In this document: in pieces, positions 1 through 64,000 of the stretch | How positions within the stretch are numbered: the stretch's first letter is position 1 | Layout: each line of letters opens with the position of its first letter | Assembly: GCA_017394805.1 (NCBI GenBank) | Contig: JAFPXC010000001.1 | Coordinates: 2,322 to 66,321 of the forward strand | Reading direction: 5' to 3' | Source of the DNA: Clostridia bacterium | Lineage (GTDB): Bacteria; Bacillota; Clostridia; Christensenellales; CAG-1252 | DNA: 64,000 nucleotides | The notes under the pieces: model-generated | Told to the model about the DNA's origin: nothing | Databases searched by the model: none | Seen by the model: only the letters and a program-made list of their open reading frames with translations | Translations under genes and position numbers: made by a program

Positions 1-105
1 ATCGTGCGACTTAGCGTATTCGTTACATACGCGGAGTTGTCCCTCTATGGACTGTTCCGTTTGGTTATCGCTCGAATAACGAGCATAGATTACTACTGAT
101 TTCAT
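1..105 (-). CDS. Serine recombinase (resolvase/invertase family), first 35 codons only; gene continues past the left edge
   Basis: Own reverse-strand translation (too short for the ORF track). ATG at 105-103 with AGGAG about 12 nt upstream. MKSVVIYARYSSDNQTEQSIEGQLRVCNEYAKSHD contains the YARxSSxxQ catalytic-serine motif of serine recombinases. Confidence 0.7.
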   Translation of the reverse strand, partial: MKSVVIYARYSSDNQTEQSIEGQLRVCNEYAKSHD

Positions 106-200
106 TTTAACTTTTATCTCCTTTATGTTTTAGATTTGTCTTTCGACGGGAACGGACAAAACGAAAACGGCTTATCGTCTGTTTTGTTGTCGTCGGTTTT

Positions 201-250
201 CTTTTCCGTCAAGGGTTGTGAAACAATGCACTTTACCCTTGACGGGAAAG
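201..250. repeat. 16-bp imperfect inverted repeat (long hairpin) between rep and the recombinase gene
   Basis: cttttccgtcaagggt (201-216) pairs with acccttgacgggaaag (235-250) with one mismatch and an 18-nt loop. No adjacent T-run on either strand, so it is not a clean intrinsic terminator. Confidence 0.6.
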
Positions 251-290
251 ACGGTTTCGTTTACGCTCCCCGATCCGAAAGACATATTGA

Positions 291-1171
291 TTAGTTGCAC
301 TTCGGCAACTTCGCTATGGTTTCTTTGCTGACTTGCCCGATGATCTCGCCCTCGGTGATACAGGTAAAATCGTCGAACAATAACGCCTTTCTGTCGTCCA
401 CTCCGTAAGGACAGGCAATATCCGTTTCGAGAACGTCGGAAAGAAAGTAAGTTGGTAGTTTACCACCGTAAACAAGCCTTTCGCCCGTCTTTTCCAAATA
501 CTTGGTGATATACTTCGCCGCTTGAGATATATCGTCCTGCTCGTTTATCTCTCGGAAGTCGTTTCTCCCGAAGTGTTTGAGAAAATGACTGTTTGGATAG
601 GTCGTTTGTCTGCGGCGATTCGTCGTGCTGTAATCTTCGATTGTTTCTATCGTTCCTATCATTTGCGGTATGTAGAATATTCCGTGGAAGTGTAAGCGTT
701 GTTTGTCGGGTGAACGCTCCCATACGCCGATATACTTCCAACCGTTGCGATTGACAAGGTGTTTCAACGTGTTGGACAGTTTCTTTCTGAACGTTTCTTC
801 GGTGTGCAATTTGTCGTCGTAGGTGAACGTGCAAAAATAGTTCCAGTCCTGCAATCGCAGTTTTCGCATAAGTCTGACCTTGCGTTTTATGGCGTTTGTC
901 TTTACCTGCTCCATATTCGCATTGACGAAAGTGGTCAAATCTTCGCTATCTTCGAACTCGTCTTGCAAGGCTTCTTTGATTGCCTTTTTGCGTTCTTTTT
1001 TCGGTTTGGATAAACTATCCTTGTATGCCGTTTCAAAGTGTGTTGTTCTTTGGGTGTTTGTTTTCGCTTTGCCGTTGCCTTTTTACTGACTTTACCGCTC
1101 GAGAACGCGCCTTGCGGTATCGCTATGTAATGACTGCCGTCAAAGTAGATTTTTGCGTTTCGATAATTCAT
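291..1171 (-). pseudogene. Rolling-circle replication initiator (HUH endonuclease Rep) split by a -1 frame change in an A5 tract
   Basis: ORF 291-968 carries Rep motifs FCTFTYD (motif 1), HFHGIFY (HUH) and KYITKYLEK (YxxxY tyrosines). Its frame stays open upstream to 1082. A second ORF with AAGGAG RBS and ATG at 1171-1169 (MNYRNAKIYFDGSHYIAIPQGAFSSGKVSKK...) runs into it. The two frames join in a -1 relationship at AGT AAA AAG (T5 run 1080-1084 on the + strand). The joined product would be about 293 aa. Confidence 0.7.
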
Positions 1172-1216
1172 TTTCGTTTTGCTCCTTATTGAGATTTTCG
1201 TTTTGTCGGCAAGCGG

Positions 1217-1268
1217 AAAATAAAAAGAGCAGGACACAAAAAACTAACGTGTTTCTTGTATCCTGCTC
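1217..1268 (-). terminator. Rho-independent terminator (minus strand)
   Basis: 13-bp stem gagcaggacacaa (1227-1239) / ttgtatcctgctc (1256-1268) with one G-U pair on the minus-strand RNA. It is followed on the minus strand by TTTTTATTTT (1217-1226). Confidence 0.7.
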
Positions 1269-1376
1269 CATAAACCCGACCACTGTTCCTATGCGGAAAT
1301 CTCGGCTCGCGGTTGCGGTACTATCTCTCTATCTTAGACTTACCGTTCAAATATTCAGTTGTTTTGCAACGTGTTT

Positions 1377-1520
1377 TCAGCTTTGTTGCTTTTGACTTTC
1401 TTTGTACGTTTCGACTATGCTCTCATACAGCGAATCGAGAAAAGACGTTTGCTCGCTTTCCGTCATCGCCGTTATATCCGGCTTGCCGACCGTTTCAATC
1501 GTGAGTTCCGTTTTCAGCAT
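1377..1520 (-). CDS. Small hypothetical protein (47 aa)
   Basis: Own translation, below the ORF-track cutoff. GGAGG lies 9 nt upstream of ATG 1520-1518. Product is MLKTELTIETVGKPDITAMTESEQTSFLDSLYESIVETYKESQKQQS, with stop at 1379-1377. The terminator at 1217-1268 follows. Confidence 0.4.
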   Translation of the reverse strand: MLKTELTIETVGKPDITAMTESEQTSFLDSLYESIVETYKESQKQQS

Positions 1521-1727
1521 TTCTTTCTACCTCCTTTTTTCGCTATGGTAACTTCCTAACTCGCAAGTTCTTTGCGACTTTGAAAAAAAGGAATAGAAAA
1601 CGGACGAAAATTCTTTCGTATTCCGCCCGTTAAATGCAATCTCCGTCCCACAATACAAAAGATACCAAACGGAAAACAAATAAAAGACCACGGCGTAAAA
1701 TGATGTAAAACTCAAAAACAGCCGACG

Positions 1728-1877
1728 GCGGATCATCGGGGCGATTCGCAAGCGGTTTAGCGAGAACGCCCCGATCCGCTCGGCTTTGAGTGTTTCATTT
1801 TACCGTGTCGATTTGGTTTTCGGCGGGTGCTTGACCGCGCCGAGCATCGGCGCGCTTGTATATGTCAAGCACCCGCC
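1728..1877. other. Cluster of GC-rich nested inverted repeats in an AT-rich intergenic region; candidate replication origin or recombination site
   Basis: Hairpin 1: gcggatcatcggggcg (1728-1743) versus cgccccgatccgc (1767-1779), 13 bp with a 3-nt bulge. Hairpin 2: a perfect 14-bp pair ggcgggtgcttgac (1822-1835) / gtcaagcacccgcc (1864-1877) encloses a second perfect 7-bp pair cgcgccg (1836-1842) / cggcgcg (1848-1854). Confidence 0.35.
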
Positions 1878-1887
1878 ACAGTGCCAT

Positions 1888-1916
1888 TTGTTTGTTTTAT
1901 ACATTTATGATATACT
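1888..1916 (+). promoter_or_regulatory. Sigma-70-type promoter upstream of the R-M gene cluster
   Basis: TTGTTT (1888-1893), a 17-nt spacer that includes the TG of an extended -10, then TGATATACT (1908-1916). AGGAGG RBS and ATG at 1941 follow. Confidence 0.55.
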
Positions 1917-1940
1917 TTTATTTAAAAAGGAGGGTTATTT

Positions 1941-2510
1941 ATGAAACCTATCGAAAAAGACTTTATATTGCAAACAACCACGCGCAAACAAATGAGAGAC
2001 GATTTAATCAAAGAATTTCTCAAAGAAGAACCTGGCACTGGCAATGGAGATAATGCCTCCAAGTATTCATTTAGAGTGGAGACATTTGGAGTTTATCAAA
2101 TCGTATTAGAAAGACCTGCACATAATAACAAAGGGATAGATTTTATTGTTAGAGTTAATGACATAACGTTTGAACATAAAGTAAATGGCAAAAAACTCAA
2201 GTATTCAAAATTCAACAATGCACCAAGCCATGATAATATACTTGATGCACTTGAATATTGCAAAAATAACTATACAAAACTATATAATTCATTTGTTATA
2301 AACGAGCTTTCAAAGATATATAACTGTAAAATAGTTGGGTATTCGAAGCCTTCTGGAGCATCATTTGTAGATTGTAAAGGAAACCAACATCCTATTGAAA
2401 TGCTATTGTTGTCAATCAAGTGGCTTTTTATCGAGCAAGACTGTACATATTGGAACTACTCTGGTAGAAATATGTTATATACTGGTTTAAAAAATAAAAA
2501 TCTTATTTAA
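1941..2510 (+). CDS. Hypothetical protein (189 aa), first gene of the AT-rich R-M cluster
   Basis: ORF track; strong AGGAGG RBS 7 nt upstream; codon composition matches neighbouring island genes. I recognise no motif. Confidence 0.6.
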   Translation: MKPIEKDFILQTTTRKQMRDDLIKEFLKEEPGTGNGDNASKYSFRVETFGVYQIVLERPAHNNKGIDFIVRVNDITFEHKVNGKKLKYSKFNNAPSHDNILDALEYCKNNYTKLYNSFVINELSKIYNCKIVGYSKPSGASFVDCKGNQHPIEMLLLSIKWLFIEQDCTYWNYSGRNMLYTGLKNKNLI

Positions 2511-2583
2511 AACGATAAAGATTTTCTTGCTATTATTCGCTATTTTGGAATATAATATTCTTATTAAAATTCGAGGTGATATT

Positions 2584-3651
2584 ATGTTGAGTTTTATGTC
2601 CGCGAAAGAAGCCGCTGAAAAATGGGATATCTCTCAAAGGAGAGTTGCTATACTATGTTCCGAAAAACGTATCGACGGAGCAATGATGGTCGGCAATATG
2701 TGGATTATTCCGTCCACCGCTGAAAAACCTATTGATAAAAGAACCGTTCGTTATGAAAAAACAAAAACTGTCACACTTAAACCATTTGTAAAATGGGTCG
2801 GCGGTAAAAGTCAACTTGTCGATGAAATAGAAAAAATGTTACCGTCTGACGGTGAAAAAGTTTTGACGAAATACGCTGAACCTATGGTCGGCGGCGGCGC
2901 ATTATTTTTCAATATCCTTTCAAAGTATGATTTTGAAGAACTTTATATAAGCGATATAAACGCTGAACTTATAAATGCATACAAGGCGGTAAAAACCGAT
3001 ATCGACAACTTGATCTCAAAACTCAATGAAATGCAAATGTCGTTCTTGCCTATGGATGAAAACGGCAGAAAGTATTTTTATTATAATATTCGCGAAAAAT
3101 TTAATTCGACCATCTTATCTGCAGAAACTTCAACTGAAAAAGCCGCACAGTTTATTTTCTTGAATAAAACTTGTTTCAATGGCTTATATCGCGTAAATAG
3201 AAAAGGTCAATTTAACGTTCCTATGGGAGCATATAAAAATCCGACTATTTGTGATGATGAAAACTTGCGAAACATTCACGAAGCGTTGCAAAACGTAACG
3301 ATTGTTTGCGGAGATTATTCGCTTTCAAAATCATTCATAGATAAAGATACTTTCGTATATCTTGATCCCCCTTATCGTCCTATTTCCGAAACATCTGCAT
3401 TTACTTCATATAATTCTGAATCTTTTGATGATAATGAGCAGATACGACTTGCACAGTTTATTGATGAAATCAACAAGTTGGGAGCAAAGATTGTTTTAAG
3501 CAATTCGGATCCGAAAAACGTAAACGAAGATGACAATTTCTTTGATGATTTGTATAGAAATTATAAAATCAACCGTGTCGAAGCAAGCCGTGCAATCAAT
3601 AGCAAAGGTGATAAGCGCGGTAAAATAAACGAATTGCTCATTTGCAACTGA
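2584..3651 (+). CDS. Dam-family N6-adenine DNA methyltransferase (GATC type, DpnM / M.MboIA-like) with an N-terminal helix-turn-helix extension
   Basis: FVKWVGGKSQL, EPMVGGGALFF (AdoMet motif), NGLYRVNRKGQFNVP and YLDPPYRP (motif IV) match the Dam/DpnM family from memory. The extra N-terminus MLSFMSAKEAAEKWDISQRRVAILCSEKRIDGA looks like an excisionase/MerR-type HTH. Start chosen at ATG 2584 after GAGGTGA; the ORF-track TTG at 2527 is less likely. Confidence 0.9.
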   Translation: MLSFMSAKEAAEKWDISQRRVAILCSEKRIDGAMMVGNMWIIPSTAEKPIDKRTVRYEKTKTVTLKPFVKWVGGKSQLVDEIEKMLPSDGEKVLTKYAEPMVGGGALFFNILSKYDFEELYISDINAELINAYKAVKTDIDNLISKLNEMQMSFLPMDENGRKYFYYNIREKFNSTILSAETSTEKAAQFIFLNKTCFNGLYRVNRKGQFNVPMGAYKNPTICDDENLRNIHEALQNVTIVCGDYSLSKSFIDKDTFVYLDPPYRPISETSAFTSYNSESFDDNEQIRLAQFIDEINKLGAKIVLSNSDPKNVNEDDNFFDDLYRNYKINRVEASRAINSKGDKRGKINELLICN

Positions 3652-3661
3652 GGTGAGTCAA

Positions 3662-3904
3662 ATGACAAATGATAATTTCAGTATTTTGTTAGATTGTTTG
3701 CGGATAGTTGAAAATCCAAATATTGAACAGCAAGCAAAAGATAAGGCAATCAAAAATCTTATATGTAAAATGATAGATATGAATATGGCTTACGGCAATA
3801 TTACTAAACAAGACTTGAAGCATTTAGTTGATATTTCTAATACTGCAAAAGAATTATACGAAGTGGCTTCAGTATATTTCGCGAGTCATGACATTAGACT
3901 CTAA
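3662..3904 (+). CDS. Small hypothetical protein (80 aa) between the methylase and the endonuclease
   Basis: ORF track frame (GTG 3653). ATG 3662 is preferred because GAGGTGAG lies just upstream. No recognisable HTH, so it is not an obvious C-protein. Confidence 0.5.
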   Translation: MTNDNFSILLDCLRIVENPNIEQQAKDKAIKNLICKMIDMNMAYGNITKQDLKHLVDISNTAKELYEVASVYFASHDIRL

Positions 3905-3915
3905 GGAGAAAACAT

Positions 3916-4779
3916 ATGAAAAGAGATTTTAATGAGTGGCTTAAAACATTCAAGTCGAGCATTTGCAATTATGGCTATTATGTTGATTTCGAGAAAGTTT
4001 ACGGCAATATCGAGAATATAAAAGTTGAGTTGAATATTCTCAATTCTCTTATCGGCTCTAAAAATATAGAACATGATTTTGAAAAGCTTGTTGCAGAATA
4101 TCCGCAAGTGTTGAAATGTATTCCGATTTTGCTTGCGGTGCGTGGGCGTGAAATATATGCTATTGACGGCGATGGCGAATATCTTTTTAATTTCCATACG
4201 CTCAATTACACGACAAAAGAGTATATAATGTTTATGCAAAAGACGGGTTTGTTTGATTTAATCGCAAATCACGTTATCAATAACCTTGTCGATTATGTTA
4301 CGGGCGTAGAAGTAGGACTTGACAGTAACGGTCGCAAAAATCGCGGCGGACATTTAATGGAAAATCTTGTTGAAGATTATCTTGTAAAAGCGGGACTTAT
4401 AAAAGGTGAAACATACTTTAAGGAGATGAAACTATCCGCTATTGAAAAGAAATGGGATATTGATTTATCGGGTATATCAAATCAAGGAAAAGCCGAAAAG
4501 CGGTTTGATTTTGTTGTTAAAAAAGGTAAAACAATTTATGGCATAGAAACGAATTTTTATACCGGTGGCGGCTCAAAATTAAACGAAACTGCACGCAGTT
4601 ATAAAACAATCGCATTAGAGGCAAAACAAATCGACGATTTTTCCTTCGTGTGGCTTACCGACGGTTACGACGGTTGGAAATCTGCACGGCATAATTTGGA
4701 AGAAACTTTTGACGTGTTAGACAATATGTATTGTATAGCCGACTTGGAAAATGGCGTTATTGCTAAACTGTTCGATTGA
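3916..4779 (+). CDS. Type II restriction endonuclease, DpnII/MboI family (expected GATC specificity)
   Basis: 287 aa, the same size as R.DpnII. Long colinear similarity from memory: FNEWL...YYVDFEKVY..NI..IKVELNILNSLIGSKNIE, LVDYVTGVEVGLDSNGRKNRGG, KRFDFVVK, NFYTGGGSKLNETARSYK. AAGGAGA RBS. Confidence 0.9.
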   Translation: MKRDFNEWLKTFKSSICNYGYYVDFEKVYGNIENIKVELNILNSLIGSKNIEHDFEKLVAEYPQVLKCIPILLAVRGREIYAIDGDGEYLFNFHTLNYTTKEYIMFMQKTGLFDLIANHVINNLVDYVTGVEVGLDSNGRKNRGGHLMENLVEDYLVKAGLIKGETYFKEMKLSAIEKKWDIDLSGISNQGKAEKRFDFVVKKGKTIYGIETNFYTGGGSKLNETARSYKTIALEAKQIDDFSFVWLTDGYDGWKSARHNLEETFDVLDNMYCIADLENGVIAKLFD

Positions 4780-4780
4780 T

Positions 4781-5524
4781 ATGGCAAAAAAGATTCCTTT
4801 ACAACCCGAAGATTTCGAACTCGAAACAAATACCGTTTGGGCTTTTCCCGATCGCGGTAAATGGGCAACGCACGACGCTAAATATCGTGGAAATTGGTCA
4901 CCGTATATTCCGAGAAACGTAATTCTGCGTTATTCGAAAGAGAACGACATTGTTTTGGATCAGTTTGTCGGTGGCGGCACTACTGCCGTTGAAGCCAAAC
5001 TGACAGGCAGAAATTTTATCGGTGTTGATATTAACCCAAACGCACTTGAAATTACAAAAAGCAAATTGAATTTCGAGTGTGAATTTAATCCGACGATAAA
5101 TATTATGCAAGGCGATGCGCGCAATCTTTCGTCTATTGCCGACGATTCGATAGACCTTATTTGCACACACCCGCCTTATGCCGATATTATTCATTACAGC
5201 GAAGATATCGACGGCGATATGTCGCTTATGCCGATGAAAGATTTTTTGTTTGAAATCGGCAAAGTCGCAGAAGAATGCTATCGGGTATTGAAAAAGGATA
5301 AGTTTTGCGTTATACTTATGGGAGATATGCGCAAAAAAGGTATGGTCCAACCACTTGCTTTTGAAACGATGCGTATTTTTGAAATGGCAGGGTTCAAAAC
5401 GAAAGAAATTATAATCAAAGAACAACACAACTGCAAAGCCACGGGCTATTGGAAAACAAACAGTATAAAGTTTAATTTTCTTTTACTCGCCCACGAGTAT
5501 ATGTTTGTTTTAAAAAAGCGGTAA
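4781..5524 (+). CDS. Second DNA amino-methyltransferase of the R-M cluster (motif I before motif IV)
   Basis: LDQFVGGGTTAVEAKLTGRNFIGVDINPNA (AdoMet motif I) is followed by CTHPPYADI (catalytic xPPY). ATG 4781 lies 1 nt after the endonuclease stop (TGAtATG). The M-R-M order mirrors the MboI arrangement. Confidence 0.8.
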   Translation: MAKKIPLQPEDFELETNTVWAFPDRGKWATHDAKYRGNWSPYIPRNVILRYSKENDIVLDQFVGGGTTAVEAKLTGRNFIGVDINPNALEITKSKLNFECEFNPTINIMQGDARNLSSIADDSIDLICTHPPYADIIHYSEDIDGDMSLMPMKDFLFEIGKVAEECYRVLKKDKFCVILMGDMRKKGMVQPLAFETMRIFEMAGFKTKEIIIKEQHNCKATGYWKTNSIKFNFLLLAHEYMFVLKKR

Positions 5525-5613
5525 GTTTTGTAAAATGCAAGGTTTATTATAACCATCCACTACGCTTGATAGTAGTCGATAGTAGATAAGAAAAGTTATT
5601 AGGAGTGAAAAAA

Positions 5614-6885
5614 ATGACAACTATTGTACGCTCAATCGAAGATGCATTGCATTACGAAATATCTCAAGTACAAGTTGAAGAATATTGGAATTTGGGTGAT
5701 ACTCCAGAATTAAAAATACATAGTATTCATGCATACCCAGCAAAATTTCCGGCATTTATCGCAAGCAAAGCCATTCAGTTGGCATATAAAAGTGGAATTG
5801 AAGTGAATACGGTTTCGGATATTTTTTGCGGTTGTGGGACAGTTGCAATTGAAGCTAAACTTAATGGTGTAAATTTCTGGGGATGTGATATCAATCCCAT
5901 CGCAACCTTAATTACTAAGGCAAAAATAGGAAATTATAGTATAAGCAAATTAGAGGAACTGTATAATTTTATTCAAGATTCATATTCCAATAACAGAACC
6001 GTATATAATTACGAAGAGTCAAATGAACGTATAAGATACTGGTTCAAACAAGAGCAATTCTATGACTTAAGCAAGCTTAAAGAAGCAATTATGTCTATTC
6101 CCAAAGGAAAATATCGCACTTGTTTTGAGTGTCTGTTTTCATCCATATTAAAACCTACATCAAAATGGCTAACAAAATCTATAAAGCCACAAATTGATCC
6201 CAATAAGAATATTGCTGATGTTTGGAAAACTTTTGAACGTCAATTTAGAAAGTTTACTAAATGTGTGAGCGATATGCCTCAAACTCAATCTAATATTGAA
6301 ATTGTGACATGTAGTATTTTAACAAAAAAAAGTTTGCCAAAAGTAGATTTAATTATTACTAGTCCGCCTTATGTAACCTCATATGAGTATGCGGATTTGC
6401 ATCAACTTTCTTCCCTGTGGCTTGACTTTACGGATGATTACACTTTGCTACGGAAGGGAACGATGGGAAGCGCATATAATAGTGAAACATTTAACTATGA
6501 TATTCTAGAATTAAATGAAACGGCACGTGAAATTATATTAGAATTAAAGTCAAATAAAAAAATTTCAAAGGCAAAAATTAAGTCTATTGCGAGATACTAT
6601 ATTGATATGCAAAAGGCTACAGAGCAGTGCTATAAAATGTTGAATCCGCACGGTATGGCGTTATTTGTAATTGGAGATACGGAATACAAAGGAACGCAAA
6701 TACATAACTCTAGGCAACTTGTTGAATCTTTAATAAAAAGCGGGTTTCGGGAAGTTACTGTTTCTAAACGAAAGATTAGGAATAAAATATTAACTCCTTA
6801 TAGAGATGAAAATGGCAAGTTTACTAGCAACAAAGATGATCGGGAAATCTATCACGAGGAATTTGTAATTACTGGGAGAAAATAA
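5614..6885 (+). CDS. DNA amino-methyltransferase with SPPY catalytic motif (N4-cytosine or N6-adenine), first gene of a three-gene operon
   Basis: DIFCGCGTVAIEAKLNGVNFWGCDINPIA (motif I) and LIITSPPYVTSYEY (motif IV, nt 6361-6372). AGGAG lies 8 nt before ATG 5614. About 150 aa separate the two motifs, which may be a target-recognition region. Confidence 0.8.
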   Translation: MTTIVRSIEDALHYEISQVQVEEYWNLGDTPELKIHSIHAYPAKFPAFIASKAIQLAYKSGIEVNTVSDIFCGCGTVAIEAKLNGVNFWGCDINPIATLITKAKIGNYSISKLEELYNFIQDSYSNNRTVYNYEESNERIRYWFKQEQFYDLSKLKEAIMSIPKGKYRTCFECLFSSILKPTSKWLTKSIKPQIDPNKNIADVWKTFERQFRKFTKCVSDMPQTQSNIEIVTCSILTKKSLPKVDLIITSPPYVTSYEYADLHQLSSLWLDFTDDYTLLRKGTMGSAYNSETFNYDILELNETAREIILELKSNKKISKAKIKSIARYYIDMQKATEQCYKMLNPHGMALFVIGDTEYKGTQIHNSRQLVESLIKSGFREVTVSKRKIRNKILTPYRDENGKFTSNKDDREIYHEEFVITGRK

Positions 6886-6887
6886 CT

Positions 6888-9122
6888 ATGGCTAAAAGAG
6901 AACTTATAAAAATTGAACCGTATGCAAGATTATTAACTATGCTTAGTGAACAACTTATCAAAAATGAAGTAGTTGCTTTAACCGAGATTGTTAAAAATGC
7001 ATATGATGCAGATTCTAATTGGGTAAGAATAAGTTTTGAAAATTTTACAAGGAATTATAAGGCTCAAAAGGATTCAAGAATCATTATCGAAGATTGTGGA
7101 TGTGGTATGACTGAAGAAGTTTTGAGACATGACTTTATTAATCCCGCTTCTGCAAATAAAAAAATTAAAAAGGAACGCGGAGAAACATCTCCTAACGGAA
7201 GAATACTTCAAGGAGAAAAAGGGATTGGCCGCTTTTCGTTATTCAAATTAGGCAAAACCGTTACGGTTTATACAAAAACAAAAGATGATACTAGTCCTAG
7301 AAAATTAATTGCAGATTTCTCAAAATATGGAGATGAGTTTTTAAATGATGATGAAAGTCAAATTATGCTTTCAGAATTAGATGTGGAATTCATTTCAGAA
7401 GCCACTGAATTCAGTTTTGAGCCGCAAGTTATGCTCGCGGATGGGTATGCCAAACGGCCCAATCAAGGGACAACTATTATAGTCGAAAATTTAAATGATA
7501 GCTGGGGAAAGGCAAAAATAGAAAAACTACAAGATGAATTAATGAGTCTTATCGGGAACGATGAAGATGATTTTTCTATATATATTTTTAAAGATAATTC
7601 TTTCCTTCCTTCTGTCGTGATAACTGAGGATGACAGATTGCAGAAAATCATTGATCAGAAAGCGGTATATAAAATTGAGGGTCACTATATAGAAAAAGAG
7701 TCTGCATTTGAATTTACAATTAATGGGAAAGCATATAAAAAAGATATTTACGATAAACAAATTAACAAGTTAAGTACATACAAAAAATATAAAGTTGATA
7801 AAGGCTTCAAGGAAAATGACAGCTTGGAAAATAATAGTGCATTAACAAATACAGAATGTGGCGATTTTTCTTTTAGATTTTATGTGTTTGATTTGGAAAA
7901 GCAATATGTGCGAGAAAAATTTAGACTCCCTGTTGATGATTTGAAAATTGTAAAGAAGAATCGCGTTTATTTATATCGAGACGGTATAAGGGTATTTCCA
8001 TATGGAAGTATTAAGGATGATTGGTTGCAGGTTGATACTATTAGAGGAACGCAAAAGGCCAGTGCTATGTTTAGCAATGACCAATTAATTGGTTATGTAA
8101 ATATAACCTATAAGGATAATCCCAACTTGAAAGATAAAACTAATCGTGAAGGATTAATGGAGGTAGGCAATGCCTATCTAGATTTTGTTGCCATGATCCA
8201 GTGCTTTTTGCAATACATCAAAGTATATCATTATGATTTGGATTATGCAAACAAAAAAAATGCAATAAAGAAATTTGATAAGAATGAGCAAATAAATCTG
8301 TCTAATAGTTTTTCTAAAGTAATAAAAGAAGTAAATGATGATTCAATCAAAAAGCAACTAATTAAAATACAACAAGATGTTGAAAAACAAAGCGAGTATC
8401 AGTTAGGCCGTATTCGTGTCGTAGAGGATTTAGCAGGGATCGGTCTATCAATTCAAGCAACGCACCATGACCTAAATAATTTTATCAAGAGAAGTTATAA
8501 TGTTATTGATGACTACAGCAGAAATCTTTTGATAGACGACAATTCTTTTACAGATAAAAGCATTGTTTTAGAGAAATTAGAACGTCTGCGTGGTCTATTG
8601 TCTGCTATGGACGATCTTTTGGTAGACATGAAGAGTTTGTTTGCATCTACGCAAAGGAAATCCAAACAGATTCGCGTTGCGGAAGTATTAAATAAAGTAA
8701 TCGGGTATTATAAAAATTTATTTGTAACTAAAAACATAAATTTCGATGTTAAATCAATTGGAAACAATCCTTTAGTTATTACTATGCCCGAAGCATTATT
8801 AATGACTATCTTTATTAACATATTTGACAATGCTATTTATTGGCTTGAAGATGAAGATAAACAGGCAAAACAAATACGGATAACCATAAATTGCGATGAA
8901 CAATGTATCATTTTTTCAGATAATGGTCCGGGTATCTATCCCGAAGAGGAAGAAAAAATATTTGAAGCATTCTTTACAGGCAAAGGATTGGAAGGGCGCG
9001 GCCTTGGTTTATATATATGCAGGCAATTTATGGAACGATATGATTATCATATCCAAGTGATTAAAAACACCATTGATTGTTTGAACGGCGCTAATTTTTT
9101 GCTTGATTTTAACAAGGAGTGA
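6888..9122 (+). CDS. Dual GHKL protein: N-terminal MORC/MutL/Hsp90-like ATPase plus C-terminal histidine-kinase-like H-box + HATPase_c module
   Basis: N-terminal Bergerat motifs: EIVKNAYDAD, IIEDCGCGM, GEKGIGRFS. The middle contains VYLYRDGIRVFPYG..DDWL, which looks like a transducer. C-terminal motifs: IQATHHDLNNF (H-box-like, HH at nt 8463-8468), IFDNAIYW (N), FSDNGPGI (G1), FEAFFTGK (F) and GRGLGLYICRQ (G2). No TM segment. Starts 2 nt after the MTase stop. Confidence 0.8.
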   Translation: MAKRELIKIEPYARLLTMLSEQLIKNEVVALTEIVKNAYDADSNWVRISFENFTRNYKAQKDSRIIIEDCGCGMTEEVLRHDFINPASANKKIKKERGETSPNGRILQGEKGIGRFSLFKLGKTVTVYTKTKDDTSPRKLIADFSKYGDEFLNDDESQIMLSELDVEFISEATEFSFEPQVMLADGYAKRPNQGTTIIVENLNDSWGKAKIEKLQDELMSLIGNDEDDFSIYIFKDNSFLPSVVITEDDRLQKIIDQKAVYKIEGHYIEKESAFEFTINGKAYKKDIYDKQINKLSTYKKYKVDKGFKENDSLENNSALTNTECGDFSFRFYVFDLEKQYVREKFRLPVDDLKIVKKNRVYLYRDGIRVFPYGSIKDDWLQVDTIRGTQKASAMFSNDQLIGYVNITYKDNPNLKDKTNREGLMEVGNAYLDFVAMIQCFLQYIKVYHYDLDYANKKNAIKKFDKNEQINLSNSFSKVIKEVNDDSIKKQLIKIQQDVEKQSEYQLGRIRVVEDLAGIGLSIQATHHDLNNFIKRSYNVIDDYSRNLLIDDNSFTDKSIVLEKLERLRGLLSAMDDLLVDMKSLFASTQRKSKQIRVAEVLNKVIGYYKNLFVTKNINFDVKSIGNNPLVITMPEALLMTIFINIFDNAIYWLEDEDKQAKQIRITINCDEQCIIFSDNGPGIYPEEEEKIFEAFFTGKGLEGRGLGLYICRQFMERYDYHIQVIKNTIDCLNGANFLLDFNKE

Positions 9123-9127
9123 TACAT

Positions 9128-10405
9128 ATGGAAAACGTAAGACAAATGTTTTCAGGTGATATACTGATAATAGACGATGAAGTTAATGAAAAAGATACAG
9201 AAATTAATAGAATTAAAGAATTTTTGGAAACGAAGCGTTTTCATGTTATTGCATCTGAGTCTATTCCTACCCCAAATGAGTTAACAGACAAGAAAATTGC
9301 ATTTGTTGTATGCGACTGGAAATTTAATAATATAGATGAGAATTTGAATGCACAGAATGTTATTAGTTTTCTAAACAATATTAACACAAATCGCTTAATT
9401 CCTATTTTTATATGTACGACTGTAGAAAAAGATGAAATTGAAGAATATCTGCTTGATGAAAATGGATGTAAAAAGTATAAGAAAAATGAAGCATCTTGTG
9501 TTTTTATAGTTAAAAAGTCCGAGATTGTAGGAGATAATATTTTTAAAGTTATCAATAACTGGATTGAGAAAAATCCTTCAATTCAATATATGAAAGCTTG
9601 GGAAAAAACTATCGAAATTGCAAAAGAAAAGATGTTCAGTGATTTATATAATGAATCTGAATTCTGGCCGCTTGTACTACATCAATGTTTTAAAAATGAT
9701 GGCGATGATCCGACAGAAGAAATGGGACAATTTTTATCTCGGAATCTATTTTCTAGGGTTAGTGGCACGTATAAGTTTAAAGAATTAGAGCCAAGATCAA
9801 TGGATGATATTCAATTAAAAAACATATTAGATGGAGAAAGGACATTTTATTATCAGGAAGAAAACATATCCGATGAAACGCTTTTACATACAGGCGATAT
9901 ATTTGAATTGGCAGGAAACTTATACATTAACATTAAAAGGCAGTGTGATTTATTGCGGAATAACAGAGATGTTTATTTGCTTAAGCTTGACTCTGCTGGT
10001 AAAATTAGTGATTCTCCAATTAAATTGTCTGATAACAAAGAGAATCTGCAGATTTTAGGGAAAAACTATAATATTGCTGATAAGCCTATAGAAAAAATCA
10101 ACGACGCACTGGATAAAGCTTTTGCAAAAACTAATTCTTTTTATAACGGAAAATTTTTAGAAAAAATCAACGAAGTAATTATTCCATGTGTGTGTCATCT
10201 TGATGTCTGTAAAATTGATCTTCGTTCTTTAAGAGTTATATCAGTTGATAATTTAAAGACTGATTACAAACGCAAGGCGCGACTTTTAGAACCATATATC
10301 AGCATTGTCACGGAAAAATTTGCATCATATATTTCATCGAAAGGAACCATGCGTACACCTGAATCTTTGTTGACTCATAAGTTTATTTGTCAAGATATAG
10401 AATAA
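9128..10405 (+). CDS. Receiver (REC) domain protein with an uncharacterised ~280-aa C-terminal domain
   Basis: All five REC landmarks are present: ILIIDDE (acidic pair), AFVVCDWKF (phospho-acceptor Asp, nt 9314-9316), PIFICTT (Thr) and VFIVKKS (Lys). I cannot assign the remainder to any family. AAGGAG lies 8 nt before ATG 9128, which is 5 nt after the upstream stop. Confidence 0.75.
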   Translation: MENVRQMFSGDILIIDDEVNEKDTEINRIKEFLETKRFHVIASESIPTPNELTDKKIAFVVCDWKFNNIDENLNAQNVISFLNNINTNRLIPIFICTTVEKDEIEEYLLDENGCKKYKKNEASCVFIVKKSEIVGDNIFKVINNWIEKNPSIQYMKAWEKTIEIAKEKMFSDLYNESEFWPLVLHQCFKNDGDDPTEEMGQFLSRNLFSRVSGTYKFKELEPRSMDDIQLKNILDGERTFYYQEENISDETLLHTGDIFELAGNLYINIKRQCDLLRNNRDVYLLKLDSAGKISDSPIKLSDNKENLQILGKNYNIADKPIEKINDALDKAFAKTNSFYNGKFLEKINEVIIPCVCHLDVCKIDLRSLRVISVDNLKTDYKRKARLLEPYISIVTEKFASYISSKGTMRTPESLLTHKFICQDIE

Positions 10406-10436
10406 AACTCGATTTACGTTACTAACGCTCCGCCAT

Positions 10437-10480
10437 AAAGAAACGGTTATTTTGATAGAATGACCGTTTCTTTTATTTTA
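10437..10480 (+). terminator. Rho-independent terminator ending the three-gene operon
   Basis: aaagaaacggt (10437-10447) pairs with accgtttcttt (10463-10473), followed by a T-rich tail to 10480. Confidence 0.75.
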
Positions 10481-10659
10481 TCTCAAAACGGCTTGAAATA
10501 AGGGCATTTCGCCTTTTTCTTTATTGCCGTTCTTCCCCAAATACAAATCGTAGGATTATGGGGGGGTAATCGTTGGATTATGGTTTTAGTTGATACCTAC
10601 ACGCACTTTTTCGACTTTTTCTAACTTTTTTGAATTCGATCTCAATCTGACGGTTTTCG

Positions 10660-11460
10660 TCAAACGTCATCGATCGGAGCGCCGAGGAGCGCTTCGCTGA
10701 GTTTTTTTGCCTCTTCTTTTTCGCTTCGCATGTGAAACACCTTCCCCCGCAGGGAATCCATACGTTCGTCCAGTTCGGCACTGAGGTCCGCACACTTTTT
10801 GAGTTCATCCGACATTTCGCCGTCAAAGAGTGAACCCTTTTTATATCTCAGCTGATGCTCCAGACTCGCCCATGCGTCCATCGCAATGGTGCGAAGTTGT
10901 ATTTCCGCTTTCATCACGCGCTTTTCCTGCTGCAGAAAAATAGGGACGGCTACGATCATATGGAGGCTGCGGTATCCGTTCTCTTTGGGAGAAGAGATAT
11001 AATCCTTTTCCTGAATGATTTGTATATCGTCCTGCTTTTTCAACGCGTCCGCCAGCATAGAAACGTCGTCTGTAAAAGAGCAGATCACCCGTATCCCGGC
11101 AATATCGTTCAGGTTTTCCTCTATGCTGTTGATCGTGAGCGGATACCCGCGTGAGATCAGTTTATTCCTGATCGAAAGCGGATTTTTAAGTCTTGTTTTG
11201 ATCGAGCTGATCGGCTGGCGATCAAAACGGAGCGAGAATTCCTCGTTCAGCACCTTGAACTTTGTCTCGATCTCCATCATGGCGCAGTTGTAATAGGACA
11301 TGAGTTTCGCAAAGGAATAGGTTTTTTGTATCGCCGCTTCAAACATCTCCTTGCTGATCGGCATCTCGGAAAAGTCCGACCTGTCTTCCGACAAAGGCAT
11401 CAATTCATTGTTTTTCATAAACATCGTCCCCTTTACTTTTTTCGCATTAAGATTGGTCAT
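10660..11460 (-). CDS. Small alarmone synthetase (RelA/SpoT-domain (p)ppGpp synthetase, RelQ/RelP-like)
   Basis: SIKTRLK...S...K, DIAGIRVIC, GYRSLHMIV, EIQLRTIAMDAWASLEHQLRYK are the classic synthetase-domain motifs. The exact start is uncertain (11460, or ATGs near 11424/11418). Confidence 0.85.
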   Translation of the reverse strand: MTNLNAKKVKGTMFMKNNELMPLSEDRSDFSEMPISKEMFEAAIQKTYSFAKLMSYYNCAMMEIETKFKVLNEEFSLRFDRQPISSIKTRLKNPLSIRNKLISRGYPLTINSIEENLNDIAGIRVICSFTDDVSMLADALKKQDDIQIIQEKDYISSPKENGYRSLHMIVAVPIFLQQEKRVMKAEIQLRTIAMDAWASLEHQLRYKKGSLFDGEMSDELKKCADLSAELDERMDSLRGKVFHMRSEKEEAKKLSEALLGAPIDDV

Positions 11461-11803
11461 TCTTCCTTAGTTTTTTGCAGTACTGCGTACAAAGCTTATC
11501 CGTGCAGTCCGAGCATCGAAGCGCGGCGTTGGAATGCTCCCAGAAGCGTTCGGGAAACATCATAACGCAAAGTTTCCATATCAGCCACGCCGCAAACGCC
11601 ATCAAAATCAGACTTGCCGAATAAAACCCCTTGACAGCAATCATCGGCGTAAACATCATCAGATGATCCCAGTTGAAGATCCTGCAGGTCGTACAGCATC
11701 TGTTTCGCATAATGAGGCGGAAAGGGCACCACACGAGAACACAGATCAGGTCGCAGACGTAGAACGCGCAGCTGATCATAAAAAGGTGCGTGTCGTTAAG
11801 CAC
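11447..11803 (-). CDS. Cys-rich integral membrane protein, hypothetical
   Basis: ORF track. Several hydrophobic segments plus CCTTC and CSDCTDKLCTQYC clusters. Its 3' end overlaps the SAS start by 14 nt, implying an operon. The start is uncertain. Confidence 0.5.
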   Translation of the reverse strand: MLNDTHLFMISCAFYVCDLICVLVWCPFRLIMRNRCCTTCRIFNWDHLMMFTPMIAVKGFYSASLILMAFAAWLIWKLCVMMFPERFWEHSNAALRCSDCTDKLCTQYCKKLRKNDQS

Positions 11804-11960
11804 GTCGTTCGGGCGCAGGAAGACGAGGTTGCATTTTTGTCTTTCACCGCAATCTTCCTCCCGATCATGATTCCGCCTTATGAAAAGGACCGGACTGCTG
11901 TTCGCAGCCCGGTCTTGAACGGTTCGTTCGTATGCCTTTGACGAGCGCGTACTTCCGGAC

Positions 11961-12590
11961 TCAGTCTTTTTTCTTGAATTTTGCCTTGAAGTCCTCGAAA
12001 TCCGCCTTCATCTTCGCCCGCTTTTCCTCGACTCTCTGACGGCGCGATTCCTTCTTTTCTTCGCGCAACTTTGCGCGGGCGTCTTTTTCCATTTGCTTCT
12101 GAAGCTTTTCCGCCTCTTCGATCTCTTCCGCGACCTCGGCGGCGTCAAGTCTTACGAGTACGGATTCGTATTTAGCAAAGCAGAGGTCTGCCGCAAGAGG
12201 CTCAAGTTCGGAAACGAGCTCGATGACGGCGGTGCTTTCCGGCAGGATTGCCTCACACACCTTCTCAATAAGCGATGCGTTTTTAGCCGCGTCGGAGGAG
12301 TCGATCGCACTGCCGATCAGAGCGCCCATGCCGCCGCCTAAAAGCATACCGATGGGTCCCCCGATGACGCCCACAAGACCGCCGATCAGTCCGCCGTGAC
12401 GGGTATCGTCGGTCGTTTCAACGCCCGTGTCGAAATGATCCTTCATAACGATCCGTCCGCCCTCGTTCTTAACGATACACGCCTGCGAGACGATGAACGC
12501 CGGATTGACCGACGCCTGACGGATCTCGGAAAGCGCTTGATACGCTTCGCTTTCCACCTTGAAATTGACGACCAAAATATTCTCTGCCAT
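11961..12590 (-). CDS. Glycine-zipper membrane protein with K/E-rich C-terminal tail (DUF1269-like)
   Basis: Start moved to ATG 12590 (AAGGAGAG RBS). The product contains GGLIGGLVGVIGGPIGMLLGGGMGALIGS and a charged coiled tail. Confidence 0.6.
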   Translation of the reverse strand: MAENILVVNFKVESEAYQALSEIRQASVNPAFIVSQACIVKNEGGRIVMKDHFDTGVETTDDTRHGGLIGGLVGVIGGPIGMLLGGGMGALIGSAIDSSDAAKNASLIEKVCEAILPESTAVIELVSELEPLAADLCFAKYESVLVRLDAAEVAEEIEEAEKLQKQMEKDARAKLREEKKESRRQRVEEKRAKMKADFEDFKAKFKKKD

Positions 12591-12621
12591 TGTTGTTCTC
12601 TCCTTTTTTCTTTTCAGGCTC

Positions 12622-12675
12622 TTGACAAAGCCGTTTTTGCGTGGTACACTTGTTACACCGTCGCAATTGTACCAC
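12622..12675 (+). promoter_or_regulatory. Promoter with overlapping inverted repeat (candidate TetR operator)
   Basis: TTGACA (12622-12627), 17 nt, TACACT (12645-12650). The 8-bp inverted repeat gtggtaca (12641-12648) / tgtaccac (12668-12675) spans the -10 element. Confidence 0.5.
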
Positions 12676-12758
12676 GGATTACACGCATATGTCAATACCA
12701 TATCCGTCGGACTGAACAATCGTCGGGCAATTTGTAACGTCGGAAAGGGTAACTATTT

Positions 12759-13307
12759 ATGACAGAGATTGAAAAGAACGAGATCCTCCGTCTCTCAAAC
12801 GAGGAATCGAACGCCTTGACGAGAAAATGTCTTCAAACCGCTATGGGTAAAATGCTGGCGAGGCAGAGCCTTGAAAAGATCAGCATTTCCGAGCTTGTTC
12901 GTGTTGCGGGCGTTTCTCGGAACGCTTTTTACCGGAACTATGAGTCCAAAGAAGCACTCGTGGAGGAAATGTGCGCAGGCGTGACGTCATGGCTGAAAAC
13001 GTCTGCGGAAAAATGGGAGAACAGCGATGATAAAGAGGAGAGTATGATCTCCATCTTCCGGTTCGTCCGCGATAACGCAATAACGTTCCGGATCCTCGTG
13101 GACGCCCGCCGCGCGCTGATCGAAAAGATCGAGTTTGCCGCCGTTCCGACTTACGGCGATGGACCTGAACGCTATCTCGGAGTAGCTCGCGCCGGAGTTT
13201 ATATCATGATCCTCAAGGAATGGTTTGAAAGCGGGATGAAGGAATCTCCCGAAGAAATAGGAGCGCTTTGCAGCCGCTACGTCTCGGCTGTCGGCGCCCG
13301 CAAATGA
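12759..13307 (+). CDS. TetR/AcrR family transcriptional regulator
   Basis: N-terminal HTH ISISELVRVAGVSRNAFYRNYESKEALVEEM. Confidence 0.85.
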   Translation: MTEIEKNEILRLSNEESNALTRKCLQTAMGKMLARQSLEKISISELVRVAGVSRNAFYRNYESKEALVEEMCAGVTSWLKTSAEKWENSDDKEESMISIFRFVRDNAITFRILVDARRALIEKIEFAAVPTYGDGPERYLGVARAGVYIMILKEWFESGMKESPEEIGALCSRYVSAVGARK

Positions 13308-13612
13308 AACGGCTTCCAACAGGAGCAAAAAAAAAGAATTCGAAAACTTCATAATATAAAGGAAACAAGAATCGTTAAAAAATAATGATATAATCTGTGT
13401 CATTTTTGCCCGAGAGCGTAAAAATGCAAGGAGCGTATCCTTCACAATGGAGGGTAACCACTCACCCCCCTTGCATGGATTCTATCAATATCTACTATGC
13501 AACACAAGTTTTGAGTGCGCCCGGCGATTGGGTATAGACGACGAAACGTACCATTTTGTAACAGGCGGATGGGATTAAGCGCTCGGTAGGGCTCCCACTC
13601 GCTCCGCCATAA

Positions 13613-13654
13613 GCCTTCAAGTTTGAACCATCAGACTTGAGGGCTTTTGTTTTG
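13613..13654 (+). terminator. Rho-independent terminator
   Basis: gccttcaagt (13613-13622) pairs with acttgagggc (13635-13644), followed by TTTTGTTTTG. Confidence 0.7.
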
Positions 13655-13715
13655 TCACGCATAGATGGTAAACGAAAATTTTTACGGTTAATCGGATAAA
13701 ACACGCCGAAATCGC

Positions 13716-14185
13716 TTATAGATACTTCTCCATGCATACGGCGTCCGACTCGACGTCGTAGGGCGGATGGTTGGGGCAGACCGAATAGCCGTTGCGAAGA
13801 TAAAACGCAATGGCGCGGGGGTTCCCGCCGCGGCACTCCAGTACGAGGCGGCGGTAACCTAAGGCGCGCGCCTCGTCTTCCACGGCCGCCATCTGCGCGG
13901 CGCCTACGCCACGACTGCGGGTGCGAGCGTACACGCGCTTCACTTCACCCGTTTCGTCGTCCAAAACGCGCACGCCGGCGCAACATATGGGCGTGCCACA
14001 TTCGTATCCGACGAGGAAAAACGCTTTGTTTTGCCCGAAATCTTCGGGACAAACGTGAGGGTGCCGTCGTGCCCGAGTGTGCCGATAAGCACCTCGTTCA
14101 ACTCTTGAAGAAGTGCTTTCGAATCGACGGATTCGATAGATGATTTTACGAAAGAAAGTGTCGTTTCCCCTTGCCTTATGCTCAT
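13716..14185 (-). pseudogene. GNAT family N-acetyltransferase interrupted by a 1-nt frameshift
   Basis: The N-terminal part MSIRQGETTLSFVKSS...GTLTFVP (frame of ORF 13940-14218) continues as EDFGQNKAFFLVGYECG...RSRGVGAAQM...AFYLRNGY (frame of ORF 13716-14270). The frames switch at the GGG run 14046-14048; one extra base would restore a single ORF. Confidence 0.7.
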
Positions 14186-14366
14186 AATACGCACAACTTT
14201 TTGCGGTGCGGTGCGCACCGCGATCGCTATGGATTATAGGGATTTCACGCCCGTTTGTCAAGCGTTCCACCTTGGGGGCATCGCCCGCGTCGGCCTTCTT
14301 CCGCTCACCCCGTAAAAAACGTAACTAAAGTTGTAATTCGGTATTGAAAAGCCGACGGCTACTTGT

Positions 14367-14662
14367 TATAATAGAAGCAAGTGTGCAAGCACGAGCGAAG
14401 CGAAGTATTTGCATAACGCTTGCGCCGCATTGCAACCGAACGCGGGGAGCGTAGCGACCAATCTATACGCAGTATAGATACCATTCGTAAGAATGGGCGT
14501 TCGTATGGTTGTATAATAGAAGCAAGCGTGCAAGCACGAGCGAAGCGAAGTATTTGCATAACGCTTGCGCCGCATTGCAACCGAACGCGGGGAGCGTAGC
14601 GACCAATCTATACGTAGTATAGATACCATTCGTAAGAATGGGCGTTCGTATGGTTGTATAAT
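14367..14662. repeat. Tandem direct repeat: two full 145-bp units plus the first bases of a third
   Basis: Unit starts (TATAAT) are at 14367, 14512 and 14657. The copies differ at only two positions (14382 t vs 14527 c; 14470 c vs 14615 t). Each unit contains hairpins tctatac-gNa-gtataga and ccattc-gtaa-gaatgg. Confidence 0.9.
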
Positions 14663-14721
14663 GAAAAAGTATTTTATCTGCGCGCCAACGCATACGCGCA
14701 GAAATAAGCGAGGAGAGAACT

Positions 14722-15798
14722 ATGAAATTCGTCAAAAAAGCAATCGTGGTATTATTAATCGTCGCCGTCGTCGCCGGCGTTACGGCGTGCGCCAACGGCA
14801 AAGACGCCGTCAAGTTCGATACCTGGAACGAATGTACGGCCTTGACGTCGCTCAAAGAGTACGTCAAAGCGGTGACGGACAAAAACAGCAAAGAGTATAT
14901 CCCCGTGGAAGATCGCATCGCGGTGTTCGACATGGACGGCACCTTGTGCGGCGAATTGTTCCCCGAGTATCTCGAGTATCTTCTCTTGGCCTACCGCTGC
15001 TTGGACGATCCTACCTACCAAGCGAGCGAAGACCTCGTCGAAGTCGCCACCGAGATACGCGAAGCTGGCAAGAACTACAAGACGCCCGCTATCCCCGAGT
15101 ACGACGTGCGCCACGGCAAGGCGCAAGCCAAAGCCTTCGCGGGGATGACGCCCAACGAGTTTATACAATACGTCAAGACCTTCCTGCAACAGGACGCGCA
15201 AGGATTCACGGGGTTGAAATACGCCGACTCCATCTACAAACCCATGATAGAGGTGGTGACCTACCTGCAACAAAACGACTTTACCTGCTACGTGGTCAGC
15301 GGCTCCGACCGCATGATCTGCCGCGCGGTGGCGTGCGAAGCGCTCAACCTGCCCGAAAACCAAATCATCGGCATGGACGTCACCTTGGTGGCCACCAACG
15401 AGCCGACCTATGAGAACAACGAGGGCTATCACTACAACAATCTGCACTATCAATTCAACGACGGCGGCAAGGACACCTTGGTAAGAGGCGACAGTCTGTG
15501 GATAAAGAACCTCAAGATGAACAAGGTCTTCCAAATCGCGCAGGAGATCGGCAAGCAACCCGTGCTTTCCTTCGGCAACAGCAGCGGCGACGTGAGTATG
15601 CACGAGTACACCGTCACCGACAATAAATACCGCTCGATGGCCTTTATGCTCATCGCGGACGACGCCGAAAGAGACCACGCCGACCTCACGGAGACCGCCA
15701 AACGCAAAGCGCAATGGGAAACGCGCGGCTACACCATCATCTCGATGAAAAACGACTTCAAGACCATCTACGGCGAAGGCGTTACGATGACGAAATAA
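14722..15798 (+). CDS. HAD-superfamily hydrolase, predicted lipoprotein
   Basis: Signal peptide with lipobox VTAC. HAD motifs FDMDGTL, VVSGSD and GNSSGD. GAGGAGAG RBS. Confidence 0.8.
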   Translation: MKFVKKAIVVLLIVAVVAGVTACANGKDAVKFDTWNECTALTSLKEYVKAVTDKNSKEYIPVEDRIAVFDMDGTLCGELFPEYLEYLLLAYRCLDDPTYQASEDLVEVATEIREAGKNYKTPAIPEYDVRHGKAQAKAFAGMTPNEFIQYVKTFLQQDAQGFTGLKYADSIYKPMIEVVTYLQQNDFTCYVVSGSDRMICRAVACEALNLPENQIIGMDVTLVATNEPTYENNEGYHYNNLHYQFNDGGKDTLVRGDSLWIKNLKMNKVFQIAQEIGKQPVLSFGNSSGDVSMHEYTVTDNKYRSMAFMLIADDAERDHADLTETAKRKAQWETRGYTIISMKNDFKTIYGEGVTMTK

Positions 15799-15818
15799 TC
15801 GAAAAAGAGGAAACCGAT

Positions 15819-16523
15819 ATGGAACAAAAATTGCTGATAGAAGCGAAAAACCTCGTAAAAACCTACGGCGAGGGCGAAGGCTTGACCTTTGCGTTGAACA
15901 AGGTGTCCATCAACGTGTACGAACACGACTTTTTGGTGATCTTGGGCGGCTCGGGCTCGGGCAAGTCCACCTTCCTTAATATGCTGGGCGGCATAGACAA
16001 GGTGGAATCGGGCGAAATATTGGTCAACGGACAAGACATCGTCAAATTCAACGACAAGCAGTTGACCTTGTACCGCCGCAATACGATAGGATTCGTCTAT
16101 CAGTTCTTCAACCTCATCAACGATATCACCGTCTATCAAAACGTCGTGTTGGCCCCCGGCTCGCGCAACAAAGAACGCGCCATGGCGCTCTTGGAACGCG
16201 TGGAATTGGCCGACAAAAAGGATAAATTCCCCCGTCAACTGTCGGGCGGACAGCAACAGCGCGTGGCCATCGCCCGCGCCCTCAACAAGCCCAGCGACAT
16301 ACTCCTCTGCGACGAACCCACGGGCGCATTGGACGACGTGTCGGGCAAAGCCGTCCTCAAACTGCTCGAGGACATACACAACGAAGGCAAAACCATCGTG
16401 TTGGTGACGCACACCCGCGAGATAGCTGGTATGGCCAACCGTATCATCACGATGAAAAACGGGCAAGTGGTCAAAGAGGAATACAACGACCACGTCGTCA
16501 AAGCGGAAGAGGTGATTTGGTAA
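15819..16523 (+). CDS. ABC transporter ATP-binding protein (MacB/LolD type)
   Basis: GGSGSGKST (Walker A), LSGGQQQRVAIARAL (signature), LLCDEPTGALD (Walker B). Start moved to ATG 15819 after AAGAGG. Confidence 0.9.
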   Translation: MEQKLLIEAKNLVKTYGEGEGLTFALNKVSINVYEHDFLVILGGSGSGKSTFLNMLGGIDKVESGEILVNGQDIVKFNDKQLTLYRRNTIGFVYQFFNLINDITVYQNVVLAPGSRNKERAMALLERVELADKKDKFPRQLSGGQQQRVAIARALNKPSDILLCDEPTGALDDVSGKAVLKLLEDIHNEGKTIVLVTHTREIAGMANRIITMKNGQVVKEEYNDHVVKAEEVIW

Positions 16524-16524
16524 T

Positions 16525-19002
16525 ATGATCGGCACGATGCTCAAGCCCTTTTTCAAGAAGTTCATAGGGCTGTTCATTTCTATGGTCTTCGTTTCGATGC
16601 TGTCCATCGGTCTCTTGACGGCGTTCGCCTCCACCTTGCGCAATTTGGGCGAGACCTTCCGCACCTATTTATCGGAATATGAGGACGTCAACGTCGTGGC
16701 CGATATCGGGTTCACTTCCCTCACCAAGCTGGCTGACTTGTCGCAAGTGGACGGCGTGGAAACCGTGGAGTACCGCCTGACCATGACCGCCAATATGAAA
16801 ACGGCGGACGACAAGCACACGTACACGATGAAGCTGTTTACGTTCAAAGACGACGGCACGTCCCGCTTCAATCGCTTCGTGCTCAAAACGGCCGCCGAAA
16901 AGAGCGCGGACAAAGTCAACGTCTCCCTCGTGCGCAAATTCGCCGACAACAACGGCTTCAAGCCCGGCGATTCGGTCAAGATAGGGTTCTACGACACCTT
17001 CCTCGACTGCAACGTCTACGAGATCATCGAGACGCCCGAGGCCATTCTCCCCCGCGTCAACGCCCTCGTATGGTCGGACAACACCGACTTCGGCTACGTC
17101 TACGTCGCCGAGAGCGAATTGGACAAATTGATCGCCGAAGCGGCCGTCGCCATTGAAAACAAGATAGAAGCGAACGACGCGTTCCGCGCCGTTTACGAAA
17201 AAGCGGTCGAAGCCGCGGGCGGCACCATTCCCGACCTCGTCGATACCTACGTCCTGGGCATGGACTACACGCGCGTATTCGCCAACCAGATCCTCATCAA
17301 GGGCGAAGACGGACTGCCCGAAGAAGTGGTCGTCTACAACGTCAACAAGTATCTGAAAACCCCCGAAAAAGAGGTAAAGGTCGATTCCGTCACCGAAAAT
17401 CACAAGCAAGCCTATTACGCCTACGTCGAGAACTCCATCAAGACCATGCGCGTGGCGGCGGTATTTTTGCCCGTGTTCTTCTTCTCGGTGACGATGATCA
17501 TCATCAGCCTGTTTATCAACCAGATCATCAAGGCGATGACGCCGCAAATAGGCATTATGATGTCCATCGGCGCGGGCAAATTGGATATTATATCCATCTT
17601 CCAGGTGTTCACGCTCATTATGTCCCTTTGCGCGGGCGCGCTGGGTACGGGCGTCGCCATAGGCCTCAATCGTATGCTGGCCTCCGCCCTTATCAACGTC
17701 TATTCCATTCCGACCATTCCCTACGGCGTCAATCCCCTCATCGCGGTGTTGTCGGTGTTGGCGTTGATGGTATTCGCGCAAGGCGCCACGGCATTCTCCT
17801 GCCGTAGTATTTTCCGCATCACGCCCAAAGACGCCACCATCTCCAACGAGGCCAAGCGCAAGCGTATGTCGCCCAAATTGGAGGCCGCCATCGACCGCGC
17901 GCCTATGATTATAAGACTCGGCGTCAATTCCATCGCGCAAAACCCCAAGCGCTTTTTGGTGTCCGCTTTCGCCATCCTCGCGTCGTTCGTCATTATCCTT
18001 ATGTCCCTCTTCTTCTACGACGCAAAGATGAACCTATTGCATCAGACGGTGGACGAGAGATGGTCTTTCGACGCGCAGGTCTATATGGCGTCCGTGGCCA
18101 CCGAGGAAGATATAGCCGCCGTGCGCAGCCAGCCTTCGGTGAAACAATTTTTGGATTGCTACTGCACCTACGCCAAGGTCGAAAACCTGTACGACTCCAA
18201 AAAGCACGCGTCCATCGCTTGCGTGGGGTTTGACGAGGATCCCAACAACGATCTCATTGTCATTCCCGACGAAAAAGGCAAAGGTGATATGTCCTTGCCC
18301 TCGTCGGGCGTAGTCTTGCCGCAACCCGTCGCCAAGGCGATAGGCGTCAAGAAGGGCGATTGGGTGAAGATGAACGGCGTGCCCTACCGTGTGTCCGCCA
18401 TCTCCTTCCAATACGGGCACACCATCGCCTTTATGACCAAGGCGGAACTCGTGCGTATGGATATGCAATATATCTCCACGTATATCCTCAATCTCAACGA
18501 CGACGCGGCTTTCCTTACCTATATGCAGGAGCACAATCCCGCCACCGTCACCGTGTTCTCGAAAAATCTCCGCAAGGATATGCGCGGTATGTTCGGCGCC
18601 ATCGACATCTTCATCTATCTGCTTATCGGATTCTCCCTCGCGATGGGCTTCATCATTTTGTGCATCATGGGGCAGAACGCCTTGATGGAGCAAAAACGGC
18701 AAATATCCGTCTTCCGCCTCATCGGCTTCACGGTGCTGGACGTGTCCAACCTGTGGACGTTGCAGGGCGTGGCGCAACTGGTATTGTCGTCCATCTTCGC
18801 CATTCCCGCGGGCGTGGGCGCGTCCGCCGCTCTGTACGCGATGGTCAATTCGTCCTCTCAGATATTCCCCCTCACCGTCAAGGCGACGACCGTTCTTGCC
18901 GCCTTTGCCTTCGTGTTCGTCATCATAGTCGCCAGCCACTTGTTGTCCATGCTGTCCATCAAGCGGTGGAACCTGGCCGACAACACGCGAAGCCGCGAAT
19001 GA
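16525..19002 (+). CDS. ABC transporter permease, FtsX/MacB type (duplicated FtsX module)
   Basis: 825 aa. The N-terminal TM, large extracytoplasmic domain and 3-TM cluster occur twice. ATG lies 1 nt after the ATPase stop. Confidence 0.85.
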   Translation: MIGTMLKPFFKKFIGLFISMVFVSMLSIGLLTAFASTLRNLGETFRTYLSEYEDVNVVADIGFTSLTKLADLSQVDGVETVEYRLTMTANMKTADDKHTYTMKLFTFKDDGTSRFNRFVLKTAAEKSADKVNVSLVRKFADNNGFKPGDSVKIGFYDTFLDCNVYEIIETPEAILPRVNALVWSDNTDFGYVYVAESELDKLIAEAAVAIENKIEANDAFRAVYEKAVEAAGGTIPDLVDTYVLGMDYTRVFANQILIKGEDGLPEEVVVYNVNKYLKTPEKEVKVDSVTENHKQAYYAYVENSIKTMRVAAVFLPVFFFSVTMIIISLFINQIIKAMTPQIGIMMSIGAGKLDIISIFQVFTLIMSLCAGALGTGVAIGLNRMLASALINVYSIPTIPYGVNPLIAVLSVLALMVFAQGATAFSCRSIFRITPKDATISNEAKRKRMSPKLEAAIDRAPMIIRLGVNSIAQNPKRFLVSAFAILASFVIILMSLFFYDAKMNLLHQTVDERWSFDAQVYMASVATEEDIAAVRSQPSVKQFLDCYCTYAKVENLYDSKKHASIACVGFDEDPNNDLIVIPDEKGKGDMSLPSSGVVLPQPVAKAIGVKKGDWVKMNGVPYRVSAISFQYGHTIAFMTKAELVRMDMQYISTYILNLNDDAAFLTYMQEHNPATVTVFSKNLRKDMRGMFGAIDIFIYLLIGFSLAMGFIILCIMGQNALMEQKRQISVFRLIGFTVLDVSNLWTLQGVAQLVLSSIFAIPAGVGASAALYAMVNSSSQIFPLTVKATTVLAAFAFVFVIIVASHLLSMLSIKRWNLADNTRSRE

Positions 19003-19083
19003 TCGAGGATACGCGCGGCGCGGTTTTGCGGCAAAGTCGCCCGTAGGCGCGCCGCTCGACCGACAGATAAGGAGCGAACGGAT

Positions 19084-19674
19084 ATGGTAAAGGTGGTATT
19101 GGCAAAGACTCGTGGTCTGACGTGGGCAAAAGCCCGCGCCTTGCCCTTCGTCCTCGCAGAGGACGTAGCCGAGGCCGACCGCTACCGAAGCCCCGACGAC
19201 AAGGTGCTGCACCTCGTATCGGCCTTTCTCAAACGGAAATACGTGGGGACGTGGACGGTTTCGCCCGAGGGCAAGCCCCTTTCCCTCGCCGTTTGCTTCA
19301 ACGTGTCGCACACCGAATGGCTGGTGGCTTTGGCGCTCGCCCCCTTTGACGTGGGCGTAGACGTGGAGCGCGTCCGCACGGCCGACGCGGATTTGCGCAA
19401 CTATATCGCCGCCTCCGACGAGCGGGCGCACGTCCACTCGGACGAGGACTTTTTCCGTCTGTGGACGGCCAAAGAGAGCCTGGTCAAAGCCGAAGGCACG
19501 GGCTTTGACGTCAAACCCGACGAAGTGCCCGCCTTGCCCCTCGAAGGGTGCAAGACCTACAAAAATCATCGCTATTATTCCCGCCAAACCGAGGTGGGCG
19601 ACTGCGTGCTATCCGTCACGTGCCGCACCGACCGACCGTTTGAGTGGGCCATTGAAAAGGAGAATATACTATGA
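19084..19674 (+). CDS. 4'-phosphopantetheinyl transferase (Sfp type)
   Basis: FNVSHT, VGVDVERV and FRLWTAKESLVKAEGTG motifs. The stop overlaps the NRPS start (ATGA at 19671-19674). Confidence 0.85.
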   Translation: MVKVVLAKTRGLTWAKARALPFVLAEDVAEADRYRSPDDKVLHLVSAFLKRKYVGTWTVSPEGKPLSLAVCFNVSHTEWLVALALAPFDVGVDVERVRTADADLRNYIAASDERAHVHSDEDFFRLWTAKESLVKAEGTGFDVKPDEVPALPLEGCKTYKNHRYYSRQTEVGDCVLSVTCRTDRPFEWAIEKENIL

Positions 19675-22600
19675 GCCAATATTATCCGCTGTCCAAAACC
19701 GAAGAAGGCATCTACGTATCCTGTCTTACGCCTACCGACGCCTACAACCTCACCAACGTACTGCGGTTGGGCAAATCCTTGGACGTTCCTCGTTTCACCG
19801 CCGCGGTGGCCGCGGTATTCGACGCGCACCCCTATCTGTTCACCGTGTTGTTCGAGGGAGAGGACGGCGGCATATACAAAAAACTCCAACCCGTACCCAT
19901 AGAGTTGCCCGTCGTCGAGGTGGACGAACTCGACGTACAGTCGCCCCCCTTCGAGATGCTGGGGCGGCATTTGTTCCGCTTGGCTTTGTACCGCGTGGCG
20001 GGCGAATACGTCTTCGTCTTCGACTTCCATCATATCATTTTCGACGGCACTTCGGCCAAATTGTTCATCGACCAAGTGGGCGCCGTCTATCGCGGCGAAT
20101 CCATCGAAAAAGAGACCTACAGCGCCAACGAATTCGGCCTTGACGAGCAAAAACGCCTGCAAACGGACGACTACCGCAAGGCAAAAGATTTCTTCGAGAA
20201 GGCCGTCAAAGACCCCGAGACCGATTCCGCGCTCATCGAGGACAAGTCGGAGGGCACGATCCTTCACGGCACGTTCCATCAGGACCTCACCGTCCTCAAC
20301 GCGGACGTAAAAGACCTGACCAAACGGCTGAAAATCAAAACGTCGGCATTCTTCTTGGCGACTTTCGGCTATTTGTTGTCCAAAATCAATATGGACGACA
20401 AGGCGCTCTTCCTCACCGTCAACAACGGCCGCGACGAGATGACGCGCCATTCGTTGGGTATGTTCGTCAAGACCTTTCCCTTCTATCTGGAAAACAAAGA
20501 AACGGTGGCCGAATACCTCTCGGCCGCCAACGACTATCTGGTGGGCGCGACCGCCAGCCTACTGTATCCCTTCTCGGACGCGGTCAAGGATTTGGGCGTG
20601 CCCGACGGCGTGATGTTCGCCTATCAAGGGGACAGTTTCTACAAGACCGAGTGGGAGGGGCGTGACGCCTTCGTGTCCCTTCTCGACCGCAAGGACGGCA
20701 AGGACAAGTTGAGCGTGGAAGTATATCGTGAAAACGGGTGCTTCCTGGTGTGGGTAGAGTACCGCGCCGACCTCTACGAAGAGGACACCGTTCGGCACCT
20801 CATCCGCCTCTACGACGTGGCGCTCAAAGAGTTTTTGCGAAAAGCCGCGCTTGCCGACGTCGATCTCGTCGACGAAAAGGAAAAGGCGCTGTTGGATTCT
20901 TTCAACCGCGCGGACCTCTCCTATATAGACGCAAACCGCACGGTATTGGACGATTTCCGCGATATGGTAAAGAAATATCCCGACCACCCCGCCGTCGTGT
21001 TCCGCGACAAGCGCTACACCTATCGTGACGTGGATCGCTTGTCCGACAATATAGCCGCCTACCTCGCGGCCAAAGGCGTGGGCAAAGAGGACGTGGTGTC
21101 CGTACTCATCAACAAGAGCGAATATATCGTCATCGCCTCGTTGGGCGTGCTCAAATCGGGCGCGGCCTACCAGCCCCTCGATCCGTCTTACCCCGTGGAG
21201 CGATTGGCGTTCATGGTCAAGGACGTCGCCGCCAAGGCCCTCATCAAGGACCGTGACCTCGATTTGTTGCAAGACTACGACGGCCCCATTCTCTACACGG
21301 ACGAAGTAGACGCGTTGCCCGACCACGCGGCGCCTCGGGTGGACGTGCGGCCCCGAGATTTGTTCATTATGCTGTATACGTCGGGTTCGACGGGCGTGCC
21401 GAAAGGCGTTATGCTCGAGCACGGCAACCTCAACACGTTCGCCACCTATCACGCGCGGCGGTTCGGCGTAGACCATACGGCCAGAGTAGCCGCCTACGCA
21501 TCGTACGGGTTCGACGCGGATATGCTCGACCTCTATCCCACCCTCACGCACGGCGGGTGCGTATACGTCATACCCAACGAACTCAGGCTGGACCTCATCA
21601 AGTTGGGGGACTACTTCAACCAAAACGGCGTCACGCACGCCATGCTCACCACGCAGGTGGGGCGGCAATTCATCGAAATGATAGACGCGCCCACGTTGCG
21701 TTTCCTCTTGGTCGGCGGCGAAAAGTTGGTGCCCGTCGCACCGCCCAAATACACGTTGGCCAACGGCTACGGTCCCACCGAGGGCACGGTATATTGCTCG
21801 GCCCAAGTGGTGGATCGCACGTACTATCGCGTGCCTATCGGCAAAGCCAACGAAACCTACAAGACCTACGTCCTCGACAAAAACGGCCGTCGCCTGCCCA
21901 CCTTGGCGCAAGGCGAATTGTGCATAGCCGGCCCGCAGGTGGCGAGGGGCTATCTCAACCGTGAGGAAGAGAACAAAAAAGCCTTTCTCCTTAATCCCTT
22001 CGACGAAGACGCCGCCTTTGCGCGGCTCTATCGCACGGGCGACGTGGTGCGCTATCTCGCGGACGGCACGTTGGACTTCATCGGTCGCAAGGACGGTCAG
22101 GTGAAGATACGCGGCTTCCGCGTGGAACTCTCGGAAGTGGAAAAGGTCATTCGGGAATACGCGGGCGTCAAAGACGCCACCGTCAAGGACTTCGTGGACC
22201 CCGCGGGCGTCAAGTATTTGTGCGCCTACGTCGTGTCGAACGACGAGATAGACGTGGACGACCTCAACGCCTTTATCGCGTCCAAAAAGCCCCCCTATAT
22301 GGTGCCCGCCTACACGATGCAGATAGACGCCATTCCCCTCAACCAAAACCAAAAAGTCAACAAACGCGCCTTGCCGCAGCCCCAACTCAAACAGCGCGAA
22401 AAGGTAGCGCCCGCGGGTGAGGACGAGCAAGCGGTGTACGACATTCTCGCGGGCATTCTGGGCACGCGGGACTTCGGCGTTACCACGGACGTCTACGAGG
22501 CGGGCCTCACCAGCGTGTCCTCTATCCGTTTCGCCATTCTCTTGTCCAAACGATTCGGCAAAGAGGTGGGCAACGCCGACTTCCGCGCCTGCCCCACCGT

Positions 22601-25600
22601 GCGGGCGTTGACCGCGCGGCTGGCGGCCAAAGAGGAAGTGAAGACCTACGAAATACGGGCGGAATACCCCCTCTCCAAGTTGCAGGAAGGCATTTTCGTG
22701 GAATGTACCACCCACCCCGATACCACCGTCTACAATATCCCCGTTTTGATCAAACTCCACCCCTCGGTGGACGTAGAACGCCTGGCCGAGGCCGTAGAGA
22801 GGGTCGTGGACGCGCACCCCTATCTCAAAATGCGCCTGCACGTCCGTGACGACGGGGACGTGGTGGCCACCCGCGACGACGCGCGCAAGATAGCGGTCGG
22901 TCGCATCACGGTTGCCGAGGGCGAAACGAGCGGTCTCGTCAAGCCCTTCGACCTGCAAAAAGACGATCTCTTCCGCGCCGCCATCGTCACGGACGGCAAG
23001 CAGAATTATCTGTTCGTGGACGCGCACCATATCGTATTCGACGGCGAATCGCTGGTCGTCTTTATGCGCGAAGTGGAAGAAGCCTATCAAGGTCAAAGCG
23101 TCCCCGCCGAAACCTACACGGGGTTCGAAGTGGCCTTGGACGAAGAGGAAAGAGTAAAGAGCGACGACTATCGTCGGGCCAAAGCCTATTACGAGGATCT
23201 TTTGGGCGCGGTGGACACCGAATGTATGCCCATTCGCGACCGCGACGAAGGCGTCGACCGAGGGGAAGATTTCTTGGTGGCCGCCGTCATAGACAAAGCC
23301 CCTCTCGCCGCCTTCCTCAAAGATAGCGGCACCACCGTCAACGCCCTTTGGAACGCCGCGTTCGGCTACGCCTTGGCCAAGTTTCTGGCGCGGGAAGACT
23401 GCGTGTATACCACCGTCTACAACGGCCGTAGTGACAGTCGTCTGGCGGACGCCATCGGTATGTACGTGCACACATTGCCCGTGGTATTCCGCATGACGGC
23501 GGGGCAAAGCGCCAAAGACGCCGTGCGCAACGTGGCCAAACTGCTCGCAGACGACATGGCCAACGACGTCTATCCCTTTGCCGAAATATCCCGCAACTTC
23601 GGCGTCAAAGCCAACGTGATGTTCGTGTACGAGGGCAATATCGGCACGGGGCTGACGGTCGGCGGACAACCAGCCGAAAGCGTGATGCTCAAATTGGACG
23701 CGCTCAAAGCAGACCTCTCCGTCTTCGTGTACGAAACGGGAAACGGCTTCCGCTTAGATTGCGAATACAACGCGCGCTACTACGAAGAATGGAGCATTCG
23801 CTCCTTGCTGCAAAGCACCGTGGCGGCGCTCAACGCGATGATTTCGGGCGTCAAAATAGACGAAATATCCCTGCTTTCGCCCCAAGAAAAGGCCCGTCTG
23901 GACGCTACCTTCGTGGCGCACGAAACCGAGGATACCGACGTCGTTACCCTCTTCAGACGCGCCGCCGCGGCGTACCCCGAGCGCAACGCCGTCATCTTCC
24001 GCGACAAGCGCCTCACCTATCGGCAATTGGACGAGATATCCGACCGCGTGGCCGCCTACGTCCAAAGCCGTGGCGTGGGCAAAGAAGACCGCGTGTCCAT
24101 TCTCGTCCCGAGAGGGGAATATATGGTGATAGCGGCCTTGGGCGTGCTCAAAGCGGGCGCGGCCTACGAGCCGTTGGATCCCTCCTATCCCCCCGAGCGG
24201 CTCAACTTTATGGTGCAAAACGCCAAGGCAAAATTGGTCATCGCGGATAGCGCCCTCATCGGGTTGCTGTCCGAATACGAGGGCGACCGCCTTTTCATCG
24301 AGGACGTTCCCTCTCTGCCGCAGGCGAAACCCGTCGATCCCTCGCTCAAAGGGAATAATATGTTCATCATCCTGTACACCTCGGGCACGACGGGCACGCC
24401 CAAGGGCGTGATGCTCGAGCATCACAACCTCGTCAACTTCTGCACTTGGTATAGAGCGCATTACGATCTCACCCCCGAATCGGTGGTGGGCGCTTACGCG
24501 AGTTTCGGCTTCGACGCGGATATGATGGATTTGTACCCCGCGCTCACGACGGGTGCGGCGGTCTACGTCATTCCCGAAGATATGCGCCTTGACCTCAACG
24601 CCCTCAACGAAGCGTTCAAGGAGAACGGGGTGTCGCACGTCTTTATGACCACCCAGATGGGGCGTATGTTCGCCGAAAACATTGCGGGCGAAAGCCTTGC
24701 GCACCTGTCGGTGGGCGGCGAAACGCTCGCTCCCGTCAATCCGCCCAAAGGGTTCGCGCTTTGGAACGGATACGGCCCCACCGAATGCACCATCTTCTCC
24801 ACGATATGGAAGATAGATCGCCTCTACTACCGCAATCCCATCGGCGCGGCCTTGTGGAACTACAAACTGTACGTCGTGGGCAAAGCGGGCGACGAATTGC
24901 CCGTAGGCGCGTTGGGCGAGTTGTGGATAGCGGGCGCGGGCGTAGGCAGAGGCTACCTCGACCTACCCGAGCAGACCAAAAAGGTCTTTATTGCCAACCC
25001 CTTCGACAGCACCTCAGGCTTCGAGCGCGCGTATCGCACGGGCGACGTGGTGCGCCGCCTCGCGGACGGTAGCATCGACTTCGTAGGGCGCAACGACGGG
25101 CAGGTGAAGATACGCGGTTTCCGCATCGAATTGGCCGAGGTTGAAGGCGTTATACGCGAGTACCCCGGCGTCAAAAACGTGACCGTGCAAGCCTTCGAGG
25201 ACAAGGCCTTCGGCGGCAAGTTCCTCGCGGCCTACGTCGTGGCGGACGACAAATTGGACTTCGGCGCCATCGGCGAGTTCATCAAGAGCAAAAAGCCCCC
25301 CTATATGGTGCCTGCGGCCTTTATGCAGTTGGACGAGATACCCCTCAACCAAAACCAAAAAGTCAACAAACGCGCTTTGCCCGCCCCCGTGCGCAACGCG
25401 GCGGATACGAGCGTCAAAGACGAGCCGACCACCGCGCTCGAACGCGAGATATGCAAGGTGTTCGCCAACATATTGGGACTTGAAAAAGTCGGCGCCACCG
25501 ACGATTTCTTCGACATCGGCGGCACTTCGATAAGCGCCGCGAAGGTGTCTATGTACGCCGCGGGCAAGAGTTATCCCGTGGCCTACAAGGACATTTTCGA

Positions 25601-26861
25601 CAATCCCACCGCCCGCGCTTTGGCCAAACATATCACCGAGGCGAGCGGCCAAACGGCAGAAACGCAAGCGGTGCAAGAGGAAGAAAAGAGCGAAGAGGCG
25701 CTCCGCCACAACGCGGTGACCTACGTCAACGAGATTGCGTCCGTGCGCCCCCTCGGCAGAACGCTCCTCGCGGGCGGCACGGGCTTCCTCGGCTCTCACA
25801 TACTCAAAGCCCTCTTGGACGACGGGGTGGACACGGTGGTATTGAGCCGTAGCAGCAAGACCTTGGACGCCAAAACGCGCTTGTCGGCCATGATGATGTA
25901 CTACTTCGACGAAACGGCGGACGACCTCGTGGACAATCGCCTCACCGTGATCGACGGCGACATCACCAACGCCGACCTCTTGGACAAACTGAAAGACGAG
26001 CAGATAGACACCATCATCAACGCGGCCGCCTGCGTCAAGCACTTCGCCGCGGACGACATTATCGAGCGCATCAACGTAGGCGGGGTGGAGAACCTTATCA
26101 AGGTGGCTTTGGCGCACGACGCCAGGCTCATTCAAATCTCCACTTTGTCCGTCGCGGGCGAGAATGTGGGCAACAAGTTCCCCCCGACCTACCGCATGAA
26201 AGAGACGCAACTCTACTTCGGGCAGGACATCTCCAACAAGTACGTCAATTCCAAATTCAAGGCCGAGCAAGCCATCGTAGAAGCCATCGAGCGCGAGGGG
26301 TTGGACGCCAAGATGATCCGCGTAGGCAACTTGATGAGCCGACTGTCGGACGGCGAGTTCCAGGTCAACGCCATCACCAACGGCTTTATGCGCAACCTCA
26401 AAGGCTACGCCACTCTCAAGAAGTTCCCCGTCAACAGTATGGACGCCGTCATCGACTTCACCCCCATCGACGAAGTGGCCAAGGCCGTGTTGCTACTGTC
26501 CACCACGGGCAAAGAGTTCACCACGTTCCACGCCGCCAACTCGCATCAGGTGCAGATGGGCGACGTCATCTACGCGATGAACGAGATGGGCTTCGGCATC
26601 GACGTGGTGCCGGACGAGGAATTTGTGCGCGCCCTCAAAGAAATGATGGCCGACGAAAAGAAGAATATGCTGGTGTCCGCTCTCATCAATTACGCCTCTT
26701 CGGACGGCAAGGCGCACGCCTTCATTCAATCGGACAACGAGTTTTCCAACAAAGCGCTCTATCATCTGGGCTACAAGTGGCCCATTACGGACGAGCGTTA
26801 TCTCGAAAACGCCATTCGGGCTTTGGCCGAACTCAACTTCTTCATTCGCACGGATATCTAA
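19671..26861 (+). CDS. Bimodular non-ribosomal peptide synthetase, C-A-T-C-A-T-R (terminal thioester reductase)
   Basis: C1 HHIIFDG (nt 20028-20048). A1 LYTSGSTGVPKG (21372-21407), YRTGD and GRKDGQVKIRGFRVEL. T1 AGLTSVS. C2 HHIVFDGES. A2 LYTSGTTGTPKG. T2 FFDIGGTSISA. R domain GGTGFLGSH plus YVNSK (SDR YxxxK). Confidence 0.95.
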   Translation: MSQYYPLSKTEEGIYVSCLTPTDAYNLTNVLRLGKSLDVPRFTAAVAAVFDAHPYLFTVLFEGEDGGIYKKLQPVPIELPVVEVDELDVQSPPFEMLGRHLFRLALYRVAGEYVFVFDFHHIIFDGTSAKLFIDQVGAVYRGESIEKETYSANEFGLDEQKRLQTDDYRKAKDFFEKAVKDPETDSALIEDKSEGTILHGTFHQDLTVLNADVKDLTKRLKIKTSAFFLATFGYLLSKINMDDKALFLTVNNGRDEMTRHSLGMFVKTFPFYLENKETVAEYLSAANDYLVGATASLLYPFSDAVKDLGVPDGVMFAYQGDSFYKTEWEGRDAFVSLLDRKDGKDKLSVEVYRENGCFLVWVEYRADLYEEDTVRHLIRLYDVALKEFLRKAALADVDLVDEKEKALLDSFNRADLSYIDANRTVLDDFRDMVKKYPDHPAVVFRDKRYTYRDVDRLSDNIAAYLAAKGVGKEDVVSVLINKSEYIVIASLGVLKSGAAYQPLDPSYPVERLAFMVKDVAAKALIKDRDLDLLQDYDGPILYTDEVDALPDHAAPRVDVRPRDLFIMLYTSGSTGVPKGVMLEHGNLNTFATYHARRFGVDHTARVAAYASYGFDADMLDLYPTLTHGGCVYVIPNELRLDLIKLGDYFNQNGVTHAMLTTQVGRQFIEMIDAPTLRFLLVGGEKLVPVAPPKYTLANGYGPTEGTVYCSAQVVDRTYYRVPIGKANETYKTYVLDKNGRRLPTLAQGELCIAGPQVARGYLNREEENKKAFLLNPFDEDAAFARLYRTGDVVRYLADGTLDFIGRKDGQVKIRGFRVELSEVEKVIREYAGVKDATVKDFVDPAGVKYLCAYVVSNDEIDVDDLNAFIASKKPPYMVPAYTMQIDAIPLNQNQKVNKRALPQPQLKQREKVAPAGEDEQAVYDILAGILGTRDFGVTTDVYEAGLTSVSSIRFAILLSKRFGKEVGNADFRACPTVRALTARLAAKEEVKTYEIRAEYPLSKLQEGIFVECTTHPDTTVYNIPVLIKLHPSVDVERLAEAVERVVDAHPYLKMRLHVRDDGDVVATRDDARKIAVGRITVAEGETSGLVKPFDLQKDDLFRAAIVTDGKQNYLFVDAHHIVFDGESLVVFMREVEEAYQGQSVPAETYTGFEVALDEEERVKSDDYRRAKAYYEDLLGAVDTECMPIRDRDEGVDRGEDFLVAAVIDKAPLAAFLKDSGTTVNALWNAAFGYALAKFLAREDCVYTTVYNGRSDSRLADAIGMYVHTLPVVFRMTAGQSAKDAVRNVAKLLADDMANDVYPFAEISRNFGVKANVMFVYEGNIGTGLTVGGQPAESVMLKLDALKADLSVFVYETGNGFRLDCEYNARYYEEWSIRSLLQSTVAALNAMISGVKIDEISLLSPQEKARLDATFVAHETEDTDVVTLFRRAAAAYPERNAVIFRDKRLTYRQLDEISDRVAAYVQSRGVGKEDRVSILVPRGEYMVIAALGVLKAGAAYEPLDPSYPPERLNFMVQNAKAKLVIADSALIGLLSEYEGDRLFIEDVPSLPQAKPVDPSLKGNNMFIILYTSGTTGTPKGVMLEHHNLVNFCTWYRAHYDLTPESVVGAYASFGFDADMMDLYPALTTGAAVYVIPEDMRLDLNALNEAFKENGVSHVFMTTQMGRMFAENIAGESLAHLSVGGETLAPVNPPKGFALWNGYGPTECTIFSTIWKIDRLYYRNPIGAALWNYKLYVVGKAGDELPVGALGELWIAGAGVGRGYLDLPEQTKKVFIANPFDSTSGFERAYRTGDVVRRLADGSIDFVGRNDGQVKIRGFRIELAEVEGVIREYPGVKNVTVQAFEDKAFGGKFLAAYVVADDKLDFGAIGEFIKSKKPPYMVPAAFMQLDEIPLNQNQKVNKRALPAPVRNAADTSVKDEPTTALEREICKVFANILGLEKVGATDDFFDIGGTSISAAKVSMYAAGKSYPVAYKDIFDNPTARALAKHITEASGQTAETQAVQEEEKSEEALRHNAVTYVNEIASVRPLGRTLLAGGTGFLGSHILKALLDDGVDTVVLSRSSKTLDAKTRLSAMMMYYFDETADDLVDNRLTVIDGDITNADLLDKLKDEQIDTIINAAACVKHFAADDIIERINVGGVENLIKVALAHDARLIQISTLSVAGENVGNKFPPTYRMKETQLYFGQDISNKYVNSKFKAEQAIVEAIEREGLDAKMIRVGNLMSRLSDGEFQVNAITNGFMRNLKGYATLKKFPVNSMDAVIDFTPIDEVAKAVLLLSTTGKEFTTFHAANSHQVQMGDVIYAMNEMGFGIDVVPDEEFVRALKEMMADEKKNMLVSALINYASSDGKAHAFIQSDNEFSNKALYHLGYKWPITDERYLENAIRALAELNFFIRTDI

Positions 26862-26912
26862 CGATAATCTCACTTTTGCAATCGCAAAAACAACTCTTAT
26901 AGGAGAAAGAAA

Positions 26913-27209
26913 ATGGAAGTCAACATTGAACACAACGAAGCAATGGTCATTGCCGTCAAAGGCAGATTGGACACGGTTACGTCCGCGCAGTTGGACGCCG
27001 CCATCAAGGCCGAAACCATCACGGAAAACTTGGTCGTCTTCGACTTCACCGACGTGGAGTACATTTCGTCGGCGGGGCTTCGCGTACTATTGGGGCTCAA
27101 ACGCACCTTGGACGACGAAGGCAAAGCGCTCGAGGTACACAATATCAACGCGGTGGTACGAGAGATATTCTCGGTGACCGGTTTTATCAACGCGCTGACC
27201 GTCAAGTAA
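26913..27209 (+). CDS. STAS-domain anti-sigma-factor antagonist (SpoIIAA/RsbV-like)
   Basis: 98 aa. VVFDFTDVEYISSAGLRVLL contains the conserved phosphorylatable Ser context. Confidence 0.85.
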   Translation: MEVNIEHNEAMVIAVKGRLDTVTSAQLDAAIKAETITENLVVFDFTDVEYISSAGLRVLLGLKRTLDDEGKALEVHNINAVVREIFSVTGFINALTVK

Positions 27210-27218
27210 CGCCCTCTT

Positions 27219-29345
27219 ATGAAAATAAGCCTGCGTCTGAAGGTCGTGTTTATGACCGTTATTTTGTCGATGGCACTCATCGGCGCGTCCGTTCTCATCG
27301 CGTCGCTGTTTTTCACCGAGCGCACGCAAAAAGACGCCGATAACGATTGCGCCATGGCCGCCGCCAATATGGCGAAGCGCCTCGACGAATCGTATGGGGA
27401 TTTTATCGTGAATTACGCCGCTTCCATGCGCCAAATCTACGAGGATAACTACGAAGATTTGGTGTATCACGAACAGCACGGATTCGCCTCCCGTGAGGAA
27501 GAAGCGGAGTATTACAAGAGCCTTACCGCGCCTTTGTTCCCCGCTTCGACCGGCTTCGGCATGAGTTACGCGCAGTCCGAGTTCCGCAACAACTACAACT
27601 TCGTTATGCAGGAATTGTTGCTGGTCTCCAACAATTTCAACACCGAGGGCGGCTATGTCTATCTCTACGACAGCCAAAACGATTATATCGTCTTTATGAT
27701 GGATTGCACGGACGACGATTCGCCGTTGTACGCCTTCCCCGCCAGCATTCAGCGGCCCTCCCCACAATGGAAATCGGCCGTAGGCGACGCGAATACCGTG
27801 GTTACGTACCTCAAAAAATTGAACGGCGTGCAGTATTGCTACGGGACGTACCCGCTCTTGGACGAAGACGAGGGCACGGTCGTCGCCTACGTCGGATTCA
27901 ACTACGATATGGCCAAATTGCAGACCGCCCAACGCGAATTTATCACCACGATCACCATCATTATGGTTATCGTGATGGCGGTCATCACCCTCGTGTATTT
28001 GTTGTTGGCGGAGTATTTCCTCATCAAAAACATTCGCAAACTGTCCCGCTCTACCGTGGCGTTCTCGGACAACCTCGCGGAAGGCAAGCGGTTGACCTAC
28101 GTCGATAGCGGCGTCAAGTCCCGCGACGAGGTGGGTATGCTCTCCGCGCAGTTTGGCGTCATGCAGCACAAACTCATCGAATACGTGGACACCATCGCCC
28201 AAAAGACGGCGGAAGAGCACCGTCGCGGCGCGGAGTTGTCCATAGCCGCCGAGATACAGCAAGAAGAATTGCCGCCCTCCGCGTATTCGGACGAGGCGGT
28301 ATCCGTTCGCGCCAGTTTCACCGCCGCCAAAGAGGTAGGCGGCGACTTCTACGATTATTTCTACGTGGACGAAGGACGAGTGGCGGTGGTGATAGCCGAC
28401 GTCACGGGCAAAGGGATACCCGCCGCCTTGTTTATGATGAAAGCGAAGAGCATCATCAAGAGCGAGGTCAAGGCGACCGAAGACCTAGTCAGAGCGATGG
28501 CCAAAGCCAACGACGCCATTCTCGAAAACAACCGCGCGGGGCTGTTCGTCACGGCCTTCGTGGGCGTCGTAGACGTGCGTACGCGTCGTATGACGTGCGT
28601 CAGCGCGGGGCACGAAAAGCCCTACCTCGTGGGCGAGGACGGCGCGGTCGAACGGTTGAACGTGCACGCCAACTTCGTGCTGGGCGGCATCGCGGGCTTC
28701 CCCTATGCGGCGGACGAGGTCGACCTCGGCGATAGGCGGCTCTTCCTCTTCACGGACGGGCTGAACGAGTCCATCGACGGCAACGAAGAGGAGTTCGGCT
28801 ATCAACGCGTCGAAGACGCGCTCCGCATTTCCGCCCATCTCGGCCAAGACCAAGTGCTGTCGGCGATGCAAGACGCACTCGGCGCTTTCGTGGGCGACAA
28901 AGAGCCGTTCGACGACGTGACGATGCTGTCGTTTGCGCTCAAAGACGCCGCCTTGCACTTACGATTCGACGATCCCGACTACGACGTTATCGAGCAAACG
29001 ACGGAAGCGGTCAACGCCGCTTTCCCGCAACTCGAAAGGGAGGTCTTGGTCAAAGCGGGCGTTATTATCGACGAGATACTCAACAATCTGGTTTCCTACG
29101 AAAAGAAAGAGGGGTTCGTCGTCACCGTCGACGCCGCCGTCAAGGCGGACGGTTTGACCCTCGTTTTCTCTTCCAACGGCGACGCGTTCAACCCTCTCCA
29201 AACGAAAGGAAAGCCCCTTACCTCGGACGCCGCCGAAGCGACTCTCGGCGGTTGGGGCATCGCCATCACGCGAAGTCTGTCTTCGGGCGTTTCCTACGCC
29301 CGCGTAGACGATCGCAACGTGTTAGAGGTGACGTTCGCGCTCTGA
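27219..29345 (+). CDS. Membrane sensor - HAMP - PP2C (SpoIIE/RsbU-type) phosphatase fused to a C-terminal RsbW/SpoIIAB-like kinase domain
   Basis: N-terminal TM, periplasmic-type domain and second TM. PP2C motifs EVGGDFYDYF, VVIADVTGKGIPAALFM, FLFTDGLNES and DDVTML. C-terminal IIDEILNNLVSY and GGWGIAITRSL resemble HATPase_c_2 N and G2 boxes. Confidence 0.85.
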   Translation: MKISLRLKVVFMTVILSMALIGASVLIASLFFTERTQKDADNDCAMAAANMAKRLDESYGDFIVNYAASMRQIYEDNYEDLVYHEQHGFASREEEAEYYKSLTAPLFPASTGFGMSYAQSEFRNNYNFVMQELLLVSNNFNTEGGYVYLYDSQNDYIVFMMDCTDDDSPLYAFPASIQRPSPQWKSAVGDANTVVTYLKKLNGVQYCYGTYPLLDEDEGTVVAYVGFNYDMAKLQTAQREFITTITIIMVIVMAVITLVYLLLAEYFLIKNIRKLSRSTVAFSDNLAEGKRLTYVDSGVKSRDEVGMLSAQFGVMQHKLIEYVDTIAQKTAEEHRRGAELSIAAEIQQEELPPSAYSDEAVSVRASFTAAKEVGGDFYDYFYVDEGRVAVVIADVTGKGIPAALFMMKAKSIIKSEVKATEDLVRAMAKANDAILENNRAGLFVTAFVGVVDVRTRRMTCVSAGHEKPYLVGEDGAVERLNVHANFVLGGIAGFPYAADEVDLGDRRLFLFTDGLNESIDGNEEEFGYQRVEDALRISAHLGQDQVLSAMQDALGAFVGDKEPFDDVTMLSFALKDAALHLRFDDPDYDVIEQTTEAVNAAFPQLEREVLVKAGVIIDEILNNLVSYEKKEGFVVTVDAAVKADGLTLVFSSNGDAFNPLQTKGKPLTSDAAEATLGGWGIAITRSLSSGVSYARVDDRNVLEVTFAL

Positions 29346-29387
29346 TATGCGCGCCGACAAGACGCGCACGCCGTAGCACGACCGCAA

Positions 29388-29416
29388 AGCGTTCCCCGCA
29401 CGGGGAGCGTTTTTTC
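29388..29416 (+). terminator. Rho-independent terminator after the PP2C gene
   Basis: Stem gcgttcccc (29389-29397) / ggggagcgt (29402-29410), loop gcac, then a T-run 29410-29415. Confidence 0.8.
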
Positions 29417-29508
29417 GTGCCGTCCGCACGGGTGATGGCGCAATTTCGGGTGGGACGTATGGCCGAAAACCGTACCGTTCTCCTCACGAATCTCGACTTG
29501 GGTCAAAT

Positions 29509-29545
29509 AAAACTCGCTCGGATTTCGAAGATTCGAGCGAGTTTT
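29509..29545. terminator. Perfect 12-bp hairpin flanked by A- and T-tracts (possible bidirectional terminator)
   Basis: aaaactcgctcg (29509-29520) / cgagcgagtttt (29534-29545) with a 13-nt loop. Confidence 0.5.
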
Positions 29546-29719
29546 ATATGGCGTCGTTTCGGCTCGCTCGGTCGTCCGTGCCTCGTTTCCGACGGAGTAG
29601 CGGCGGTTATTCGTCGCCTTTACCCTCGGTGAAACATACGATCCAAGTCCCCGTCGCAACCTTGGGGCGCATACATAGTCCCTTCCCGCGCGGGGCATAC
29701 TATCCCCAAAGGAGCGGTT

Positions 29720-30001
29720 ATGGCAACAAAAGCGGGCTATCTCGAAATACCGATAGAAGTCTTCGTCAAATATACCGAAAAGGGCGACTGCATTCCCTAC
29801 AAATTGATCTATACCGACCGACTGTTCGTCATCGACAAAGTGCTGGACGAAAGCCCGCCCTATCCCGCCAAGGTATACGGCTACGCGCCGCGCGTATTCA
29901 CCTGTCTCATCGCCGGTCGCAAGCGGCAACTCTATTTCTACGCGCACGAAAGCAAGTGGGTATTGCTGAAGCCTTCTTTCTCCGCGTCTTTCGACGGATA
30001 G
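29720..30001 (+). CDS. Small hypothetical protein (93 aa) abutting the trailer end of the CRISPR array
   Basis: ORF track; AAAGGAG RBS 6 nt upstream. No motif recognised with confidence. Confidence 0.55.
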   Translation: MATKAGYLEIPIEVFVKYTEKGDCIPYKLIYTDRLFVIDKVLDESPPYPAKVYGYAPRVFTCLIAGRKRQLYFYAHESKWVLLKPSFSASFDG

Positions 30002-30052
30002 CCCATTCCGTCCCCGTTAAACATGACTCCATTTCCCTTTGCCTTCGCTGTT

Positions 30053-30550
30053 GTTTTAGTACCACTTTGAATCACATACGGCTAAAATGGGGGTATTGCA
30101 CGGGATTTTCGGGAACAGGTTTTAGTACCATTTTGAATCACATACTGCTAAAACTGATTGTTAGACGTACTCTTGTCTGGACAAGTTTTAGTACCATTTT
30201 GAATCACATACGGCTAAGACTTGTGCGCTATATAGTACCCCTTAGACGCAGTTATAGTACCATTTTGAATCACATACGGCTAAAACATACGTTGGGTATA
30301 AAGTTTTCGTATGCCAGTTTTAGTACCATTTTGAATCACATACGGCTAAAACTTATTTTAGCGGTGGTAGGCGCAACAACAGGTTTTAGTACCATTTTGA
30401 ATCACATACGGCTAAAACAGCGGTGCTTTGTTGATTTCCTCGGCGGTTGTTTTAGTACCATTTTGAATCACATGCGGCTAAAACGTTCGCCGGACGGCAT
30501 CTCCTCGATGCGGAGTTTTAGTACCATTTTGAATCACATACGGCTAAAAC
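30053..30550 (-). CRISPR. CRISPR array, 8 x 36-bp repeats and 7 x 30-bp spacers (type II-A)
   Basis: Repeats start at 30053, 30119, 30185, 30251, 30317, 30383, 30449 and 30515 (period 66). The + strand consensus is GTTTTAGTACCATTTTGAATCACATACGGCTAAAAC. Minus-strand transcription (crRNA repeat GTTTTAGCCGTATGTGATTCAAAATGGTACTAAAAC) is inferred from tracrRNA complementarity, cas gene direction, the AT-rich leader at 30551-30626 and the doubly mutated distal repeat at 30053. Spacers on the + strand are: gggggtattgcacgggattttcgggaacag; tgattgttagacgtactcttgtctggacaa; ttgtgcgctatatagtaccccttagacgca; atacgttgggtataaagttttcgtatgcca; ttattttagcggtggtaggcgcaacaacag; agcggtgctttgttgatttcctcggcggtt; gttcgccggacggcatctcctcgatgcgga. 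Confidence 0.95.
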
Positions 30551-30584
30551 CTCAAAACCCGCACGCGCCCAAAATAGGAACCGT

Positions 30585-30607
30585 ATTATACTGTTATCAT
30601 TATATCA
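30585..30607 (-). promoter_or_regulatory. Candidate leader promoter(s) for pre-crRNA
   Basis: On the minus strand there are two -10 elements, TGATATAAT (30607-30599, extended -10) and TATAAT (30590-30585). They lie 35-50 nt upstream of the first repeat, in the AT-rich leader. Confidence 0.45.
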
Positions 30608-30626
30608 TAAAAATCCTCATCAACAA

Positions 30627-31244
30627 CTATCTTTTTTCATTTTGCAAAAGATTATTCGCATCAACGTTATCTACTAGCAGTAGTTTTAAGCCGCTGTAGA
30701 TGGTGCATTTGATGATTTCATTCAATTCTTCCACCGAAAAAAATGATTTTGCGTTAATCAAAACGCATATTTCATAAGCCTTGGTGAGCGCGACTATTGC
30801 GATGAGGTTTTGCAAGTCTTCCACGATGGTGCCTGAAGTGTTGGCAATATGTGCATTGCATAGTTTAAGATAGGAAGAAATCGTTCGGGGCACATCATAA
30901 TCCCATTGCAAATCGGTGTCTTCTATTTGTCGTAGTAGTCGGCATACCGCCTGTTCGACTTCATCCAAAAGAGATGTATATTCATCCCCTCGACAAGAGG
31001 AGTCCAGCAGTTTGCAATACTTGGCAAAGACGGTTTTTCCGATAGTAGCCAAAGAATAATAGTCAAGGATAACGACGGCTTCCTTCGTCCAATTCAGAGA
31101 TCGATCGCCGAATAAAACAGCAATATGACCGTCCGCATAGCCGTTGCATTGCGCCACCAACGAGGCGAAGTACGCCCGACTCTTGCAAACGACGCCTATG
31201 ACTTCGCCGTCCGCGGGCAAAATTTCATCCGCATATCCCAACAA
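30627..31244 (-). CDS. csn2: Csn2-like protein (type II-A adaptation accessory)
   Basis: 205 aa, located between cas1 and the leader as in II-A loci. The N-terminus LGYADEILPADGEVIGVVCKSRAYFASLV and the segment ICVLINAKSFFSVEELNEIIKCTIYSGLKLLLVD resemble S. pyogenes Csn2 ([60 protein letters not shown]) from memory. TTG start with GAGGGG 8 nt upstream. Confidence 0.6.
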   Translation of the reverse strand: MLGYADEILPADGEVIGVVCKSRAYFASLVAQCNGYADGHIAVLFGDRSLNWTKEAVVILDYYSLATIGKTVFAKYCKLLDSSCRGDEYTSLLDEVEQAVCRLLRQIEDTDLQWDYDVPRTISSYLKLCNAHIANTSGTIVEDLQNLIAIVALTKAYEICVLINAKSFFSVEELNEIIKCTIYSGLKLLLVDNVDANNLLQNEKR

Positions 31245-31633
31245 TAATCGTGCCCCTCATTTTGTCCTATTTGCGAAAGCAGGCGTGCCTGATTGCAAAT
31301 TTTCTGCCGAAGGATTGCCGCCGATACGATATCCTTGATCTCGTCATTCCAGTGTGCCTGCGTCATAATCCGCTTGGACGAGTGGTAGTGGTCGTGATGC
31401 CCTACCACTTCGCCCATAGGATTGTGCTTTTCATCACAAAAGATAATTTTCACCTTCGATTTGACCAATTCAGCCAACGCCATACCGGTGAAACTGACCT
31501 GAGGCGAAGCCAGAATAAGCACGTCGATTTCGGAGATATGTATTTGTACGTCCGCTTCTTTTTTGACGATGACGTAGCCGCCGCGATAACATATTTTACT
31601 GCGGCTGTCCACTATGATGGTGCGCCAGCCCAT
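31196..31633 (-). pseudogene. cas1: cas1 remnant: N-terminal ~125 codons only, then an out-of-family tail and stop
   Basis: MGWRTIIVDSRSKICYRGGYVIVK...IDVLILASPQVSFTGMALAELVKSKVKIIFCDEKHNP...AILRQKICNQARLL is colinear with residues 1 to ~125 of type II-A Cas1 (~290 aa). Similarity ends near nt 31250. The last ~18 codons overlap csn2 in another frame. Confidence 0.8.
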
Positions 31634-31636
31634 GGC

Positions 31637-34600
31637 TTACTTTTTGGTGCGATAGTAGCCCGTGACGGATTGGTCGAGCCATTTCACTTTGTCGGGGTAT
31701 ATCGTCTTGCCGGTCAGTCGTCCCCAACTGCTTCCGCCGTTCCACTCTTTGGGCATATCGACACGACCTGCGCCACGCTTGGCGACGGTCAACAAATTGT
31801 CTATGTACTGACACTTGTCAATAGGACTTAATCCATCGAACCCCGTTTCTAAGAATGATTTGACTCTGGCGGCAATGTTGGCATACAGCGGATAGTATCG
31901 ACGCATTTTTTCCACGATTTGTTCGACCAAACCGTGCGCGTCCCGCTCTATAACGTCTGCGGCATTGTTTTCTATCCAATGCTCGGCCACCGCTTGCCCT
32001 CTGCTCTTGTCTTTTTTCAAGTTCATCGCGTGCTCTATGGCGGCGATACACGCCATATAAGGGACATCCGTCACCAACTGCCTGGCGTTTTGCACCTCTT
32101 TCTCGCCTACGATATATACCAGATGTCCCTCGAGCGAAATCAGTTGGTATTTATACACGATACCACCCAGTACCTCGCCGCCCGAGTAGTTGTCTCGAAC
32201 GTATGTTTCCAACGTAGTGTCTCCATTCTTTATGGCGGTGGCCGCTTGAACAGGTATGCCCACCAACGTCGTTTCACTCTTTTTGCCTTTGTCTCGGCTC
32301 ACCTTGACGAAGTAGGCGCAATTCTCGTTGCTGTACCCGCCGTAAATGGCGGTATCGAGCGGTACGCGATTGCCGTCCTTGTCGGTTACGTAACGCAGGG
32401 GTATGCTTCCCTTGCCCGCGGGCATAATGGTTTGATTGTAAAAACCGCTATTTGCCCAAGGCTCCTTGATATACACCACGGCGATATCGTTATGGTCCAT
32501 CTGACGGCAAATATTGCCGAACGCTACGTCCTCGGGGATGATTTCACCGTCCCCGTTGGTCGGCTTGTAGGGATAATGTCCGTATCGCAGCAGTTGTAAA
32601 ATAGCGCCGTAGTAGTTGTTCTTTTGGGCAATCATGCGTGCGGCTTCCGTTTCTTCCTGCATATACTGTTTGGCACTGCGTACGCATTCGTTTTGCCCCC
32701 ACATGGGATACAAATCAGTGGTAAATGTGCCCAATACGCCGGCCAAATAGGCGTCCTTGGCATGGTGCAGGTCGTTTAAGGTGCGCAATTTGAAAAAACT
32801 GCCATATCGAATGGAATCTTCGTCCGTCATCATGTGGCGGAAGTTACTGCTCAATCCTGCGCGGATATTACGCACGAATTGTTCTTGCATTCGGTGCGCA
32901 GGGAATGCGCGATAGATAACCTCGGCGAAGCACTTGTTGATTTGGGTGGTTTCTACCAACTGACGATTGATAAAGCCCGATAGTGCCTGCTCGTCCCAAT
33001 GGTTGCGCTGTAGATTGTCCAATTTCTTTTGCGATATAAATCCTTTGCGTTGGAGAAATTGCCACCAACCGAGCATACGCTCGATGATTGCATCCGACAA
33101 GGCTTGGTCGCGCTTGCGCTGATTGCTGCTATGCAACACCAGTGCTTTGTTGTCGAGACTGTTATCCGTAATGTAACTGCGCGGGACGATGTGGTCTACC
33201 TCATAGTCGTTCAAGTGGTCGAGCGACAACGGCTCGCCCGTGTACATACAGCGCCCCATTTGAAGAAAATAGAGGAACACCTTTTCGTTATCGAAGTATT
33301 TTTGGGAGCCATCTTCTTTTTCCTTTGTCATTAATTCCTTTTTGCAGGATGGATAGCTTTCAGCGGCCCAGCCGTATTCCGCCACTTGTTGTTGTATGTT
33401 CTTGTACAACAGATCCAACATCTTTTGTCGACTGCTCTTTTTTTGCCCCTTGACATCGTCTTCCCGCGTGGTTTCCACAAAGATGTGTTGCGGCTCACAG
33501 CCCATTATCTGCACCACTTCACACACCACTTTGTAGGCTTGCCATACCGCTTTCTTGACCGCGGCGTCGGCATACAGCGGTTCTATCAACGCCTCGTACG
33601 TCAGGGCTTCGGCCGCTTCGTCGTTTCGTTGGAAGAGATCGACGAACCCGTATCGTTCGTCGTGAATGATTTGCTGCATGTTGTCGGGCGTTTCGTACAA
33701 TAAATCCAGCACGCAACGTGGGGGCATGGCTGCGCTTGTTACCTCACACAAAGTGTGGCGCGAATATTTACCCCACCCCGCATATTTTTTCTTGCACAGC
33801 GTATCAATGTACTTTCTTAGGTACGAACGGGATTGGAATAAGGTATTCAGCACGCGCTTGCGCGCGTCGCGATCGGTGAACACGGTCAGACACTCTATCA
33901 CTTTGTCGTAGAGAGGAACGTCGGCTTCGGCATAATCACTACCGAAAAGCGTTCGTAGGTCATACTCGGTTTTCATCCCGAAATCAAGCGCGTCATTGGC
34001 GTTTGGCGACGTAAATTTATAGTCGTTGATGTCGTTGCTCCACCGATAGTGGTTGTTGAGATATCCCAGAATCTCCTTTATTTTTATGTCCGCGCGTCCG
34101 CGAATCAAATGGTTGAAAACGTCTTGTTTTACTTCCACGGGGAATGGGTTGCCTTTATAGCGCAAGTTATTCAATCCGTTGAGGGTAATGTACCGCTGAT
34201 AGGTGATGGATTGCAAAGGTAGCACGTATTCTTCGGGGAAAAATTGGTCGTGGGACAGCATACGCGCAATAAAGTTGAGATTGGCGGCATCCAAGTTCAC
34301 CTTATCGGCGAAGTTCCAAGGATACACCCTTTCTTCGATTGTTTGGTCTATCCAACCCCCCTTCAACGTACCCACCGAATACGGACGGCGGAAAGAGAGA
34401 AGGGAGAGGATTTTGTCGCGGTTGGCGGCCAGTTCGGGATAATAAGGCGCTTGATTATCCAATATGTTCTTCAATTCGTTGAGTCCCAGTTGGTAGGGGA
34501 CCACGCCGTTGTCGGTGCTGTTGAGACGCGGCATAAAGGTTTCGCACTCGATCAGGCGCAGTACCTCTGCCTTCGCGTCGCTGTCGGGCAGTTGGGCCAG

Positions 34601-35782
34601 CACCGATTTGACGTATTTGTAAAAGTCTTCTCGGGTGCATCCGCCCGCTTTGCCGCTATCTTTCCTGCTATAGCGCGTGCGACGCGTAGACGTCCGCACG
34701 TACGAGGGATAGTTGTCCAACGCGGTGGAATTTTTGCGCGGGGAATAAAACACTTGCCGGTATAATACTTTATTGCCGCGCAACAAATCTTTTAACAACT
34801 TCAAATGCTTACGATGTTGCTCGTACTTCGCCATCATCGCCTGCGAAAAAGAAGTATTGCCTTCTCCCAGTATATCTACGAAGCAATACTCGGTGTAGGC
34901 GACATGGAGAGCGTCCAAAAAGTTGCCGATTTCGTCGCCGAAAAGGGTATGGCAAGCGGCCAGTTGTTCTTCGGCGGTGTCCGTGCCGAATTGCAATTTT
35001 ATCTCCACTTCGCCTTCCCATTTGAGCATTTGCCGCAATTCTTTTTCGGTTAGCAGGTATCCGCACAGCAGTTTTGCCATGCCTTTGGCAAAGTCGGTTG
35101 CGCTGCCGCATACGCCGACCATATCCTTTTGCCTATCCTTGCGGGGTTTCGACTTGTCTTTCATCTTGTCGTAGTAATCTTTGCCGTCGAAAGAATAATC
35201 CTCGGGCGTGAGGTCTGCCTCTATGGCAAGTTCTATCGCGTCTCGTAGCAGTTTTATTACGCCGTCACCGCTAACCGTGATGCTTTCCTCTTCGTGCAAA
35301 AAATTGCCGCGATATTTGATAATGTGGTGCATAGCAAGATAGACCAAACGTATATCCTTTCGTTCGGTCGTGCGGGTGAGCGCGTCACGCAAATGATAGA
35401 TGGTGGGATATTCCTTGTAGTATTGCTTGTCCGTGTAGGCGCCGTTGAATAAGTTGTAGCGATAGTTGCGCCCCGTTTTGGCGTCGACGCGATTGCCGGC
35501 CAAAAAAGACATATCCATGCGGTGAAAGAACTGGGGGTCGACGGCTTTTACCGATTCCGCAGTTAATTCGCGCAACAGTTCGATGCGCTCGCGCCGTCTT
35601 TCGTAGCGGCGACGGGCGCTTCGAGCCAGCCGTCGATCTTTTGCCGAATGCCCCTCATCGAAAAGCACTACGCCCCACAGGTGCTGATTGCCTCTCTTGA
35701 TGACGCGAAAATCCTGCCCGACCGCGGCCCAGCCGACGGAATTTGTGCCCAAATCCAAAGAAAGATTATAATATTTGTCCAT
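31637..35782 (-). CDS. cas9: Cas9 (type II-A), 1381 aa
   Basis: RuvC-I YNLSLDLGTNSVGWA; arginine bridge helix RRLARSARRRYERRRERI; HNH DYEVDHIVPRSYITDNSLDNKALVLHSSNQRK; RuvC-III LNDLHHAKDAYL. Start set at ATG 35782-35780 (MDKYYNLSLDLG) with a GGAGG RBS (rc of 35795-35799). The ORF-track start at 35827 would add 15 aa and run into the tracrRNA. Confidence 0.95.
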   Translation of the reverse strand: MDKYYNLSLDLGTNSVGWAAVGQDFRVIKRGNQHLWGVVLFDEGHSAKDRRLARSARRRYERRRERIELLRELTAESVKAVDPQFFHRMDMSFLAGNRVDAKTGRNYRYNLFNGAYTDKQYYKEYPTIYHLRDALTRTTERKDIRLVYLAMHHIIKYRGNFLHEEESITVSGDGVIKLLRDAIELAIEADLTPEDYSFDGKDYYDKMKDKSKPRKDRQKDMVGVCGSATDFAKGMAKLLCGYLLTEKELRQMLKWEGEVEIKLQFGTDTAEEQLAACHTLFGDEIGNFLDALHVAYTEYCFVDILGEGNTSFSQAMMAKYEQHRKHLKLLKDLLRGNKVLYRQVFYSPRKNSTALDNYPSYVRTSTRRTRYSRKDSGKAGGCTREDFYKYVKSVLAQLPDSDAKAEVLRLIECETFMPRLNSTDNGVVPYQLGLNELKNILDNQAPYYPELAANRDKILSLLSFRRPYSVGTLKGGWIDQTIEERVYPWNFADKVNLDAANLNFIARMLSHDQFFPEEYVLPLQSITYQRYITLNGLNNLRYKGNPFPVEVKQDVFNHLIRGRADIKIKEILGYLNNHYRWSNDINDYKFTSPNANDALDFGMKTEYDLRTLFGSDYAEADVPLYDKVIECLTVFTDRDARKRVLNTLFQSRSYLRKYIDTLCKKKYAGWGKYSRHTLCEVTSAAMPPRCVLDLLYETPDNMQQIIHDERYGFVDLFQRNDEAAEALTYEALIEPLYADAAVKKAVWQAYKVVCEVVQIMGCEPQHIFVETTREDDVKGQKKSSRQKMLDLLYKNIQQQVAEYGWAAESYPSCKKELMTKEKEDGSQKYFDNEKVFLYFLQMGRCMYTGEPLSLDHLNDYEVDHIVPRSYITDNSLDNKALVLHSSNQRKRDQALSDAIIERMLGWWQFLQRKGFISQKKLDNLQRNHWDEQALSGFINRQLVETTQINKCFAEVIYRAFPAHRMQEQFVRNIRAGLSSNFRHMMTDEDSIRYGSFFKLRTLNDLHHAKDAYLAGVLGTFTTDLYPMWGQNECVRSAKQYMQEETEAARMIAQKNNYYGAILQLLRYGHYPYKPTNGDGEIIPEDVAFGNICRQMDHNDIAVVYIKEPWANSGFYNQTIMPAGKGSIPLRYVTDKDGNRVPLDTAIYGGYSNENCAYFVKVSRDKGKKSETTLVGIPVQAATAIKNGDTTLETYVRDNYSGGEVLGGIVYKYQLISLEGHLVYIVGEKEVQNARQLVTDVPYMACIAAIEHAMNLKKDKSRGQAVAEHWIENNAADVIERDAHGLVEQIVEKMRRYYPLYANIAARVKSFLETGFDGLSPIDKCQYIDNLLTVAKRGAGRVDMPKEWNGGSSWGRLTGKTIYPDKVKWLDQSVTGYYRTKK

Positions 35783-35787
35783 ATCTA

Positions 35788-35816
35788 TTGACAACCTCCT
35801 CGTTTGATGGTAGAAT
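35788..35816 (+). promoter_or_regulatory. tracrRNA promoter
   Basis: TTGACA (35788-35793), exactly 17 nt, TAGAAT (35811-35816). The predicted start at ~35823-35825 coincides with the first base of the anti-repeat. Confidence 0.7.
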
Positions 35817-35822
35817 AAATTC

Positions 35823-35922
35823 AGCATTTTGAATCACATACGAAGTTAAAATAAATGCTAAACTCAATGCCTTTTTAGGTTCCGTTTTGACGGAGAAGTG
35901 CCACCTCGGTGGCATTTTTTTT
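35823..35922 (+). ncRNA. tracrRNA
   Basis: The anti-repeat CATTTTGAATCACATACG (35825-35842) is a perfect 18-nt complement of crRNA repeat positions 9-26. It is followed by AAGTTAAAATAA, the bulge plus lower stem seen in the S. pyogenes tracrRNA. Two downstream hairpins follow (tccgt-tttg-acgga; gccacc-tc-ggtggc), ending in a T8 run at 35915-35922. Confidence 0.85.
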
Positions 35923-36471
35923 AGATTGCACCTAAGTTCATCGTTATTTCTTCTCGTATGTAGTTTAATTTAATACTATATTACCTCTCCACTTCAGGAT
36001 ACACAATCTCTCGGGTACAGTCAACGCAAAGATGTCCGTTTATTCGGATAATACAGCGATTTTGGTTCGGAAAATAATAATCGTGATATCATAATAGGCC
36101 GAAACGATGCGCCCGCATCTATATTTTAGCAGGTTTTATTATAAAAACAAGCCAAAAATCAAAAAATTTTTGTTGCATTTTTTCATTTTCCGAAACCCAT
36201 TGAAAATTCGGTTAATATGGAGTTTGGATATTCATAATAATATGCTTCGTTTTATATCGACAGCGCCCGTTGGTGCGGTGTATAATATCCGTGTCTTAAA
36301 TGACTGGATACCGACTTCGGTATGCTCTTCGCCCCATAGAGACGATGTTAGCAGTCCCACTGTGTCATACTCGGGGCATATTTATTCTCGCCCCTTTAGG
36401 CGGCGGACTCTCTGCCCGTTCTTTCGTCCCCGTTGTTGGAAGCGGAATAGAGTTTTAACGACGCCAAACGC

Positions 36472-36518
36472 ATAAAAACAGGAAGAGAAATCAATCTCTT
36501 CCTGCTGTGCGTTTTTTT
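36472..36518. terminator. Bidirectional rho-independent terminator
   Basis: Perfect 10-bp stem caggaagaga (36479-36488) / tctcttcctg (36495-36504). On the minus strand TTTTT follows directly, downstream of the ABC-2 permease. A T7 run at 36512-36518 lies on the plus strand. Confidence 0.7.
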
Positions 36519-36568
36519 ATAGAGTGGACCCAACGGGGGTTCACTTTAGACGCTTGCACGTTTTGTCG

Positions 36569-37330
36569 TTATTGGGCTTTCATCTTGCGGCGGAAGGCGA
36601 GGATGGCGACCACCTGAACGACCACGGTGTAGGCAAGCACGATGAGGAAGGGCGCGAGGACGTCCGCAAAGGGGTCGGCGGTGCCGTTGACCACGTTTTG
36701 GAGCGCCATCGTGACGTTCTTGAAGGGTAGGACGCGCATAACGACGAGGATGCCTTTGGGCAAGCCCTCGATGGGAAACCACATACCCGACAGAATGGAT
36801 TGTCCCGTGATGACGATGGAGCACACGCCCCCGATGGCGCGTTCGTTGCACACCGAGCCGAAGAGAAGTCCCAGCGCGATATACAGCACCGAGGTGACCA
36901 CGCTCATCAAAACGCCCCATATCATGCCGACGCTCCAGAAGGTGGGGTCGATGATGCCGCCGACCACGAAGAACAGGACGGACTGTACGAGGCTGAACGG
37001 CAGCAAGGCGACGGTATAGCCCAAGATAAACTCGTACGATTTGGCGGGGCTGACGTAGAGGCGGGTGAGGAAAGAGGACGAGCGGTCCAACGCCAAAAGT
37101 ATCCCCGTGAAGAGGGTGAGAAAACTCTGCGCAAAGCCCACGATACCCGTGGCGAGATAGCGCATTTCGAACTGCGCCGTCATGTTGTGAAAAATATAGT
37201 AGAACAACACTTCCATCACCAAGGGAAGTCCCAACATAAAGACGAGGCCCAACGGCTCGCGCACGAGTTCTTTGAGGTTACGCGCAGCCAATACGAACAC
37301 GCGACGGCACGAATTACGCATATACGTCAC
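36569..37330 (-). CDS. ABC-2 type transporter permease
   Basis: 253 aa with about six hydrophobic segments; overlaps the upstream ATPase gene by 17 nt. Confidence 0.8.
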   Translation of the reverse strand: MTYMRNSCRRVFVLAARNLKELVREPLGLVFMLGLPLVMEVLFYYIFHNMTAQFEMRYLATGIVGFAQSFLTLFTGILLALDRSSSFLTRLYVSPAKSYEFILGYTVALLPFSLVQSVLFFVVGGIIDPTFWSVGMIWGVLMSVVTSVLYIALGLLFGSVCNERAIGGVCSIVITGQSILSGMWFPIEGLPKGILVVMRVLPFKNVTMALQNVVNGTADPFADVLAPFLIVLAYTVVVQVVAILAFRRKMKAQ

Positions 37331-38048
37331 CCCCTTCTACGATACGCACGAAGGCTTCTTCCACGTTGGACGCGTTCGTTTTGGCGTACAGTTCTTCTTT
37401 GGTTCCCACGAAGAAGAGCCGCCCGTCTTTCATGACGCCTATGCGGTCGGCGAGCGCCTCGGCTTCTTCCATATAGTGGGTGGTCAGTACGATGGTCACC
37501 TTGCCCTTGAGCGTTTCGATGACCTTCCACAATTCACGCCGCGCCAGCACGTCCAAACCCAACGTCGGCTCGTCCAAAAACAGCACCTTCGGATCGCTCA
37601 CCAACGCCAACGCGATGGACAACTTGCGTTGCCACCCGCCCGACAGTTTGGCGGCACGCTTGTCCTTGACCGAGTCCAATCCAAAGCGCTCGTAGATGGT
37701 ACGCAAAGTCTCGGCCACCTGCGCCTTGTCCTGTCCGTTGAGTCGGGCGTAAAAGCGGATATTCTCTTCCACGGTCAATTTGCGAGCGACAGCGGTCTCC
37801 TGCATGGATACGTCGATACGCTGCTTGACCGCCGACAGTTCTTTGGTGACGGAGTGTCCCATCACGTACGCTTCGCCCTCGGTGGGCGTAGACAGCCCCG
37901 TCAACATTTTGACGGTCGTGGTCTTGCCCGCGCCGTTGACGCCCATCAGCGCAAACAGTTCGCCTTCCTCTATCGTGAGGTCGAGCGAGTCCACCGCCAC
38001 CGTATCGCGGTATCGTTTGGACAATCCTATCGTCTCAATGGCCGCCAT
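37314..38048 (-). CDS. ABC transporter ATP-binding protein
   Basis: GVNGAGKTTT (Walker A), LSGGWQRKLSIALAL (signature), LFLDEPTLGLD (Walker B). Confidence 0.9.
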   Translation of the reverse strand: MAAIETIGLSKRYRDTVAVDSLDLTIEEGELFALMGVNGAGKTTTVKMLTGLSTPTEGEAYVMGHSVTKELSAVKQRIDVSMQETAVARKLTVEENIRFYARLNGQDKAQVAETLRTIYERFGLDSVKDKRAAKLSGGWQRKLSIALALVSDPKVLFLDEPTLGLDVLARRELWKVIETLKGKVTIVLTTHYMEEAEALADRIGVMKDGRLFFVGTKEELYAKTNASNVEEAFVRIVEGGDVYA

Positions 38049-38247
38049 CGTCTACGATACCTCCCATCAGTTTGTAAAACTCGTCGGCTTTGACGAGCGC
38101 AAGCCCGCGCGTGCGGTCGCCCATCACCATGAGGGTATCGCCCTCGTTGATGTCGAACATTCGCCTGGCCTCTTTGGGCACGGTGATCTGTCCTTTCGGC
38201 CCCACACGAACGCTGACGATAAACCTATCTTCTTGCACGTCTTTCAT
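38035..38247 (-). CDS. AbrB/SpoVT-family DNA-binding protein
   Basis: 70 aa. GQITVPKEARRMFDINEGDTLMVM matches the swapped-hairpin AbrB motif. Overlaps the ATPase start. Confidence 0.75.
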   Translation of the reverse strand: MKDVQEDRFIVSVRVGPKGQITVPKEARRMFDINEGDTLMVMGDRTRGLALVKADEFYKLMGGIVDDGGH

Positions 38248-38406
38248 AATTTCCTCTTATTTTTCTTAGTTTTCTTATATTATATCGCGTTCACAGCGAT
38301 TTGTCAAGACGTTGCGAGCCGATTGTCGGAATTTGCCGACCTCTCCATGAAACGCGGATAGAACGCCCATTCCGTAGGGCGACATACAATGGAATAAGGA
38401 GGGATT

Positions 38407-38847
38407 ATGCAAGAACAAGAACCTATCACGAATCAAACGCAACCCGAACCGCGATCCGCCGCGGGCGAAGTGCTCAACGTCAGCCAAATCACCTGCGCCA
38501 ACCCCTATTATCGCAAGGAAATATGGACGGGCGATTATATGCAGTTGACCGTTATGAGCATCCCCACGGGCGGCGAAGTGGGGCTGGAACGACACGAAAC
38601 CTTCGACCAAATGCTGCGCGTGGAGAGCGGCGTGGGCACGGTCTACATGGGCGCGACTAAGCAGGAAGTCAAATTCGTGGGCTACGCCAACGCGGACAGC
38701 CTCATCCTCGTGCCCGCTGGCACGTGGCACAATGTCCTCAACGACCAAAACCGTCCGCTGAAACTCTACTCGGTGTACGCGCCGCCCCATCATCCGGTGG
38801 GCACGTTGCAAAAGACGAAATTCGAGGCCGACCTCGCGGATTATTAG
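38407..38847 (+). CDS. Cupin-domain protein
   Basis: 146 aa. GGEVGLERHETFDQMLRVESGVG and LVPAGTWHNV resemble cupin motifs 1 and 2. Confidence 0.65.
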   Translation: MQEQEPITNQTQPEPRSAAGEVLNVSQITCANPYYRKEIWTGDYMQLTVMSIPTGGEVGLERHETFDQMLRVESGVGTVYMGATKQEVKFVGYANADSLILVPAGTWHNVLNDQNRPLKLYSVYAPPHHPVGTLQKTKFEADLADY

Positions 38848-38944
38848 CAAAACGAACGCAGACGAAAAAGGGCTATGCCGACCGAATGGTCGATATAGCC
38901 CCTATACGTCGTATGCTTTTTGCGACCAAAAGGCCGCCGATGCC

Positions 38945-40099
38945 TCAGTCTTTCGGCAAATCTTCCGCGAGCGCTTCGCCTTCCTCGTCCGTGGCCTCCG
39001 CCGCATCCTCCTGCACGACTTCTCCCGTCGTTTCGGGCGCGGCCGCTTGCGCTTCGACTGCGGCTTGCTTGCCGAACAAGGCCTTGACGTGGCAACCCTT
39101 GCACACGAATATCTCGCGCATGATCATCGCGCCCGCAAAGGCGATGGTACCGCCGAACAGCACGTCGCTCATAAAGTGCGCGCCCGCCACGATGCGGCTG
39201 ACGGCCACCAAACCGACGTAGGCGACGGTGCACAGCCACAACGTCAACTTAACGCCTTTCTTCGCGCACTTCTCGGACACGTACGGCAACCCCAACAAAG
39301 TATAAATCATACCGGCCGAGAACGTGTGTCCGCTGGGGAAGGACTTGCAGGTATCCGACGCCACGATGATGGCGGCCTTGGTCTCGGCGGTAGAGGCGAC
39401 GATGCCGTCCGCCGTCAGGACGCGCTTACCGTTGAGGACGTACCAGCGCGTATAGTAATCGAAGTCGCCGAGGTAGTTCATCGTGCGGAAACGCGCTCTA
39501 CCAACGGGCCCCTTGATGAAGTGCGGCACGAAGAAGAAGATCATCGTGCCCACGATGGCGATGGCCCACCAGATCATCTTGTCGTTGGTGCTCTTGGCGA
39601 TGCGCCCCCAGGCGACCAACAAGCAGACGGCGGGCATAGCGCCCACGACTACCGAAACCGCGGTGAGGTATCCCGCGCCGGCCAATTTGTGCGCGGCCAA
39701 AACCAAACTGCCGTCGGTGAGGTTGGCGCCGATATACTCGGCGGCATAGCCGAACAAGTCCTTGACAGTCAGCGTAAAGCCGGCCACGGCCGCCGCTATG
39801 CCGATCACGGACAAGATGCGCAACTTGCCGCTCTTACGCCAGAAAAACCAAAAGACGATAGCGCCCGCAATGGAACCCATCAAATAGATGGGGCAGCACC
39901 CGATCGTCTCGAAAAGCAGAGCGAATCCGTTGTGCGAAATGTATTCTCCCTCGCTCAAACTGTGCTTGGTGAGGATGCGGCTGATATCGAGGTCGTAGAA
40001 CGTGGCGACGACCGTCAACCCCGCGAAGACGACGGCGAAACACGCCAACGCGATGATCGTCTTGGCACGAAGCGAAAGTTCTTTGGACGTTTTGAGCAT
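38945..40099 (-). CDS. PAP2-family membrane phosphatase
   Basis: KSFPSGHTFSAG and SRIVAGAHFMSDVLFG (PAP2 motifs) with multiple TM segments. Start moved to ATG 40099 (GGGAGA RBS) from the ORF-track GTG at 40129. Confidence 0.8.
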   Translation of the reverse strand: MLKTSKELSLRAKTIIALACFAVVFAGLTVVATFYDLDISRILTKHSLSEGEYISHNGFALLFETIGCCPIYLMGSIAGAIVFWFFWRKSGKLRILSVIGIAAAVAGFTLTVKDLFGYAAEYIGANLTDGSLVLAAHKLAGAGYLTAVSVVVGAMPAVCLLVAWGRIAKSTNDKMIWWAIAIVGTMIFFFVPHFIKGPVGRARFRTMNYLGDFDYYTRWYVLNGKRVLTADGIVASTAETKAAIIVASDTCKSFPSGHTFSAGMIYTLLGLPYVSEKCAKKGVKLTLWLCTVAYVGLVAVSRIVAGAHFMSDVLFGGTIAFAGAMIMREIFVCKGCHVKALFGKQAAVEAQAAAPETTGEVVQEDAAEATDEEGEALAEDLPKD

Positions 40100-40280
40100 A
40101 TTCTTTCTCCCGTAAAAAAGATTATCCACACACGATGGATATTATAATTATACGCCACCCGCCCGCGTCTGTCAATAGCGCACTTTTCGCAAAAAACGAA
40201 AAAGCCGCCCATTCAGAGCTGTTCCATTAGGGATTTTACAAAAAACTAAAATTCAAAGGTAATCGCACTTTCAAGCGGTC

Positions 40281-40328
40281 AAAAAAAACAGGCATTCGGA
40301 ATGTTCCGAGTGCCTGTTTCTTTTTTTT
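40281..40328. terminator. Bidirectional rho-independent terminator
   Basis: acaggcattcgg (40288-40299) / ccgagtgcctgt (40306-40317) with one mismatch, flanked by A8 and T-rich runs. It lies just downstream of the minus-strand TetR gene. Confidence 0.7.
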
Positions 40329-40338
40329 GTCATTCGTA

Positions 40339-40854
40339 TCATTCTCCGGCTTTGTAATCGGTACGCCTTCTCAAAAATCCGGCGACGTATGCGGGGGGAT
40401 CGGTCATGCCTCGCCGGATCCATTCGTTTACAAGTCCGCAAATAATGCCCGAAACTCTCGCCGTCAGATAGGCTTGTTCTTTGTCGATCAGACTGCGACC
40501 GCCTTTCGCACAATCGAAAACGTGCTTTTCAAATGGATAGTACAAACCTTTTTGATAGACGAGCAATAGTTCTTCTTTCATGGTAAGCAAATGCTCGAAA
40601 ACGCTCGTTTCCACCTCTTTTTCACCGTAGAGGAACGTCTGCTCGTTTTCCTTCCACCAACTTTGCGTTTTATCCATGAAATAGGAATAGATCACATTCT
40701 CAAACGAATTGAAATTCCGATAAAACGAACTGCGGCTCACGCCCGCTTTCGTAACCAGATCCGTGACCGAAATCTCCGATAATTCTTTCTCTTTCAATAG
40801 GATAAACAGCGCTTGAATGATGGAATCGGTAATGATAACGTCTTTTCTTTTCAT
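40339..40854 (-). CDS. TetR/AcrR family transcriptional regulator (171 aa)
   Basis: ISVTDLVTKAGVSRSSFYRNFNSFENVIYSYF HTH motif. ATG 40854-40852 with an AGGAG RBS. The 453-aa ORF-track entry is an artefactual 5' extension. Confidence 0.85.
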   Translation of the reverse strand: MKRKDVIITDSIIQALFILLKEKELSEISVTDLVTKAGVSRSSFYRNFNSFENVIYSYFMDKTQSWWKENEQTFLYGEKEVETSVFEHLLTMKEELLLVYQKGLYYPFEKHVFDCAKGGRSLIDKEQAYLTARVSGIICGLVNEWIRRGMTDPPAYVAGFLRRRTDYKAGE

Positions 40855-40941
40855 AATGGCTCCTTTTTTGCGACAAATCGCCGATCTTGTTTCCTTATGG
40901 CTGTAATTTCGCCGATTTTCTTGATTTTGTTTTTGTCTTAT

Positions 40942-40955
40942 GATACAACTGTATC
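40942..40955. promoter_or_regulatory. Palindrome in the TetR/esterase divergent intergenic region (candidate operator)
   Basis: gataca-ac-tgtatc, 6+6 bp inverted repeat at 40942-40955, about 50 nt upstream of the esterase ATG. Confidence 0.35.
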
Positions 40956-41004
40956 GCAAAGCAAATTCAAATGCAACACTTTTTTGAAAAAAGGAGAAAT
41001 TTTT

Positions 41005-42147
41005 ATGGCTGAACATGTAAAAAAGAAAAAGAAACATGTGGTGCTTATTGTAGTCTTGGTGATTGTAGCAGTCATTATTGCAGTAGGCGTCGTCGCGACC
41101 GTCCTTCTGAAAAAAACGATCTTTATGAGTTACCCGGAATTGAATGGAACGCCGGAGGTCGGTCAATGGTATCAGGTGACGCCCGAAGGGACCATCTCGT
41201 CCAACGGAACCGAATGGCACGGTATTTTCAGAAAGGGTACGGAAAACAAAGTCGTCGTCTATTTCTTCGGCGGCGGGGTAAGCATCACCCCCGAAACCTC
41301 TGAGCAGGGGAAAACGTTTTTTGCGGTCGATATGACGGCGCAGAACTTTGTTGCGCAGGGCGGGATCGGAAGCACTGCGGAAGACAACCCATTCAAAGAT
41401 TGGTCGTTTATCGTCATTCCGTATGCTTCCGGGGATTTCCACACGGGAACGGGTGAATACCGTTACACGTCCGACGGAAAGGAAAAGACCGTTTATCACC
41501 ACGGTTATACCAACTATGCCGCAATGGTGGAAACCGTCAAACCGTATATCGGAGAACCGGACGCCTTGCTTGTAACGGGTTTTTCTGCGGGCGGTTTTGC
41601 AACGTCGCTGCTTGCGGACGACGTGATCGACCGTTTCCCCTCGGCAAATAACGTTACGGTCTGCGTGGACAGTTCGCTTCTTCTGTACGACGGTTGGCAT
41701 GAAACCGCACGGGACCTTTGGAAGTCGCCGGCGGAAATTACGGAACGGCTCACAACGAACAACATCGTTCTCGACAGTCTGACAGCCCTTTCCAACAAGC
41801 GCGGCGACAGCGTGAAAATTCTGTTTGATTGCTCGTACAGAGACGATACCTTACAACAATATCAAGGGTATATCAACAACGGGAAAATGGAAAAGAACAA
41901 GGCAAACGGCGATCGGTTCCAAGCGGATCTGAAAGAAATGGTCGCCGGACTGAAAACAAACATTCCGAACGCCGGTATTTATATATGGGACTATAAAGCA
42001 GACGTGGAAACCAAAAACACGCAGCACACCATTATTTCAAGCGATTTCCTTGTGGAACTGGAAAGCGGGAAAAGCATTGCCGATTGGCTAAACGACGCGA
42101 TCAACGGAACGGTTCGGTCTTATGGGTTGGATTTGTTGGATAAATAA
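41005..42147 (+). CDS. Membrane-anchored alpha/beta hydrolase (pectin-acetylesterase-like)
   Basis: Start moved to ATG 41005 (AAGGAGA RBS). N-terminal TM helix, VVYFFGGGVS and LVTGFSAGGFA (GxSxG nucleophile elbow). Confidence 0.7.
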   Translation: MAEHVKKKKKHVVLIVVLVIVAVIIAVGVVATVLLKKTIFMSYPELNGTPEVGQWYQVTPEGTISSNGTEWHGIFRKGTENKVVVYFFGGGVSITPETSEQGKTFFAVDMTAQNFVAQGGIGSTAEDNPFKDWSFIVIPYASGDFHTGTGEYRYTSDGKEKTVYHHGYTNYAAMVETVKPYIGEPDALLVTGFSAGGFATSLLADDVIDRFPSANNVTVCVDSSLLLYDGWHETARDLWKSPAEITERLTTNNIVLDSLTALSNKRGDSVKILFDCSYRDDTLQQYQGYINNGKMEKNKANGDRFQADLKEMVAGLKTNIPNAGIYIWDYKADVETKNTQHTIISSDFLVELESGKSIADWLNDAINGTVRSYGLDLLDK

Positions 42148-42165
42148 TATTCGGAGACAAGCATA

Positions 42166-43197
42166 ATGGAAACAAAGAAAAACCATAAAGGACTTATAAT
42201 CGCAGGCTCCATTATCGGATCGTTTCTGCTCTTACTGTTTGTTTTATTTTTCGTACTTACAACGCATACGCAGATCGTGGTCGGGCTGATCCAGAAAGCA
42301 ACTTACGGCGACAAATCGTTTAATTCTTACGAGCCGTATTATGAGCCGATCAACGGGTTAAAGGAAAACGGACAATATCTGATCAGTGAGATCAAATACG
42401 ATACGGAATATCCAAACAGTTATCTCGATATTACCTATCCGGACGGTGATTTGGCCGCCGATCGCCCGACGCTAATCTATTTCCATGGCGGCGGTTTCTT
42501 TGCCGGGAGCAAAAACATGGGTGATCCGCTTGCCGCAAGCGAAGCGACGGCGCTCCTTGACGATATTTGCACGCAAGGATACAACATTGTCAACGTCGAT
42601 TATGCGCTTGTTCCCGCGGCGCATTTTCCCGTTCCGCTTATTCAGGCGAACAGGGCGTTTGCATATCTGCTTGCACATCAAGACGAGTACCATCTTGATA
42701 TGGACAATATAGTTATTATGGGTAGTTCTGCCGGCGCGATCATATCCAGCCAAATGGGAAGCATCGTTACAAATCCCGAATATGCGGACCTTCTCGGTAT
42801 AACGCCCACCCTAAAACCAGAACAAGTAAAAGCGGTCGTTCTCGACGACGCGCCGCTTGATTATAATCATTTTGATCTTGCGACGAAAATGCTTGTCGGC
42901 AATTATGTTAAAGGCAGTATATATCTGAACAAGGAAGAAATAAAAAAATATAACAATATCGGTAGTCTTACCGCAAACTATCCTGCCGCCGTACTTCTCG
43001 GCAGTGAGTACAGAAACGATATGAACGTCATGCACAAAGAGTTGGATAGCCTCGGTTGTGAGCATATTCTCGTCGATCCGTATGCGGAACACGGTGTTCA
43101 GAAACCGCATTGCTTTGTTGCGGAAGAACGGGTTGACGCAATTGCAAAAGACGCATTCGATAGAATGATGGATTTTATAAACAACAAAACGAAATAA
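42166..43197 (+). CDS. Alpha/beta hydrolase-fold esterase/lipase with N-terminal TM anchor
   Basis: IYFHGGGFFAGS (HGGG oxyanion motif) and IMGSSAGA (GxSxG). Confidence 0.85.
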   Translation: METKKNHKGLIIAGSIIGSFLLLLFVLFFVLTTHTQIVVGLIQKATYGDKSFNSYEPYYEPINGLKENGQYLISEIKYDTEYPNSYLDITYPDGDLAADRPTLIYFHGGGFFAGSKNMGDPLAASEATALLDDICTQGYNIVNVDYALVPAAHFPVPLIQANRAFAYLLAHQDEYHLDMDNIVIMGSSAGAIISSQMGSIVTNPEYADLLGITPTLKPEQVKAVVLDDAPLDYNHFDLATKMLVGNYVKGSIYLNKEEIKKYNNIGSLTANYPAAVLLGSEYRNDMNVMHKELDSLGCEHILVDPYAEHGVQKPHCFVAEERVDAIAKDAFDRMMDFINNKTK

Positions 43198-43203
43198 GTA
43201 GTT

Positions 43204-43238
43204 AGCCTACTACACCAAACGTTGTTTGGTCGTAGGCT
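43204..43238 (+). terminator. Long hairpin downstream of the esterase operon (probable terminator)
   Basis: The outer pair agcctac/gtaggct encloses the inner pair accaaac-gtt-gtttggt. A T5 run follows about 10 nt downstream. Confidence 0.45.
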
Positions 43239-43530
43239 CTGCGAGGCTTTTTGTCCACCGAACAAAGTCGAGATGACTATTTCTACGCACCTATTTCGCA
43301 CAACAAAAAACGGTGAATCGAAATCATGTACAACTTTGTCGGAGCCGTTGAAATCCCCGACTTCGACTGAAACAAACAAGAGAAAAGGTGGCATCACGCC
43401 ACGCCTGATTTTCAAAGGACAGCCTTACCGAAAATTCCCTAATGGAAGTGCGATTCTACGGACGACTTTTTGATTGTTTTCGTATTATTTTCACCGAACG
43501 ACGGAAGATACCGCCGCCGCTTGCCCCGCC

Positions 43531-43932
43531 TTACAGCGTGGCGCTTATCCCCGCCGCACGGAGGGCCGCCATTGCCTTTTCGTTGTCGTCCACGCGGAAG
43601 ACCATCATCGCCTTGCCTTCTTCGGAAGAGGTGAATGCGTAGGCGTATTCCACGTCGATATCGCCGCCCAACGCGGCCATGATCTTGGCCAAACTGCCCG
43701 CCTTGTCCTCGGTCTTGACGACCAGCACCTCGGTCACCTTGACGAGGTAGCCGTTGTCGGTGAGCGTCCGCACGGCCACGTCCACTTCGTCGGTAGCCAA
43801 ACGCAGTATGCCGTACTCCACGCTGTCCGCTATGCAGAGCGCCTTCAAGTTGACGTTGCGGGAGGCGAGCAACTCGGTCACCGCCGCCAATTTACCTTTT
43901 TCGTTCTCGATAAATACGGATATTTGTTTCAT
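43531..43932 (-). CDS. ACT-domain protein (tandem ACT)
   Basis: 133 aa with two ACT-like repeats (ISVFIENEKGKLAAVTELL; VVKTEDKAGSLAKIMAAL). This is the typical partner of phenylacetate-CoA ligase genes. Confidence 0.8.
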   Translation of the reverse strand: MKQISVFIENEKGKLAAVTELLASRNVNLKALCIADSVEYGILRLATDEVDVAVRTLTDNGYLVKVTEVLVVKTEDKAGSLAKIMAALGGDIDVEYAYAFTSSEEGKAMMVFRVDDNEKAMAALRAAGISATL

Positions 43933-43947
43933 ACGATTCTCCTTGCC

Positions 43948-45258
43948 TTAGTCGTGCAACTTGCGTTTGTCCACCACGCGCACCGCTTTCCCCTCGCTGC
44001 GTTCGATGGTTTTGGGCGCCACCAAATGCACCTTGGGGTTGATGCCGAGCATGGTTTTCATCGCCGAAGCGAGTTCTTTCTCCTTGGACGCCACTACCTT
44101 GATCGTGTCGTCGAATTGCTCGGGATCCATCTCGACGTACACGTCGAACGTGTCGGTATTGTTCACCCTATCCAATTCGATGCGGTAGTTGGGCGTATAG
44201 CCTTGCTCCAGCAATACGGTTTCGATTTGGGAGGGGAAGACGTTGACGCCCCGTATAATGAGCATATCGTCGCTTCTGCCCATGGGCTTGCACATCTTGA
44301 TAAAGGTACGCCCGCACCCGCACTTGCACCGATTGAGGACGCAAATATCCCGCGTGCGGTAGCGCAAGAGGGGAAACGCCTTTTTGTCCAACGACGTAAA
44401 CACGAGTTCGCCTTTCGAGCCCTCGGGCAGCGGCTCCAAGGTGTTGGGGTCGATGATTTCGGCGTAGAAGTGGTCCTCGTTGATATGCATACCCGATTGC
44501 TCGCTGCACTCGAAGGCCACCCCCGGGCCGCTCGTCTCGGTCAGACCGTAGATATCGTAGGCCTTCAGCCCCAACGACTTCTCGATATCCCTGCGCATCT
44601 CTTCCGTCCAAGGCTCCGCGCCGAAGATACCCGCTTTCAGTTGGATATCGTCGGGCGTCAATCCCATTTCTTTGAGCGTTTCGCCGATATAAGCCGCGTA
44701 GGAGGGCGTACAGCAGAGGATGGTCGCGCCGAGGTCGCGCATAAAGGTGATTTGCCGCTCGGTATTGCCGCTCGACATGGGCAAGGTCAAACACCCTACC
44801 TTGTGTGAGCCGCCGTTCAACCCCGCGCCGCCCGTAAAGAGGCCGAAGCCGTAGGCGATTTGGCACACGTCGTCCTTGGAGCCGCCCGCCGCCACGATGG
44901 CACGGGCCACGCAGTCGTCCCACAGGTCGATATCTTCCTGCGTGTAAAAGGCCACCACGCGCTTGCCCGTCGTGCCGCTCGTGGAATGGATGCGCACGCA
45001 CTCGGACAAAGGTACCGCCAACAAGCCGTACGGATAGGCGTCGCGAAGGTCGGCCTTGCTGAGGAAGGGCAACTTGCTGATGTCGTCTATCGACCGTATA
45101 TCCTCGGGCTTCACGCCCTTTGCGTCCATCAAATCGCGATAGTACTTCACGTTGGCGTAAACGTGCGCCACTTGCTTGACGATTTTGGCGTTCTGTATCG
45201 CCCGTATCTCCTCGAGGGGCGCCGTTTCTATTTCCTTTTGATAATAATCGTTACTCAT
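43948..45258 (-). CDS. paaK: Phenylacetate-CoA ligase (PaaK / F390-synthetase family)
   Basis: IHSTSGTTGKRVV (AMP-binding P-loop), YGLTE and overall family colinearity. 436 aa. Confidence 0.9.
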   Translation of the reverse strand: MSNDYYQKEIETAPLEEIRAIQNAKIVKQVAHVYANVKYYRDLMDAKGVKPEDIRSIDDISKLPFLSKADLRDAYPYGLLAVPLSECVRIHSTSGTTGKRVVAFYTQEDIDLWDDCVARAIVAAGGSKDDVCQIAYGFGLFTGGAGLNGGSHKVGCLTLPMSSGNTERQITFMRDLGATILCCTPSYAAYIGETLKEMGLTPDDIQLKAGIFGAEPWTEEMRRDIEKSLGLKAYDIYGLTETSGPGVAFECSEQSGMHINEDHFYAEIIDPNTLEPLPEGSKGELVFTSLDKKAFPLLRYRTRDICVLNRCKCGCGRTFIKMCKPMGRSDDMLIIRGVNVFPSQIETVLLEQGYTPNYRIELDRVNNTDTFDVYVEMDPEQFDDTIKVVASKEKELASAMKTMLGINPKVHLVAPKTIERSEGKAVRVVDKRKLHD

Positions 45259-45622
45259 AAGTTTTACCCGAACTTTTCGTATATTTCCGTCCTTCGACGG
45301 CTCTATTTCAATTTTATCATATCGTTTTTCCCCGTGTCAAACCGTAGAAGAGAGCAAATCAATTATATTTGGCGGTTTTCCGCCTCGAAATCGCCCGATA
45401 AACCCCACGCGCGCAAGCGGCAAACCGCCGCGACGTCGAGGACGCCAAAGGGCGCAAAGACAAAGTAGCCGAACGGCCACCCCATATTATACGGCGTATT
45501 GAATTGACATTTTGGATAAAATGATAGTACGATATAGAATATATAAATAAAGAAGCCGTGGGCGAGCGCGCCCGTGCAAGCGGCTTCGCATCAATCGAAA
45601 TCCTCGAAAGGAGAATTGCAAA

Positions 45623-48600
45623 ATGAACCGAACTATGAGAATGACCGAAGTGACGTATTTGGTCTTGGCTGCCGTGGTCGTGCTGGCCGTGGTAGGCTTG
45701 GCCGTCTTCGGCGCTATGGCAGTCAAAGCCACGGCGTCGGCCGAGCCCGAACACGTACATAGCTTCACTTACGAAGTCGTCAACAAGAACGGGTTGGATT
45801 ATATCTACGCGACTTGTTCGGGCGACGATTGCCCGTTGCCGAACCATCAAGCCGGTGCGATGCTGAGCAGCAAAACTGTCATCACCTACACGGGCAGTCC
45901 GGTCAATCCGTTGCAGTGGTACTACAACGCCGACTTTTTGGACAAGACCGGCATCGATGTCACGACCTTCGACCCCGTCTATACGGGCACGTCGAACGGC
46001 GGCGTGGCGTACGGCCCTTCCACGACCGCGCCGACCGACGCGGGCGACTACGTGGGCACGGTGACCGTGACCATCGACGGCAACGACTACGCGCTGTCGA
46101 GAGCCTTTACGGTCAATAAAACGGACGTGTCGCTGACGACGAATCCGACCTGTCCCACGTACAACGGCACCGAACAGCCGATCTTCACCGACCCGGTCGC
46201 CGGCTGCCAAGCGACTTTCACGTATATGTACAGGTCCAAAGTGGGCGACGCATGGGGCGCATGGACGGACGGATACATTGCGGGAATCCCCACCGAAACG
46301 AATTGTATTCCGTATCAGGTCCAGTTCAAGATCATACCGACGGGCGACGACGCCGGCAACTACAACGTAACTACTACCTATTCGTATAATGTCGGCGTCA
46401 AGCAGGCGTCGTATGGCGTTTACAATGGCAGTGCCAGCGGCGACAACAAGCGGAATTTGCAGTTCTATTTGGACGGCGTGTCCACGACCGTTGCGCCTTT
46501 GGACAGCGGCAGCAACTGGAACAGATATTATCCCGCCGGCTTCGCGTACGACGGCAACGCGCACACGTTCGAAGCGAAAATCACGGGCGTGGGCGACGAA
46601 GTGATCACGGTAATATCCATTACGAGAACCGATGCGGGAAGAAACGCGTCTACGATTGTAGCCGGGAATTATGCCGCAGAAGGAAGCGACTATCAAAACT
46701 ATTATTTGTCGCAAGGCGTCAACAGTTCGTTCGGCATCAATATACTCAAAGCCGACTACGATATGTCGGGTGTGGTGTACGACACCGAAAAAGAGTACAA
46801 CGGCGAAATGCAATTCCTGACCGTCGGCAATCTACCCGTTGGCTTGGACGGCGTAGCCGTGACCGCCTCTTGCTCGGGCAATCCCGCGACCTATCCTTCG
46901 AACGGGGAGCAGCTGTGGACGGTGACCTTCGCCACCACCAGCACCAACTATAACGTGCCCGCCGCCGTCAACAAGAACTTCTCCATCGTCAAAAAGAACG
47001 TGACGGTCTCCGTCGGCGACGTGGGGTACTACGACGGCACCGCCAAACTGCCCCTCGTCACCTTTACGGGTACCGAGGAGGGAGAGGAAGCCGCTGTCGC
47101 GCTCGTTGACAATACGCAGGACAACGTCAACGCGGGCACTTTCGACGTGACCATCGAGGTGGACGACGACCTCTACACCTTGGTAGCGGGCGAAGGCTAC
47201 ACCGTCACGGCGGGCGTGGGCGCGGCCACCGTCACCATTGCCAAGCGCCCCATCGAAGTCACCCTCACGGGCGCGACCTCGGTCTACGGCGAGGCCATCG
47301 CCGTGCCGGCGGTCGAGGTGACGTCCGCTGTGGACGTCGTCGAGGGCGACAACCCTTGGGCGACCACCGCAGCCTACGAGGCGCTCACCGCCACCACTAC
47401 GGTAGGGGCGGGCAGCGTGGCAGTTCTCCAATCGAGCGACGACAATTATCAAATCACGTTCGTGGGCAATACCTACGCCATTACGCCCAAACCCATCACC
47501 GTCACGGCGGACGACAAGTCCTCTCCCTACGGCGATGCCACCGTGGCCTTGACGGCTACCTTGTCTGCGGCGTTGGTGGGTGCCGACCAAGAGGCCGACC
47601 TCTTCTACCTTACCAAAGAAGCGGGTACGGACGCGGGCGATTATACCATCGCGGTCGTCCCCTCTAATAACCTCAACTACGATCTTACCGCCGAGGACGG
47701 CGTTTACACCATCGTACCTCGCGCCATCACCGTCACCATCGAGGACAAGACCTCGACCTACGGCGACAACCGCGTGCCCCTGACGGCCGGCGTCACCGAG
47801 GGCACTCTCGCGGTGGGTGACGCAGCGCCCTATACGCTTTCTTGCGCCGCCACCGAGACCTATATCTACTTCAGCGACGCGCAGGGTTGGGGCTATCCCA
47901 TATACGCCTACGCCTGGTCGGACGATCCCGCCGTGGGCAGCAACGCCGCTTGGCCCGGCATGGAATGCACCTGGCTCGAAAAGAACGAGTATTTCGAGGA
48001 CGTCTACTATTACGACCTCGGCGACAAAGGTTACACCAAGATCATCTTCTCGTCCAACGGCAGACAAACGCAGGACGTCGTGCTGTCCGCCGCCTACAAC
48101 GCCTACTACAGCACCAACGTGGCGGACGGCCTCGGGCATTACGCGGCCGAGGGCTACCTGCACGCCTTTACCAAAGCGGCATCGAACGCGGGCGAGTACG
48201 CCATCGAGGGTACCGCCACCGACGACAACTACGCCGTGACCTTCGTCACGGGCACCTACGTGGTAGCGCCCCGCCAAGTGACCGTGTCGGGCATCGAGGT
48301 TACCGGTCGTGCCTACGACGGCACCGCCGAGGCCACTTTGGACTACACCTCGCTCCAAATCGAGGGCGTTCTCAAGGGCGACGAACTCACCGTCACCGCC
48401 ACGGGTACTTTCGACAGCAAGAACGTGGGCGTAGACAAGACCGTGTCCATCACGGATTACGTCTTCGGCGGCACGTCGGCCGCCAACTATGCCGTGAAGA
48501 ACGACAGCCAAACCCTCGCCACCGCCACCATCACGGCGTTGGAAATCGTGGTTGCGGGCATCGAGGCCGAGGATAAGACCTACGACGGCACCACCGCCGC

Positions 48601-51600
48601 CACCCTCGATTATACGGGCGTGACCTTGGACGGCGGGCTCGACGGGGACGACCTCGCGGTCACCGCCACGGGCACCTTCAACAGCAAGAACGTGGGCGAG
48701 GACAAGGCCGTAGCCATCTCCGGCCTCACCCTCGTGGGTGCGGACGCGGTCAACTACTATCTGGCCGCCGAGGGGCAACAGACCGCTTCCGTGGCCACCA
48801 TCGCCCAACAGGCCATCGTGGTGTCGGGCGTCCAAGACGCTTCCACGCGGTATCCCTATTTCAAAAAGTCCTACGACGGCACGACCAACGTCGAAAGCCT
48901 GTATTTCGTTACGAGCGACGCCGTACTTGACGGCAAAGCGGACGGCGACGATTTGACCGTTACGGTCACGGGCACGTTAGAAGACAAATACCCCGGCGAA
49001 AACAAGACCGCGGCCATTTTGTTGCAATTGAGTGGCGCCGACGTAGCCAACTACTACCTTGCCGCCGAGGGACAGCAGACCACGGTCACCGGCCTTATCG
49101 TCAACAAAAAGACGCTCATTCCGAGTGTGAGCGGCTTGACTGCCGAGGGCGCAAGGAAAGTATATAACGGTTCGATTTATCAGACGTTTGCGGGGTCCGA
49201 TTTCACGGGGATAGGCTGGTTCAGCGGCAGTGCACCCGTCGCGGGCGACGACGTCTATATCGAGAGCGTCACCGCCAAGGTCGGCAAGAACGTCGGCTCT
49301 CATCAAATCGTGGTCAATACTTCCGAGAACCCCGGTTGTATCGTATTGGGCGGCGCGGACAAGGATTATTACAACATTGCCACCCGCAATACGCAATACG
49401 GCAGTTTCTACGTCATCTATGCGACCGTCGTCGCCAGAAACTTGATCGTGACGGGGCTTACCGCGGGGGATAAGAACTACGACGGTACGATATATGCGCA
49501 AATCAATATTTCGGGCGCCGCGCTCACGGGCGTCATCGAGGGGGACGACGTCAGCCTCGTAAACGGCGGCACGTCGGGCACTTTCGCGGATGCTTCTGCG
49601 GGCGAAGACAAATTGGTCACCGTTTCGGGCTTCACCCTCGAGGGCGAGGCTGCCGGCAACTACGTCATCGCCTCGTGCCGAGCCACCGCGACCATCCACC
49701 CCAAGCAAGTGACGGTTGCGGGCATCGAGGCTGCGGATAAGACCTACGACGGCACCACCGCCGCCACCCTTAGTTACGAGGGCGTCACCCTGACGGGCAA
49801 AGTAGGCGAGGACGAACTCACCGTCACCGCCACGGGCACCTTCGCGGACAAGAACGCCGCCGAGGGCAAGACGGTCACCATTTCGGACATCACCTTCGGC
49901 GGTGCTGCGGCCTCTAACTATGTCGTCAAGTCCAACAGTCAGACCTCTGCAACCGCCACCATCAACCAAAGAGAAGTTGAGATCGAGTGGGGCAACGACG
50001 CGTTGACTTACAACGGCGTGGCGCAACAACCCACGGCAACGGTTGCCAATGCGGTGGAAGGCGACGTCGTCACGATTACGGTCAGCGGTGCGCAAACCGA
50101 TTATAGCGCGGACGCCTATACCGCCACGGTGACCGCCGTGGACGACGCCAACTACAAGTTGCCCGCCTCCGTTACGCACGAATATACCATCGCGCAATTC
50201 GAGGTGGAACTCGTTTGGAATAACGACGCGTTGACCTACGACGGTACCGCGCAACAACCCATCGCCACCGTCGGCAACAAACCCGCCGAGGGCGAGGCCG
50301 TGACCGTGACCGTTGAGGGCGCGGCGACGGATTACAGCGCGGAAGCGTACGTCGCTACGGCGACCGCGTTGAGCAGCGACAACTACAAGTTGCCCGCTTC
50401 TGCCACGCACGCGTTCACCATTGCCCAATTCGAGGTGGAACTCGTTTGGGCGAACGACGCGTTGACCTACAACGCTTCGCAACAAAAACCCATCGCCACC
50501 GTCGGCAACAAACCCGCCAACGGCGAGGCCGTGACCGTGACCGTAGAGGGCGCGGCGACGAATTACAGCGCGGAAGCGTACGTCGCTACGGCGACCGCGT
50601 TGAGTAGCGACAACTACAAGTTGCCTGCCGACGTCACGCACGAGTTCACGATCGCGCGCAAGACGGTTGTCGTCACGTACAAAGAAACGGGGCCGATGAG
50701 TTTTACCTACGGCGATCAAGGCAGTTACAACGTCTCCAACGTCGGCGGAGCGTCGCAAAACTTGGTCAATAACGTCACGGCGACGGGGCAGTATTATTGC
50801 ACGCAACTCGATATGATTGCGGATATTCAAGCGCAAAACGTCGAAACGGGCGAGATAGTACCCGGCAACGGTTTCCGTTATTACACGCCCGTCGGCACCT
50901 ATCATTTCCTCGTTACGGCCAGGAATGTCGCGCTTGCCGACAACTACGAGATCGTCGGCGCCGTCAACGACGACGATCGCGCCATTATCACCATCAATCC
51001 CGCGACGATTACCAATATCTCCATCTCCGATATAGCCACACCCACGTATGACGGCAGCAATACCGCCGTCGCCACCGTCACGGCTACGGCTACCGTGCAA
51101 CGTCCGTTTGAAAACCAAGCCTCTCTGGCCTTCGTTTACAGCGCGACCGATAGCGGCGAATATACGGCGGCAATTCCGCAGTTCGTCACGGCGGGTGACT
51201 ACACGGTGTATTACAAGGTTTCGGCAGACAATCACAATACCGCTACCGGTACGTTTACGGTAACGGTCGCCAAGAGAACGGTCGAACTCGTCACGTATTT
51301 TAACGATGACGCTACGCAAACCGCTACTTCCTATATGGGTGCGGCGCAGACCTTCCACGCGATCGTGGCCAATCCGGCCAAAGCCGACGGCGTCAATGAC
51401 GACGACGTGACCGTCACGCTTTCACTGAATGGCGGTACCGCCGCAGGCGAATACGCGGTGACGTTGAGCATTGCCAACGACAACTATGCGTTCGACAACG
51501 GCGCGGCCGCCAAGGACGTGGTCTTCTCCATCGCCAAGGCCACCTACGCCGTGACCTTCGAAGACCTCACCGTCACCTACGACGGCACCGCGAAGTCCGT

Positions 51601-54600
51601 CTATACGAGCGAATTGAGCGAGGAAATTACGGTCGAGTACGCGGGCAACGGTCAAATCAACGCGGGCGAGTACGTCGTGACCGCCCACTTCACCGTGAGC
51701 GACAACTACAATCCCATCGCTGATAAGACGGCCACCTTGACCATCAACAAGGCCACGGTCAGTATGTCTTCGGTGACGTTCAACGACGTGAGTTACACCT
51801 ACAACAACACCGAACGCACCGTTACGATAGGCGGCTCCGTACCCGCCATCGTGCGCGTAACGTACACCAATAACACGCGTACCAACGCAGGCTCGCAAGT
51901 GGCGACGGCCTCTTTCGAGGTCATCGAAGGTGCCGACAACTACAACCCCATCGCGGATATGACCGCCACCTTGACCATCAACAAAGCCAACTACAATATG
52001 TATGGCATCGAGTATCCCAACCAGGTCAAGACCTACAACGGCGAGACGCAATATCCCGACACCAAGGGCAAAGTTGCTTTGCCTACGGGTTTGGACGGCG
52101 TACAACTGACGGCTTCTTTCTCGAGCGGCGTGACCAACGTGTCCGAGGGCAACAAGGCCATCACCGTGACCTTCGTTACCGAGAGCGCCAACTACAATGC
52201 GCCCGCCTCTCGCACGGTAAATTTGCAACTCTACGCCAAGCACGTGACGGTGGTCTGGTCGAATAGCGAGCTCGTCTTCAACGGGCAGAACCAAGCGCCC
52301 ACGGCCGTCGTAGAGGATGAATTGTGCGGGGACGACGCCCTCAACGTCGTTGTGCGCGGCGAACAAATGAATTACAGCGCCAATGCCTACACCGCTACCG
52401 CCTACCTGTACAACTTGGATAATACGCCCAATACCAACTATAGTGCCGGCAGCACGGGGACGTGCAGTTTCACCATCGCCAAGCGCGTGGTCGAGTACTA
52501 CGTCACCTTGGACGGCGCGGAAGTCTCCGAGGATAATATTCACGCTACCTACGGCGTCAACTACGATACGGGTGCCTACGTCAATGGGGCGACCGTTTAC
52601 GGCCATTCGATGGACGCGGTGGTGACCAACAGCGTAGGCGCGGGTGCTCGATTGGACCACGGCGGCGACTACTACAAGACGAATGCGGGCACCTATTCCG
52701 TCCGTTTTGTTCTGGCGGGCGGCGCTGCCGCCAACTATCAATTCGCGGACGGTACTACCGAACGCGAGGTGACTTGGTACGTCGATCCTTTGACCGTCAA
52801 CGTGACCTTGGCGGGCAATACCATCACCTATGGTGATGAGGTTACTTGGCCTTATGCCACTACCAATGTTCCGTGGACGACGTTGGCCGTGGATGCGGAC
52901 AGCGTGTACGAGGTTGTGTGCGCGGCGGCGGATATCGTCAATGCAGGCGAGCGTCCCAATGCGGGCACCTATCCCATCACCGTGGTAGACAAACACAACC
53001 CAAACTTCACGGTCAACGTCACCAATACGGCGAACCTCGTCATCAACAAGCGCAACATTTCCGTGAGTTTCGTGGGCGAGTCCAAGACCTTTACCTATGG
53101 TGACGCGGACGCTTGGGAGACCGTGAAAGCATACTACGTGGACAACGATATGCAACTGGAGGTCGTCGGCGAGGATGACGCCGCGCTGGTCGAGGAAGAC
53201 GGCGGCATCGCCGACTTCGTCTACCTTGCCTTCTATACGTACAACGCCCAAGAGCAAAGCACCGTGCAAGGCAATTTAGAGGCGGAATATCTCTATGCGG
53301 GCACCTATAGATTGGTGGTGAACGACGCGAACAACGGCGACAACTACAAAGTGGACTACTTGGTCGTGCAGGGCGCTATCGTCGTCGAACAAGCGACGCT
53401 TGCGGTGAGCGTAGATGTTCCGGGCAAGACTTACGACGGCGTCGCGCTGCCCACTGTCAACTTCTTGTACAACTACGTGACCGTGACCGGTTTTGTCGGC
53501 AACGACGCGGTCGGCTCCGGCGAATTTGTCGGTTATAATCTCATTGAAAATCACTATGCTTTCAAGTACGCTTCCGCCGAGGGCAGAGCGTGGGACGCCG
53601 TTCCCGAGGAAGAGTGGACGAGCGTTGCGCCCGCCAATGCGGAGCAATACTACGTGCTGGTCGCAATCAGTGGGCTTTGTAACTACGCCGATACTGTGGC
53701 TGTCGGCACCGTCACCATCGAGCGTCGCACCGTCAACATCGTGCCCGTCTACGGTCAAGGCAAGGTCTACGGCGAAGAGGACGGCACGCTCGTCTACGAG
53801 GTGCTCAACGTCGTCGTGGGCGAGCAGGTCGTGCTTACGGGCAGTCTGGCGTACGAAGGCGACGGTGGCGCAGGCGTACACGCCTTCACGATGGGCACTT
53901 TGGCGTTGACCGAGGACGAAGTTAACGTCAACTATGTGCTTTCGCTGTCCGCCGAGGTGTACACCATCACCAAGGCGACCTTCGAGGGCGAAATTCGCTT
54001 CGAGGATGCGACCTACGTCTACGATGGCACCGCAAAGTCCCTCGCCGTCGAGGCCGAGTTGAACGACGAGATCACCGTGTCGTACGAGAATAACGATCAA
54101 GTGAACGCGGGCGAGTACGTCGTGACCGCCCACTTCATCGTGAGCGCCAACTACAACGCCATCGCGGACGTCACGGCCACCCTTACCATCAACAAGGCCG
54201 TCTACGATATGACGGGCGTGTCCTTTGCGGACGTTGTGACCGTCTACGACGGCAATGCGCACACGATCACCGTGACGGGCGAACTGCCCGCGGGCGTGAC
54301 GGTAGCGTACGCCGACAACAGCCTCGTCAACGTGGGCACTACCACCGCCACGGCGACCTTCCAAGGCGATTACGACAATTACGAAAGCGTCGCTTCTATG
54401 CTGGCCACCCTCACCGTCAGCAAAGCCACCTACGATATGTCTTCGGTGGTCTTCGCGGATGTCACGGCCACCTACGACGGCGCGGCCCATACGGCCACCG
54501 TATCGGGCGACCTGCCCGCGGGCGTCACCGTGACCTACATCAACAACAGCCTCATCAACGCGGGCGCTGTGGAGGCCATCGCCATCTTCCAAGGCGACTA

Positions 54601-55696
54601 CGCCAACTACAAGGCCATCACGGATATGACCGCCACCGTCACCGTGCGCAAGGCGCGTATCGACATAGGTGCGTTCAACGACGGCACCTTCGTCTACGAC
54701 GGCAGCGAGAAGGCCATCACGATGGGCGAGTTGCCCGAGGTCGTCGCCGTATCCTACGAGGGCAATGGCGTCAAAAACGTGGGTACGTATGTGGTTATTG
54801 CGCACTTCATCGTGGGTGCCAACTACGAGTCCATCGCGGACAAGACGGCCACCATCACCATCACCAAGGCCACCTACGATATGACGGGCGTCACCTTCGC
54901 GGACGTAGTGGCCGCCTATGACGGCGCGGCCCATACGGCCACCGTAGCGGGCGAATTGCCCGAGGGCGTGACGGTCGCGTACGAGAACAATAGCCTCACC
55001 AAAGTGGGCGTCTTGACCGCCAAAGCGATCTTCAGCGGTGATTACGACAACTACAACGCCATCGCCGATATGACGGCTACCATCACCGTCACCGAGGCGG
55101 CGCCCACCCAAAACGAGGACGGCTCCAAGACCTACGAGAAAGAGGTCGACCAAAAACAAGCGGCTTCCGAGGGCGTGGACATGACCGCCATCTTCGACGA
55201 CGCGGCCAAGGACGACAGCACCGAGAAAGAAGTCAAACTGTCCGTGGGTACGACCGAGATCGTCTTCGACGCGGCGGCCATCGCGGCCATCGCGGGCAAG
55301 GACGTCAAGTTGCAGGTCAACGTCATTATGCCCGACGAGAACGACGCCGAAGAGAATGCCGAGATGACCTTGGATATCACCTTGACGGGCGCCACCTTCG
55401 AGCAAGGCAAAGTGACCGTCACCGCCGCTTTCGACAAAGCCGCGCCCAAGGGCATGGTCAGCAAGGTGTACTACGTGGATGCGGACGGCAATCGCACGGA
55501 TATGAACGCCACCTTCTCGGACGGCAAAGTCGTCTTCGAGACCAATCACTTCTCGCGCTACATCGTCGTGTTCGAGAAAGCAGGGTTGTCGGGTGGTGCC
55601 GTAGCGGGCATCGTCATCGCCTGCGTGGTCTTCGCGGCACTCGTCGCCGTGGGCGTCATCTTCTTGCTTCGCAAGAAAAAGAGCGCGGCGAAATAG
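45623..55696 (+). CDS. Giant repeat-rich cell-surface adhesin-like protein (3357 aa)
   Basis: N-terminal signal/TM segment (LVLAAVVVLAVVGLAVFGAMAV...ASA). There are dozens of ~75-90-aa modules of two kinds. One kind is ...KTYDGTTAATL...VTATGTF.SKNVG.DK... (YDG-type). The other is ...ITV.ADDK...YG...NY.... (MBG/YGX-type), assigned from memory. It ends in a C-terminal TM anchor plus basic tail GIVIACVVFAALVAVGVIFLLRKKKSAAK. Confidence 0.9.
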   Translation: MNRTMRMTEVTYLVLAAVVVLAVVGLAVFGAMAVKATASAEPEHVHSFTYEVVNKNGLDYIYATCSGDDCPLPNHQAGAMLSSKTVITYTGSPVNPLQWYYNADFLDKTGIDVTTFDPVYTGTSNGGVAYGPSTTAPTDAGDYVGTVTVTIDGNDYALSRAFTVNKTDVSLTTNPTCPTYNGTEQPIFTDPVAGCQATFTYMYRSKVGDAWGAWTDGYIAGIPTETNCIPYQVQFKIIPTGDDAGNYNVTTTYSYNVGVKQASYGVYNGSASGDNKRNLQFYLDGVSTTVAPLDSGSNWNRYYPAGFAYDGNAHTFEAKITGVGDEVITVISITRTDAGRNASTIVAGNYAAEGSDYQNYYLSQGVNSSFGINILKADYDMSGVVYDTEKEYNGEMQFLTVGNLPVGLDGVAVTASCSGNPATYPSNGEQLWTVTFATTSTNYNVPAAVNKNFSIVKKNVTVSVGDVGYYDGTAKLPLVTFTGTEEGEEAAVALVDNTQDNVNAGTFDVTIEVDDDLYTLVAGEGYTVTAGVGAATVTIAKRPIEVTLTGATSVYGEAIAVPAVEVTSAVDVVEGDNPWATTAAYEALTATTTVGAGSVAVLQSSDDNYQITFVGNTYAITPKPITVTADDKSSPYGDATVALTATLSAALVGADQEADLFYLTKEAGTDAGDYTIAVVPSNNLNYDLTAEDGVYTIVPRAITVTIEDKTSTYGDNRVPLTAGVTEGTLAVGDAAPYTLSCAATETYIYFSDAQGWGYPIYAYAWSDDPAVGSNAAWPGMECTWLEKNEYFEDVYYYDLGDKGYTKIIFSSNGRQTQDVVLSAAYNAYYSTNVADGLGHYAAEGYLHAFTKAASNAGEYAIEGTATDDNYAVTFVTGTYVVAPRQVTVSGIEVTGRAYDGTAEATLDYTSLQIEGVLKGDELTVTATGTFDSKNVGVDKTVSITDYVFGGTSAANYAVKNDSQTLATATITALEIVVAGIEAEDKTYDGTTAATLDYTGVTLDGGLDGDDLAVTATGTFNSKNVGEDKAVAISGLTLVGADAVNYYLAAEGQQTASVATIAQQAIVVSGVQDASTRYPYFKKSYDGTTNVESLYFVTSDAVLDGKADGDDLTVTVTGTLEDKYPGENKTAAILLQLSGADVANYYLAAEGQQTTVTGLIVNKKTLIPSVSGLTAEGARKVYNGSIYQTFAGSDFTGIGWFSGSAPVAGDDVYIESVTAKVGKNVGSHQIVVNTSENPGCIVLGGADKDYYNIATRNTQYGSFYVIYATVVARNLIVTGLTAGDKNYDGTIYAQINISGAALTGVIEGDDVSLVNGGTSGTFADASAGEDKLVTVSGFTLEGEAAGNYVIASCRATATIHPKQVTVAGIEAADKTYDGTTAATLSYEGVTLTGKVGEDELTVTATGTFADKNAAEGKTVTISDITFGGAAASNYVVKSNSQTSATATINQREVEIEWGNDALTYNGVAQQPTATVANAVEGDVVTITVSGAQTDYSADAYTATVTAVDDANYKLPASVTHEYTIAQFEVELVWNNDALTYDGTAQQPIATVGNKPAEGEAVTVTVEGAATDYSAEAYVATATALSSDNYKLPASATHAFTIAQFEVELVWANDALTYNASQQKPIATVGNKPANGEAVTVTVEGAATNYSAEAYVATATALSSDNYKLPADVTHEFTIARKTVVVTYKETGPMSFTYGDQGSYNVSNVGGASQNLVNNVTATGQYYCTQLDMIADIQAQNVETGEIVPGNGFRYYTPVGTYHFLVTARNVALADNYEIVGAVNDDDRAIITINPATITNISISDIATPTYDGSNTAVATVTATATVQRPFENQASLAFVYSATDSGEYTAAIPQFVTAGDYTVYYKVSADNHNTATGTFTVTVAKRTVELVTYFNDDATQTATSYMGAAQTFHAIVANPAKADGVNDDDVTVTLSLNGGTAAGEYAVTLSIANDNYAFDNGAAAKDVVFSIAKATYAVTFEDLTVTYDGTAKSVYTSELSEEITVEYAGNGQINAGEYVVTAHFTVSDNYNPIADKTATLTINKATVSMSSVTFNDVSYTYNNTERTVTIGGSVPAIVRVTYTNNTRTNAGSQVATASFEVIEGADNYNPIADMTATLTINKANYNMYGIEYPNQVKTYNGETQYPDTKGKVALPTGLDGVQLTASFSSGVTNVSEGNKAITVTFVTESANYNAPASRTVNLQLYAKHVTVVWSNSELVFNGQNQAPTAVVEDELCGDDALNVVVRGEQMNYSANAYTATAYLYNLDNTPNTNYSAGSTGTCSFTIAKRVVEYYVTLDGAEVSEDNIHATYGVNYDTGAYVNGATVYGHSMDAVVTNSVGAGARLDHGGDYYKTNAGTYSVRFVLAGGAAANYQFADGTTEREVTWYVDPLTVNVTLAGNTITYGDEVTWPYATTNVPWTTLAVDADSVYEVVCAAADIVNAGERPNAGTYPITVVDKHNPNFTVNVTNTANLVINKRNISVSFVGESKTFTYGDADAWETVKAYYVDNDMQLEVVGEDDAALVEEDGGIADFVYLAFYTYNAQEQSTVQGNLEAEYLYAGTYRLVVNDANNGDNYKVDYLVVQGAIVVEQATLAVSVDVPGKTYDGVALPTVNFLYNYVTVTGFVGNDAVGSGEFVGYNLIENHYAFKYASAEGRAWDAVPEEEWTSVAPANAEQYYVLVAISGLCNYADTVAVGTVTIERRTVNIVPVYGQGKVYGEEDGTLVYEVLNVVVGEQVVLTGSLAYEGDGGAGVHAFTMGTLALTEDEVNVNYVLSLSAEVYTITKATFEGEIRFEDATYVYDGTAKSLAVEAELNDEITVSYENNDQVNAGEYVVTAHFIVSANYNAIADVTATLTINKAVYDMTGVSFADVVTVYDGNAHTITVTGELPAGVTVAYADNSLVNVGTTTATATFQGDYDNYESVASMLATLTVSKATYDMSSVVFADVTATYDGAAHTATVSGDLPAGVTVTYINNSLINAGAVEAIAIFQGDYANYKAITDMTATVTVRKARIDIGAFNDGTFVYDGSEKAITMGELPEVVAVSYEGNGVKNVGTYVVIAHFIVGANYESIADKTATITITKATYDMTGVTFADVVAAYDGAAHTATVAGELPEGVTVAYENNSLTKVGVLTAKAIFSGDYDNYNAIADMTATITVTEAAPTQNEDGSKTYEKEVDQKQAASEGVDMTAIFDDAAKDDSTEKEVKLSVGTTEIVFDAAAIAAIAGKDVKLQVNVIMPDENDAEENAEMTLDITLTGATFEQGKVTVTAAFDKAAPKGMVSKVYYVDADGNRTDMNATFSDGKVVFETNHFSRYIVVFEKAGLSGGAVAGIVIACVVFAALVAVGVIFLLRKKKSAAK
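49970..50659 (+). repeat. Three tandem coding repeats (228 + 231 + 231 bp) inside the adhesin gene
   Basis: Units start at 49970, 50198 and 50429. Units 2 and 3 are near-identical at the DNA level (FEVELVW.NDALTY...PIATVGNKPA.GEAVTVTVEGAAT.YSAEAYVATATALSSDNYKLPA). Unit 1 is more diverged. Confidence 0.85.
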
Positions 55697-55720
55697 TAAC
55701 GCTCCATCCGATTAAACGTG

Positions 55721-55750
55721 CGGCACCCTTCGGGGTGCCGTATCTTTTTT
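55721..55750 (+). terminator. Rho-independent terminator after the adhesin gene
   Basis: cggcaccc-ttcg-gggtgccg (8-bp stem with a UUCG loop, 55721-55740), then tatcTTTTTT. Confidence 0.85.
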
Positions 55751-56023
55751 GCCGAGCGGCGAAAAACGCATCGGCCGGCGGCGGATTTTCCTCGCGCCAA
55801 GAACGACCGAGCGAATATTCCGCGTTATTCTCGCGTTTCGGCAAGGGCGGCTCTTTTCTGCGTGCGTATTGGCTTTCGCGTAGGGCGCAGGCGCAAATAA
55901 CGGGGGTACGTACGGTGGCAATTCGCGCCAAAACGGGCGCAAATCGCGCTCGGTAATCTCCTTTTGCGTCCCCTCGCGCTTCGGTGTTCGGCGCGGAATG
56001 CGGCGGTTGGTGAAAAATGGCTA

Positions 56024-56053
56024 TTGACAAAGGCGGCGCATTTGCTGTATCAT
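56024..56053 (+). promoter_or_regulatory. Candidate promoter of the 2168-aa lipoprotein gene
   Basis: TTGACA (56024-56029), 18 nt, TATCAT (56048-56053). GGAGG RBS lies before ATG 56116. Confidence 0.45.
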
Positions 56054-56115
56054 ATATACTGTACTTCTATACTTAGGCGTACCCGCGCATTTTTGCGCGT
56101 ATATGTGGAGGCAGT

Positions 56116-59100
56116 ATGAAAAAAAGATTTTTATTCGCAATAACGATTGTCCTGTTCATCGTGACGACGGCGGTTGCGCTTACGGCTTGCCGTAAGAAAC
56201 CCACGGAGCCGACGGTCAAGACCATTTACGACGTGTCTTTGGGTACGATGGCGGTAGGCACAGCTATCGAGAAGGCCGTGCAGGTCGAGGGCGCCGAAAA
56301 CGTCTATTTGTCGTTCACGTTCGTCGTGGATAAGGGCGCGGATACCTACAACGAGGTGTACGAATTGGCGGCCTTGCTCGACTTGGACGACGACCGCAAC
56401 TGCGCGCTGTCTTTCAAGAATTATACGGATATCGAGAATATCATTTCCACCGAGGTCTACTACAAAAACGGCGTCTTGTATCTCAACAAGCAACCCGCCG
56501 TGGATCGTGCCGCCGTACAGGGCGTATCGTTGTCGCAAATCGCCTCCACCCTTGCGACTTCTACCGTGAGCGGCCAAGTCGGTACGGTACTGCAACTCCT
56601 GCCCGCCTTGGGCGACCGCGTCTTTTCGGCGTGCGAGCGCACCCAAGAGGGTGACAAGACCACCTACGCCTTCACGGTGGATTACAGCCAAATCGGCACG
56701 ACCGTCGGGTACCTCGTGTCCCAGACGGGGTTGCTCAACGCGGCGGAAATGACTAAGCTTTTGGGGCTTGACGACGTCGCCGAAGGGGGTAGCACCCAGT
56801 TGGTCTTTGTGACGCAAAACGTGGAGAACGTGGGCGAAGTGTTCGTCTCGGCCGATTGCCGCACCACCCGTGGGGGCGTCGCCACCGCCAAAACCGTGCA
56901 GTCCTTCAGTTGCAAAGTGCTGTCGGACGCCGCCGTGGCACAGCCGCAATATCAGGTGGCCATGCCCGACAATTTGTCTTCGTTCGGGTACGCGCACCCC
57001 GCCAATCTCAACCTGTTGGGCACCGTGACCATGGACGTCAGCAGCGCCTCCCGCGCCGCGTATCTCGGGGCGCAACCCCTCACCCTTTCTCTGTCCAACT
57101 ACCGTTATCAATGGGATTTCAGTCTGCAGAGCAACGTGGACGCCTTGGGCAAGTGGACGGCGAACCTCGTCTTCACCAACCAAGCGGACCGTTCGCGCCG
57201 CGTGGGGCTCTATTTCGCCGACCAAACCCTCTATCTCGACCTCTCTTCGCTGTCCTTGGGCAGTTGGCAGCTTCCCGCCGCCAAAGTGCAGGAGATTGCC
57301 GCCGAGTTGGGCAGAGGTCGCGCCGCCCAAACTCTGACGCCCCAAAATTACCGCGACATCATTTTCGACCTTTTGGTGGATAGGGTAGAGGAGAGCGAAA
57401 AGGTCACCTATACCCTCAAGGCCGATTCCATCGTCAAGTTGTACAACGCCATCGAGGAGACCTTGACCGAGGGCGCGTTGTGCACCTTGCCTCCCGTGGC
57501 CGCGGACGGTGCGTCCGTGGTCGTGGACACCCAAAACAACGCCTTCCGCACCCTGACCGTATCGGCCTCCGTGTGGGGCTCCACCGTCACGGTGGTCGCG
57601 TCCAATCCCTCGGTGGGCAAGCCCGTCAACGTGGTCGCGCCCGAGTGGGTGGCGACGTGCGTCAATCCGCTTACGGCCGCCACTATCACGCCCACCGCGC
57701 GCGGTATCGTGCGCTCGTACACCGCCGCCGGCGGCAACACCGCGTTGGTGGAAGCGTTGCTTCGCTCGGTGTCCGACGAGGACGTGGATTTGGGAGATAA
57801 AGAAATCTACTATTACAATTTCGCCGCCACTTTGGCGGGTAGCGGCAAGATAAACGCGTTTTCGGTGGACTTCGACACCGACCACAACGAGCGCGTGTGC
57901 TCGCTCTACTATCACGCGGATTCGCCCGACGAGTTGTTCGTCATTATGCCTACCGTCGGCACGGAGACCCAAGTGGTCGCCTTGACCGTCAAGAACGAAA
58001 TGCGCTACGTGGACTTCGTCCGCGCCGTCAACGGCAATATCGAGATCCGCGAGGACCTTGCCGAGTGCACCCTGTCCAACACGCAGTCCTCCTTGTCGTT
58101 TACTTGGAGCAACGCGGGGTTGAAGGCGCTCCTTGCCAAAGCCGCCGCTTTCCTCACGGCCCCGACCGTCACCACCGTACCCAACGACTTGGGCTTGCAG
58201 GCCTTGCGCCTTACCTTGGGCGGCGATAGAGCCTTGCGCTTGGCGTTCGCGGCCGACCGCTTCATCGAGTTCGGGATGGACGCTTTGTCCATCGGGGACG
58301 CGGATTTGTCCCTGACGACCTCGCTGAAACACAACGCCGTATCCTATTTCGATCAATACAATTTGCCGCAGTCCGTCGCGGTGACCATCGGCGACGGTAG
58401 CGCCGCGCCGCGCAAGCTCAACGTGGCGCTTGCCGACTTCGGCACCGATTGGACCTTCGCGCACGAGCCCGCCTTGGGCAGCGGCAAGCAGTTGGTCACC
58501 GCCACCGGCGTGGTGTTCGGCCAAGAGGTGGATTTGAGTTTCGAGGTGGATTGCACTTGCCCCTCCGAAGTGACCGTGCTGGACGTGCCCACCTACGCCG
58601 CGCATCTCGAGGACAAGACCTTTACCTTTGCCCGTTACAGCGAAACGGTATCGCCCGTGGACGTGGTCGGTGCGTACCGCACCGTCAAGGTGGTCGTGGG
58701 CAGTAACCCCGCGCGGGAGTTGCCCTTGTCTTGGTTGCACAACGGCGAAGAGATCGCCGAGGCCGATTGGTCTACGCCCGACAGGAGGGAAGGCAATCAA
58801 TCCGAGTTCGTCATTTTGCCCGCCGTCAAAAACTTCTTCGGGCGCATGGTGGCGTTGGACGCCGCCGGCACGACGAATTTGGCGGGGCAATACGTCCTGC
58901 GGTTGGAGGGCGCCCGCATCGCCAACGTCAAGAACGCAGGGGAGTATATGACCTTGCAAACGTACGGCGCCAATTACGATCCCTTCGATCCCGCCACCTA
59001 CGATAGCGCCGAATTGGTGTTCCAGACCGACCTCGGCATCGTGGTGGACGGCGTGAGCAAGTGGGAATGGGATATAGATTCCATTCGCAACAGATCGCAC

Positions 59101-62100
59101 GCCGAGGGCGGCATACACAACGGCGGCGCGTTGTACGACACCGCAGGCTTGCGCCAGGCCATGAAGGAAAAACTGTACGCGTTGAGCGGCAAGTACGCCG
59201 TCAACGTCAACGTCTACAACACGTTGGGCGTGGTGGAGAACAGCATTACGGTCACCGTGCGCGTGGGCTCCTACGTCATCAAAGAGGTGACCTTCGAGCA
59301 GTTGGCGGACGGCGTGGCGTACACCAAAGAAACGGGCGACTATATGGGACGCTTCGCGGTGGCGACGCGCACCCTTAGCGACGTGCCCTACAACTTCGCC
59401 TTCGCCAAGGTGGCGGTCGTCACGTTCGACAACGGCACGACCCAACGCTTCGACGCGCGCGATTGGACCACTTCGCCTTTGGCCGCCGTCTTTATGTTCC
59501 AATCCTATCAAGGTGACGTCAAATTGACTTTGGGTGACCAAGCGGGCGGACGACAGACCCTCTCCCTGCACTACGACGTGGCGGCCGAGCCCGTGGACGG
59601 CGTGGCCGTTTGGGGCTACAAGAACGGCGTCAAAACCGAGATAGAAGGAAGTCTTGTGGAGGCGACCGCGGCGACCAAGCAGTTGAGCTTCACCTTCGAG
59701 CACCTCAATCCCTACGACTACGTTATGCCCGCCGGTTTGGCGGTGCACTATCAGCTCGGCACGCAGTACGTCGAGCACGCCTTCGCCTTCGAGGGGTGGA
59801 ACGCCAACGCGTTGTGGCACAATAATACCCCCTACGTTACCACGGAAAACGTGTACAACGTGGCGGTGACCATCACGATGTCCTTCGACAACAAGTTCGT
59901 TTCGGGCGAGTGGTATTTCGCCGGTATGGTGGAGGATGCGGACGGCTTGTACGTCTTCGACGCCGAGGAGGGCAACTTCGTCTTGTACAACAACAGCGTG
60001 CCCGCGCATCGCAATTTGACGCGCTATAGCCGCGTGGCAACGCCTTCCGTCGTGCACCAAAAGAGCAAATCGGGCGCCTACGTCTACTACGGCGGCAGTT
60101 ATGTGCCCTACGAGGACGGCAACCCCGACCACAGCACCTTGGATCGCTACACCTACGATACCATTCTCGCCGTGCCCTACGTGTATGAGGAGAACGAACT
60201 CGGCGATTACGTATATTTGAACGGCGTGCACGTTCTGTACGACGCCGAGAAACACCAAGGGCAAAAGCGCTATGCCCGAGCGGGCACCGTCAACGTGTTC
60301 TATCGCAAAGGCACGGACGGATTGGAGCGATTGGTGCTCGATCCCAACAAGGTGGACTACACCTGCACCGAGGCCTATCCCGCGTTGGTGGTCGTGACCT
60401 TTGAGGACGGCACCAAGGCCGTGTTGCCCGCCGTGTGGGATTTGTCGGCGTTGGCCACGGTCAGCCCCGAAGAGGACTATACCGAAACGGTCGGCCTATC
60501 CATTCCCATGGCGCAATTCTTGGCGGACGTCTATATGCGTATCGAGTCCACCAAGCCCAAATACACTTACTATCAAGTGGCCGTAGACGGCGAGTCGGGC
60601 GAGCCTATTCTGGACGCGGACGGCTTCTATACGGACGGCCGTAGCGAGGTGACGCTCACTTTGTTGGGCACGGATGCGGACGGCAGGCTGGTCGTCAACG
60701 ACCTCACTTCCGAGAAGCGTCTCCACGACGTCATCTGCGGCTGTGACCAAGAGGGTTGCAAAGGGCATCTCTACTTTGACTACGGCGATTCCACCACGGC
60801 CAACGCGCGCTTTGCCGTGACCGAGTGGAAGCGGCTCAACGCCATTGCCGAGGGGTTGCGCCAAGCGGCCGCGGAGCGTCCCGACGTGCCGTTGCAAGAG
60901 TTGTCCTACCAAGTGACGGTCATTGCCGTGGCGCACAATATCGAGATAGAGGTGGTCGTCCACGTGCAAGCCTCCAATATGAGCGACGTGGCGTACACCG
61001 CGGCGGGTATGCCGTTGGTGGCCAGTTCCATGTCCTCGGCGGGCGCGACGGTGTACAGCATGGCGGCGGACGGCACCGCCCTTACGGTGGATCCGTACGT
61101 GGCGGATATCTTCAACGCGGACAATTACCCCAAGGAGTTGCAATTCAATTTGGGCGGCGTGGTCGGCAAGGCCTACGTGGACGGGTGGGATTTGTCCGCT
61201 CTCAAGGGCGTAATGCCGTACGAAGGCGCTACGGCTACCGTCTATGCGCAAATCAATACCGCCTTCGGGCCTGTGCGCGTGGCTGCGCCTTTGACCGTCA
61301 AACGGCGCAAGATCCAGTCGGTGACGATAGACGGCTCGACGGGCTTCTTCCTGTGCGTCAACGCGATGAGCGCCCAGCCCTTCGGCTCGGAGATCGTCGA
61401 GGAAGCCGGCCGCACCATCGCGCTCAAGACGGTGGACGTCAGGTTCGAAAACGACGACTTGGCCTATCACATGACCATGCGCTACGATATTACCGACTAC
61501 GTCGCGCCCTATTCGGCGGCTACGCTCAACGAGAACGCGACCGTGTACGTGGGCAACGCGGCGGGCGGCTATCAAGCCATAGCGGGCTATCGAGTGCTCA
61601 CCAACGACAATTATATAATGCGCGTACGCGTGCCCATGGACGATCCCGCCTACGATTTGCTCAAAGCCTACCTCAAGGACGGCGAGGGCAATTGGGACGG
61701 CGTGATATTCGCGGTGGGCGCTTCGGACAACGGCACGTTCGTCACCTTCGACGACTCCGCGGCCGCCAACGAGGCGTGGCGCGCGTTGACCACCGCCAAC
61801 CGTCGGCTCGTGTTGAGTTGCGGCTATATGGATGAGACCAACGCCTTGCATACCACCGACTATACGGCTGCTTTGGGCGAGCCCGACGACGTGGGCGTGG
61901 GCTACAAGTGGGAGCGCGCCACTATGCAGGGCAAGGCGGTGTTGCGCCTCTCGGTGTGGAACACCGTGTCCGCGGGCGCCGAGCACCTCTCCACCGTGCA
62001 GTACGTCAGCACGGGCACCGACCGTTACGTCAGCCTGACGCGCTCGATGCTGAGTCTGGCGGGCGTGGACGGCGAGAGCATCACCGAGGCCTATGATCGC

Positions 62101-62622
62101 GCGTTCACCGTAGGTGACCTCTTGGCGGCGCATACGCTTGGCGTGGTGGGCGAATTGTTCGCCGTGGGCGACCTCTCGTCGGCCGTCTACGCGGCTGAGG
62201 ACGCGACCTATTCGAATCCGTTGCCTTTGGATACCGTCATGACCGTCGGCAATTACGTGTGGCATATCGCCATCGGCGAGCACACGCATTACACGGGCGC
62301 GGTGGATATCGCCGTCACCATCACCACCCGCGCGTTGACGTCGGTGGAGATCCGCGTCATCGACAACGTGAAACTCAATGACAACAGCGTATTGCTGTCG
62401 GGCTATACCTATCAACTTTCGTCGGGTTCGGTCTTGGACGTGAGCGCCCGAGACAACGCCACCGCCATCGGCGTAGCCTACTACGACAGTGAGGACAATC
62501 TCCTCTCCAGCAACCCCTATCTGCCGGGCACGTACACTGTCAAATTCGTCACGGCGGACGCGGGTTATCGCGTGGATTTGGGCGGCGGCGCGGACAGCTT
62601 CGTGCTGACGATAGTGAAATAA
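56116..62622 (+). CDS. Giant predicted lipoprotein (2168 aa), no recognisable domains
   Basis: Signal peptide with lipobox LTAC (MKKRFLFAITIVLFIVTTAVALTAC). Long uninterrupted ORF with a strong RBS. The sense frame has ordinary amino-acid composition, unlike the R/G/H-rich antisense ORFs. Confidence 0.85.
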   Translation: MKKRFLFAITIVLFIVTTAVALTACRKKPTEPTVKTIYDVSLGTMAVGTAIEKAVQVEGAENVYLSFTFVVDKGADTYNEVYELAALLDLDDDRNCALSFKNYTDIENIISTEVYYKNGVLYLNKQPAVDRAAVQGVSLSQIASTLATSTVSGQVGTVLQLLPALGDRVFSACERTQEGDKTTYAFTVDYSQIGTTVGYLVSQTGLLNAAEMTKLLGLDDVAEGGSTQLVFVTQNVENVGEVFVSADCRTTRGGVATAKTVQSFSCKVLSDAAVAQPQYQVAMPDNLSSFGYAHPANLNLLGTVTMDVSSASRAAYLGAQPLTLSLSNYRYQWDFSLQSNVDALGKWTANLVFTNQADRSRRVGLYFADQTLYLDLSSLSLGSWQLPAAKVQEIAAELGRGRAAQTLTPQNYRDIIFDLLVDRVEESEKVTYTLKADSIVKLYNAIEETLTEGALCTLPPVAADGASVVVDTQNNAFRTLTVSASVWGSTVTVVASNPSVGKPVNVVAPEWVATCVNPLTAATITPTARGIVRSYTAAGGNTALVEALLRSVSDEDVDLGDKEIYYYNFAATLAGSGKINAFSVDFDTDHNERVCSLYYHADSPDELFVIMPTVGTETQVVALTVKNEMRYVDFVRAVNGNIEIREDLAECTLSNTQSSLSFTWSNAGLKALLAKAAAFLTAPTVTTVPNDLGLQALRLTLGGDRALRLAFAADRFIEFGMDALSIGDADLSLTTSLKHNAVSYFDQYNLPQSVAVTIGDGSAAPRKLNVALADFGTDWTFAHEPALGSGKQLVTATGVVFGQEVDLSFEVDCTCPSEVTVLDVPTYAAHLEDKTFTFARYSETVSPVDVVGAYRTVKVVVGSNPARELPLSWLHNGEEIAEADWSTPDRREGNQSEFVILPAVKNFFGRMVALDAAGTTNLAGQYVLRLEGARIANVKNAGEYMTLQTYGANYDPFDPATYDSAELVFQTDLGIVVDGVSKWEWDIDSIRNRSHAEGGIHNGGALYDTAGLRQAMKEKLYALSGKYAVNVNVYNTLGVVENSITVTVRVGSYVIKEVTFEQLADGVAYTKETGDYMGRFAVATRTLSDVPYNFAFAKVAVVTFDNGTTQRFDARDWTTSPLAAVFMFQSYQGDVKLTLGDQAGGRQTLSLHYDVAAEPVDGVAVWGYKNGVKTEIEGSLVEATAATKQLSFTFEHLNPYDYVMPAGLAVHYQLGTQYVEHAFAFEGWNANALWHNNTPYVTTENVYNVAVTITMSFDNKFVSGEWYFAGMVEDADGLYVFDAEEGNFVLYNNSVPAHRNLTRYSRVATPSVVHQKSKSGAYVYYGGSYVPYEDGNPDHSTLDRYTYDTILAVPYVYEENELGDYVYLNGVHVLYDAEKHQGQKRYARAGTVNVFYRKGTDGLERLVLDPNKVDYTCTEAYPALVVVTFEDGTKAVLPAVWDLSALATVSPEEDYTETVGLSIPMAQFLADVYMRIESTKPKYTYYQVAVDGESGEPILDADGFYTDGRSEVTLTLLGTDADGRLVVNDLTSEKRLHDVICGCDQEGCKGHLYFDYGDSTTANARFAVTEWKRLNAIAEGLRQAAAERPDVPLQELSYQVTVIAVAHNIEIEVVVHVQASNMSDVAYTAAGMPLVASSMSSAGATVYSMAADGTALTVDPYVADIFNADNYPKELQFNLGGVVGKAYVDGWDLSALKGVMPYEGATATVYAQINTAFGPVRVAAPLTVKRRKIQSVTIDGSTGFFLCVNAMSAQPFGSEIVEEAGRTIALKTVDVRFENDDLAYHMTMRYDITDYVAPYSAATLNENATVYVGNAAGGYQAIAGYRVLTNDNYIMRVRVPMDDPAYDLLKAYLKDGEGNWDGVIFAVGASDNGTFVTFDDSAAANEAWRALTTANRRLVLSCGYMDETNALHTTDYTAALGEPDDVGVGYKWERATMQGKAVLRLSVWNTVSAGAEHLSTVQYVSTGTDRYVSLTRSMLSLAGVDGESITEAYDRAFTVGDLLAAHTLGVVGELFAVGDLSSAVYAAEDATYSNPLPLDTVMTVGNYVWHIAIGEHTHYTGAVDIAVTITTRALTSVEIRVIDNVKLNDNSVLLSGYTYQLSSGSVLDVSARDNATAIGVAYYDSEDNLLSSNPYLPGTYTVKFVTADAGYRVDLGGGADSFVLTIVK

Positions 62623-62640
62623 GCGGGCGTTTTGCCCGCT
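62622..62640 (+). terminator. Hairpin immediately after the lipoprotein stop (weak terminator candidate)
   Basis: agcgggc-gtttt-gcccgct. No clear T-run follows, so confidence is low. Confidence 0.35.
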
Positions 62641-62721
62641 CGGCAAATTTCTTCGCAACGCACGGGCGAACCGCTTCCCGCACAAGTTCGGGTCGTTTGA
62701 AGGTATTATGCAAAAAAACAC

Positions 62722-62750
62722 TTGCCAATATCGGCGGTTTGGTGTACAAT
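62722..62750 (+). promoter_or_regulatory. gap promoter
   Basis: TTGCCA (62722-62727), 17 nt, TACAAT (62745-62750). Confidence 0.6.
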
Positions 62751-62824
62751 GTAGGTGATTTGAAAGGCGCGTGCCTTCCAAGCATAAGCAAGAAAAAATT
62801 TATATCTAAATGGAGGATATTTTT

Positions 62825-63892
62825 ATGGCAAAGAACGTAAGAGTCGCTATCAATGGTTTCGGCAGAATCGGTCGTTTGGCTTTCCGTCAAATGTTCGGTG
62901 CGGAGGGTTACGAAGTCGTCGCTATCAACGACCTCACCAGCCCCAAGATGCTCGCGCATCTGTTGAAATATGACACCGCTCAGGGCAACTACGTCCGCAT
63001 GGGTCACACCGTGACCTACAAAGACGCCGTGTTGGCCGAAGACGGCAAGACCGTCGTCACCCCCGGTTCCATCACCGTGGACGGCAAAGAGATCACCATC
63101 TACGCGATGGCCAAAGCCAACGAGCTTCCCTGGAAAGAGTTGGATATCGACGTCGTGTTGGAGTGCACCGGTTTCTACACCAGCAAGGCCAAATCGCAAG
63201 CCCACATCGACGCGGGCGCCAAGAAGGTCGTCATTTCCGCTCCCGCCGGCAACGACTTGCCCACCATCGTCTACAACGTCAACCACGACAAGCTCACCGC
63301 CGAGGACAACATCATCTCGGCCGCCAGCTGCACCACCAACTGCTTGGCTCCCATGGCCAAAGCCCTCAACGATTTCGCGCCCATCCAAAGCGGTATCATG
63401 ACCACCGTGCACGCCTACACCGGTGACCAAATGATCTTGGACGGTCCCCAACGCAAAGGTGACCTCCGTCGTAGCCGCGCGGGTGCGCAAAACATCGTGC
63501 CCAACTCCACCGGCGCCGCCAAAGCCATCGGCTTGGTCATCCCCGAGTTGAACGGCAAACTCATCGGTTCCGCCCAGCGCGTGCCCACCCCCACCGGTTC
63601 CACCACCATCTTGGTCGCCGTCGTGAAGGGCAAAGACATCACCAAAGAGGGCATCAACGCCGCTATGAAGGCCGCTTCCAACGAGAGCTTCGGCTACAAC
63701 ACCGACGAGATCGTCTCCTCTGACGTCATCGGTATGACCTACGGCAGCTTGTTCGACGCCACCCAAACCATGGTCGCCAAGATCGACGACGACACCTATC
63801 AAGTGCAAGTCGTGTCCTGGTACGACAACGAGAACAGCTACACCAGCCAAATGGTGCGCACCATCAAGTACTTCAGCAACTTCCTGAAATAA
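62825..63892 (+). CDS. gap: Glyceraldehyde-3-phosphate dehydrogenase, type I
   Basis: INGFGRIGR (NAD fold), SCTTNCLAP (catalytic Cys) and WYDNE. Start at ATG 62825 ([11 protein letters not shown]) after GGAGGA. Confidence 0.95.
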
Positions 63893-63915
63893 TCAAACTC
63901 GTACAAAAGACAAAG

Positions 63916-63949
63916 CCCGTCCTTCCCCCGAAGGGCGGGTTATTTTTTT
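63916..63949 (+). terminator. Rho-independent terminator after gap
   Basis: 10-bp stem cccgtccttc / gaagggcggg (one G-U pair), loop cccc, then tTATTTTTTT. Confidence 0.85.
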
Positions 63950-64000
63950 CCCTCTACGGCGTCGATCCATCGCCGCGCGCCGTCCGGTCCGTAGGGGGTT

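Follow-up and report, generated by a model that had tools for sequence, protein, structure and literature searches.

The 64,000-nucleotide stretch of DNA analysed here (the window) carries a three-gene operon that we read, with a probability of roughly 55%, as a self-contained module resembling a restriction–modification (R-M) system, in which a DNA methylase and a paraMORC-type histidine kinase would act by phosphotransfer to a receiver protein with a MazF/Kid-fold effector. Most likely, the trio works as an R-M-like immune or addiction system that signals by phosphotransfer. The operon comprises the following elements.

5509-5536, + strand: weak candidate sigma-70-like promoter (TTTAAA-16-TAAAAT, 9/12 matches) in the 89-nt interval that separates the DpnII cassette from gene 1
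5614-6885, + strand (ORF start 5605/5614): gene 1, DNA amino-methyltransferase of the PF01555 family, 423 aa
6888-9122, + strand: gene 2, soluble dual-GHKL sensor kinase, 744 aa, with a paraMORC/Hsp90-type ATPase module, a conserved middle module, DHp and CA
9128-10405, + strand (ORF start 9119/9128): gene 3, receiver protein, 425 aa, with REC, helical linker and C-terminal domain
10437-10473, + strand: terminator-like hairpin (17-pair stem, 3-nt loop, T-run/T-rich tail) within an intrinsic terminator that extends to 10483 and closes the operon

The gene junctions, read directly from the sequence, have spacers of 2 nt between genes 1 and 2 (GGGAGAaaaTAActATG) and 5 nt between genes 2 and 3 (AAGGAGTGAtacatATG), the latter with a Shine-Dalgarno site overlapping the stop codon. 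Each of the three genes has its own Shine-Dalgarno site, and GGAGTGaaaaaaATG was read upstream of gene 1. A co-directional trio with such spacers, individual Shine-Dalgarno sites and a terminator had been proposed from the sequence alone, and the open reading frames, junctions and 17-bp stem bear this out; the nucleotide positions given earlier for the kinase HH pair (8463-8468), the receiver D63 (9314-9316) and the methylase SPPY motif (6361-6372) are also arithmetically correct. The match at 5509-5536 is no more than a candidate for gene 1's own promoter; the number of sigma-70-like matches in the region was not above shuffled expectation.

Gene 1 was assigned to the N6_N4_Mtase family by Pfam (PF01555, E = 2e-13), and its best PADLOC match was the Type II MTase model (E = 3e-40). 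Motif I (DIFCGCGT) lies at residues 69-76 and motif IV (TSPPY) at residues 249-253. Across 10 trio-linked orthologues, TSPPY and D69, G73, G75 and T76 are invariant. The family match and the invariant TSPPY confirm the earlier assignment of gene 1 as a DNA amino-methyltransferase.

Gene 2 combines two GHKL modules, with the following features.

6972-7325, + strand: N-terminal GHKL ATPase domain, residues 29-146 (HATPase_c_3, PF13589, E = 6e-19)
7962-8153, + strand: hyper-conserved middle motif block, residues 359-422 (YLYRDGIRVFPYG..DDW..NPNLKDKTNREGL), ~40 invariant columns
8466-8468, + strand: H527, predicted phospho-accepting histidine of the H-box ATHHD (H527-D528 invariant, H526 not)
8793-9059, + strand: C-terminal histidine-kinase CA domain, residues 636-724 (HATPase_c, PF02518, E = 1.5e-21)

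The Bergerat motifs of the N-terminal domain are intact (N37/D40/D42, D69-G71-G73 and G109-R115) and invariant in 28 homologues. Profile matches of this domain include HtpG/Hsp90 N-domains, and residues 23-218 match the NCBIfam BbrUII/HgiDII restriction-enzyme family (NF050001, E = 6.5e-19). Toward the C terminus, residues 465-725 match AtoS in NCBIfam, and the CA boxes are likewise invariant in the 28 homologues (N box N644/D647/N648, G1 D678-G680-G682, F692 and G2 G698-L708). The kinase-family profile aligns to the DHp and CA domains of solved kinases in the PDB, HK853 and LvrB among them; HK853 chain 28-233 was aligned to profile positions 528-721, with the H527 column placed where the DHp alignment begins. 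The H-box His and the N, G1, F and G2 boxes of a canonical two-component kinase are thus all present, and the proposal of a MORC-type GHKL ATPase joined to a complete histidine-kinase core holds on both Pfam domains and the invariant motifs. More than 3,500 homologues were found, and the two-domain architecture is the same in all of the 120 listed that keep both protein ends. The middle block, whose motifs also occur in the AbrB kinase discussed below, is probably a transducer/S5-like part of the ATPase module by analogy with the paraMORC literature (PMC2292703). No PADLOC model matches gene 2 or gene 3, and no nuclease domain was detected in the trio by Pfam, PADLOC and NCBIfam searches.

Gene 3 has no assignment in Pfam, NCBIfam or PADLOC, in agreement with the sequence-only reading of its C terminus as unassignable by sequence. 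Three regions were delimited.

9128-9532, + strand: receiver (REC) domain, residues 1-135, with D16-D17, acceptor D63, T97 and K130
9536-9760, + strand: helical linker domain, residues 137-211, four helices in the AF2 model, with invariant W145 and W180 and near-invariant W158 and D191
9815-10342, + strand: C-terminal effector-like domain, residues 230-405, predicted beta-barrel and terminal helix (AF2)

The receiver residues DD, D, T and K recognized earlier are well conserved: D16, D63 and K130 do not vary across 41 diverse homologues, at least 90% of which also keep D17, and T97 reaches at least 90% conservation in 32 closer ones. In the AF2 model of gene 3 (pLDDT 83), REC matches the PmrA, CpxR, ArcA and CheY receivers by Foldseek. 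Gene 3 combines the acidic pair, acceptor Asp, Thr and Lys of a canonical receiver with a predicted (beta-alpha)5 receiver fold. The helical linker may be an intramolecular inhibitor.

In the C-terminal domain, G256-D257, C273-D274, P389 and G406 are invariant and E345, R382 and R385 near-invariant; the clade of the window has an insertion at ~residues 290-340. When the domain was modelled by itself (AF2, pLDDT 79) and searched against the PDB with Foldseek, the best 49 matches were all MazF/Kid/PemK toxins, with a target-normalised TM-score (TMt) of 0.49-0.75, mostly at least 0.6, a probability of 0.90-1.00 and modest E-values (5e-3 to 0.2) at 5-11% identity. The full-length model gives the same MazF/Kid toxin matches. 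At the sequence level, the gene 3 family profile has no match among PDB sequences, the C-terminal domain matches nothing in Pfam at E <= 10, PemK_toxin included, and hhalign of the gene 3 family to a PemK-like toxin and to B. subtilis MazF gives a probability of <1% each. Residues 230-405 thus resemble type II toxins of the MazF/Kid/PemK group in their predicted beta-barrel and C-terminal helix, but differ in the lack of a MazE-like antitoxin gene, the fusion to a receiver, the clade insertion and the conserved D, C-D and E. The catalytic residues of MazF are an Arg/Thr pair. These could not be mapped onto gene 3, whose invariant D257, C273-D274, E345 and Arg appear to differ from that pair; the activity of the domain could therefore be quite different, or consist only of nucleic-acid or protein binding. 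To our eye, the GD motif on the first strand and the Arg-rich strand with the terminal helix recall MazF features. One member of the gene 3 family has an extra C-terminal GIY-YIG nuclease, which fits the gene 3 protein as the effector arm. An ordinary transcription-factor output domain, the outcome that the sequence-only reading had set against itself, was not what the modelling returned.

At every one of the 13 independent loci that are not truncated, the trio is complete and its gene order is kept. Identities at distant loci are mostly 40-52% for the methylase, 36-40% for the kinase and 25-28% for the receiver protein. Synteny across genomes, a check proposed in the sequence-only reading, is therefore found down to 25% identity in gene 3, and about 10 of the 13 loci lie in a defence or mobile-element setting (R-M, BREX, Abi, TA or mobile genes), with three related loci in non-defence contexts. 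One copy sits within a BREX operon between PglX and PglZ, one adjoins type I HsdR, AbiH and AAA_21, one adjoins a NACHT protein and TA genes, one is carried on an ICE with ArdA and HipA, one on a conjugative plasmid and one lies downstream of an integrase; neighbours elsewhere include type III R-M with a Schlafen-type helicase, C5-MTases and DUF2357/PDDEXK_7. The neighbouring defence genes differ at every locus, and neither a fourth gene nor a nuclease gene is a constant neighbour of the trio across related loci. The receiver-protein profile matches 802 clusters at 50% identity, and the receiver proteins and their partner kinases range over Clostridia, Bacteroidota, Proteobacteria and plasmids.

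Within the window, the trio follows a GATC-type (DpnII/MboI-type) R-M cassette, and the surrounding features are as follows.

291-968: rolling-circle Rep-like ORF
2527-3651: D12 Dam-like MTase of the GATC-type cassette
3916-4779: DpnII REase of the GATC-type cassette (PF04556, E = 6e-107)
4751-5524: second N6_N4 MTase of the GATC-type cassette
30053-30550: CRISPR array with a 36-nt repeat, 20 kb from the trio

GC content is 0.30-0.39 across 2-10.5 kb, compared to 0.50-0.63 for most of the remaining window. An AT-rich mobile island after a GATC R-M system and about 20 kb from CRISPR had been proposed; composition, cassette and array stand, and mobility is only suggestive: searches for a tRNA, an integrase and flanking direct repeats found none, the Rep-like ORF lies at 291-968, and the trio recurs across many unrelated contexts.

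The suggestion that the trio fits none of the named systems did not survive comparison with the literature. A class of R-M-linked operons with a methylase, a HATPase_c_3-DHp-HATPase_c kinase and a receiver-like partner was described computationally in 2021 (PMC8011034). [quoted passage not shown] Gene 2 is homologous to AbrB: BLASTP against the sequence in Table S1 of the preprint gave 28% identity over residues 1-426 (E = 7e-30). Both proteins are soluble, with an N-terminal HATPase_c_3 and a C-terminal HATPase_c (747 aa in AbrB and 744 aa in gene 2), and share the YRD..PYG..DW..NPNL.D.TNREGL block. Ambrosia and the trio each combine a DNA amino-methyltransferase, a dual-GHKL kinase and a receiver protein; in contrast, AbrA is N6_Mtase/MmeI-like with NPPF, whereas gene 1 belongs to PF01555 with TSPPY, and AbrC is a 209-aa protein without the helical and MazF-fold domains that extend gene 3 to 425 aa. 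BLASTP between gene 3 and AbrC reached only E = 0.046, confined to part of REC. The putative effector of the trio is fused to the receiver, whereas Ambrosia has a separate type IV-like HNH nuclease, AbrD; the trio of the window has no flanking HNH or XRE gene of the Ambrosia type, and none is constant in related loci.

The HEF_HK (PF19191)/Response_reg_2 (PF19192) pairs of the 2021 study (PMC8011034) also share with the trio a soluble kinase architecture, an adjacent receiver-like protein without another recognised domain, an upstream methylase and an R-M-rich neighbourhood, but are mainly linked to C5-MTases rather than an N6/N4 methylase. Neither PF19191 nor PF19192 matched genes 2 and 3, six relatives or 41 family members at E <= 10; PF19191 was present in the searched library, as shown by a weak match in an Acinetobacter kinase. 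The gene 3 family profile aligns full-length by hhalign (probability 96.5%, E = 7e-10) with the RR-like protein paired with a dual-GHKL kinase beside a dcm C5-MTase on Campylobacter plasmids, and with 88% probability with the partner of the Acinetobacter kinase. BbrUII/HgiDII-type GHKL restriction enzymes and paraMORC ATPases resemble gene 2 in their GHKL module and their association with methylases in R-M, but in them the ATPase is coupled to a nuclease domain or a helicase (Iyer, Abhiman and Aravind 2008, PMC2292703); since the C-terminal half of gene 2 is a histidine-kinase core, its output would be phosphorylation rather than cleavage. The trio also contains no cognate restriction endonuclease of the classical type II R-M kind. 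We therefore regard it as a three-gene variant, with a putative built-in effector, of the described class. Detocs, as Rousset et al. reportedly found in 2023, is an immune phosphorelay with a DtcA kinase, a DtcB buffer receiver and a DtcC receiver-PNP effector. Like the trio as read here, it fuses an effector domain to a receiver, but it has no methylase, uses a second 'buffer' receiver and has a kinase sensor module unrelated to that of gene 2; Pfam and PADLOC searches of the trio operon detected a single receiver gene and no PNP domain.

In the proposed mechanism, the SPPY methyltransferase would mark a sequence motif on resident DNA, and the N-terminal GHKL module of the kinase, of the kind found in BbrUII/HgiDII enzymes and paraMORCs, would be the DNA-engaging sensor. 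A trigger, most simply unmodified or invading DNA, would lead the kinase to autophosphorylate on H527, from which the phosphate would pass to D63 of the receiver protein. Phosphorylation may then release or dimerise the C-terminal MazF/Kid-fold domain, the putative effector, most likely a nucleic-acid-targeting toxin that would halt growth or phage replication. The step at which unmethylated DNA serves as the trigger may be wrong, because Ambrosia still restricts methylase-modified phage and its authors favour transcriptional control by the REC protein (bioRxiv 10.1101/2025.09.30.679545). As methylation did not protect phage there, a simple logic in which the methylase protects self is not to be assumed. 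We entertain more tentatively a stronger version, 'restriction by signalling', in which the trio would be a complete immune system: the methylase and a restriction-enzyme-derived GHKL ATPase would tell self from non-self epigenetically, and the readout would be a His-Asp phosphorelay instead of DNA cleavage, unlocking a receiver-fused MazF-fold toxin, an output domain new to receivers.

A purely regulatory two-component system is rather unlikely. Here the kinase would sense infection or DNA damage and the receiver protein would be a transcription factor for the methylase or for unlinked R-M or defence genes, its C-terminal domain binding DNA instead of acting as a toxin. Expression of the Ambrosia operon is infection-induced and its authors propose REC-based transcriptional control (bioRxiv 10.1101/2025.09.30.679545), the 2021 study by Bellieny-Rabelo et al. 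speculated that such pairs control R-M systems (PMC8011034), and other R-M genes are nearly always beside the trio. However, searches of gene 3 and 41 relatives found neither an HTH nor any other output domain that binds DNA, and the predicted C-terminal fold matches toxins and not response-regulator output domains. AbrC is itself a different protein that lacks this domain, and with neighbours changing from locus to locus there is no conserved regulatory target other than the operon itself.

We also consider it unlikely that the trio is solely a selfish addiction module, in which the methylase mark would be a long-lived 'antidote' and loss of the element would expose unmethylated sites, activate the kinase and lead to killing by the receiver-toxin, stabilising an island, plasmid or ICE. 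Its presence on conjugative plasmids and ICEs and beside TA modules, its R-M-like logic and the toxin-like predicted fold of the effector domain are consistent with this role. Addiction does not exclude defence, as classical R-M systems do both, and the embedding in BREX and R-M islands together with the anti-phage activity of Ambrosia favour immunity as the selected function. Simple membership in a named system, with only annotation at stake, is very unlikely: homology of gene 2 to AbrB and the Campylobacter and Acinetobacter profile alignments of gene 3 point that way, but the methylase family, the receiver partner and the missing HNH and XRE genes set the trio apart from Ambrosia, and the unmatched PF19191 and PF19192 and a methylase that is not a C5-MTase set it apart from HEF_HK/Response_reg_2 pairs.

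If the R-M-like phosphotransfer model holds, bacteria would couple DNA modification status to phosphorylation signalling and a toxin built into the system, not to a nuclease. If 'restriction by signalling' is true, R-M logic would feed straight into abortive infection, and the related receiver-X proteins, which number in the hundreds, would be phosphorylation-gated toxins. With only three genes, the trio offers a simpler model for studying how the newly validated Ambrosia-type systems sense their trigger, and gene 1 may reveal a new methylation motif of gut Clostridia, perhaps an m4C one, which would be of practical value. The model could account for a large family that lacks annotation, with ~800 receiver-protein clusters at 50% identity and thousands of partner kinases, and would give response regulators a new type of output domain.

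Three co-directional genes, coding for a DNA methylase (gene 1), a dual-GHKL kinase (gene 2) and a receiver protein (gene 3), follow one another closely in the ORF list, as the sequence-only reading had described. Read directly, the junctions are GGGAGAaaaTAA-ct-ATG (gene 1/gene 2) and AAGGAGTGA-tacat-ATG (gene 2/gene 3), and GGAGTGaaaaaaATG stands upstream of the gene 1 start, in agreement with the 2- and 5-nt spacers and three Shine–Dalgarno sites reported earlier. The strong terminator, the GATC restriction–modification (R-M) system just before the trio and the array of the CRISPR locus noted in that reading were all located, and its nucleotide coordinates for HH, D63 and SPPY were correct.

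2527–5524: complete GATC-type R-M cassette, order M-R-M, directly upstream of the trio
5605/5614–6885, + strand: gene 1
6888–9122, + strand: gene 2
9119/9128–10405, + strand: gene 3
10437–10473: hairpin with 17 pairs followed by a T-run, 3′ of gene 3
30053–30550: CRISPR array, ~7.5 units of the 36-nt repeat GTTTTAGTACCATTTTGAATCACATACGGCTAAAAC

In the cassette, a Dam-like D12 methylase that has an additional HTH-like region at its N-terminus is followed by a DpnII-family endonuclease (E = 6e-107); the gene of the second methylase, an N6_N4 enzyme, starts 29 nt before the endonuclease gene ends. GC content is 0.30–0.39 over ~1.9–10.5 kb versus 0.50–0.63 in most of the remaining window. The description of this stretch as an AT-rich mobile island holds for base composition, whereas mobility is only suggested: no boundary tRNA, convincing flanking direct repeats or integrase was found at the island in the window, and an ORF at 291–968 (− strand), whose product has a rolling-circle replication domain (REP_ORF2-G2P, E = 7e-12), may mark a small integrated replicon or what is left of a filamentous phage to the left of the island. 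On the left margin of the AT-rich stretch, an ORF of 189 aa (1941–2510) had no match in Pfam, PADLOC or NCBIfam. Convergent with the trio is a small alarmone synthetase gene (10660–11460, − strand; RelA_SpoT domain), with a YjbM-type GTP diphosphokinase as best NCBIfam match and a match to the PADLOC candidate-defence model PDC-S33 (E = 1e-23); together with an upstream, overlapping 118-aa ORF without a family match (11447–11803), it could form a toxSAS-like module. Elsewhere, a 145-bp near-perfect tandem duplication occupies 14367–14662, and arrays of ~230-bp repeats in GC-rich sequence (50099–50655 and 54145–54645) possibly lie inside a large surface-protein gene.

Gene 1 belongs to the PF01555 amino-methyltransferases, and neither motif I (DxFxGxGT) nor TSPPY varies among trio-linked orthologues (n = 10), consistent with its earlier assignment as a DNA amino-methyltransferase. 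SPPY is commoner in N4-cytosine than in N6-adenine methylases. PADLOC, run on the three proteins, returned only Type II MTase matches for gene 1 and none for genes 2 and 3, and NCBIfam gave only generic kinase and restriction-enzyme-ATPase similarity.

The predicted union of a MORC/MutL-type GHKL ATPase with a histidine-kinase core in gene 2 was borne out by HATPase_c_3 (residues 29–146) and HATPase_c (636–724) domains. Across 28 homologues, the first ATPase has invariant Bergerat motifs (N37/D40/D42, D69-G71-G73 and G109-R115), H527-D528 never varies, and in the second ATPase the N, G1, F and G2 boxes are likewise invariant; the family profile aligns to the DHp and CA domains of solved kinases, HK853 and LvrB among them. 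For the N-terminal module, matches came from the NCBIfam BbrUII/HgiDII restriction-enzyme family (E = 6.5e-19) and from Hsp90-type N-domains. Conservation is very strong in a block spanning residues 359–422, which is probably part of the ATPase transducer (cf. PMC2292703). More than 3,500 gene 2 homologues were found, and NCBI annotates the window's own kinase as a Clostridia MAG protein. Close relatives occur in Acetatifactor, Oscillospiraceae, Waltera and Butyrivibrio. Among phage records, a full-length kinase homologue occurs only on two contigs, both small, unannotated and faecal, so phages are not typical carriers of the system.

Gene 3 had no match in Pfam, NCBIfam or PDB sequences. Within its family, D16, D63 and K130 never vary, D17 and T97 are at least 90% conserved, and the AlphaFold model (32 sequences, pLDDT 83) predicts a receiver fold, a four-helix linker and a beta-rich C-terminal domain. 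Foldseek searches of the PDB with the full-length model retrieved the receivers PmrA, CpxR, ArcA and CheY, in keeping with the receiver domain (DD, D, T, K) first seen in the sequence, and MazF toxins for the C-terminal part. With a separate model of residues 225–425 (pLDDT 79), the top 49 matches were all MazF/Kid/PemK toxins (TMt 0.49–0.75, mostly ≥0.6; probability 0.90–1.00; E-value 5e-3 to 0.2; identity 5–11%). No MazF link appeared in a profile search of PDB sequences, in Pfam at E ≤ 10, or in hhalign comparisons with a PemK-like toxin and B. subtilis MazF. The domain, earlier called unassignable, remains so by sequence-level family matching, but its predicted fold matches MazF/Kid/PemK toxins and not an ordinary transcription-factor output domain. 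G256-D257, C273-D274, P389 and G406 are invariant in it, and E345, R382 and R385 nearly so.

Two other assignments were considered for this domain. A PD-(D/E)xK reading of the GD...N-I-K/R...CD motifs was dropped because the top 50 Foldseek matches contained no restriction-endonuclease fold. For a transcription-factor output, no HTH was found in gene 3 or its family relatives, and the ComE/RcsB matches of the full-length model were receiver-driven, with low TM-scores. One family member, P0269 (584 aa), carries an extra C-terminal GIY-YIG nuclease domain (residues 443–569).

Conservation outside the source genome was confirmed: the order methylase, kinase, receiver protein recurs in 13/13 non-truncated independent loci. 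A scan of genome contigs by peptide patterns yielded five loci only, few patterns being conserved enough, so that the evidence for synteny comes from 13 loci and not from a census. A word-indexed search with gene 3 found only 38 relatives; when a profile was run against 1.84 billion cluster representatives, the number rose to 802 at E ≤ 1e-3, and 334 reached E ≤ 1e-30. In distant loci, identity is mostly 40–52% for the methylase, 36–40% for the kinase and 25–28% for the receiver protein, which drops fastest. One compared locus has a methylase divergent in sequence and orientation, and another (L009, 1425–3661) has the kinase divided between two ORFs (355 aa for the GHKL-ATPase half, 374 aa for the kinase half), either by natural split or by frameshift. 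No constant fourth gene was found across the examined trio loci. Their neighbours include a type 1 BREX operon, with the trio between pglX and pglZ (L004/L005, 4524–9308); type I HsdR, AbiH and AAA_21; type III R-M with a Schlafen-type helicase, C5-methylases and DUF2357/PDDEXK_7; an ICE with ArdA, an antirestriction gene and HipA; a NACHT protein with TA genes; and an integrase. The trio also lies on a conjugative Allorhizobium plasmid, and three loci have non-defence surroundings.

A related class was described in 2021, in which soluble kinases combine HATPase_c_3, a new DHp (HEF_HK, PF19191) and HATPase_c, are linked in 91.6% to receiver-like proteins (Response_reg_2, PF19192) and are linked mostly to C5-methylases and R-M genes (PMC8011034). 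Neither PF19191 nor PF19192 matched window proteins or their relatives, even at E ≤ 10. The gene 3 family profile aligned end-to-end with receiver-like partners of kinases from Campylobacter (hhalign probability 96.5%, E = 7e-10, including GD...CD and the C-terminal motifs) and Acinetobacter (probability 88%). The Campylobacter kinase is dual-GHKL and lies beside a dcm methylase on pTet-type plasmids; the Acinetobacter kinase has a weak HEF_HK match, and a homologue search from its partner towards PF19192 gave four proteins, none with Pfam annotation. As judged by sequence comparison, the trio is a distinct branch of a broad methylase-linked paraMORC-kinase/receiver superfamily. The kinase/receiver-X/dcm set was seen on Campylobacter coli plasmid pCCDM224L (L021) and 40 other Campylobacter plasmid records; on the C. 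jejuni/C. coli pTet-type conjugative plasmids it comprises a dual-GHKL kinase, a dcm C5-methylase and, with remote homology to gene 3, a receiver-X protein of 340 aa.

Ambrosia, validated in P. aeruginosa and reported across Gammaproteobacteria, consists of an XRE regulator, an N6 methylase (AbrA), the AbrB kinase, a 209-aa receiver protein (AbrC) and an HNH nuclease, and its defence needs every component (bioRxiv 10.1101/2025.09.30.679545, 2025 preprint). Compared with the sequences of the preprint's Table S1, gene 2 and AbrB are homologues of the same architecture (28% identity over 426 residues, E = 7e-30), whereas gene 3 shows hardly any similarity to AbrC (E = 0.046) and gene 1 belongs to a methylase family other than that of AbrA. 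An Ambrosia-like set outside the reported range (dual-GHKL kinase, 209-aa weak-REC protein, HNH nuclease and N-6 methylase) was seen in Bacteroidota, on a Bacteroides finegoldii plasmid (L020; NZ_OY725905.1, 4974–10076).

We favour, at a probability of about 0.55, an R-M-like system derived from a GHKL restriction enzyme whose nuclease half has given way to the kinase core. Most likely, we infer, the methylase would mark resident DNA, the gene 2 ATPase module would sense DNA state, H527 would be phosphorylated and pass its phosphate to D63 of gene 3, and this would switch on the MazF-fold domain, for which the helical linker could be an internal inhibitor. MazF toxins are active as dimers, and dimerisation is a common consequence of receiver phosphorylation, making phosphorylation-induced effector assembly attractive. 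By analogy, lack of DNA methylation alone may not be the trigger, because AbrA methylation gives phage no protection (bioRxiv 10.1101/2025.09.30.679545). A purely regulatory two-component system, in line with the regulatory role proposed for the 2021 kinases along with descent from paraMORCs (PMC8011034), is an unlikely reading of a trio with a predicted toxin fold. Slightly less likely again is an addiction module: that fold would suit it, but the BREX and R-M neighbours favour immunity as the selected function. Simple membership of a named system is improbable: PMC8011034 describes the class and Ambrosia is validated, but neither wholly covers the trio.

As an R-M-like defence candidate, the trio is real, conserved and defence-associated, but not wholly undescribed, contrary to what the sequence-only reading had proposed. 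What is new is its three-gene composition, its different methylase family, the absence of a nuclease and, as predicted by modelling, a receiver-fused toxin-fold effector unrecognised in earlier papers.

Follow-up and report, generated by a model that had tools for sequence, protein, structure and literature searches.

A conserved three-gene cassette of an amino-methyltransferase, a dual-GHKL histidine kinase and a receiver protein with a predicted MazF/PemK-like fold

Gene organization of the locus

The window, a 64 000-nucleotide stretch of DNA from a Clostridia bacterium (GCA_017394805.1 JAFPXC010000001.1:2322-66321), carries three consecutive genes coding for a methylase, a soluble histidine kinase and a receiver-like partner protein. 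The genes at and beside this locus are listed below; positions are counted from the first letter of the window.

2527..5524, + strand: DpnII-type restriction-modification system, a separate neighbour on the same low-GC island (Pfam; PADLOC REase_II/MTase_II)
2527-3651, + strand: HTH-fused DpnM-like Dam methylase
3653-3904, + strand: 83-aa ORF in the DpnII system
3916-4779, + strand: DpnII endonuclease
4751-5524, + strand: DpnA-like N6_N4 methylase
5605..6885, + strand: cassette gene 1, 426-aa amino-methyltransferase with motif I FCGCGT, an insert of ~175 aa and motif IV TSPPY (Pfam, PADLOC)
6888-9122, + strand: kinase ORF, ATG start, 744 aa, TGA stop at 9120-9122
9128..10405, + strand: cassette gene 3, 425-aa partner with a divergent REC, a helical linker and a C-terminal beta-barrel (start, RBS, homologues)
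10437..10473, + strand: intrinsic terminator-like hairpin, a 17-bp stem followed by a T-run, which closes the operon

The methylase was matched by N6_N4_Mtase (2e-13) and MethyltransfD12 (2.4e-05) in Pfam and by MTase_II PDLC03322 (3e-40) in PADLOC, and the S253-P-P-Y256 and G76/G78 columns of its alignment are invariant. A gap of 2 nt separates the methylase stop codon from the kinase start, and the RBS of the partner lies inside the 3' end of the kinase gene; judged from these junctions, the three genes appear to be translationally coupled and co-transcribed. The true start of the partner is the ATG at 9128, 9 nt past the RBS AAGGAG, and its homologues begin MENVR. Partner residues are numbered here from the GTG at 9119.

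The cassette is located on an island of 32% GC in a genome of 55-60% GC. The DpnII system on the same island was identified with Pfam (DpnII, 5.8e-107; MethyltransfD12, 1.3e-66; N6_N4_Mtase, 1.9e-27). Its inclusion in the cassette was considered and rejected, since each of the other loci has different neighbours. An earlier note on the kinase gene had passed over the two further genes that define the unit, namely the downstream receiver partner and the dedicated methylase upstream.

The dual-GHKL kinase

The kinase was divided into the following parts.

6888..7532, + strand: residues 1-215, N-terminal GHKL (Bergerat) ATPase module of the MORC/MutL/Hsp90 (HATPase_c_3) type (Pfam PF13589, NCBIfam, motifs)
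7533..8171, + strand: residues 216-428, alpha/beta middle (transducer-like) domain with the motifs RVYLYRDGIRVFPYG, DDW, SNDQ and DKTNREG (Foldseek, alignment)
8172..8648, + strand: residues 429-587, long signalling helix (429-481) and DHp hairpin (485-549, 557-587) (AlphaFold2 secondary structure)
8466-8468, + strand: codon of the phospho-acceptor His527, on helix 485-549, with Asp528 next to it
8649..9122, + strand: residues 588-744 and stop, catalytic ATP-binding (CA) domain with N, G1, F and G2 boxes (PF02518, phmmer, Foldseek)

The N-terminal module was matched by HATPase_c_3 (PF13589) over residues 29-146 (Pfam, E = 5.8e-19) and by the N-terminus of the BbrUII/HgiDII restriction enzymes (NF050001) over residues 23-218 (NCBIfam, E = 6.5e-19). 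A profile search against PDB sequences matched it to the N-domains of GRP94, HtpG and Hsp90. Conservation was assessed in an alignment of 40 homologues (38-77% identity), in which E33, N37, D40-A-D42, D69xGxGM74 and G109xxG112xG114 are invariant and T195 of motif IV is nearly invariant.

The CA domain was matched by HATPase_c (PF02518) over residues 636-724 (Pfam, E = 1.5e-21), and AtoS-type kinases matched residues 465-725, DHp included (NCBIfam, E = 6.3e-19). The C-terminal half was also matched to SrrB, HK853 and QseC by phmmer and to HK853 by Foldseek, with a target-normalised TM-score (TMt) of ~0.58; the kinase profile aligned with many solved kinases over profile positions 471-723. All four boxes are invariant in the 40 homologues: N644, D647 and N648 (N), D678xGxG682 (G1), F692 (F) and G703-R-G-L-G-L708 (G2). 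Given the very small E-values and the invariance across the whole family, chance is excluded for both ATPase modules, and the two halves of the kinase are genuine GHKL modules that belong to different classes.

No Pfam model matched residues 216-428 (E ≤ 10), and at the same threshold the kinase showed neither a CW nor any further accessory Pfam domain. Foldseek, starting from the kinase N-terminus and extending over 460-540 columns, returned MutL LN40, the ATPase module of SMCHD1, MORC2 and the N and M domains of Hsp90/TRAP1; for MutL LN40 a TMt of 0.62-0.64 was obtained against the GHKL and middle domains together. The predicted model thus supports a structural equivalence of the middle region to the transducer/middle domain of MutL, MORC2, SMCHD1 and Hsp90, and the protein is best called paraMORC-like. 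Invariant in this region among the 40 homologues are R359..R364-D365..R368-V369..P371-Y372-G373, D377-D378-W379, S396-N397..Q399 and D416-K417-T418..R420-E421-G422; K417, within the DKTNREG motif, was placed by alignment and not by residue-level superposition on known transducers.

Nucleotides 8451-8489 translate as IQATHHDLNNFIK, and H527-D528 (the H box) is invariant in the 40 homologues. Profile alignments with LvrB, HK853 and ZraS begin at kinase positions 471-530. The C-terminal half is a real DHp and CA core with a phosphorylatable His.

The AlphaFold2 model of the kinase (mean pLDDT 76.5) comprises a GHKL module (1-~220), an alpha/beta middle domain (~225-428), the helices listed above and a CA domain (594-744), in agreement with the division into ~215, ~280 and ~230 aa given in the earlier note. 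That note had described one polypeptide with two different GHKL ATPase modules, the N-terminal one with Bergerat motifs of the MutL/MORC/Hsp90 style and the C-terminal one with the box order of a histidine kinase after a His-containing helix; the Pfam and NCBIfam matches and the invariant motifs bear this out. Its comparison of the middle region with a MORC-type transducer holds at the level of the fold. Its reservation that the C-terminal half might not be a kinase core is answered by the AtoS match, the HK853 fold and the His helix. In accordance with its statement that a membrane or ligand-binding sensor domain is absent, neither a membrane span nor a ligand-binding domain was detected by Pfam (E ≤ 10).

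The receiver partner

Two features of the partner are referred to below.

9314-9316, + strand: codon of the acceptor Asp66
~9824-10354, + strand: C-terminal beta-barrel domain with invariant GD (259-260) and CD (276-277)

The N-terminal part of the partner matched the REC domains of CheY and CpxR in Foldseek. Within its REC quintet D19, D66 and K133 are invariant and D20 and T100 (T/S) are nearly invariant.

The C-terminal domain superposed on MazF in the Foldseek PDB search (4me7_A, TMt 0.75, rmsd 3.0; 5cqy_B, TMt 0.63), and five 'PemK-like' proteins were matched in BFVD. The core strands of the model have pLDDT values of 78-95. The domain is predicted to adopt a MazF/PemK-like fold, an SH3-like barrel with a C-terminal helix. 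Its profile gave only a chance match to a PTS IIA (E = 0.4) when searched against PDB sequences, 11 members gave no match in Pfam, and hhalign returned a probability of 0.3% against a small hand-made MazF/PemK alignment; the MazF-like assignment is therefore one of fold only, as sequence-profile similarity is absent. The order of elements is beta1-beta2-alpha-beta3..beta7 followed by the C-terminal helix, which we take to be that of MazF. The GD(I/V) motif in beta1 and the (R/K)xG(R)x(L/V)xP..helix ending of the partner likewise resemble MazF. The domain differs from MazF, PemK and CcdB in that the hairpin with the MazF catalytic Arg looks shortened, in having its own invariant C276-D277, E348 and R385, and in being placed behind a REC domain without a paired antitoxin.

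A search for a DNA-binding domain (HTH or winged helix) in the partner family with Pfam and NCBIfam at lenient thresholds and with Foldseek against PDB and BFVD found none. OmpR/PhoB-type full-length regulators were absent among the Foldseek hits of the partner, of which those outside the REC domain were MazF/PemK-like. Related partners were recognized by hhalign in the C-terminus of a Campylobacter plasmid response regulator (97% probability, E = 5e-11) and in the response regulator beside an Acinetobacter baumannii relative of the kinase (86% probability). A reading of the partner 'GD...NIK' motif as PD-(D/E)xK was discarded, since K, R or T may stand at the Lys position within the superfamily. 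The C-terminal domain was not found in other architectures, the profile search yielding only 37 short proteins besides; the two of these that were inspected are frameshift fragments of partner genes adjoining dual-GHKL kinases.

Conservation and distribution of the cassette

The surroundings of kinase relatives from many phyla were compared in 80 loci. In all 80 the gene directly upstream of the kinase, in the same orientation, is the SPPY methylase, and in 78 the REC-like partner lies directly downstream, the remaining two being cut by contig ends. No fourth gene, including a nuclease or HNH gene, recurs in the flanks of the 80 loci, and small HTH proteins stand beside the cassette in only five. 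The effector must therefore lie within the three cassette proteins. Methylase and kinase diverge together, with identities of 77% and 73%, respectively, in locus L009 against ~50% and 40% in L002-L004.

The full-length kinase profile matched 2,424 clusters (50% identity) at E ≤ 1e-30. Kinase relatives are present in at least 467 species-representative genomes from many phyla, or ~0.25% of species representatives, and full-length relatives at 24-30% identity were found on Acinetobacter, Bacteroides and Campylobacter replicons. In the phage collection there were only two matches, both on unannotated faecal contigs. The kinase architecture is thus not rare: its gene stands between two others in a cassette (methylase, kinase, receiver-effector) that is widespread, and the opinion of the earlier note that the coupling is unusual has to be given up, the more so as the architecture is already in print (PMC8011034).

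Elsewhere the cassette is carried by conjugative plasmids and by an integrative mobilisable element, and its neighbours include type I and type II restriction-modification genes, Vsr, toxin-antitoxin genes and integrase genes. Surroundings of this kind are those of defence islands and mobile elements. Current annotation calls such genes 'sensor histidine kinase', 'ATP-binding protein' or 'hypothetical protein', and PADLOC does not pick them up; if the cassette were recognized, a candidate for defence would come to light in at least 467 species-representative genomes.

Comparison with known systems

The closest published description is a computational study from 2021, in which a kinase composed of HATPase_c_3, HEF_HK and HATPase_c was reported together with a Response_reg_2 partner and linked methylases (PMC8011034). 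The layout of the soluble kinase is the same (HATPase_c_3, a DHp with His-Asp/Glu, HATPase_c), as are the downstream receiver-like protein without a known output domain, the upstream methylase and the surroundings rich in restriction-modification genes. [quoted passage not shown] The window kinase did not match PF19191 (HEF_HK) at E ≤ 10, nor did the L001/L004 orthologues at E ≤ 1; the model was touched weakly, and only by more distant relatives (an A. baumannii relative and P0270). PF19192 (Response_reg_2), a model that the profile library used may not cover, gave no match with any protein examined, distant relatives included.

Ambrosia (AbrR/A/B/C/D) is an anti-phage system found mostly in Pseudomonadales that combines a methylase, an HK/Hsp90-like ATPase, a REC protein and an HNH nuclease, and in which a D60A mutation of the REC abolished defence (preprint 10.1101/2025.09.30.679545). 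By domain composition only, its core of an N6-type methylase, an HK/Hsp90-like ATPase and a REC protein, which experiments showed to be needed against phages, is the same as that of the cassette. Ambrosia has five genes, and its XRE regulator AbrR and HNH nuclease AbrD are absent from the island in the window; neither an XRE regulator nor an HNH nuclease recurs in the 80 related loci.

The BbrUII/HgiDII enzymes and the paraMORC3/Shedu type I-D protein VcSduA have the same N-terminal GHKL module and clamp-like middle as a regulatory ATPase of systems directed at foreign DNA, and for VcSduA, a GHKL-nuclease, defence needs the ATPase glutamate (PMC12137116). In these proteins the nuclease is fused in the same polypeptide, whereas here a kinase transmitter would signal to a separate protein. 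A kinase fusion is not described in Iyer et al. 2008 (PMC2292703). In the DefensePredictor work, HATPase and REC appear in a figure legend as domain labels for predicted, unvalidated systems (PMC13092281).

The earlier note had allowed that the architecture might prove to be a common, characterized family. To a large extent it has: it is common and in print, and Ambrosia, with the same domain set, has been validated. What is new here is the strictly conserved three-gene linkage, the lack of a recurring fourth gene and the MazF/PemK-like fold predicted for the partner. No model of PADLOC-DB v2 (2023) matched the kinase or the partner at E ≤ 0.01, so the cassette is not assignable to a system catalogued in 2023. 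Detocs, the defensive two-component system of Rousset et al. (2023), signals against phages through a His-Asp phosphorelay to a REC-fused effector; its sensor differs from the one here, its effector is a PNP ATP-nucleosidase, and it reportedly includes a buffer protein in addition but lacks a methylase.

Proposed function and alternatives

Our preferred reading, to which we give close to an even chance, is that genes 5605-10405 form a self-contained restriction-modification-like defence module, probably acquired by horizontal transfer, in which a His-Asp phosphorelay takes the place of the fused nuclease. The SPPY methyltransferase would mark host DNA. The 744-aa protein would be a soluble homodimeric kinase with a paraMORC-type GHKL and transducer ATPase as its sensor, a module of the same kind as the N-termini of the BbrUII/HgiDII enzymes and the GHKL-Shedu nucleases. 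The earlier note had proposed the MORC-like half as the sensor, for example by clamping DNA, which is plausible as a hypothesis; the same suggestion was made in 2021 (PMC8011034). On a cue, most likely invading or unmodified DNA, the sensor module may dimerise or clamp in an ATP-driven manner, and from the anatomy of the protein the signal would travel via a coiled coil of ~120 residues and the DHp helices. The CA domain, whose motifs are those of a competent kinase, would then phosphorylate His527, and the phosphoryl group would pass to Asp66 of the adjacent REC protein, as its conserved quintet suggests. Phosphorylation might release the MazF/PemK-fold domain of the partner, a putative toxin-like effector that would either arrest growth or have nucleic acid as its target. 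The outcome would be restriction of phages or plasmids, or abortive infection together with addiction of the mobile island. Against this reading stand the lack of a PADLOC match for kinase and partner, the MazF/PemK resemblance at the level of the fold only, the finding that AbrA methylation gives phage no protection in Ambrosia, whose authors prefer transcriptional control (10.1101/2025.09.30.679545), and the presence of a second methylase in some loci, for which simple self-marking has no need.

The cassette could instead be a regulatory two-component system that senses infection or stress, with the phosphorylated partner as a transcription factor for its own methylase or for a neighbour such as DpnII. 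This is the model put forward for Ambrosia, the authors of which favour transcriptional control by the response regulator over a direct effector: reporters within the cluster were induced on infection, and AbrC is annotated as winged helix-turn-helix (10.1101/2025.09.30.679545). Control of restriction-modification systems by the kinase/receiver pair was likewise the speculation of 2021 (PMC8011034), and such genes are frequent neighbours of the cassette. However, a winged HTH like that reported for AbrC was not found in the partner here: its family gave no HTH or winged-helix match in Pfam or NCBIfam, and its Foldseek hits held no OmpR/PhoB-type regulator. Moreover, the neighbouring restriction-modification system varies by locus and no nuclease recurs in 80 loci, which leaves no conserved regulated target beyond the cassette itself. 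We judge this explanation unlikely. Decidedly unlikely, in our estimate, is that the N-terminal GHKL module is an Hsp90-type clamp whose cue is not DNA but a protein, such as one from a phage, or a nucleotide, such as the level of ATP/NTP, and that the methylase belongs to the output, for example by marking DNA for attack, and is no self-marker. Full-length Hsp90/TRAP1 N and M domains, which are client-protein clamps, are among the top Foldseek hits, and NTP sensing was suggested in 2021 (PMC8011034); in Ambrosia, phage gained no protection from AbrA methylation, and the nuclease AbrD is a methyl-dependent type IV HNH enzyme (10.1101/2025.09.30.679545). The closest curated family of the N-terminal module nevertheless consists of DNA-cleaving restriction enzymes, no methyl-dependent nuclease partner was found in the 80 loci, and, in scores normalised by the length of the target, MutL, MORC and SMCHD1 match as well as Hsp90 or better.

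Repair and chromatin compaction are known roles of MutL and MORC relatives (PMC2292703), and a housekeeping epigenetic or DNA-maintenance system may be imagined accordingly, in which a MORC-like compaction or repair ATPase reads methylation and signals to a cellular regulator. This is highly improbable, since the patchy spread over many phyla, the low-GC island here and the plasmids, mobilisable elements and toxin-antitoxin, integrase and restriction-modification neighbours elsewhere give the signature of mobile defence cargo and not of a core function.

If the preferred phosphorelay is right, a GHKL clamp would be seen to turn a cue on the state of DNA into a chemical signal, and a compact three-gene defence or addiction module would be added to the known repertoire. 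Two-component systems are nearly always viewed as sensors of the environment with a transcriptional output; here a complete kinase transmitter is combined with a MORC/MutL-type ATPase, a DNA methylase of its own and a receiver protein that appears to be non-transcriptional. In a more specific form, which we put forward tentatively as possible but doubtful, the MORC-type ATP-driven clamp would read DNA methylation and signal by phosphotransfer to a REC-gated MazF-fold toxin, the whole being an autonomous immune or addiction system. This would amount to 'restriction by phosphorelay', distinct from the transcriptional induction of an HNH nuclease proposed for Ambrosia. It would also provide a bacterial model for how MORC-family ATPases, in which the coupling of sensing to output is still poorly understood (PMC8011034), connect DNA sensing to a downstream signal.

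Domain organization of the kinase

The reading frame and the domains of its AlphaFold2 model, which was built on a 40-homologue alignment (mean pLDDT 76.5), are as follows.
6888–9122, + strand: kinase ORF, ATG 6888, TGA 9120–9122, 744 aa
Residues 1–~220: GHKL α/β sandwich
Residues ~225–428: second α/β (middle) domain
Residues 429–481, 485–549 (containing H527) and 557–587: three long helices
Residues 594–744: CA domain

The presence of two different GHKL modules in one polypeptide, proposed in an earlier note from the sequence alone, was confirmed far beyond chance, with Pfam placing HATPase_c_3 at residues 29–146 (E = 5.8e-19) and HATPase_c at residues 636–724 (E = 1.5e-21). In NCBIfam, residues 23–218 matched BbrUII/HgiDII-family restriction enzymes at their N-terminus (6.5e-19) and residues 465–725 matched AtoS-type kinases, a span that covers the DHp region besides the CA domain. 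Searching PDB sequences with phmmer gave GRP94/HtpG/Hsp90 N-domains for the N-terminus and the SrrB, HK853 and QseC kinase cores for the C-terminus; the 40-homologue profile returned the same matches more strongly, those to kinases beginning at profile positions 471–530. No sequence model matched residues 216–428 in the Pfam search.

Motif conservation was scored in a 40-sequence alignment (38–77% identity to the window protein). The motifs named in the earlier note proved invariant, apart from T195, which is nearly so. They comprise E33/N37/D40/D42, D69xGxGM74 and G109..G112xG114 in the N-terminal module, R359..RD(364–365)..RV..PYG(371–373), DDW(377–379), S396-N397..Q399 and DKT.REG(416–422), including K417, a candidate phosphate-sensing lysine, in the middle domain, and H527-D528, N644/D647/N648, D678xGxG682, F692 and GRGLGL(703–708) in the kinase core.

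The model was compared with the PDB using Foldseek. The N-terminus aligned over 460–540 columns to Hsp90/TRAP1 (N and middle domains), the SMCHD1 ATPase module, MutL LN40 (target-normalised TM-score 0.62–0.64) and MORC2, which supports at the fold level the transducer-like character suggested for the middle region. The C-terminus aligned to the DHp and CA domains of HK853 over about 250 columns (TM about 0.58). Together with the AtoS match and the invariant H527-D528, this bears out the assignment of the C-terminal half as a kinase core, and the conserved residues show a protein that should be competent for His527 phosphorylation.

The coupling of the two modules had been thought unusual, which does not hold: a full-length kinase profile run against 1.84 billion cluster representatives found 2424 proteins at E ≤ 1e-30. 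The best 150 of these all have E ≤ 1e-85, and most are 680–800 aa long and match end to end. A k-mer-indexed search gave more than 3500 matches at E ≤ 1e-5 among 8000 candidates scored.

Three-gene linkage

The kinase lies between two other genes.
5605–6885, + strand: methylase, 426-aa amino-methyltransferase (Pfam N6_N4_Mtase; PADLOC MTase_II, 3e-40)
9128–10405: partner, receiver-like protein, 425 aa (residues numbered from the GTG at 9119)
10437–10473: terminator with a 17-bp stem, 3' of the partner gene

The methylase has FCGCGT as motif I and TSPPY as motif IV, and its stop codon lies 2 nt ahead of the kinase ATG. The true start of the partner is the ATG at 9128, an initial Met shared by its homologues, with AAGGAG 9 nt before it within the end of the kinase gene.

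One genome per GTDB species was scanned with just two peptide patterns, so the 467 loci found to encode a relative are a minimum. For the best 80 of these, ORFs were called and searched with HMMs from our own alignments. They include Clostridia, Negativicutes, Alpha-, Beta-, Gamma- and Deltaproteobacteria, Bacteroidota, Verrucomicrobia, Acidobacteria, Nitrospirota, Planctomycetota, Fibrobacteres, Cloacimonadota, Gemmatimonadota, Synergistota and others. The methylase is directly upstream of the kinase on the same strand in all 80, and the partner directly downstream in 78, the other two stopping at a contig edge. Every individually inspected metagenomic and plasmid record has the same gene order, and the divergence of the methylase parallels that of the kinase. 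Given this near-absolute linkage, the functional unit is the trio.

Clustering of flanking ORFs within 4 kb at the 80 loci revealed no recurrent fourth gene, neither an HNH nor any other nuclease, so the output must lie inside the trio. The sole repeated neighbour is a divergently oriented second methylase (11 of 80 loci). This strict three-gene synteny without a nuclease is new to this analysis.

At one locus (L001) the second SPPY methylase (6571–7764, − strand, ~396 aa) is 24% identical to the cassette methylase and lies divergently upstream of the cassette; this divergent gene is the only methylase there. Frameshifts interrupt the partner gene in several assemblies (L011 11228–12414 versus L012 11228–12553; L013 and L014), and in L013 the kinase gene too. 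They may be sequencing errors; they could also reflect inactivation of a toxic effector, in line with the toxin reading of the partner.

The partner protein

The partner belongs to no Pfam family. Foldseek on its model (pLDDT 73 overall, 78–95 in the C-domain core) placed the N-terminal ~150 residues in the receiver fold through matches to CheY and CpxR, and the receiver quintet D19, D20, D66, T/S100 and K133 is kept in homologues down to 25% identity. The model also matched MazF toxins in the PDB (4me7_A, TM 0.75, rmsd 3.0; 5cqy_B) and five 'PemK-like' proteins in a viral structure library. The order of strands and helices in the C-domain, its N-terminal GD(I/V) strand and its C-terminal (R)xG(R)xLxP-helix resemble those of MazF. 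Sequence-profile tests of the C-domain against Pfam, PDB sequences and MazF (hhalign) were all negative, and the family has invariant residues of its own (G259-D260, C276-D277, E348 and R385). We therefore call it a MazF/PemK-fold domain and assign it no activity. No winged helix was found. The modelled domain is most simply read as a putative toxin-like effector gated by the receiver, an assignment suggested by the fold and new to this analysis.

Relation to published systems

Such a pair has been described computationally (Bellieny-Rabelo et al., 2021; PMC8011034). Its kinase-like protein, consisting of HATPase_c_3, a new DHp model HEF_HK (PF19191) and HATPase_c, was linked to a receiver-like Response_reg_2 protein (PF19192) in 91.6% of regions, with methylases upstream and restriction–modification genes enriched nearby; paraMORC descent and a sensor role for HATPase_c_3 were proposed (PMC8011034). 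In Pfam searches neither PF19191 nor PF19192 matched the window proteins even at E ≤ 10; two relatives further removed, one of them from Acinetobacter, gave weak PF19191 matches. Full-length homology (24–30% identity) nevertheless links the window proteins to relatives carried by Acinetobacter, Bacteroides and Campylobacter replicons, and the partner C-domain aligns in hhalign with that of a Campylobacter plasmid response regulator (97% probability, E = 5e-11) and with the A. baumannii partner (86%). This makes the window cassette a sister subfamily to the one in print, missed by current Pfam and PADLOC models.

A system of similar domain composition, Ambrosia, was validated in Pseudomonas aeruginosa in a 2025 preprint (10.1101/2025.09.30.679545). 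Its five genes, each of them required, encode an XRE regulator, an N6 methylase, a histidine kinase/Hsp90-like ATPase, an REC protein and a type IV HNH nuclease; REC D60A abolishes defence and the model proposed is transcriptional control (10.1101/2025.09.30.679545). Compared by domain composition, the window cassette shares the AbrA/B/C-like core but has neither the XRE nor the HNH gene. GHKL modules fused directly to a nuclease are established defence proteins, for example VcSduA (paraMORC3/Shedu), in which the ATPase glutamate is needed for activity (PMC12137116). The cassette belongs to a kind already known from computational work, and experiments have validated one system that is similar in domain composition; the cassette's headline surprise, the dual-GHKL coupling, is already in print, and its mechanism is experimentally tractable.

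Genomic setting

Window ~1900–10500 has about 32% GC, most of the remainder 52–61% (genome 55–60%), and GC skew is strongly positive across this island; both are consistent with its recent horizontal acquisition. The neighbouring features are as follows.
291–968, − strand: rolling-circle replication (Rep) protein just upstream of the island (REP_ORF2-G2P, 6.7e-12)
1941–2510, + strand: first gene of the island, 189 aa, strong RBS; no match in Pfam, NCBIfam or PADLOC
2527–5524, + strand: complete DpnII-type (GATC) restriction–modification system (Pfam DpnII, 5.8e-107)
10660–11460, − strand: small alarmone synthetase, convergent, right after the cassette terminator (RelA_SpoT domain, 2.1e-32)
15714–26861, + strand: ABC transporter ATPase and FtsX-type permease, then a 2396-aa two-module NRPS

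The DpnII system is a separate tenant on the island; elsewhere its place is taken by C5 methylases together with a BpuJI-like enzyme and Vsr, by a single C5 methylase carried on an integrase/Mob element, or by a type I HsdR. Its DpnM-like Dam methylase has an additional N-terminal HTH-like segment (weak HTH_17/HTH_59 matches, residues 23–63), an unannotated 83-aa ORF (3653–3904) separates this methylase from the endonuclease, and the gene for the second, DpnA-like methylase shares 29 nt with that for the endonuclease. The NRPS region (Condensation, AMP-binding and PP-binding domains, with a terminal thioester reductase NAD_binding_4) is a natural-product locus with no relation to the cassette.

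Relatives occur on conjugative plasmids of Allorhizobium, Campylobacter and others, and adjoin toxin–antitoxin, integrase and retron-type reverse-transcriptase genes, a pattern of mobile defence cargo. At one locus (L002, 1–818) an inovirus-like block (REP_ORF2-G2P, Zot, secretin) immediately precedes the cassette. With the Rep gene next to the window island, this is a hint that the cassette may travel on small rolling-circle elements or filamentous prophages, or that these may integrate beside it. In a Caulobacterales locus (L004) two further proteins are encoded a few kilobases upstream of the cassette (432–4570, − strand), one of HATPase_c_3/HSP90 type (601 aa) and one unannotated (773 aa), and a retron-type reverse transcriptase lies downstream; the locus resembles a defence island that contains a second GHKL system.

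Proposed mechanism and alternatives

The trio is probably a mobile, restriction–modification-associated defence or addiction module with His–Asp signalling. The cassette methylase would mark resident DNA. The kinase would act as a soluble dimer, and its paraMORC-type ATPase would close on a cue, probably DNA that is foreign or unmodified; BbrUII/HgiDII-type enzymes, GHKL-Shedu and MORC/MutL clamps suggest this step by analogy. A sensor role for the MORC-like half is plausible. The conformational change would run along the coiled coil and the DHp helices, the CA domain would phosphorylate His527, and transfer of the phosphoryl group to Asp66 of the partner would activate its C-terminal domain. 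The whole chain, from marking to activation, is offered tentatively, as a reading with a real but uncertain prospect of being right.

The main rival is transcriptional regulation, as proposed for Ambrosia; it is unlikely, and is weakened in that neither a DNA-binding domain in the partner nor a conserved regulated target was found. A variant in which a protein or nucleotide is sensed is somewhat less likely again, and a housekeeping role would be quite improbable. 

Exchange of the output may be seen in a few relatives found with the full-length kinase profile (P0191, P0204 and P0201). These keep the N-terminal GHKL and middle module (460–505 residues; profile positions 4 to ~455–508), but a coiled coil rich in charged residues and a helical C-terminal domain without annotation stand where the kinase would be. 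A motif, N..(A/T/L)H(N/M)(P/E), recurs there and may be HEPN-like. The replacement looks like a different output joined to one kind of sensor, which fits a modular logic of sensor and exchangeable output.

Follow-up and report, generated by a model that had tools for sequence, protein, structure and literature searches.

What does a receiver-like protein do when its output region resembles none of the standard output domains? The question is raised by the last gene of a small operon in the window analysed here, a stretch of 64,000 nucleotides from the genome of a Clostridia bacterium. The original prediction described the gene product as a canonical receiver (REC) domain joined to some 280 residues of unknown fold, encoded in a defence-island operon, and proposed that it is a phosphorylation-gated effector. 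Our preferred reading, at a probability of about 0.45, is that the gene encodes a phosphorylation-gated, nucleic-acid-directed toxic effector belonging to a three-gene immune cassette that resembles a restriction-modification (R-M) system. Below we set out the evidence for this reading and weigh it against four others.

The receiver gene is the last gene of a three-gene operon

The genes and signals on which the argument rests are these:

5614–6885, + strand: gene 1, DNA methyltransferase of the N6_N4_Mtase type
6888–9122, + strand: gene 2, paraMORC-type GHKL ATPase plus histidine kinase, 744 aa, putatively soluble
8466–8468, + strand: codon of H527 in gene 2, the predicted phosphorylated His of the H-box
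9113–9118, + strand: AAGGAG ribosome-binding site of the receiver gene
9128–10405, + strand: gene 3, putative receiver-like effector protein, 425 aa (ATG at 9128, stop at 10403–10405)
10437–10473, + strand: terminator-like hairpin with a 17-bp stem and a T-rich tail

The ORF list places the start of gene 3 at a GTG at 9119. We favoured the ATG at 9128 because the AAGGAG site, read from the sequence, precedes it by 8–9 nt. The kinase gene ends with a TGA stop at 9120–9122 and contains this site in its 3' end, a position which suggests that translation of the receiver gene is coupled to that of the kinase gene. The hairpin begins 32 nt past the receiver gene stop and closes the operon, and the reverse strand across 9128–10405 is dense with stop codons. 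The size of the family became apparent from an exhaustive profile search, which found 879 homologous cluster representatives (clustering at 50%) at E ≤ 1e-3 and 355 at E ≤ 1e-30; word-indexed searches for homologues, run with profiles A1 and A3, contributed few more. So many homologues exclude a chance ORF, and 9128–10405 is a real gene.

The N-terminal domain has a receiver fold and a divergent sequence

Structure prediction divided the protein into the following parts:

9128–9532, + strand: receiver domain, aa 1–135
9536–9841, + strand: helical domain, aa 137–238
9842–10342, + strand: beta-rich domain with a predicted MazF/PemK/CcdB-like fold, aa 239–405
10343–10402, + strand: tail, aa 406–425

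In the full-length AlphaFold2 (AF2) model (pLDDT 83), residues 1–135 form a flavodoxin-like (beta-alpha)5 fold, with strands at 11–15, 40–43, 57–63, 93–96 and 125–128 alternating with helices. Foldseek matched this part to the receivers of CheY, PmrA, CpxR, ArcA and RcsB with TM-scores of 0.60–0.66 on the target. The catalytic quintet is complete, comprising the acidic pair D16-D17, the predicted phospho-acceptor D63 (codon 9314–9316), T97 and K130. Across 60 diverse relatives D16, D63 and K130 are invariant and D17 is at least 90% conserved; T97 is conserved to at least 90% in family alignments A1 and A2.

The Pfam Response_reg model (PF00072) matched neither the whole protein nor residues 1–141, even at E ≤ 10, and we therefore do not regard the receiver as canonical in sequence. 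The sole sequence signals for a receiver were both weak: OKR_DC_1_N (E 0.048) and the NCBIfam PleD receiver (E 0.032). The predicted fold thus identifies the N-terminus as a receiver that has diverged in sequence. The original call of a canonical REC domain at about residues 1–135 was right about the fold but not about the sequence.

The output region contains two predicted domains

The output region, roughly 290 residues from 137 to 425, had no match in Pfam, NCBIfam, PADLOC or PHROGs, whether we searched with the whole protein or with its halves. Specifically, no HTH, GGDEF, CheB, PP2C, PD-(D/E)xK, HNH or TIR domain was matched in these libraries or among PDB sequences, and searches of PDB sequences with the receiver protein and with the family profile found nothing. 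The expectation of a receiver fused to a non-standard output is thus borne out, and no match to a known non-effector output domain appeared. The single domain of unknown fold gave way to two predicted domains, of which the beta-rich one has a recognisable fold.

The helical domain consists of four to five predicted helices, mostly with pLDDT 85–93. Two of its tryptophans, W145 and W180, are invariant, and W158 and D191 are nearly so. Structure and PDB sequence searches found no relative for it.

The beta-rich domain is marked by TG256-D257, N268, K/R270, an invariant C273-D274 pair, R385-L-L-x-P389-Y and a C-terminal helix. It carries a variable insertion of about 50 residues (approximately 296–345) that is absent from distant homologues. 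The following tail starts with a conserved G406-x-x-R409-x-P411 motif, ends in acidic residues and is predicted to be disordered (pLDDT below 50 for residues 407–425 in the AF2 model), and its length varies among relatives. C273, P389 and G406 are invariant in all 60 full-length relatives examined. Taken together, D257, N268, K/R270, C273, D274 and R385 fit no known nuclease motif. Reading the invariant cysteine as part of a PTP-like C-X5-R signature was dropped, as the spacing from Cys to Arg is 3–4 residues and variable. In one relative (P0160) a GIY-YIG nuclease is fused C-terminal of the family region; this is a single case, on a contig of 3x coverage, and may just as well indicate that nuclease activity is absent from the core protein itself.

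The beta-rich domain is predicted to resemble MazF, PemK and CcdB toxins

Following up the suggestion that structure prediction and Foldseek might reveal the nature of the output region, we compared two models with known structures. One was a separate C-terminal model built from 16 sequences, of moderate confidence (pLDDT 76). Its top 42 matches in the PDB were all MazF-family toxins, and CcdB appeared at rank 50. The best match, with a modest E-value, was 4me7_D (E 3.7e-3, probability 1.0, TM-score 0.75 on the target, rmsd 3.3 Å). The full-length model independently led to the same toxin family, and in the viral library BFVD the top matches of the beta-rich domain were PemK-like proteins and an endoribonuclease. 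Measured against complete MazF chains, the TM-scores were 0.66–0.75, with rmsd 3.3–4.2 Å and sequence identities of 6–11%. Part of the output region is thus predicted to adopt a toxin fold: an SH3-like barrel of the MazF/PemK/CcdB kind with a C-terminal helix. Shared features include a G-D opening the first strand, a short helix past the second strand and the long C-terminal helix.

The likeness is claimed at the level of fold. None of the 32 + 60 family members searched matched the PemK_toxin or CcdB families of Pfam, and hhalign gave a probability of 0.2% when the beta-domain profile was compared with a small alignment of MazF, Kid, ChpBK and EndoA, a figure to be taken as a lead only. We accordingly set aside true homology to MazF. 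The domain also differs from MazF-family toxins in lacking sequence-profile similarity to them, in its insertion of about 50 residues and in its fusion to a receiver and a helical domain, whereas MazF is a free protein of about 110 residues.

MazF has its catalytic Arg in a long loop between beta1 and beta2 and its catalytic Thr/Ser at the end of beta3. In the window protein, as judged from alignment and secondary structure and not from a residue-level superposition, a turn of three residues, lacking any conserved Arg, links beta1 to beta2; the conserved basic residue, K/R270, comes after beta2; and the end of beta3 has no conserved Thr/Ser. With the Arg loop replaced by a tight hairpin and no evident equivalent of the Thr, an RNase mechanism of the MazF type is not supported. 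We also found no small antitoxin gene next to the receiver gene: the operon runs from methyltransferase to kinase to receiver gene and then to the terminator, and no small partner ORF is conserved across 11 loci.

The partner genes encode a methyltransferase and a GHKL/histidine kinase

Gene 1 matched Pfam PF01555 (E 2e-13) and PADLOC MTase_II (E 3e-40). Its likely start is the ATG at 5614, 8 nt past an AGGAG ribosome-binding site; the ORF list gives a GTG at 5605. Its SAM motif is FxGxG and its catalytic motif TSPPY, and the approximately 170 residues between them probably form the target-recognition region. Within these motifs, D69/F71/G73/G75/T76 and T249-S-P-P-Y253 are invariant in six orthologues.

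Gene 2 was assigned from Pfam, NCBIfam and PDB matches. Pfam placed HATPase_c_3 at residues 29–146 (5.8e-19) and HATPase_c at 636–724 (1.5e-21). The N-terminal module has the Bergerat motifs (E33/N37/D40, D69xGxG73 and G109-G114), and residues 23–218 matched the NCBIfam family of BbrUII/HgiDII restriction enzymes (NF050001, 6.5e-19); the NCBIfam matches of the protein also included many histidine kinases. A strongly conserved middle region spans residues 359–427. The C-terminal part has a DHp helix with the H-box H527-D528, followed by a catalytic domain with N, G1, F and G2 boxes, and the histidine kinases HK853 and SrrB from the PDB align to residues 554–724. H527 (in ATHHD, with the acidic D528 next to it) precedes the stretch aligned with the DHp/CA domains of HK853. 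In alignment A5 (five orthologues, 36–71% identity), H527, D528 and the N, G1, F and G2 boxes are invariant. By sequence, then, the kinase and the receiver carry complete sets of phosphorelay residues.

The three genes travel together among defence and mobile-element genes

We compared the window with ten other distinct loci, from Lachnospiraceae, Oscillospiraceae, Prevotella, Thiodiazotropha, an Allorhizobium conjugative plasmid and metagenomic contigs, which together cover four bacterial classes. All 11 loci have the order methyltransferase, GHKL/histidine kinase, receiver-like gene, with the genes abutting or overlapping and the receiver gene always last: the kinase-like gene is directly upstream of it in the window and in each of the other ten, and every locus examined has a methyltransferase orthologue directly upstream of the kinase gene. 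In nine of the 11 the cassette consists of these three genes only, none with a recognisable nuclease. A four-gene variant (L009) has an additional 845-aa paraMORC gene that found no PDB relative and has only the GHKL N-terminus in common with the kinase. Compared with a type II R-M system, the methyltransferase is present and no endonuclease domain is recognisable in the cassette except for the GIY-YIG fusion in one relative.

The surroundings of the cassette vary by locus and include a type III R-M system, a C5-methyltransferase with an McrBC-like system, a Schlafen-like helicase, HipA, ArdA, integrases and MobC; usually it lies beside other defence or mobile-element genes. In the window it occupies an island of 31–36% GC between flanks of 43–57% GC, beside a DpnII R-M system. 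This low-GC island, the DpnII system, and the methyltransferase and GHKL/histidine kinase directly upstream agree with the defence-island operon originally proposed. Because the neighbours differ in other loci, we rejected the idea that the cassette is functionally tied to the DpnII system beside it.

Among orthologues, the receiver-like protein is 25–29% identical, the kinase 35–39% and the methyltransferase 40–52%. Faster divergence than that of its partners is typical of effectors exposed to conflict and so supports a role of the receiver-like protein as the effector.

The cassette is a divergent branch of described modules

Two-component-like modules tied to methyltransferases and paraMORC ATPases, named HEF_HK (PF19191) and Response_reg_2 (PF19192), were described in 2021 from sequence alone (Bellieny-Rabelo, Pretorius & Moleleki, Genome Biol Evol 2021, PMC8011034). 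In that work Response_reg_2 genes showed 91.6% linkage to an adjacent kinase-like gene with HATPase_c_3, DHp and HATPase_c, a regulatory role tied to R-M systems was proposed, and the C-terminal two-thirds of the response-regulator-like protein were left undescribed. The window cassette is alike in having an upstream methyltransferase, then a putatively soluble HATPase_c_3, DHp (with a His-acidic H-box) and HATPase_c protein, and then a protein of about 400 residues whose receiver has diverged but retains the acidic pair, the catalytic Asp, the Thr and the Lys. It differs in its methyltransferase, which is of the N6_N4/SPPY type, whereas C5 enzymes (PF00145) dominate in PMC8011034.

PF19192 matched neither the window protein nor any of its 32 close relatives at E ≤ 1, but it did match 5 of 60 broader full-length relatives (best E 2.9e-5) and none of 10 further ones. 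PF19191 was likewise absent: the window kinase matched only HATPase_c, HATPase_c_3, _5 and _2, the kinase of locus L005 only HATPase_c and HATPase_c_3, and precomputed Pfam annotations at other loci show only PF13589 and PF02518. The window protein is homologous over its full length to PF19192 members and yet beyond the reach of the model. The cassette as a whole is a divergent branch of the HEF_HK/Response_reg_2 modules and belongs to an already known kind.

The closest functional parallel is Detocs (DtcA/DtcB/DtcC), in which phosphotransfer from a histidine kinase to a receiver-effector was shown experimentally to drive anti-phage defence; the isolated effector is toxic, defence requires the phosphorylated His and Asp, and effector domains can be swapped (Rousset et al., bioRxiv 10.1101/2023.01.24.525353). 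Both systems pair a histidine kinase with a receiver-effector fusion, a putative one in our cassette, in which an effector takes the place of a DNA-binding output; the pair provides immunity in Detocs and would do so here, in place of regulating genes. The Detocs sensor is a TPR-containing kinase, whereas a MORC-type GHKL ATPase is the candidate sensor here. Detocs has a receiver-only buffer (DtcB) and no methyltransferase, and our cassette the reverse; the Detocs effector is usually an ATP nucleosidase of the PNP family, in contrast to the predicted MazF/PemK-fold domain. A comparison of the two detected no homology, no receiver-only gene and no TPR match, so that the relation is best regarded as functional analogy only. 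MADS, Hma, Detocs and the other catalogued defence systems were rejected as identifications, since neither the kinase nor the receiver protein was matched by a PADLOC model; only the methyltransferases were matched, by generic methyltransferase models and weakly by mad2 and HmaB.

The paraMORC/MORC ATPases of R-M systems and the BbrUII/HgiDII enzymes share with the cassette the GHKL module, linkage to methyltransferases and a sporadic, laterally mobile distribution. The paraMORC ATPases of R-M systems often have C-terminal nuclease domains (Iyer, Abhiman & Aravind 2008, PMC2292703). While these proteins and BbrUII/HgiDII carry a nuclease or other domain at their own C-terminus, the window kinase has a histidine-kinase core there and the putative effector is a separate protein, presumably gated by its receiver.

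A proposed mechanism and its alternatives

We infer both the toxicity of the output region and its gating by phosphorylation, and propose the following sequence of events. The methyltransferase, identified by its motifs and matches, would mark host DNA as self. The N-terminal GHKL+S5 ATPase module of MORC type would take over the role of a conventional sensor domain and would most likely engage unmodified or invading DNA. On sensing, the kinase would phosphorylate itself at H527 and pass the phosphate on to D63; both partners have the complete residue sets for this. Receivers typically dimerise once phosphorylated, and MazF-type toxins work as dimers. Phosphorylation of the receiver may therefore shift the association or conformation of the protein and free the module formed by the helical domain and the predicted barrel. 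This module would then cut or bind RNA or DNA, or poison a nucleic-acid enzyme as CcdB does, and the invader would be restricted or the infection aborted. A more specific version, which we offer tentatively and with the odds against it, holds that the cassette follows a hybrid logic: methylation for self-marking and DNA reading by a MORC clamp would be joined by a His-Asp phosphorelay to a receiver-gated toxin of the MazF/CcdB fold, instead of leading to cleavage by the sensor.

The alternative that survives best, though we consider it unlikely, casts the receiver protein as an adaptor or regulator that catalyses nothing. The C-terminal module would bind nucleic acid or one of the partner proteins, paraMORC ATPase or methyltransferase; phosphorylation would tune ATPase activity, methylation or DNA compaction; and restriction would come from the MORC-type clamp itself, which would silence or compact DNA in the manner of eukaryotic MORCs, or from an unlinked nuclease. 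The absence of any catalytic motif of a known nuclease or RNase is consistent with this, as is the inclusion of CcdB, a non-enzymatic binder, in the fold class. The extra paraMORC gene of L009 and the GIY-YIG nuclease of another relative look as if the core had no catalysis of its own, and the highly conserved C-terminal helix and tail (RLLxPY...G..R.P) resemble an interaction surface. However, with nine of 11 cassettes limited to three genes and no recognisable nuclease, some effector activity must sit in one of them, and the receiver-like protein has diverged further than its two partners, which is what one would expect of an effector. The invariance of the polar residues D257, C273 and D274 in so fast-evolving a protein also suggests an active site rather than a mere interface.

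If there is an active site, could it be that of an endonuclease? The protein would then be the true restriction enzyme of an ATP- and phosphorylation-dependent R-M system, cutting unmethylated DNA with a cryptic site of D257, N268, K/R270 and C273-D274. The constant presence of the methyltransferase with no other nuclease gene would be explained, and the relation of the GHKL module to BbrUII/HgiDII and the one fused GIY-YIG DNA nuclease point the same way. The order helix (E237), beta, beta (D257), beta (N268-x-K270), helix (Q272), beta is superficially like a PD-(D/E)xK core. The details argue otherwise: the would-be (D/E)xK motif has a nearly invariant Asn at the acidic site and, in the broad-family consensus, Arg for Lys; the helix past the hairpin is only a single turn; seven strands and a long C-terminal helix fit MazF better; and no nuclease fold was among the top 50 Foldseek matches in either library (PDB or BFVD). 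We know of no active PD-(D/E)xK variant with Asn at the acidic site and Arg for Lys. A PD-(D/E)xK nuclease was rejected on these grounds, and an endonuclease in general is decidedly unlikely.

Most response regulators are transcription factors, and the cassette might accordingly be a conventional two-component system regulating the neighbouring R-M genes or other genes, in line with the R-M-linked role proposed in PMC8011034. This reading is very improbable: neither sequence nor fold reveals an HTH or other DNA-binding output domain, the cassette moves as a unit among differing neighbourhoods in which its own methyltransferase is the only constant candidate target, and it occurs sporadically in different phyla on mobile elements, as defence modules typically do and housekeeping regulators do not.

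R-M systems can themselves act as addiction modules. Such behaviour is discussed in PMC8011034, and the toxin-family fold predicted for the output domain and the presence of the cassette on a conjugative plasmid and integrative elements would suit a module for post-segregational killing, in which phosphorylation by the kinase holds the toxin-fold protein off (or on) and loss of the element frees the toxin; this is more improbable still, as it leaves the conserved methyltransferase and MORC-type ATPase sensor unexplained and offers no antitoxin gene of differential stability, and the chromosomal copy in the window, in a defence island beside DpnII, fits immunity at least equally well.

Implications

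The cassette occurs in hundreds of bacterial lineages, as its 879 representatives at 50% clustering indicate. The Pfam models PF19191 and PF19192 miss whole branches of the family, and the C-terminal domains merit family definitions of their own. If the C-terminal module is a phosphorylation-gated toxin, the cassette would represent a second, mechanistically distinct form of two-component immunity after Detocs. Self-recognition based on methylation would be coupled to a toxin-type response, a toxin-antitoxin-type fold would come under a new mode of control, and a MORC-type ATPase, of a family central to eukaryotic epigenetic silencing, would serve as a signalling sensor. Should the more specific hybrid logic also hold, the cassette would provide the first MazF/CcdB-fold domain that answers to receiver phosphorylation and not to an antitoxin, and the first MORC-type ATPase to act as the input domain of a histidine kinase.

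The cassette and its third gene

The cassette consists of three genes on the forward strand:

5614-6885, +, DNA methyltransferase (N6_N4_Mtase; PADLOC MTase_II, 3e-40)
6888-9122, +, 744-aa MORC/paraMORC-type GHKL ATPase with a histidine-kinase core (HATPase_c_3, HATPase_c)
9128-10405, +, 425-aa RR-like protein

The 425-aa translation runs from ATG 9128 in a frame that stays open to 10405, and the opposite strand carries many stops. An AAGGAG ribosome-binding site at 9113-9118, inside the final codons of the kinase gene (stop TGA 9120-9122), lies 8-9 nt 5' of this ATG, a spacing that makes ATG 9128 the likely start rather than GTG 9119. At 10437-10473, a 17-bp hairpin with T-rich sequence behind it closes the cassette transcription unit. 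An initial search found 38 related clusters; an exhaustive search with a profile raised this to 879 cluster representatives at E<=1e-3, 355 of them with E<=1e-30. This is not a chance ORF.

The order methyltransferase, GHKL kinase, RR-like protein was found in all 11 distinct loci having enough sequence, and in each of them the genes abut or overlap. The loci come from Acetatifactor, an Oscillospiraceae MAG, Waltera hominis, Prevotella, Candidatus Thiodiazotropha and an Allorhizobium conjugative plasmid (annotated there as 'class I SAM-dependent methyltransferase', 'sensor histidine kinase' and 'hypothetical protein'), plus several metagenomic contigs and an unverified 6.2-kb 'Bacteriophage sp.' scaffold, MT837790, which carries the entire cassette. 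The three-gene order is thus strict across four bacterial classes. Genes outside it vary by locus; other defence or mobility functions predominate, among them type III R-M, a C5-methyltransferase with a McrBC-like pair, a Schlafen-like helicase, HipA, ArdA, ParB, integrases and MobC/PIF1. Because the neighbours change from locus to locus, we regard the cassette as a self-contained mobile unit. In the distant loci (L005-L012), identity to the window falls from 40-52% (methyltransferase) through 35-39% (kinase) to only 25-29% (RR-like protein), making the last the fastest-evolving part.

Several relatives depart from the basic arrangement:

L009, 971-3508, +, extra 845-aa HATPase_c_3 (paraMORC) gene between methyltransferase and kinase (four-gene variant)
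L008, split-kinase variant
L004 (Butyrivibrio MAG), 63-940, +, decayed RR-like gene in three fragments in differing frames, roughly aa 143-241 missing
L011, 3531-5285, +, P0160, RR-like protein whose conserved C-terminus runs on into a fused GIY-YIG nuclease domain (aa 443-569, E 3.8e-16)

The extra paraMORC protein has only its GHKL N-terminus in common with the kinase, and no PDB relative of it was found. In L004, neither kinase nor methyltransferase gave a match within 10.9 kb, a stretch that opens with the decayed copy. The GIY-YIG fusion is a single case on one contig, where assembly errors are possible because coverage is only 3x; the methyltransferase upstream of P0160 is in three fragments. 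In L010, a second methyltransferase paralogue (25% identity) is divergently transcribed just upstream.

Genomic surroundings in the window

The window cassette lies in a low-GC island at about 2000-10500 (31-36% GC, against 43-57% in the flanks). The island also holds a complete DpnII-type system, so the description of a defence-island operon in the original prediction held up. That system (2527-5524, +) is directly upstream of the cassette. Other features of the window are:

2527-3651, +, Dam-like D12 methyltransferase with an N-terminal HTH-like extension
3916-4779, +, DpnII endonuclease (Pfam E 5.8e-107)
4751-5524, +, second methyltransferase of the DpnII system, DpnA-like N6_N4
10660-11460, -, small alarmone synthetase (RelA_SpoT domain; NCBIfam YjbM-like GTP diphosphokinase, E 2.7e-48)
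19671-26861, +, 2,396-aa non-ribosomal peptide synthetase (adenylation, condensation and carrier-protein domains, two of each; terminal reductase NAD_binding_4)
30053-30550 and 31637-35827, -, type II CRISPR-Cas locus
45623-55696 and 56116-62622, +, giant candidate ORFs of 3,357 and 2,168 aa, each overlapped by several long opposite-strand ORFs

Two small ORFs, 1941-2510 (189 aa) and 3653-3904 (83 aa), had no family match in Pfam, PADLOC or PHROGs, and the 2,168-aa candidate ORF had no Pfam match at E<=1e-5. The alarmone synthetase, convergent with the cassette and just beyond the island, also matches PDC-S33, a candidate defence model in PADLOC (E 9.7e-24). The CRISPR array (about 7.5 copies of the 36-nt repeat GTTTTAGTACCATTTTGAATCACATACGGCTAAAAC, spacers of about 30 nt) adjoins a 1,396-aa Cas9 with Cas9_REC, HNH, RuvC and PI domains.

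The methyltransferase and the kinase

The methyltransferase of this conserved operon has intact motifs, FxGxG and TSPPY being invariant. The kinase N-terminus matched HATPase_c_3 (5.8e-19) and the N-terminus of the BbrUII/HgiDII restriction-enzyme family (6.5e-19), and the C-terminus matched HATPase_c (1.5e-21), with HK853 and SrrB aligning at 554-724. Across five orthologues (36-71% identity) the Bergerat motifs, the H-box H527-D528 and the N, G1, F and G2 boxes are kept, and the middle region 359-427 is very conserved. The kinase therefore has both a sensor-like ATPase module and a phosphodonor apparatus, each of them complete. It also matches two phage protein families without known function, phrog_8137 (E 1.6e-37, DHp/CA part) and, through its GHKL part, phrog_6203 (E 2.9e-25). 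Given these matches and the MT837790 cassette, relatives may travel on phages or prophages.

A receiver domain recognisable by fold

Pfam Response_reg did not match the RR-like protein or its aa 1-141, even at E<=10; the sole sequence hints were OKR_DC_1_N (0.048) and a PleD receiver (0.032). We built a full-length AlphaFold2 model on the family alignment (mean pLDDT 82.9), in which aa 1-135 form a clean (beta-alpha)5 domain resembling the CheY, PmrA, CpxR, ArcA and RcsB receivers in Foldseek. The catalytic set is whole in the family: D16-D17 after beta1, D63 after beta3, T97 after beta4 and K130 after beta5. D16, D63 and K130 are invariant in 60 relatives, against a mean column identity of 25%. 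With this phospho-acceptor site complete and conserved, the receiver looks capable of being phosphorylated. The original prediction of a canonical receiver at residues ~1-135 was thus right about fold and catalytic residues; at the sequence level 'canonical' is inaccurate, since Response_reg fails to detect the domain. With that correction, a receiver fused to a non-standard output is confirmed.

Part of the C-terminal region has a MazF-like predicted fold

The last ~290 aa matched nothing in Pfam, NCBIfam, PADLOC or PHROGs, nor any PDB sequence with either a single-protein query or a family profile, bearing out the view that the remainder carries no standard output signature. The models suggest two domains here rather than the single ~280-aa domain of unknown fold first proposed. 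For the helical domain (aa 137-238; W145 and W180 invariant, W158 and D191 nearly so) no relative was found. It is followed by a beta-rich domain with a long helix at its end (aa 239-405), a conserved G..R.P motif and, in the models, a disordered acidic tail.

Apart from receiver- and flavodoxin-like structures (including the AdiA N-terminal domain and flavodoxin-fusion constructs), Foldseek hits of the full-length model were almost all MazF toxins. When aa 136-425 were modelled separately (pLDDT 76), the top 42 PDB hits were all MazF-family toxins, led by B. subtilis MazF 4me7_D (E 3.7e-3, probability 1.0; TM 0.75 on target, rmsd 3.3 A); CcdB ranked 50. A viral structure library again gave 'PemK-like protein' and 'Endoribonuclease' as top matches. 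The structure comparison proposed with the original prediction therefore placed the beta-rich part with MazF/PemK and left the helical part matchless.

On these models the likeness is at the level of fold only. Sequence identity to MazF-type structures is 6-11%, no family member matched Pfam PemK_toxin, and hhalign of the family beta-domain profile against a small MazF/Kid/ChpBK/EndoA alignment gave a probability of 0.2%, which is to be taken as a lead only. Among the conserved positions, TG256-D257 opens the first strand, N268 and K/R270 close the second, the invariant C273-D274 lies in the helical turn that follows, and R385-L-L-x-P389-Y precedes the last helix. A ~50-residue insertion (about aa 296-345) is missing from distant homologues. 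In the model a three-residue turn stands in place of MazF's long catalytic loop, which leaves no ground for claiming catalysis of the MazF type.

A proposed phosphorelay to a toxic effector

We propose, with a probability of about 0.45 for the whole scheme, that the methyltransferase would mark self DNA and the MORC-type module would sense unmodified or invading DNA, leading to autophosphorylation at H527. The phosphate would pass to D63 of the RR-like protein, and receiver phosphorylation, probably via dimerisation, would turn the C-terminal module into an active toxic effector directed at nucleic acids. MazF-type toxins need dimerisation. As to the target, the evidence pulls two ways: the GIY-YIG fusion and the methyltransferase hint at action on DNA, and the predicted toxin-family fold hints at cleavage of RNA as by MazF or at poisoning as by CcdB. 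The phosphorylation-gated effector originally predicted has partial support: it is favoured by context and by predicted fold, and we found nothing to refute it, but no catalytic site can be named.

A non-catalytic adaptor modulating the MORC ATPase or the methyltransferase is the strongest competitor, though a distinctly less probable one. We think it unlikely that the RR-like protein is itself the restriction endonuclease, its active site being cryptic: nuclease folds were absent from the listed PDB structure matches of the aa 136-425 model. A conventional transcription regulator, for a protein whose output part matches no standard signature, is improbable, and a mobile-element addiction module slightly more so.

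Relation to known systems

The nearest experimentally characterised analogue of a cassette acting through such an effector is Detocs, in which kinase-to-receiver-effector phosphotransfer is needed for anti-phage defence and the effector domain alone is toxic (bioRxiv 10.1101/2023.01.24.525353). The two are not homologous. Detocs senses through a TPR protein, includes a buffer receiver and lacks a methylase, whereas the cassette has a MORC-type sensor-like ATPase and a methyltransferase. A HATPase+REC system appears in the DefensePredictor paper only among predicted, unvalidated candidates.

This type of system was described purely from sequence by Bellieny-Rabelo et al., 2021 (PMC8011034), who defined the HEF_HK proteins (PF19191; kinase-like, with N-terminal HATPase_c_3) and gave their linkage with receiver-like Response_reg_2 proteins (PF19192) as 91.6%. 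They saw a relationship to the paraMORC ATPases that Iyer et al. had treated in 2008 (PMC2292703) and proposed a regulatory role, leaving the C-terminal part of the RR-like protein without description. We found no later functional work on these systems in the literature. PF19191 and PF19192 do not recognise the window kinase and RR-like protein, and PF19192 is reached by 5 of 60 broader full-length relatives and by 0 of 10 others; on this basis we place the window gene in a divergent branch within this superfamily and type of system. Its methyltransferase is of N6_N4 type, in contrast to the mostly C5 enzymes upstream of HEF_HK/Response_reg_2 (PMC8011034). Relative to the literature, the predicted MazF/PemK fold of the output domain and its modelled two-domain anatomy are new, as are the N6_N4-methyltransferase-linked branch outside current Pfam models and its strict three-gene order in four classes.
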